Below, piece after piece: positions 1 through 20,000 of a stretch of 20,000 nucleotides of DNA (its first letter is position 1; every line of letters starts with the position of its first letter). Location: assembly GCA_900128565.1 (NCBI GenBank), contig LT635914.1, positions 47,117 to 67,116 of the forward strand. Direction: 5' to 3'. This stretch comes from Stramenopiles sp. TOSAG23-6 (taxonomy: Eukaryota). The position numbers were made by a program, and so were the translations under genes. The notes beneath the pieces were generated by a model, which had not been told where the DNA came from, did not search any database, and saw only the letters and a program-made list of their open reading frames with translations.

Positions 1-2
1 TA

Positions 3-749
3 GGACAAATCAATCGAATATTTACAATGAACATTTTATACCAGCGGTGGGGAAAGGTCGTAGATAAATTTGGTTCTATAATCAGTTGCAGCGATTCAAA
101 ATCACCCAAACAAAATAAAAAGGCTAGAAAAGGAAGAAAGAGAAGTATAGGTTGGGCGGTATTAGAAAAAAAAATAAGGTCAAGGGCTAAATGGAAGCGT
201 GAAAATAATTCATATTTGATTGCAAATTTATCCAGATCGGAAGATAATGAAGACAACCAAGAAAAAAGAGATTCTTTGGATATTATAGATTTATTCCAAC
301 AAAAAGGAATGATTTACAACAGATTTATCATTGATGCTCAGTCTCGTTTAAAATTGACATTCTGGGAATTGCGGGATTTTTACATTACTTCTATTGCGTC
401 AAAAATTCACGAAAATCATCGTAAGCTTTTTCTAAAATTTGACGGTACTTACACTTCAAACAAAGTAATTGTCGGAGGAAAAAGTTTTGATTTTTCTAAT
501 TTAAGTTTTGAAGACCTTCCGTGTACATCGCAGTATCGCCTCCTGGAAGTAGCTACTGCCGCAGTGAATGTAATTATGTCACATTTCCTTCAATGTTGCT
601 CAAGTGAAGCATTGAGATTGGAGTTTTCCATCTTGCCAGAGCACTGTGTTCAAGTATTTGACCAGTTATCTGACGAAAGTATCGACACGCGCCTCGTAAA
701 TGAAGCATTAAATTTAGTATTTATTGAATTCCAGAATAATAAAAAATAA
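3..749 (+). CDS. Mirror copy of the 3' end of the NACHT-WD40 gene (5'-partial, not an independent gene)
   Basis: The translation GQINRIFTMNILYQRW...EFQNNKK* is identical to the C-terminus of ORF 7172..13960(-). The frame is open to the window edge. Confidence 0.9.
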   Translation, partial: GQINRIFTMNILYQRWGKVVDKFGSIISCSDSKSPKQNKKARKGRKRSIGWAVLEKKIRSRAKWKRENNSYLIANLSRSEDNEDNQEKRDSLDIIDLFQQKGMIYNRFIIDAQSRLKLTFWELRDFYITSIASKIHENHRKLFLKFDGTYTSNKVIVGGKSFDFSNLSFEDLPCTSQYRLLEVATAAVNVIMSHFLQCCSSEALRLEFSILPEHCVQVFDQLSDESIDTRLVNEALNLVFIEFQNNKK

Positions 750-851
750 ATGTAAAATCAATAAATCTCATAGGTTTCATCAAAGCTTTTTGCAAGTAAT
801 CTTTTTGTGGCAATTTACATTAAAAACGGATAGATATATCCTATGACTCAA

Positions 852-2513
852 CTAATCTGTTTTTTGTCTTTTTTTATATCTACCAACATCGCCTTCTTCT
901 TCATCAGAGTCTGGCATATTTGTACCCNTGCCACTTTCAACGACAGCGCGAATCAAACCGAACAGTTTCTCCGCAGTCGGTCGTTCCAATTCCTTAATCA
1001 AAAGTGGCGCCAAAAGTTTCGCAATATCATGTTTTTGTTTGATTTTGAAGGAGTTCCAAATAGAGCCCCAGAATGGGGCAGTTATCATATTTCTATTGTA
1101 ATATTTCATATACGTACGGACCCAAGTACCGCTATCAAAAGAGGGCTTATCTGGAATCGGATTATCAAGAAAATTNATTAAGGTTTCTACCGGCCTTTTT
1201 CGTTCTTCTTCAGGCATCCAATAAATATGTTTTTGAAAATGCTCACGAAATGATCGATTCCACAGTATTATATTTTGGCCTAATAAAACCTCTACCATGA
1301 TTACACCAACACTAAACATATCCATATTTTTCATATTTCCATCATTCCCCAAAAATGACTCAAANCCTTTAAGTAATTCATCACTTGCACTCTCAAAATC
1401 GAGATTATTTTGAAGATGTGAAAACCAATTCGCGATATTTGGTGGNCCAACAGGGTTCACAGAGTGTATCAAAGCTTCATTATAAGGATATGTCACTGAT
1501 TTTGGGTCACAACCCCAACCAGAATCACTCCATGATGTATGACTTTGATTATATACAAATGTATCAAAACGGGCAATATCTTCTGGACTCATACCTTTTT
1601 GACNCTTAAAGCCATATTCTTCCTTATAACTTGCCACAATATCTTCGTATTCACCATTTAACTCTACACATGAATTACCAAAGTCTCCAATACGAATTGT
1701 AGAATTTTCAAAATCCACAAATAAATTCTCTGGTTTTAAATCCATATGGTAAACTCCTTTTGAGTGCATTGATCTGAGGCCATTTGCTGCACTTAAAAAG
1801 ATACTACAAAACCAATCAAAAATACTTGATTTTTTCCAGTGTTCCAAAACCAGNACATTAAATAAACTATCAAACTCATTGCTTGCACCGGGTATTTTCT
1901 CTTCGATTAAATCTTTGGGCATTGTTTTTGACATAAAACTTATATTATATATTAGATCAATTATTTCTTTCAGATTTCTGGAATTATTCACAATTCTGGG
2001 ACCAATTATTTGCGGCTGAACGTTCACACTTGGGCGACCCCTTTCAATCTTCTCAAAAACAATGGTTGGATTAGGAGCGAAAGCACCATCTTGATAAAAG
2101 CTTCCGATGTAACCCACCAAATTTTTACGTAAGCATTCACTCTGTTTTGCCTTACATATTAAGTTAGAAAACGCAATTTCTCTTGTCATTGAATAAGGTA
2201 GCGCTGGTTCAATAAACTCTTTTAATGCTACTTGNTTATCACAATCAGCATCCGANTCAAAATATTCTTTTGTTGATTCAGTGCGTTTCATTGTCCCGCC
2301 ACTTACGATTCCATATGTACCTCTACCAATTTCTTCTGCTTTAGTAAAATCTCTCGAGTTTAAAGAGCCAACCTTCCAACTTCCCATCGTAGTATTAAAA
2401 ATAGTTATAGAATCACCAAGTGCTACATCTAAAACTCTTTCAGCGTCTCCTACTGCTGCTTCAACAACCGAATTTATTCGAATTACCAAAACTATCAAGA
2501 CTACAAACTTCAT
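852..2513 (-). CDS. Ser/Thr protein kinase with signal-peptide-like N-terminus (left-arm copy)
   Basis: Gly-loop IGRGTYGIV, VALKEF, catalytic loop HMDLKPEN, IGDFG, DMFSVGVIM, ERPTAEKL. First ATG at 2513 (2519 is TTG). Confidence 0.9.
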   Translation of the reverse strand: MKFVVLIVLVIRINSVVEAAVGDAERVLDVALGDSITIFNTTMGSWKVGSLNSRDFTKAEEIGRGTYGIVSGGTMKRTESTKEYFXSDADCDXQVALKEFIEPALPYSMTREIAFSNLICKAKQSECLRKNLVGYIGSFYQDGAFAPNPTIVFEKIERGRPSVNVQPQIIGPRIVNNSRNLKEIIDLIYNISFMSKTMPKDLIEEKIPGASNEFDSLFNXLVLEHWKKSSIFDWFCSIFLSAANGLRSMHSKGVYHMDLKPENLFVDFENSTIRIGDFGNSCVELNGEYEDIVASYKEEYGFKXQKGMSPEDIARFDTFVYNQSHTSWSDSGWGCDPKSVTYPYNEALIHSVNPVXPPNIANWFSHLQNNLDFESASDELLKXFESFLGNDGNMKNMDMFSVGVIMVEVLLGQNIILWNRSFREHFQKHIYWMPEEERKRPVETLXNFLDNPIPDKPSFDSGTWVRTYMKYYNRNMITAPFWGSIWNSFKIKQKHDIAKLLAPLLIKELERPTAEKLFGLIRAVVESGXGTNMPDSDEEEGDVGRYKKRQKTD

Positions 2514-2763
2514 TTTCAAATACTGTAAGCCTACTTTATACCAATAGTTTATTAAAAATGATGACTGCGGAGCAATCGATTATTGTGAAATAAAGTAAAA
2601 AGGAAAGAGCAATGAAAAAGAGATGGGTTAGTTATACCATATGTATACCTATATATGTTCAGAAAGAGCCAGTTCGGCCGGTGTACCGGGTATCGTTCCG
2701 CTCGTGCGCGTCGGTCATTTGCAAGTTCCTTTGCTATGCAGCTACTCGCATTGTAATATTTCC

Positions 2764-3846
2764 ATGACAACACCAAGTCCTGAGAATATGACGACTATTA
2801 ATGATGACCTTTCAGCTAAAGCAGACGAGCTTCGATCTCTCCTCGCAAACCAAAAAGAGCTTGTACGGGGCATGAAAAAAGATAAGGGAAATCATTCTGC
2901 TGAAGAGATTAAGGCTGCTGTTACAAAGATGCAAAAGTTGGCGAAAGATCTACGGTTAGTACTCAAAGACGTCAGCGTCGATTTAGAAGTTCCTGACGAG
3001 GCAGCTTTGCAAAAACTTTTGAAACAACGTTTTTTCGTTGTCCCATCTTTTGAGATCTATGGAGGTTGTGGTGGGCTCTACGATTTCGGTCCTCCTGGTT
3101 GTGCCCTCAAGGCCAACTTCATTTCTCTGTGGCGCAATCACTTTGTGATGCAGGAAAATATGTTAGAAGTTGACTGCACTAATCTTACACCAGAATCCGT
3201 TCTCAAGACATCAGGGCATGTAGACCTTTTCACCGATCTCATGGTGAAAGATCTTGTCACTGGTGAACCTCACCGTGCTGACAAACTTCTTGAACTTCAT
3301 ATTGAAGAGCTATTGAAAGATGTAGAAATGCCAACTGCTAAACGCAGGGAGCTCGAACGGATTCATGCTCAGGCTGATGCTTTTTCACCAACTGAACTCG
3401 ATTCACAATTCGAACGATTCGGTATTAAATCNCCAACGACTGACAACGAGTTAAGTACTTCTTTCCCTTTTAATCTAATGTTTGCTACAACAATCGGCCC
3501 AGAAGGCCATAATAAAGGTTTCCTCCGTCCTGANACTGCACAAGGAATTTTTGTTAACTTTAAGCGACTCCTTGAATTTAATGCAGGCAAAATGCCATTT
3601 GCTGCTGCACAGGTAGGCATTGGCTTTCGCAATGAAATTTCTCCTCGCGGTGGACTCATTCGCGTTCGTGANTTTCCAATGGCTGAAATTGAACATTTTG
3701 TTAACCCTAACAATAAGAAACATCCAAAATTTAAACATATTTCTGATATGAAGATTCCACTTTTTCCAAGTTCTTCTCAACTTGGCGATGGAAAGTTATG
3801 TGAGATATCTATAGGAGAAGCAGTAAAAAATGGAGTAGTCGATAAT
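2764..3846 (+). CDS. GARS1: Glycine--tRNA ligase, eukaryotic alpha2 type, exon 1 (3'-truncated by the fold-back); possible in-frame upstream ATG at 2641
   Basis: WHEP-like helix pair [17 protein letters not shown]...[66 protein letters not shown]; [13 protein letters not shown]; motif 2 [17 protein letters not shown]. Homology ends at GVVDN, immediately followed by the donor-like GTACGT and T-rich sequence. Confidence 0.95.
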
Positions 3847-3960
3847 GTACGTTTTCACTACATTTTACATATATTTTGTTTTTTCGTGTTTTTTACGAAA
3901 AAAAAAATTTGTACTTGAAAATTGTTTTTTTTACTCAAAAAAAAAAAAAAAAAAAAAAAT
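3847..3960 (+). other. GlyRS intron, 5' part only; member of the AT|GTAYGTTTT intron family
   Basis: Junction GATAAT|GTACGTTTT at the point where GlyRS similarity stops. Internal TACGAAA...TTGTACTTGA resembles TACGAAA...GTACCTAAC of the CFAP58 introns. The 3' end is lost at the poly-A hairpin centre. Confidence 0.8.
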
Positions 3961-4074
3961 ATTTTTTTTTTTTTTTTTTTTTTTGAGTAAAAAAAACAAT
4001 TTTCAAGTACAAATTTTTTTTTTCGTAAAAAACACGAAAAAACAAAATATATGTAAAATGTAGTGAAAACGTAC

Positions 4075-5157
4075 ATTATCGACTACTCCATTTTTTACTG
4101 CTTCTCCTATAGATATCTCACATAACTTTCCATCGCCAAGTTGAGAAGAACTTGGAAAAAGTGGAATCTTCATATCAGAAATATGTTTAAATTTTGGATG
4201 TTTCTTATTGTTAGGGTTAACAAAATGTTCAATTTCAGCCATTGGAAANTCACGAACGCGAATGAGTCCACCGCGAGGAGAAATTTCATTGCGAAAGCCA
4301 ATGCCTACCTGTGCAGCAGCAAATGGCATTTTGCCTGCATTAAATTCAAGGAGTCGCTTAAAGTTAACAAAAATTCCTTGTGCAGTNTCAGGACGGAGGA
4401 AACCTTTATTATGGCCTTCTGGGCCGATTGTTGTAGCAAACATTAGATTAAAAGGGAAAGAAGTACTTAACTCGTTGTCAGTCGTTGGNGATTTAATACC
4501 GAATCGTTCGAATTGTGAATCGAGTTCAGTTGGTGAAAAAGCATCAGCCTGAGCATGAATCCGTTCGAGCTCCCTGCGTTTAGCAGTTGGCATTTCTACA
4601 TCTTTCAATAGCTCTTCAATATGAAGTTCAAGAAGTTTGTCAGCACGGTGAGGTTCACCAGTGACAAGATCTTTCACCATGAGATCGGTGAAAAGGTCTA
4701 CATGCCCTGATGTCTTGAGAACGGATTCTGGTGTAAGATTAGTGCAGTCAACTTCTAACATATTTTCCTGCATCACAAAGTGATTGCGCCACAGAGAAAT
4801 GAAGTTGGCCTTGAGGGCACAACCAGGAGGACCGAAATCGTAGAGCCCACCACAACCTCCATAGATCTCAAAAGATGGGACAACGAAAAAACGTTGTTTC
4901 AAAAGTTTTTGCAAAGCTGCCTCGTCAGGAACTTCTAAATCGACGCTGACGTCTTTGAGTACTAACCGTAGATCTTTCGCCAACTTTTGCATCTTTGTAA
5001 CAGCAGCCTTAATCTCTTCAGCAGAATGATTTCCCTTATCTTTTTTCATGCCCCGTACAAGCTCTTTTTGGTTTGCGAGGAGAGATCGAAGCTCGTCTGC
5101 TTTAGCTGAAAGGTCATCATTAATAGTCGTCATATTCTCAGGACTTGGTGTTGTCAT
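4075..5157 (-). CDS. GARS1: Glycine--tRNA ligase exon 1 (right-arm copy, 3'-truncated)
   Basis: Mirror of 2764..3846 with an identical translation. Confidence 0.95.
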
Positions 5158-5407
5158 GGAAATATTACAATGCGAGTAGCTGCATAGCAAAGGAACTTGC
5201 AAATGACCGACGCGCACGAGCGGAACGATACCCGGTACACCGGCCGAACTGGCTCTTTCTGAACATATATAGGTATACATATGGTATAACTAACCCATCT
5301 CTTTTTCATTGCTCTTTCCTTTTTACTTTATTTCACAATAATCGATTGCTCCGCAGTCATCATTTTTAATAAACTATTGGTATAAAGTAGGCTTACAGTA
5401 TTTGAAA

Positions 5408-7069
5408 ATGAAGTTTGTAGTCTTGATAGTTTTGGTAATTCGAATAAATTCGGTTGTTGAAGCAGCAGTAGGAGACGCTGAAAGAGTTTTAGATGTAGCA
5501 CTTGGTGATTCTATAACTATTTTTAATACTACGATGGGAAGTTGGAAGGTTGGCTCTTTAAACTCGAGAGATTTTACTAAAGCAGAAGAAATTGGTAGAG
5601 GTACATATGGAATCGTAAGTGGCGGGACAATGAAACGCACTGAATCAACAAAAGAATATTTTGANTCGGATGCTGATTGTGATAANCAAGTAGCATTAAA
5701 AGAGTTTATTGAACCAGCGCTACCTTATTCAATGACAAGAGAAATTGCGTTTTCTAACTTAATATGTAAGGCAAAACAGAGTGAATGCTTACGTAAAAAT
5801 TTGGTGGGTTACATCGGAAGCTTTTATCAAGATGGTGCTTTCGCTCCTAATCCAACCATTGTTTTTGAGAAGATTGAAAGGGGTCGCCCAAGTGTGAACG
5901 TTCAGCCGCAAATAATTGGTCCCAGAATTGTGAATAATTCCAGAAATCTGAAAGAAATAATTGATCTAATATATAATATAAGTTTTATGTCAAAAACAAT
6001 GCCCAAAGATTTAATCGAAGAGAAAATACCCGGTGCAAGCAATGAGTTTGATAGTTTATTTAATGTNCTGGTTTTGGAACACTGGAAAAAATCAAGTATT
6101 TTTGATTGGTTTTGTAGTATCTTTTTAAGTGCAGCAAATGGCCTCAGATCAATGCACTCAAAAGGAGTTTACCATATGGATTTAAAACCAGAGAATTTAT
6201 TTGTGGATTTTGAAAATTCTACAATTCGTATTGGAGACTTTGGTAATTCATGTGTAGAGTTAAATGGTGAATACGAAGATATTGTGGCAAGTTATAAGGA
6301 AGAATATGGCTTTAAGNGTCAAAAAGGTATGAGTCCAGAAGATATTGCCCGTTTTGATACATTTGTATATAATCAAAGTCATACATCATGGAGTGATTCT
6401 GGTTGGGGTTGTGACCCAAAATCAGTGACATATCCTTATAATGAAGCTTTGATACACTCTGTGAACCCTGTTGGNCCACCAAATATCGCGAATTGGTTTT
6501 CACATCTTCAAAATAATCTCGATTTTGAGAGTGCAAGTGATGAATTACTTAAAGGNTTTGAGTCATTTTTGGGGAATGATGGAAATATGAAAAATATGGA
6601 TATGTTTAGTGTTGGTGTAATCATGGTAGAGGTTTTATTAGGCCAAAATATAATACTGTGGAATCGATCATTTCGTGAGCATTTTCAAAAACATATTTAT
6701 TGGATGCCTGAAGAAGAACGAAAAAGGCCGGTAGAAACCTTAATNAATTTTCTTGATAATCCGATTCCAGATAAGCCCTCTTTTGATAGCGGTACTTGGG
6801 TCCGTACGTATATGAAATATTACAATAGAAATATGATAACTGCCCCATTCTGGGGCTCTATTTGGAACTCCTTCAAAATCAAACAAAAACATGATATTGC
6901 GAAACTTTTGGCGCCACTTTTGATTAAGGAATTGGAACGACCGACTGCGGAGAAACTGTTCGGTTTGATTCGCGCTGTCGTTGAAAGTGGCANGGGTACA
7001 AATATGCCAGACTCTGATGAAGAAGAAGGCGATGTTGGTAGATATAAAAAAAGACAAAAAACAGATTAG
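5408..7069 (+). CDS. Ser/Thr protein kinase with signal-peptide-like N-terminus (right-arm copy), intronless, ~553 aa
   Basis: Same kinase motifs as 852..2513. N-terminus MKFVVLIVLVIRINSVVEAAVG; C-terminus DSDEEEGDVGRYKKRQKTD. Divergent from GlyRS and convergent with the NACHT-WD40 gene. Confidence 0.9.
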   Translation: MKFVVLIVLVIRINSVVEAAVGDAERVLDVALGDSITIFNTTMGSWKVGSLNSRDFTKAEEIGRGTYGIVSGGTMKRTESTKEYFXSDADCDXQVALKEFIEPALPYSMTREIAFSNLICKAKQSECLRKNLVGYIGSFYQDGAFAPNPTIVFEKIERGRPSVNVQPQIIGPRIVNNSRNLKEIIDLIYNISFMSKTMPKDLIEEKIPGASNEFDSLFNXLVLEHWKKSSIFDWFCSIFLSAANGLRSMHSKGVYHMDLKPENLFVDFENSTIRIGDFGNSCVELNGEYEDIVASYKEEYGFKXQKGMSPEDIARFDTFVYNQSHTSWSDSGWGCDPKSVTYPYNEALIHSVNPVXPPNIANWFSHLQNNLDFESASDELLKXFESFLGNDGNMKNMDMFSVGVIMVEVLLGQNIILWNRSFREHFQKHIYWMPEEERKRPVETLXNFLDNPIPDKPSFDSGTWVRTYMKYYNRNMITAPFWGSIWNSFKIKQKHDIAKLLAPLLIKELERPTAEKLFGLIRAVVESGXGTNMPDSDEEEGDVGRYKKRQKTD

Positions 7070-7171
7070 TTGAGTCATAGGATATATCTATCCGTTTTTA
7101 ATGTAAATTGCCACAAAAAGATTACTTGCAAAAAGCTTTGATGAAACCTATGAGATTTATTGATTTTACAT

Positions 7172-10100
7172 TTATTTTTTATTATTCTGGAATTCAATAA
7201 ATACTAAATTTAATGCTTCATTTACGAGGCGCGTGTCGATACTTTCGTCAGATAACTGGTCAAATACTTGAACACAGTGCTCTGGCAAGATGGAAAACTC
7301 CAATCTCAATGCTTCACTTGAGCAACATTGAAGGAAATGTGACATAATTACATTCACTGCGGCAGTAGCTACTTCCAGGAGGCGATACTGCGATGTACAC
7401 GGAAGGTCTTCAAAACTTAAATTAGAAAAATCAAAACTTTTTCCTCCGACAATTACTTTGTTTGAAGTGTAAGTACCGTCAAATTTTAGAAAAAGCTTAC
7501 GATGATTTTCGTGAATTTTTGACGCAATAGAAGTAATGTAAAAATCCCGCAATTCCCAGAATGTCAATTTTAAACGAGACTGAGCATCAATGATAAATCT
7601 GTTGTAAATCATTCCTTTTTGTTGGAATAAATCTATAATATCCAAAGAATCTCTTTTTTCTTGGTTGTCTTCATTATCTTCCGATCTGGATAAATTTGCA
7701 ATCAAATATGAATTATTTTCACGCTTCCATTTAGCCCTTGACCTTATTTTTTTTTCTAATACCGCCCAACCTATACTTCTCTTTCTTCCTTTTCTAGCCT
7801 TTTTATTTTGTTTGGGTGATTTTGAATCGCTGCAACTGATTATAGAACCAAATTTATCTACGACCTTTCCCCACCGCTGGTATAAAATGTTCATTGTAAA
7901 TATTCGATTGATTTGTCCTAAACCAGCCAGTGGTTCGTATATTTGCATTATATAAATATTACCTGTGTCATCTCCACAAGTCAAAGTTTTGTTGTCAGAA
8001 GAAACAAATATTGCAGTAATACAAACATAAAACTTATATTCACAGTACCTATACCCAGTAANGGGGCACCATAACATCATTCGTTGATCATAACCTCCAG
8101 ATACAAGAAACATGAGATTTGGTGAAAATGCTAGCGTCGATATTGCCGCAGAATGTCCAGCAAATGCACCAGGCAGTGTCGAGATTTCTGGTTTTCTAGC
8201 CAAACTTAGGGTATTCCANACTGCAATGTTAGAAATATCATCACCAATTGCAATTAAATTTCCATCTGCTGCAATGCACATGGCGCTTAATCTACCTCGA
8301 AGTTTTGGGTGATTGGAAGCATTCCAATTTGGTGTTGCATTACGTAAAGATAGTGAACTATTTTCAAGATCCACGCAATGTGTGTTCACCACCCCCACAT
8401 CATTCATTACTACTAAGTAACTTCCATCTTCACCACTATTAGTGGAAAGCACGAATGAAGAAATAGGACCAAACTTCAAATTTACATTATACAGTTTTTN
8501 AGGATTTGACCATGCGTTAGTTTTGCTACCAGATCCCCAAATTGCAATGAGTGAGTTTTTATCCCCCGAAATAAGACGGTCTTCATTCACAACTAAGCAT
8601 GTTATACCTGTGTTGTGTGCGGCCATTGTGCTTAATTCGGATGCTAGTAAGGATGCATGTGGTTGCTTCTTTNTCTTGCTTTGAATGGCCGTGGAAAATT
8701 TCCACGCAACAATTTTTGAATCAACGTCATCACCGCCTGAGAAAAGTATTATTTCGCCACNCTTTTGGGGTGATGCAAATGCAATTGATAAGACTGAATC
8801 TATATGCCCTTTGAGTTTACATGCTAATTGATTCAATTGTATATCCCATAAATGTAACGATAAGTCTAGTGAACCACACGCAACGTACCGAGAATCATGA
8901 CTTACTTTACAGCACATAACCCNATTAGAATGTTTGTGGGTTTTCCCATTCAGCATCAACCGTTTATCTGAAGAAGAACCTAACTGCATTCCTGTATGGA
9001 GAAATAACCGCACAGTAGTGTCGTGGCTACAACTGGTGATGGTCCCATCATGGAGGAAATCACAACCGCTTACTGCATCATTATGTCCACTAATAGATCG
9101 AATTACTTTGCATTTCTTAATATCCCAGAGCAAAATACTATTATCTAGCCCGCATGTAATAAGTTCTCCTTCTTTTTCATCNTTAAACGCCGCGCTTAAT
9201 AAGCCACGTGAATGACCCTTATCTTCTCGTAGTACACAAATACAACCACCGTTATTTGGGTTCTTACCTAGGAACATATTACCTGTTGTACTCCACAGCA
9301 TGGCACATCCGTCTAACGAAGTAGTGCAAAACACGTCGTTGCTTTGNTGCCAAGTCAATGACGTCACTCTGTCCAAATGGTGTGCTGTATATTTTATTTC
9401 GATGACAATTTTGCTCCCGGAAATATNATCAGTATCAAATAAAATGATATTGCCAGTGATATTACCAACAGCACACTTATCGCCAAATGGGGAAAAATCA
9501 ACCGCAGTAAACTGACTTAATTCATACGCTGCAGACCACGAAGTTACTTGCTCNGAGGATTTCTTGCAATTCCAGAATCTTATTGCGGAGTCGGAAGATA
9601 CTGATACAATCCAAAGTCCATTATATGTCAATGAAATATCTGAAACNGAGGAAGAGCTATGACCCCCNTCAATACGGGAAGTTAGTTCATACTCTGGGCT
9701 NTTCCAAATAAGAATATCCCCAGCTCTATCACCTGAAGCTATGCACTCTCTGCACCACGAAACACTTGTTATCCCAGAAGTGTGACCTTCTAAGCTTTTA
9801 TCTACTGTCATTGTTTCATCTATAGTTATTATTTGTAGATTTGCATTCTCAAATCCGATTAAAGCTTGAGCTTTATTCGGAGACATACACATTACATTCA
9901 TTCTCATATCAGCATAAACATGNTTAGCGTCTTTTCGTTCAGTATCTTTGCATAGAAGTTTCTGTTGAATCAGTATGGGACAGGCGCCAAATGTGTCAAT
10001 ATTTGATTCCAATGTACTTGTACAAAAGTCCGCCGCAATGGATGAGATACCCTGACTNCCCAAAGCTTGCTGGAAAATCTTTGTAGGAGATGAATTCAGT

Positions 10101-13100
10101 TCTATTGATCGCTCTCTGAGAAAGAAAAAATGCTCTGTAATAGATTTTGTGAACATTGTAGTGAAACGCTTTAACGTATTATCAATACTAATTTCAGGGA
10201 AGCGTAGCATTTTTGGAATTGCTGATTTCACTGGCTTAGAATTTTCGTTTCCCTTTGAGGTTAAATACTTTTGAATGCCTTGGACAATTTCCCCTCTTCG
10301 AGATCGTAGACAATCTGGTAGAATCTTAGTNCTCGTCCCATTCTCANTTGTAATTACATTCTCAGTTAAAGGCTTCAGCTTTTCAGAATTTATAAAAGAT
10401 TCACAAATTAAATTCGGCTTGGCTAAGATATTTGGAAGTAAATANTGAAAATGATCAATAAGTTCATACACAGATGCACCATCTAATACNATATAGGCCT
10501 TGAGAAATCTCAAATTGCAAAAGACTGAACATATTTGGAGAAATCCCATTTTCGAGGGATCTTGCAGTTGGCAAAGATAAAATGGATACACCTGAAGGGC
10601 ATATGGATTTGGCTTACGGAAAGAATAATCACAATATGGATCCGAAACACTTCTGCACCATTGTACCAGAGCACTAACATAAATGTCACGATTAGCCGAA
10701 CCTGGACCTCCCAAGTATTTCGCTTCTATAATCTGTGATATTCTTTCATGNTGTATACACAACATGTTTGGATACGGACTCAGTTCTACAAGTTGTAGAA
10801 AACCTCGCATACTTGAAATTAGTGCATCAAGCAACCCTTTTTTAGTATATGATTGCTTCCGANTAGTTTCTACTATCTTCAAGATGTTAGGAATATCACA
10901 CGTAAAAATACCAAAAAGCGATAAGTGAATTAATGAGAATAAATTGCAAGTAACGTCATATCCGAATGTTTCTTCAAAATGTGTTATAACACAATTAATT
11001 ATTCCGTCCAAACTGTTCGGAAAAGATTTGCGTGAAACCCCTAAGTCTTCAGAAAAGAAAATATATGTTGCAATTTCCAGATATAGAGGTGTAATTGTGA
11101 TGTTTTGAAATTCTGTGTTGGACANCATATCAATCAATGAGATAAGTGTATTATCTATATTTCTATGNAATAAAGATTTGCTGGCAATATTCGATCTTCT
11201 GATNAAAGATTTTACCACTAGAGTACTAAATTTTATCAAGGTCTTGCCAGATGGTAGTAAATGTTTGATGTCAAATACNGCAGTTTCTGGTTTTCCTTTC
11301 GGTAATTTCCCCATAGGCATGGTGATCATAATCATAATATGGCCATTGTTTCGAAAGCGATAAGGTATCCAGTCAAATTCTTCAGACTTGTACGGAACAC
11401 TTAACTTATGAGCATCATCAATGCATATCAATAATTGAAGGTTATCTCTTTCAGCTTTAAGNGCAACTTTATCAAGCAAATTAAAAAAATACGGCCGGAG
11501 GCTGGAGTATTCTCCTGGGATTCTAGTATTGACACAAATTTCAAAACGTGNTTGAAGTTCAAAACACAAACGGAATAGCATACGTCTACAATCATAACTA
11601 TTAGGTGATGCACCAACAAAATGAGATAAAGAAATTACACTATTGCGCTCCTTTTCTTTACAAACTTTAGGACATACATGAGCTATCTTCGCACATAGTG
11701 TTGTCACGCCAATACCGGCAAGATTAAGGGGCCTTTCCCACACTAAAGGTTTTCCGTGTTCACCTGCTGTCCACAATTCATCCATTATTTCATCAACTAC
11801 TCGGTCATTAAAATCATCACTGAAATATGGTACATATTGAGATGTATATTGTGATACAAGGTGTTGGTGAAGAAAACTTTCTTGAATTAACAATTTATGC
11901 CCTGAAACTTCTAATTTTGATTGTGATGTTTTGACAGAGTCGTAGTTTCCAGGTAAACCATAAGTGCAAGGACTACAATCAAATCCAAACTCGTACTGTA
12001 AAGCCTCAAATATGTCATCAATTGCTATACTTGCCAATGTATTTAAACTAAGTCTGTCTATACTATTCACCTCATTGAGTGCCCCTTGTCTACATTCATA
12101 AGTATTTCTACAAGATTTAGAAAACTTTTCATCATATGATTTAATATCAATTTCCAAAAGATTTAAATTCNAATTCTCCTTACTGATTTTTGTATTATTT
12201 TTCAATATTCGGTTGTATATGAAACGATGACTTGGAAGTGCTGAACGATTCATTGCTTTTATTGTCATGTGAAAGAGAGATCTCACACCGTTAGCACCAC
12301 ACAATTTTGTATCCGGAATCCACCCATATTCTTCACCAATCAACGCAACATAGAATGGTTTACATGTTTTGATACCACGCTGCATATTTTCCAACAAATT
12401 AAGTGACGTTTCAACGTGAGATCCATCTTTTAGTTGAACANGTATACACAAGTTTTTTTCTTTCAGTCGGCGATTCAATAATGGGACTACTACATTGTGG
12501 AAAACCCAATGTTCTTCTTCAAATCCCTTTCCTACNGATGCCAAATAAATGTATACATTCCGTTGAAATCCATGTGCTCGAAGGGCAGCCTCTCCTTCAC
12601 CCCATATCATACAATGATGTGATGCACAGTCCTCTCTATGCATTAATATGAGTTCTCTTTGNTTTGCATTTTTTTGATTGATAGGTTTTTGTCTCGTCTT
12701 CCCTTGTGACATTTGCTTTGAAGAAATATTGGTGTAGTGAGACGACAATCGAATTTCGGTGCAATCATTGTGTATGTGGTGAGCATGAAGCGTTTGAATA
12801 GGTATAGGCATTTTGATGTTTAAATGTGGCAAATGTACATGCGAGTTAATTTTTATGGGGTATACTTCTTCAACATCTGGAAACCTAGAATTATTACTGC
12901 GACGTCTAGGTGACAATGAAGTAGATTTTTNTTTTTTATCTCCCNTAAAATATTTTTTNCGAGGTGAACATGATGTCGACGGACGCATCCCACGTTGGGC
13001 AGAAAAAGCTTTTCTATTGTTANCATAACNTCGAGTTTTTGATTCTAAGTCAAAAGGTATACCAAACGTTGCCAATAGTTTTCTTTGCCTCTGATAATTA

Positions 13101-13945
13101 ATATTCCCCGATTTCCCGCTTACTTTCTTCTCTTTTGATAACATTGCAGGGGCTGTAGAAGGACGTATTCTTTGCTTATACTGGTTGCCAGAGTTGCCGT
13201 ATTTCGTTTGAGTTCGCATTTCTGATGAACTAGGGTTTCCAGTTGTTCTCAGTCGTTGCAAAGATTTATTGTATCGTNTGAAATCTTCTTGTTTCTTTAC
13301 ATGGTATGGAATAGATTTTGAGTCTGATAGCTTCATGCTACTNTCCTTTGCTTTTCTTCCTCGTTGCATNTGCTTTGCCGTTATTTGTGTGGCTCCAGGA
13401 TTCACTGGATCTGGTCGCGGTATTATGTCGGCTGAAGCATTCATTGGTTCCGTATGCTCAAATGTTTTACTAGTATCGAACTCACTTATTTTCAGAACTG
13501 GNTGCCGATTTTTGCGGATTCGTCTCTTTAGCCAGCTAGCAGAGACATGTTCTGTTCTCTGTCTCTCCATGCGCTCGGCCATTGCAAGCAATTTATGCAT
13601 CTCTATATCTTTAGGGTTCATTAGAATACCTTTCTTGGCTGTGGTGATTGCGGCTGGGAACCTCTCCTGGGCAATCTGTTCTTTGCAAAGTTCTTTGCGA
13701 CTTTTCTTCTTTCTTATCTTCTTCTTCTTCTTCTTCTCTGGAACTTCTATACGGTTCTGCACATCGTTATCAATTTGAGGAACTATTTCATGTTTAGCTG
13801 TCTTTGCGTTTTCTACTTCTACAGCCGTAGACTTTTTGNTAGTATGACCAGAACCACGACCAAAGAATGAACCAACAACATCAAAACCCTCCATCTCTGG
13901 CAANTCTTTGGCAAACNCTCGAGGCTCTGAAGCGTTTCCCAACAT
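7172..13945 (-). CDS. Large TEP1/NWD-type STAND protein: basic low-complexity N-terminus, DUF4062-like domain, NACHT-like domain, multiple WD40 repeats, ~240-aa unknown C-terminal region
   Basis: Uninterrupted ~6.8-kb ORF (first ATG 13945; 13960 is GTG). DUF4062-like VYIYLA...PFYVALIGEEYGWIP; P-loop region AGIGVTT; HFVGASPNS; Walker B LLICIDDAH; PLYL; WD40 repeats LEGHTSGITSVSW, ISGHNDAVSGCDF, GSLDLSLHLWDI, LKGHIDSVLSIAF, AGHSAAISTLAFSP...SGGYDQRMMLW. Confidence 0.85.
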   Translation of the reverse strand: MLGNASEPRXFAKXLPEMEGFDVVGSFFGRGSGHTXKKSTAVEVENAKTAKHEIVPQIDNDVQNRIEVPEKKKKKKIRKKKSRKELCKEQIAQERFPAAITTAKKGILMNPKDIEMHKLLAMAERMERQRTEHVSASWLKRRIRKNRXPVLKISEFDTSKTFEHTEPMNASADIIPRPDPVNPGATQITAKXMQRGRKAKXSSMKLSDSKSIPYHVKKQEDFXRYNKSLQRLRTTGNPSSSEMRTQTKYGNSGNQYKQRIRPSTAPAMLSKEKKVSGKSGNINYQRQRKLLATFGIPFDLESKTRXYXNNRKAFSAQRGMRPSTSCSPXKKYFXGDKKXKSTSLSPRRRSNNSRFPDVEEVYPIKINSHVHLPHLNIKMPIPIQTLHAHHIHNDCTEIRLSSHYTNISSKQMSQGKTRQKPINQKNAXQRELILMHREDCASHHCMIWGEGEAALRAHGFQRNVYIYLAXVGKGFEEEHWVFHNVVVPLLNRRLKEKNLCIXVQLKDGSHVETSLNLLENMQRGIKTCKPFYVALIGEEYGWIPDTKLCGANGVRSLFHMTIKAMNRSALPSHRFIYNRILKNNTKISKENXNLNLLEIDIKSYDEKFSKSCRNTYECRQGALNEVNSIDRLSLNTLASIAIDDIFEALQYEFGFDCSPCTYGLPGNYDSVKTSQSKLEVSGHKLLIQESFLHQHLVSQYTSQYVPYFSDDFNDRVVDEIMDELWTAGEHGKPLVWERPLNLAGIGVTTLCAKIAHVCPKVCKEKERNSVISLSHFVGASPNSYDCRRMLFRLCFELQXRFEICVNTRIPGEYSSLRPYFFNLLDKVXLKAERDNLQLLICIDDAHKLSVPYKSEEFDWIPYRFRNNGHIMIMITMPMGKLPKGKPETXVFDIKHLLPSGKTLIKFSTLVVKSXIRRSNIASKSLXHRNIDNTLISLIDMXSNTEFQNITITPLYLEIATYIFFSEDLGVSRKSFPNSLDGIINCVITHFEETFGYDVTCNLFSLIHLSLFGIFTCDIPNILKIVETXRKQSYTKKGLLDALISSMRGFLQLVELSPYPNMLCIXHERISQIIEAKYLGGPGSANRDIYVSALVQWCRSVSDPYCDYSFRKPNPYALQVYPFYLCQLQDPSKMGFLQICSVFCNLRFLKAYXVLDGASVYELIDHFXYLLPNILAKPNLICESFINSEKLKPLTENVITXENGTXTKILPDCLRSRRGEIVQGIQKYLTSKGNENSKPVKSAIPKMLRFPEISIDNTLKRFTTMFTKSITEHFFFLRERSIELNSSPTKIFQQALXSQGISSIAADFCTSTLESNIDTFGACPILIQQKLLCKDTERKDAXHVYADMRMNVMCMSPNKAQALIGFENANLQIITIDETMTVDKSLEGHTSGITSVSWCRECIASGDRAGDILIWXSPEYELTSRIXGGHSSSXVSDISLTYNGLWIVSVSSDSAIRFWNCKKSXEQVTSWSAAYELSQFTAVDFSPFGDKCAVGNITGNIILFDTDXISGSKIVIEIKYTAHHLDRVTSLTWXQSNDVFCTTSLDGCAMLWSTTGNMFLGKNPNNGGCICVLREDKGHSRGLLSAAFXDEKEGELITCGLDNSILLWDIKKCKVIRSISGHNDAVSGCDFLHDGTITSCSHDTTVRLFLHTGMQLGSSSDKRLMLNGKTHKHSNXVMCCKVSHDSRYVACGSLDLSLHLWDIQLNQLACKLKGHIDSVLSIAFASPQKXGEIILFSGGDDVDSKIVAWKFSTAIQSKXKKQPHASLLASELSTMAAHNTGITCLVVNEDRLISGDKNSLIAIWGSGSKTNAWSNPXKLYNVNLKFGPISSFVLSTNSGEDGSYLVVMNDVGVVNTHCVDLENSSLSLRNATPNWNASNHPKLRGRLSAMCIAADGNLIAIGDDISNIAXWNTLSLARKPEISTLPGAFAGHSAAISTLAFSPNLMFLVSGGYDQRMMLWCPXTGYRYCEYKFYVCITAIFVSSDNKTLTCGDDTGNIYIMQIYEPLAGLGQINRIFTMNILYQRWGKVVDKFGSIISCSDSKSPKQNKKARKGRKRSIGWAVLEKKIRSRAKWKRENNSYLIANLSRSEDNEDNQEKRDSLDIIDLFQQKGMIYNRFIIDAQSRLKLTFWELRDFYITSIASKIHENHRKLFLKFDGTYTSNKVIVGGKSFDFSNLSFEDLPCTSQYRLLEVATAAVNVIMSHFLQCCSSEALRLEFSILPEHCVQVFDQLSDESIDTRLVNEALNLVFIEFQNNKK

Positions 13946-14150
13946 TGTNTAGATGCTCACTTACTGTTGTTGCATTTTCTCTAATACTATGTGCGAGTAA
14001 AATTTGGACGTATATCGATGAATTGAATCTAAGAAATTTTGATACTAGCTATTAGATACTAATTTCGAGGGTATCAAAAAAGAAAATAAACGTTAACGTT
14101 ACAACAACGTATGAAAATATTGGACAGGTTTGTACAATGAAACATGATTT

Positions 14151-17049
14151 TTATTTTTGTTCACTTTCATTAATTTCATTTTGAAATAATTCCATTTTCT
14201 GTTGCATTTGTATTTGATGCTGTTGACTCTGTTGTTCCAAATGTAGTTGTTGTTGTTGTATTTGCATATCTTGTTGTTGCTTCCGCATCTTTCTAAAATA
14301 ATCTTTCTTCATCGAAATCATTCGTTCTGAAATTTGCTCAATATCATGTTTTAATTCTTCAACTTGGTGCTTATACATGTCAAGTTCGTTATCCATTTTT
14401 TTCATTTGGTGTCGTTTTTCTTTTAGGTTTTCTTCATATATCGTTAGCTGCTCGGCAACTTCAGGCCCTGGCTGNCTCGCTAGAATATTCTTCAATTCAA
14501 CATATAATCTTTCTTTTTCTTGTATTAATAGGTCTCTTTCTATCACTTCCTGTGTTTTTGACAGTAGTTGCTTTTGCTTTCTTTGGATTTTTTGAATGAG
14601 CCCAAATCGTTTTGGGTCGGTACCNGCAAGTTTTCGCCATCTATGTATATTCATTGGACGTTCTAATTCTGTCGATAAAGCAGTGATTTTGGCCTTCTCC
14701 CTCAAAATCTCTTTTTCAAGACTATATTGCCTAGTTTTCATTGATGATAGATCAAGAACATTACTCTTGAGATAATCAAGACGTTCTTTTGCAATGACCA
14801 ATGCATCTTTCAATGCCTCGGCTCTTGCTTGAGTTTGAGAATATTGCCACTCACCTTTGGATAGTGTTGATCTTTGAATCTTAATTTTTTCATAAAGTTT
14901 AGCCAACTCTTCATTTCGGCGTATAAGTTGCGCACCAAGAATATCCCGTTCATTTACAACAGCTGTGAACTCCTTTGACGACCTTGCAGTTTCACCGTCA
15001 GCTTCCTGAATGATGGCTTTGAGTTTCCGAACTTCATCTTTTTGAGTGCTGAGAATTTGATCGGAGGATAGGATTTGCTTGCGTACTCGCGTAATATCAT
15101 TTCTAAGACGTTTAACATCTTTACAAACCTTGACATGAGCAAAATGTTCTTTTAGAAGATCTTGGTCTTTCGAAGTGATTTCTTCTTTTTGTTGTTCAAT
15201 TACTTGAACAAGAATCTTAAATTTACGTTTCATTTCGGCTATTTCTTCATGGGATTCAATAAGTTGCTTCGAGTATAAATTACGATCACTCCGGACCCCT
15301 TCATACAAATTTTGCTGCTTTTTAATACGACTTTCACCCNCTGCAATCTTTTTCTGTTCTTCAACTACTTGAAGCTCATGCAGGCGAACATCTTCAAGAG
15401 CAGCATAGTATTTTTGATTTACCAAATGGCATTCTTTCTCATATTTGTCTCTCTCAATTTCTAAAGCTTCGATCCTTTCGCGCTGTTTACGCGCCGAGAC
15501 CTTAAATAGTTGAATGTATTTTGGAAAAATATTTCAAAAAAAAATTAATTTTTGTTAGGTACAACATTTCGTACGAAAAAAAAATTTCGTACAAAAAAAA
15601 TAAAACATACATATCTCGCCCAACATTTTTTATGGTGTTTTCTGCAACTTTAACTAAATCATGNGTTCCTTTTGTTGCTATTTCTTCCTTTGTAAGTTTC
15701 TTATTCAAGAATGTACGATCTCGCTCATGATCTGCNGCCGCCTTTTTTAATGAATCCGCTAACTTTTTTTCAACTTCAATTGCTGCTTCNACACCTGACA
15801 TCTTTGCTCGGAGATCAGCATTTACTTTATCATAGCGAAGCATACGCTGATCAGCTTCTTCGTACCTTTTAACAGTTAACTTCTTCAGTTTCCGAACTCG
15901 GCGAATTTCTTTTTCGATTTCTCTAACTTCTTTTTGTCGTTGTCCGCATTCTTTTAACCGTCTAGCATTTCCTTGCTCAATGAGATCATTTGTGTGAATT
16001 CTCTCCTCAATATCTTCTTCAACTTTTTTGATTTGCTGAAATAAAGCATCATAGTCTTTGAGGTAAACACCAATTTGGAGTTCTGCTATTTTTTGTTTTG
16101 ACTCAAATTTATCATTTAAACTAGTAGATTCATCGATTTTAACTGTTTTGGTTTGGACTATTGCTTGCAAACGTTGGAGTTCAACTCGCTGAATTTTTAA
16201 CTGTTTATCAAAACGATCCTTTTTGTTTTGTGCACTAATAATCTGTGCTTCACATGTTTTTACTTCTCCTTCTAAAGCTTTTGCCGCAGAGGTCACTTCA
16301 GTAAGTTCGTGTTGTTTAATTTCTACATGTATTGGAAAAAATATGACACAAAAAAAAATCGTTAGGTACGGAATTTCGTATGAAAAAATATAAATTCGAA
16401 ATTGAAAAAANATAAAACATACATGTTCAGAAAGCCCCGACGTTTTGAATCGAACGTTTGTCAATGCTTGCGTCAATGCTTGCAACTCAAGTTGTTTCTG
16501 ATCACGTTCATCTTCTAAATTAGATAATTCAAGCTTTTGATTCTTTGTCAGGCCAGGACCAACTTCCATCTCGTCCTCTAAATCAGAAATATTTATAGAA
16601 AGTTTATTAATCTCCGCGCGAGCAATATCCTCTGAATCTTGACATTGTTTGATTTCAACTTGAAACTTTTTGATATCTCGCTTAACATTATTTGCTCTAA
16701 AATCGCTCTCTTCGGTTTGTTTTTTGAGCCCACCAAGTTTCAATATTTTGTCTTCTGTGTCCTTTATCAGTTCGCAAGTTTTTTTTACTTGTTCAACTTC
16801 AGATTTAAATTGTTTCCCAATTTTTTCAAATAACTTTTCAAATTCAGGCTTAAAATTACCCATACCACCTTGAGCTTGTAGCATCTTATANACTCCCCCA
16901 AATCCAGATATTGCTTCGTTGAAAGCATCTTCATCAGCAGAGACTATAGGTTTAGTGAGTAGTTCCTTAAGCTCTGCTTTTTTTCGTCGCTGGATCTCTT
17001 CTTTTCTATTCTTTTCCTCATCTTCACTAGAATCAACTGTGGCTGGCAT
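14151..17049 (-). CDS. CFAP58: Cilia- and flagella-associated protein 58 (CCDC147/FAP189 family); 3 exons join(16423..17049, 15611..16326, 14151..15513); 2706 nt spliced, 901 aa
   Basis: Long coiled coil with family motifs KKQQNLYEGVRSDRNLYSK, ERDILGAQLIRRNEELAKLYEKIKIQ, PMNIHRWRKL, QEKERLYVELKNILAxQPGPEVAEQL. Removing the 96-nt and 97-nt T-rich inserts fuses ORFs 15502..17049 and 14151..15425 in frame. Confidence 0.93.
14190..14285 (-). repeat. Gln-rich (CAA/CAG) low-complexity tract at the CFAP58 C-terminus
   Basis: KQQQDMQIQQQQLHLEQQSQQHQIQMQQK; (TGT)n/(TTG)n on the plus strand. Confidence 0.8.
15514..15610 (-). mobile_element. CFAP58 intron 2 (97 nt), non-canonical GT..AT (or AT..AC), introner-like
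   Basis: Minus strand: CGAGATAT|GTATGTTTTATTTT...TTTTCGTACGAAATGTTGTACCTAAC...TATTTTTCCAAAATACAT|TCAACTATTTAAG. No AG inside. Removal gives GRD-IQLFKVSARKQR in frame. Confidence 0.75.
16327..16422 (-). mobile_element. CFAP58 intron 1 (96 nt), non-canonical GT..AT (or AT..AC), introner-like
   Basis: Minus strand: CTGAACAT|GTATGTTTTATNTTTT...TTTTCATACGAAATTCCGTACCTAAC...TATTTTTTCCAATACAT|GTAGAAATT. No AG inside. Unspliced, it would put 32 F/I/Y-rich residues into a coiled coil. Clearly similar to 15514..15610. Confidence 0.75.
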
Positions 17050-17355
17050 GAAGAAAATATAATCAAAAATGCCTATTCGTCAATCAAGCCTTTATCGCAA
17101 TGTGTGTAATCAATACTAAAAAATTACTATTTTGTGATGACTATTCGTGTTGGATATTTACTTAAAGACTTTCATTGATACTAGTACAAGAGTGCAAATT
17201 TTTACTAACGAAAAAAACGTTACATTTTTTTTAGGTACCCGGTTCCACAACNAAAAANTTAGANAAANTTTAATTGTTTAGAACATTTTTATTAGTTACA
17301 AATCTCATCATGTAATCAATAGACTAATTGTGTTGTCAAAGAGAGAATCTTTGAA

Positions 17356-18633
17356 TTATTCGTCCACAGATAATTGCCGTAAACTGCGCCAGGTTTTTTT
17401 TGTCAAAAGAGACGACTTTGAACTATTTACAGTTTGTTCTCCTCCTTCCGTTTTCTGTTCAATACCTTCTTGATGACCTTCTTGATCAAAAAACTTAGGG
17501 TTAGGGTTGGGCTCTTTTACATAATTATCGGAAGTACCACCACAAATANTGCTACTGACATTAGAACTACTGCCACCATCACTATTTTTTTCATTATCGT
17601 TTACATCTGAGCAAAATTTTTTTAGTGGAGCATCACTTTCACCACCACTAGTACTAGTGCTTTCAGATACACCATCGGAAATGAATGCATATTTTCTTTT
17701 ACTAGTCGATTTTTCGCTTTTACTGGTATTTCGTGTATTTACTAATTCTATTTTCTGCTTTTCGTTATTATTTTTATCTTGATTACTATGAATAATTCGA
17801 CGTTTTTTTAATGGATGNGATACAAGTTGTACAGAATGCGATTCTTTTTCTTCGACGACAGCCTGTTTCTCTGTACCAGTTGTTGGATTTACCCGGTTTC
17901 CAGAATAATTGTGTTGGATTTTGCTTTCCTCAAGTTTTCTCTTCGGAAGTCTTGTTATGCTATTCTGTGGTTCATCAGATTTATCAGGAAGACTACCTTC
18001 CTTTTTACGTCCAGTCTTATTATGCAACTGTCCCATATTTTCAATATTGCTATTACATTTTTTTACGGTAGGGTTAGGGTTATGTGCTGATTTCATGTTA
18101 CTTTCGTCTTTTTTAGTGTTTTTTCCTATTTCTGTTTTGTGAGGTTTAAATTGAAGATGGGCGTGTACTTTGGCTACTTTAGCTTCTTTGTCAGTATCTA
18201 AGCAAGATGTAAGATTATTCTCTGATTCGCCAATTCTCATCATTCGCTCTCGCAAAAGTGACTTCATATCTGCGTGGTCAGTGCAGTGCGCAAAATTTAC
18301 TCCTAGCGCAGACAAACGCCGCTTTAGTTCCGCAACGGAACAACGGTCAAAGTCATTCACTGTATCGTAGTATCTATCGTCTTCTTGTCTATAGTCTTCT
18401 TCTCGATTAATATCACCGGTACCATGCTCATGGGACATACGACTGTTTTCACTCCTCGAATTATTCAAATTCCGGTGAAAACTATACACACTGGCATACC
18501 GTTGGCGCTTGAAAGGAGTGGTAGAATGAACACTCACATCGCCATCAGAGTTATTCANAGACAACATGGGTACTGGTGAACATTGNCGCTTCCTTTTCTC
18601 TGGTGTTGATCTCTTCATCACCCATTGATACAT
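17356..18633 (-). CDS. Hypothetical, largely disordered K/N/S/E-rich protein with one SAP/ARMET-C-like helical motif
   Basis: ~425-aa ORF from the first ATG (18633; 18651 is TTG). Motif DRCSVAELKRRLSALGVNFAHCTDHADMKSLLRE (~18244-18348) resembles the SVkELKxxLxxxGVdxxxCxEKxEL pattern. NLS-like PLKKRR. Confidence 0.7.
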   Translation of the reverse strand: MYQWVMKRSTPEKRKXQCSPVPMLSXNNSDGDVSVHSTTPFKRQRYASVYSFHRNLNNSRSENSRMSHEHGTGDINREEDYRQEDDRYYDTVNDFDRCSVAELKRRLSALGVNFAHCTDHADMKSLLRERMMRIGESENNLTSCLDTDKEAKVAKVHAHLQFKPHKTEIGKNTKKDESNMKSAHNPNPTVKKCNSNIENMGQLHNKTGRKKEGSLPDKSDEPQNSITRLPKRKLEESKIQHNYSGNRVNPTTGTEKQAVVEEKESHSVQLVXHPLKKRRIIHSNQDKNNNEKQKIELVNTRNTSKSEKSTSKRKYAFISDGVSESTSTSGGESDAPLKKFCSDVNDNEKNSDGGSSSNVSSXICGGTSDNYVKEPNPNPKFFDQEGHQEGIEQKTEGGEQTVNSSKSSLLTKKTWRSLRQLSVDE

Positions 18634-18878
18634 CGTTTTTTTAACACGCAAAATAATTCTTCATTAATTCTATTCTATTGTGTGGTGTGGTTGGTGAAGA
18701 AGCCCTTATCTAATTTCCGGTAAATACCCGAAAATAAATGACGAGGGTTACCGGGATACCATACCGCCGAACGGACGGCCGTTAAAAATCTCAAAAATCA
18801 AGAGTATCTTAGAAAAAAGAATTTTGTTCAAGCAACTAAATCTTTTTAATTTAGAAAAGTACCACGACAAAAATAATT

Positions 18879-19748
18879 ATGATATCCAGTGGTATGTTTA
18901 AGCAAACAGATCACGATATGTTAGAAGAAGAATATCTTGCCGCTTTCCGCTTCTTCGATAAAGATAGAGATGGACTACTCACACCTGTACAGCTTGCACA
19001 AGCTATGCAATCTCTAGGCTTTTGTCAAACTACTAGCGAGTTCAAGCGTATTCTATTTTGCCTTGATCCTAAATCCATTACCGAACAAGACTTTTTGAAT
19101 GTGCTGTCCTCAAAATTGGTACAAAATGGTTTACTCACCACTCCAAAACTATTAGACGCCTTTAAATTGTTCAATTCAGCTAAACGGTGCAGAGTTTCTG
19201 ACACTAGCAAAGGTTATCTGGAGGTTAACGATAGGGGTACTATATCACACACAGACTGGCTAGCCTTTACAACCAATTTCATTAAACCTCTCAACGTACG
19301 CTCAAAGGCAGTAATTAATACAGAAACACGAAAGGTAACAAAAATCGGTGCCTATGACTTGGCATATTTCCCCCCATATGTGTTTCTAGATGTCAAACGC
19401 GATTTTAGTCAGTCTGTAGAAGGAAAACGTGTGAAATATCGACAATGGATAAAAGACAACATCAAGGAGCATCCAGAGAATAGAAATCCAAAGAAAATGG
19501 CAGAGGTTATGACTGCATTAGGTCTATTCAACCACGTGTATAGAGAAAAACGTGCAAAATCTTCTGGTGGTGAACTGTTGGTTGATGATAAAAATTTAAT
19601 TCTCCGAGAAGATATAATTCGTGTGATCACTTCCATGGGAATTCCACTGAACTTTAGAGAGAGGAGAAGCTTTGCTTCTCTCATAGATGAGTCTGCCGAG
19701 GGAGAATATATAAACTATGCAAATTTATGTAAAAACCTTTTTCTTTAA
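18879..19748 (+). CDS. Divergent calmodulin-like EF-hand protein, 289 aa
   Basis: EEEYLAAFRFFDKDRDGLLTPVQLAQAMQSLG parallels calmodulin EF1. The C-terminal DIIRVITSMGIPLN...LIDESAEGEYINYANL parallels the EF3 exit helix and EF4. Confidence 0.8.
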   Translation: MISSGMFKQTDHDMLEEEYLAAFRFFDKDRDGLLTPVQLAQAMQSLGFCQTTSEFKRILFCLDPKSITEQDFLNVLSSKLVQNGLLTTPKLLDAFKLFNSAKRCRVSDTSKGYLEVNDRGTISHTDWLAFTTNFIKPLNVRSKAVINTETRKVTKIGAYDLAYFPPYVFLDVKRDFSQSVEGKRVKYRQWIKDNIKEHPENRNPKKMAEVMTALGLFNHVYREKRAKSSGGELLVDDKNLILREDIIRVITSMGIPLNFRERRSFASLIDESAEGEYINYANLCKNLFL

Positions 19749-19968
19749 GCATAAAAACAGTTATTAGGGATAGGGTGTATAACACTTCGTATGTTATGTT
19801 TTCCGATTTGGTATCTGTGAATATATACTAGTACATAACTTATACATTTATTGTTGTGAACCTTTGGACTAATAAATATCTATCGGATAAGAGAAAGATG
19901 TAGAATGATTGATTTGAATTATTAAATGATATCATAATAATAAAAATATATCCAATATCAATTTAAAT

Positions 19969-19973
<5 letters not shown>

Positions 19974-20000
<27 letters not shown>
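19974..20000 (+). repeat. Poly-T run reaching the window end
   Basis: 27 consecutive T after an AT-rich non-coding stretch. Confidence 0.95.

What the first reader, a model, noticed from the sequence alone, without database searches (positions are those of the whole stretch)
15514..15612. The introns look like an introner (intron-generating transposon) family with an AT target-site duplication and short inverted ends
Seen: two introns of nearly identical length (96/97 nt) at different positions and phases (0 and 2) share three blocks: GTATGTTTTATnTTTTTT, TTTTTTCRTACGAAAT-x-GTACCTAAC and ATATTTTT(T)CCAA(AA)TACAT. Each can be written AT-[GTAT...ATAC]-AT, a 2-bp direct repeat around inverted termini (the direct repeat extends to ACATGTA at 16327..16422). 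Established: introners of Micromonas and Aureococcus are short non-autonomous DNA transposons that can co-opt a splice site from the target duplication, and non-canonical introner-derived introns are known in Amoebophrya and Fritillaria. Inference: insertion at an AT, with the duplicated AT used as acceptor, gives scar-free splicing. I do not recall a described GT-AT family of this kind, but I cannot search to confirm novelty.
Basis: partly seen in the sequence, partly recalled or inferred. Interest (0 to 1): 0.88.

Follow-up and report, generated by a model that had tools for sequence, protein, structure and literature searches.

The report
Repeated introns ending in AT, not AG
Two short look-alike insertions in a flagellar gene of an uncultured marine protist belong to a large family of near-identical introns that seem to be cut out from GT to AT instead of GT to AG, which matters for how new introns arise and how the splicing machinery picks its cut sites.

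Summary
Two inserts of 97 nt (15610..15514) and 96 nt (16422..16327), minus strand, interrupt a CFAP58-like gene. They are 75% identical, and no shuffle of 300 aligned as well. Only their removal from GTATGT to TACAT keeps the frame and matches orthologues. Neither can be a frame-keeping GT-AG intron.

They belong to a large family. A third full DNA copy lies in metagenome contig L052 (104 nt, phase 1). 45 predicted proteins from unrelated genes carry the same element read through in frame. The 40-nt core is covered hundreds to thousands of times more deeply than its flanks in seawater runs.

An AT, often ACAT, precedes the GT in most copies and repeats the element's last bases.

Best reading: an introner-like family of spliceosomal introns with a non-AG 3' end. 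Two things remain unproven: splicing itself, because no RNA junction was seen, and a DNA-transposon mechanism, because the inverted ends span only 4-6 nt, no transposase is known and no intergenic copies were found. The supposed third copy in GlyRS is not demonstrably a member. I class it as a new variant of a known kind.

The parts
15514..15610 (-). Intron A, 97 nt, phase 2. Starts GTATGT and ends AATACAT. Contains no AG dinucleotide.
15611..15612 (-). Exonic AT directly before intron A. It repeats the last two bases of the intron.
   Evidence: flank statistics across the family
16327..16422 (-). Intron B, 96 nt, phase 0. Same ends as A, one N at 16411, no AG dinucleotide.
16423..16426 (-). 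Exonic ACAT before intron B. Together with GTA it forms the 7-nt direct repeat ACATGTA (16426-16420 and 16330-16324).
15554..15562 (-). GTACCTAAC box of intron A, the presumed branch site. The putative branch A at 15555 lies 41 nt before the 3' end.
   Evidence: exact match. That it is the branch site is inferred.
16361..16369 (-). GTACCTAAC box of intron B. The putative branch A at 16362 lies 35 nt before the 3' end.
   Evidence: That it is the branch site is inferred.
15559..15592 (-). Palindromic GTACGAAA / TTTCGTAC hairpins of intron A. The 3' arm of the second hairpin runs into the branch box.
   Evidence: minimum free energy -17.2 kcal/mol, z -3.4; 2 of 200 shuffles fold as well
16349..16390 (-). 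Core of intron B that is massively repeated in seawater DNA and RNA runs.
   Evidence: In bin 16330-16378 the summed depth was 31192 (X4, DNA), 3927 (X5, RNA) and 3819 (X8, RNA), against about 4-5 on the flanks. 491, 56 and 91 contigs were laid.
16423..17049 (-). CFAP58-like gene, exon 1 (ATG at 17049-17047).
15611..16326 (-). CFAP58-like gene, exon 2.
14151..15513 (-). CFAP58-like gene, exon 3 with the stop codon. Pfam CFAP58_CC, profile positions 58-285 of 306.
3847..3960 (+). Start of the GlyRS intron (AAT|GTACGTTTTCAC...), cut off at the palindrome centre. At most a diverged relative of the family.
   Evidence: Its start, read as VRFH, is shared with P0031 and P0040, which carry the family core.

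Best explanation
A and B are members of a large, recently expanded family of short (about 95-130 nt) sense-oriented spliceosomal introns, an introner-like element, in an uncultured marine protist lineage.

Each copy carries:
- its own strong 5' splice site (GTATGT, sometimes GTACGT);
- a small palindromic hairpin (GTACGAAA/TTTCGTAC) that runs into a branch-site-like box (TACCTAAC) 35-41 nt before the end;
- a T-rich tail without any AG;
- a fixed 3' end, ...AATACAT.

The element is removed from the G of GTATGT through the T of TACAT. These are therefore GT-AT introns, not GT-AG introns.

New copies arise by insertion next to (AC)AT. The upstream exon then ends with the same bases as the element, so removing the element plus one repeat leaves no scar.

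**Status of each step**
- Shown: the family, its copies in many unrelated genes, the frame-restoring boundaries, and the flank rule.
- Inferred: removal by the major spliceosome, the branch site, and use of AU as the 3' terminal dinucleotide.
- Open: whether spread is by a DNA transposon that duplicates AT/ACAT, or by reverse splicing with a site preference.
For: **Boundaries**
- Only a 97-nt (A), 96-nt (B) or 104-nt (L052) removal from GTATGT to TACAT keeps the frame. The three copies sit in three different phases.
- Orthologue P0001 shows a 32-residue gap at B and abutting alignment pieces at A.
- 5 of the 5 homologues that reach junction A prefer this model to the only in-frame GT-AG alternative; 35 were examined.
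- In the boundary grid the GT..AT-equivalent removal is top for A and within one point of the top for B.

**A family, not generic signals**
- Pairwise identity is 75% (A-B), 75% (A-L052) and 82% (B-L052), with z 8.2-10.5 and 0 of 300 shuffles reaching any score.
- The GT-AG intron on L052 gives z -1.0 to 0.5.

**Many copies in unrelated genes**
- 6 of 9 hits in the 1.84-billion representative library carry the element.
- 45 of 47 hits in the 5.8-billion set carry the core, read as FFSYEILYLT.
- Host families include kinesin, TCP-1, IMPDH, Nrap, exportin-1, SNF2 and tRNA synthetases.
- 38 of the 47 carry EukProt ids with the prefix GSMAST32.
- The summed depth of the core is about 800-900 times (RNA runs X5, X8) to about 7,800 times (DNA run X4) that of the flanks.

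**Spliceosomal look**
- GTATGT or GTACGT starts; the TACCTAAY box is shared with a canonical intron on L052.
- No AG anywhere in A or B.

**Flank rule** (plus record 19)
- Phase 0 preceded by H, D or Y in 12 of 17.
- Phase 2 M in 6 of 6 internal copies.
- Phase 1 T before GT in 9 of 10.
- ACAT in 3 of 4 nucleotide-level junctions.

**The 3' AT is better kept than the upstream AT**
- H or Y in 12 of the 14 copies read in that frame by my own tally of the listing (a 15th, P0042, ends TKYD and fits neither).
- The two exceptions read Q (CAA or CAG).
- This fits an intronic, functional AT.

**End pairing.** The ends AUGUAU and AUACAU pair in the predicted folds.
Against: - No RNA junction was seen.
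- The core is also abundant in poly(A) RNA runs. This could mean retention, unspliced RNA or DNA carry-over.
- A GU...AU intron has no known precedent for the major spliceosome. An AG lies only 4 nt (B) and 13 nt (A) downstream, and a standard spliceosome would be expected to use it.
- The upstream AT is missing in 5 of 17 phase-0 copies.
- The transposon hallmarks are weak: inverted ends of 4-6 nt and a direct repeat of fixed sequence.
- No transposase partner is known, and no intergenic or antisense copy occurs in the 23 kb of DNA available.
- Protein-level copies were found only in sense by construction of the query, so orientation bias is not independently tested.
Confidence: 0.6

Rival explanations
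1. Same family, but spliced as AT-AC introns: the intron is ATGTATGT...AATAC, and the AT after TAC is exonic. This is a terminal pair the spliceosome is known to accept.
For: - All 3 DNA copies can be written this way and give the same mRNA (one search lists AT..AC among the equivalent boundaries).
- The pairing of a first A with a last C is an established class (my own knowledge).
- quotes AT as an accepted 5' end and AC as an accepted 3' end.
Against: - The upstream AT is absent in 5 of 17 phase-0 copies and in 1 of 10 phase-1 copies, whereas an intronic AT should be nearly invariant.
- The conserved hexamer GTAYGT would sit at +3 to +8 instead of +1 to +6.
- There is no U12-type ATATCC motif.
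- The box lies 35-41 nt from the end.
Confidence: 0.12
2. The family spreads through RNA, by reverse splicing of the excised intron into other transcripts followed by reverse transcription, as proposed for fungal introner-like elements. On this view (AC)AT before the GT is a preferred insertion context, not a duplication.
For: - All known copies are genic and in sense (3 of 3 DNA copies).
- The flank has a fixed sequence rather than an arbitrary duplicated one.
- The inverted ends are too short for typical transposon repeats.
- The elements are about 100 nt long with a stable hairpin, which resembles fungal elements as I recall them.
Against: - Direct repeats of 5 nt (L052) and 7 nt (B) extend across the boundary. 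This is more than a 2-nt preference predicts.
- The sample of DNA copies is far too small to judge orientation or intergenic presence.
Confidence: 0.25
3. The elements are not spliced at all. They are miniature transposon insertions that have disabled the genes, or they are removed at the DNA level. Removal of element plus one flank repeat restores the frame simply because that is what any insertion with a duplication looks like.
For: - Frame restoration alone cannot tell splicing from a plain insertion.
- No RNA junction was seen.
- The core is abundant in RNA runs.
Against: - Host genes are otherwise intact and include essential ones: exportin-1, TCP-1, tRNA synthetases, Nrap and IMPDH.
- CFAP58 keeps a 901-codon frame that is 52-69% identical to its orthologue.
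- Every copy is in sense, with a perfect 5' splice hexamer and a branch box at intron-like distance.
- The core-to-flank depth ratio is about ten times lower in RNA runs X5 and X8 than in DNA run X4. This is a rough measure only.
Confidence: 0.05
4. There is no family. All introns of this intron-poor genome look alike because strong splice signals and a fixed architecture are required.
For: GTAYGT and TACCTAAY also occur in a canonical GT-AG intron of L052. Intron-poor genomes tend to have strict signals (my own knowledge).
Against: - That canonical intron and the GlyRS intron show no significant similarity to A, B or L052 outside these boxes (z -1.0 to 1.6).
- Family members share about 75-82% identity over their whole length.
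- Several copies have near-identical translated sequences: P0004, P0007 and P0010.
Confidence: 0.03

Closest known systems
Introners of Micromonas pusilla and Aureococcus anophagefferens. I saw passages of the review PMC11282704 and of the preprint 10.1101/2020.10.14.339549. The original Huff et al. 2016 paper is not held.
   Same: - Short, non-coding, multi-copy elements that create introns in unrelated genes.
- A direct repeat at the boundaries and complementary ends.
- One splice site lies inside the element and the other coincides with the flank repeat, so removal is scar-free.
   Different: - Those families end in AG and have clear terminal inverted repeats. The review gives 3-nt duplications for Micromonas.
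- Here the 3' end is AT, the complementary ends span only 4-6 nt, and the repeat has a fixed sequence, (AC)AT.
- No mobilising enzyme is known here.
Introner-like elements of dinoflagellates (Polarella, Symbiodinium). I saw passages of preprint 10.1101/2020.10.14.339549.
   Same: Many classes recruit splice sites from the duplicated target. 5' ends other than GT are tolerated. Copies occur in several phases.
   Different: In the passages I saw, the variation is at the 5' end (GT, GC, GA) and the 3' end stays AG. Here the 5' end is a perfect GTATGT and the 3' end departs from the rule.
Introner elements among the non-canonical introns of Amoebophrya. I saw the abstract and passages of PMC7789003.
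   Same: Marine protist. Repeated introns with non-GT-AG borders, 3-5 nt direct repeats that overlap the exon/intron boundary, and complementary ends that bring the borders together.
   Different: - Amoebophrya borders are highly variable and its inverted repeats are 8-20 nt.
- Here one fixed pair (GT..AT) is combined with conventional 5' and branch signals and only 4-6 nt of end pairing.
Non-canonical introns of the tunicate Fritillaria borealis. I saw passages of the review PMC11282704 and passages of PMC13326754, with its abstract start in the listing.
   Same: Introns ending in AT are common there (AG-AC and AG-AT). They are thought to derive from miniature transposons and to be removed by a modified major spliceosome.
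   Different: The 5' end there is AG, not GT. The host is an animal. No single near-identical family with GTATGT and a branch box is described in the passages I saw.
Rare U12-type (minor) introns with GT-AT ends. I saw one passage of preprint 10.1101/2022.09.24.509304.
   Same: The terminal dinucleotides GT and AT occur as a rare subtype of minor introns.
   Different: Here there is no RTATCCTT-like 5' motif. The branch-like box lies 35-41 nt from the end; the 10-20 nt typical of minor introns is a figure I recall, not one from a call.

Membership tests
Introner / introner-like element | Many introns of high mutual sequence similarity within one genome or lineage | tested here: met
   - 3 full DNA copies at 75-82% identity.
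- 45 protein read-throughs that carry the core.
- The core is hundreds to thousands of times deeper than its flanks.
Introner / introner-like element | Copies lie at unrelated positions in unrelated genes | tested here: met
   The host proteins fall in different Pfam families. All three phases are represented.
Introner / introner-like element | Copies are removed from the mRNA as introns | tested here: inconclusive
   Frame and orthologue alignments require removal.
Introner / introner-like element | Recent, lineage-specific gain: the positions are absent from relatives or polymorphic | not testable with these tools
   The orthologue P0001 is available as protein only. No genome is held for the window. 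Near-identical copies suggest recency, but that is indirect evidence.
DNA-transposon type introner (miniature inverted-repeat element) | Target-site duplication flanking the element | tested here: inconclusive
   AT is repeated in 3 of 3 DNA copies, and ACAT in 3 of 4 nucleotide-level junctions. The repeat has a fixed sequence, so it cannot be told from a site preference. 5 of 17 phase-0 copies lack the AT.
DNA-transposon type introner (miniature inverted-repeat element) | Terminal inverted repeats of about 10 bp or more | tested here: not met
   Only GTAT/ATAC is complementary, or ATGTAT/ATACAT when the flank is included.
DNA-transposon type introner (miniature inverted-repeat element) | Autonomous partner with the same ends that encodes a transposase | not testable with these tools
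   No assembly is held. Pattern scans of three public collections gave one true copy and no long element.
U12-type (minor) intron | 5' motif RTATCCTT, and a TCCTTAAC-like branch site close to the 3' end | tested here: not met
   The 5' end is GTATGT. The box TACCTAAC lies 35-41 nt from the end. The motif definitions are recalled from memory.
U2-type AT-AC intron | Intron begins with AT and ends with AC in every functional copy | tested here: inconclusive
   This reading is possible for the 3 DNA copies. The upstream AT is lacking in 5 of 17 phase-0 and 1 of 10 phase-1 protein-level copies.
Canonical GT-AG intron | Ends in AG while keeping the reading frame | tested here: not met
   There is no AG inside A or B. 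The downstream AGs give a frameshift, a stop, or a poorer fit to homologues.

The most novel reading that the evidence does not exclude
An uncultured marine protist lineage carries hundreds to thousands of introner-derived introns that its major spliceosome removes at GU...AU. The 3' AU is supplied by duplication of an (AC)AT target, and the introns ignore a nearby AG. This would be the first introner family with a fixed non-AG acceptor. It would imply a lineage-specific change in how the second splicing step recognises its site.
Probability: 0.45. Interest if true: 0.85.

Novelty: new variant of a known kind. Interest (0 to 1): 0.72.

Why it matters
**Acceptor recognition.** Introners are the best-supported source of new introns, but the families I found described keep an AG acceptor. 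A family with a perfect GTATGT donor and a fixed AT acceptor would show that insertion chemistry can impose a new splice-site rule on a genome. That would give a natural system for asking how the 3' site is chosen: by distance from the branch site, by end pairing, or by changes in U2AF, Prp8 or Slu7.

**Gene annotation.** There is also a practical consequence. 38 public gene models of one EukProt data set contain the element translated as protein, or are truncated at it. Gene catalogues and 'pseudogene' calls for such single-cell assemblies are therefore likely to be distorted by these unrecognised introns.

Tried and rejected
**RNA evidence**
No RNA contig bridged intron B, and no joint across the intron was listed. 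X5 record 14 stops at 16324 with one unaligned letter.
- This leaves splicing untested. It is no evidence either way.

**Resources not available**
- No whole genome is held for the window.

**Pattern scans for more DNA copies**
- Viral contigs: 2 and then 10 loci, none a family member.
- Metagenome contigs: 68 loci, of which only L052 is real.
- Genome contigs: 4 bacterial chance hits.

**Other searches**
- An nhmmer profile of the three copies found no further copy, and no intergenic or antisense copy, in the window or L052.
- Rfam on the window gave 0 matches.
- PDB alignments of two kinesin hosts (P0043, P0046) did not reach the inserts, so they did not fix boundaries.
- A search for the organism's own spliced CFAP58 fragments found only homologues of at most 78% identity over partial alignments. 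These were still useful as orthologues.
- Antisense-peptide motifs were absent from the 46 proteins scanned: the 45 family hits plus P0030. That set was selected with a sense query, so this is no test of orientation.

**Ideas rejected**
- Translational bypass or hopping: phase-1 and phase-2 copies split a codon, which needs a nucleotide-level join.
- Intein: the inserts are frame-shifting junk.
- Ciliate-style TA-bounded DNA elimination: the TA-to-TA distance at A is 95 nt, which breaks the frame.
- Nested (stwintron-like) canonical splicing: there is no AG inside A or B.
Full report
**What is there.**
- The window is AT-rich (about 35% G+C) and gene-dense. It carries 82 isolated Ns.
- On the minus strand lies a CFAP58-like coiled-coil gene with its ATG at 17049 and its stop at 14151.
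- Two inserts interrupt its reading frame. Read through, they give hydrophobic junk.
- Insert A is 15610..15514 (97 nt) and insert B is 16422..16327 (96 nt).
- Both start with GTATGTTTTAT followed by a T run.
- Both have TTTTTTCRTACGAAAT followed by GTACCTAAC.
- Both end with ATATTTTT(T)CCAA(AA)TACAT.
- They are identical at 77 of 102 aligned columns (z = 8.2; 0 of 300 shuffles reach the score).
- The exact words GTATGTTTTAT and GTACCTAAC occur nowhere else in the 20 kb.

**Where the boundaries must be.**
- The best orthologue, P0001 (EukProt, 904 aa, Pfam CFAP58_CC), aligns to the three exons at 52% and 69% identity.
- It shows a gap of exactly 32 residues at B. At A, two alignment pieces abut on one isoleucine.
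- This demands removal of 96 and 97 nt.
- GTATGT to the next AG gives 100 nt (B) or 110 nt (A) and shifts the frame.
- GTTTTA to GTAG (96 nt) creates a TAA.
- Only GTTTTA..TTTAAG (106 nt, A) stays in frame. It deletes the conserved residues IQLFK.
- I compared 35 homologues with both models. The 5 that reach the junction all score higher with the 97-nt model (600 v 570, 348 v 332, 291 v 272, 284 v 270, 270 v 264). The other 30 do not reach it.
- A grid over boundaries ±15/18 nt puts the 97-nt product first for A. For B the 96-nt GT..AT-equivalent set (356) lies one point below the best product (357, also 96 nt). No GT..AG pair is among the best.
- Because AT (A) or ACATGTA (B) is repeated at both ends, the same mRNA results from GT..AT, TG..CA or AT..AC.

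**It is a family.**
- A scan of public metagenome contigs with a 16-base core pattern gave 68 loci, 67 of them chance hits.
- The one true hit is L052, a 3.2-kb contig of 35% G+C. Its copy is 104 nt, in phase 1, in an unrelated gene. It reads ACAT|GTATGT...AATACAT|GG and again keeps the frame only if removed at these ends.
- This copy is 82% identical to B and 75% identical to A.
- I translated the three copies in the frame that stays open and searched with the profile.
  - 6 of 9 hits in the representative library are true.
  - A nine-sequence profile then gave 47 hits at E ≤ 10 in the larger collection.
  - 45 of these carry the core peptide FFSYEI(L/S)YLT. The two dropped are P0030, which has no recognisable core, and P0050, a sturgeon protein.
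- By source, the 47 hits break down as follows:
  - 38 bear EukProt ids with the prefix GSMAST32;
  - 7 come from ENA contigs;
  - 1 comes from a GOS scaffold;
  - 1 is an NCBI record (P0050).
- The host proteins are unrelated. They include kinesins, TCP-1, IMPDH, Nrap, exportin-1, an SNF2 helicase, tRNA synthetases, an ABC transporter and others.
- Several copies are nearly identical as translated (P0004, P0007, P0010), which points to recent spread.
- Independently, when contigs of three RNA runs and one DNA run from seawater were laid on 15791-17251, the 40-nt core of B reached a summed depth far above its flanks:

| Run | Type | Depth on core | Depth on flanks | Contigs laid |
|---|---|---|---|---|
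| X4 | DNA | 31192 | about 4 | 491 |
| X5 | RNA | 3927 | about 5 | 56 |
| X8 | RNA | 3819 | about 4 | 91 |

- Hundreds of contigs diverge on both sides of the core. The tool warns that such sums are not copy numbers and include other organisms.
- One RNA-run contig (record 19) matches the 5' part of B up to and including the exonic ACAT and then continues differently. This is a fourth junction read at nucleotide level.

**Not just generic splice signals.**
- L052 also holds an ordinary intron (409..536): GTACGT ... GTACCTAAT ... CACAG, 128 nt, in frame.
- It shares the donor type and the branch-like box with the family, but is otherwise unrelated (z -1.0 to 0.5).
- So GTAYGT and TACCTAAY are probably this lineage's general signals, and the rest of the similarity is family-specific.
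It is cut at 3960 by a perfect 3960-nt palindrome of the contig.
- It is not significantly similar to A, B or L052 (z 0.9-1.6) and nhmmer does not find it.
- Its first bases, read as VRFH, recur in P0031 and P0040, which do carry the core. It may therefore be a diverged relative, but I do not count it.

**The flank rule.**
- Of the 45 read-throughs, 38 have a recognisable start.
- Phase 0 (VCF or VRF): 17 copies. They are preceded by H 7, D 3 and Y 2, that is 12 of 17 compatible with ..AT. The other five are V, L, R, T and S, one each.
- Phase 1: 10 copies. 9 start with C (T before the GT) and 1 with S (A before it). The residue before allows an A at -2 in 9 of 10.
- Phase 2: 11 copies. 5 sit at the N-terminus and are uninformative. 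The 6 internal ones all start with M (AT|G).
- At nucleotide level the flank is ACAT in B, L052 and the X5 contig, and ATAT in A. In A a synonymous C-to-T change would account for the difference.
- The element's own end is kept better, by my own tally of the listing. In the frame KYFSKI-, 12 of 14 end in H or Y and 2 end in Q (CAA or CAG); a 15th copy in this frame, P0042, ends TKYD and fits neither. In the other frame, all 7 are followed by a codon that can start with T.
- A better-kept downstream AT and a perfect GTAYGT hexamer both favour GT..AT over AT..AC.

**How it most likely works.**
- Shown:
  - the elements must be absent from the translated message;
  - they are a family;
  - they sit in sense in many genes;
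  - element plus one flank repeat is the unit removed.
- Inferred:
  - the major spliceosome recognises GUAUGU;
  - U2 pairs with UACCUAAC, whose branch A lies 41, 35 and 40 nt before the end in A, B and L052;
  - exon ligation follows ...UACAU.
- There is no AG in the whole of A or B. This suggests that AG is still read as an acceptor and is selected against inside the element.
- How AU is preferred over the AG 4 or 13 nt further on is unknown.
- The predicted folds pair AUGUAU (exon AU plus the first four intron bases) with the last six bases AUACAU. A GUACGAAA/UUUCGUAC hairpin abuts the branch box (-17.2 kcal/mol, z -3.4 for A; z -1.7 for L052). Such end pairing could help place the acceptor, but this is speculation.
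The inverted ends are only 4-6 nt, the repeat has a fixed sequence, and no partner element is known.
- Reverse splicing with a site preference is a live alternative.

**Comparison with what is known.**
- Introners that take one splice site from the duplicated target are established in Micromonas, Aureococcus and dinoflagellates. I saw passages of PMC11282704 and 10.1101/2020.10.14.339549.
- Repeated introns with non-canonical borders, boundary-overlapping direct repeats and end pairing are described in Amoebophrya (PMC7789003, abstract and passages).
- AT acceptors are common in Fritillaria, as AG-AT.
- GT-AT occurs as a rare minor-intron subtype.
- I found no family that combines a fixed GTATGT donor with a fixed AT acceptor.
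  - Searches for 'GT-AT' with 'introner' gave 0 papers.
  - A wider search gave nothing pertinent in the listings.
  - A large introner survey says it discarded families with unfamiliar splice sites unless RNA data supported them (PMC12130899, passages).
  - In a paper on single-cell genomes of MAST lineages the term 'intron' occurs twice in the text; the occurrence in the passages shown concerns gene prediction (PMC5778133).
- Supplements were closed and may hold relevant tables.

**Limits.**
- No genome is held for the window.
- Only the one read-laying run could not cover both introns.
- The protein-level copies were found with a sense-frame query, so they cannot test orientation.
- I did not determine the organism. 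The EukProt prefix of most family hits suggests a marine stramenopile single-cell assembly. The window's own CFAP58 is not among those records: the best hit, P0001, comes from another data set at 51% identity overall.

**Verdict.** The introner-family reading is well supported, the GT-AT acceptor is probable, and the transposon mechanism is open.

Noticed in passing
window 1-7920: Perfect inverted repeat: arms 1-3960 and 3961-7920 are 100% complementary with 0 nt between them. The centre lies in an A/T run inside the GlyRS intron. It looks like an amplification or assembly chimera. [quoted passage not shown]
   Followed up: partly
window, 82 positions (list): Isolated single Ns are scattered through coding sequence, one of them inside intron B (16411). 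In DNA run X4, 7 contigs show that position as left out (table 4).
   Followed up: no
proteins P0007, P0008, P0010, P0012-P0049 (EukProt ids with prefix GSMAST32): Public gene models translate the element as protein, or end inside it. The annotation pipeline evidently could not model these non-AG introns.
   Followed up: partly
L052 409-536 (+): An ordinary GT-AG intron (GTACGT...GTACCTAAT...CACAG, 128 nt, in frame) lies on the same contig as a family copy. Canonical and GT-AT introns therefore coexist.
   Followed up: yes
P0012, P0019, P0023: P0012 shows a doubled start (HVCFKYVCFIFF...). P0019 and P0023 each carry two separate copies of the element in one gene model.
   Followed up: no
P0016 and P0031: Two copies end in Q (CAA or CAG) where the others have H (CAT or CAC). 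If the codon is CAG, a single T-to-G change has made a normal acceptor at the same position. P0016 also has W where C is expected at its start.
   Followed up: no
L052 about 2272-2337 (+): Telomere-like repeats in inverted arrangement (CCCTAA ... TTAGGG) lie in the intergenic region between two convergent genes. Nearby, at about 1852-2027, there are three tandem copies of a unit of about 55 nt.
   Followed up: no
window 16219 and 16651: C>T at 16219 appears in RNA runs X5 and X8 and in DNA run X4. G>A at 16651 appears in X8 and X4. These look like strain variants, not editing (table 3).
   Followed up: no
paper PMC5778133, passage on dynein heavy chains: The paper reports 'advanced pseudogenization' of dynein genes in one MAST-3 single-cell assembly. 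If that genome carries this intron family, unrecognised GT-AT introns could mimic frameshifts. This is speculation and was not tested.
   Followed up: no
window 7175-13960 (-), 855-2579 (-), 18879-19745 (+): The neighbouring genes have no introns: a 2262-aa WD40 beta-propeller protein, a protein kinase and an EF-hand protein. The genome is intron-poor: three introns in 20 kb.
   Followed up: partly
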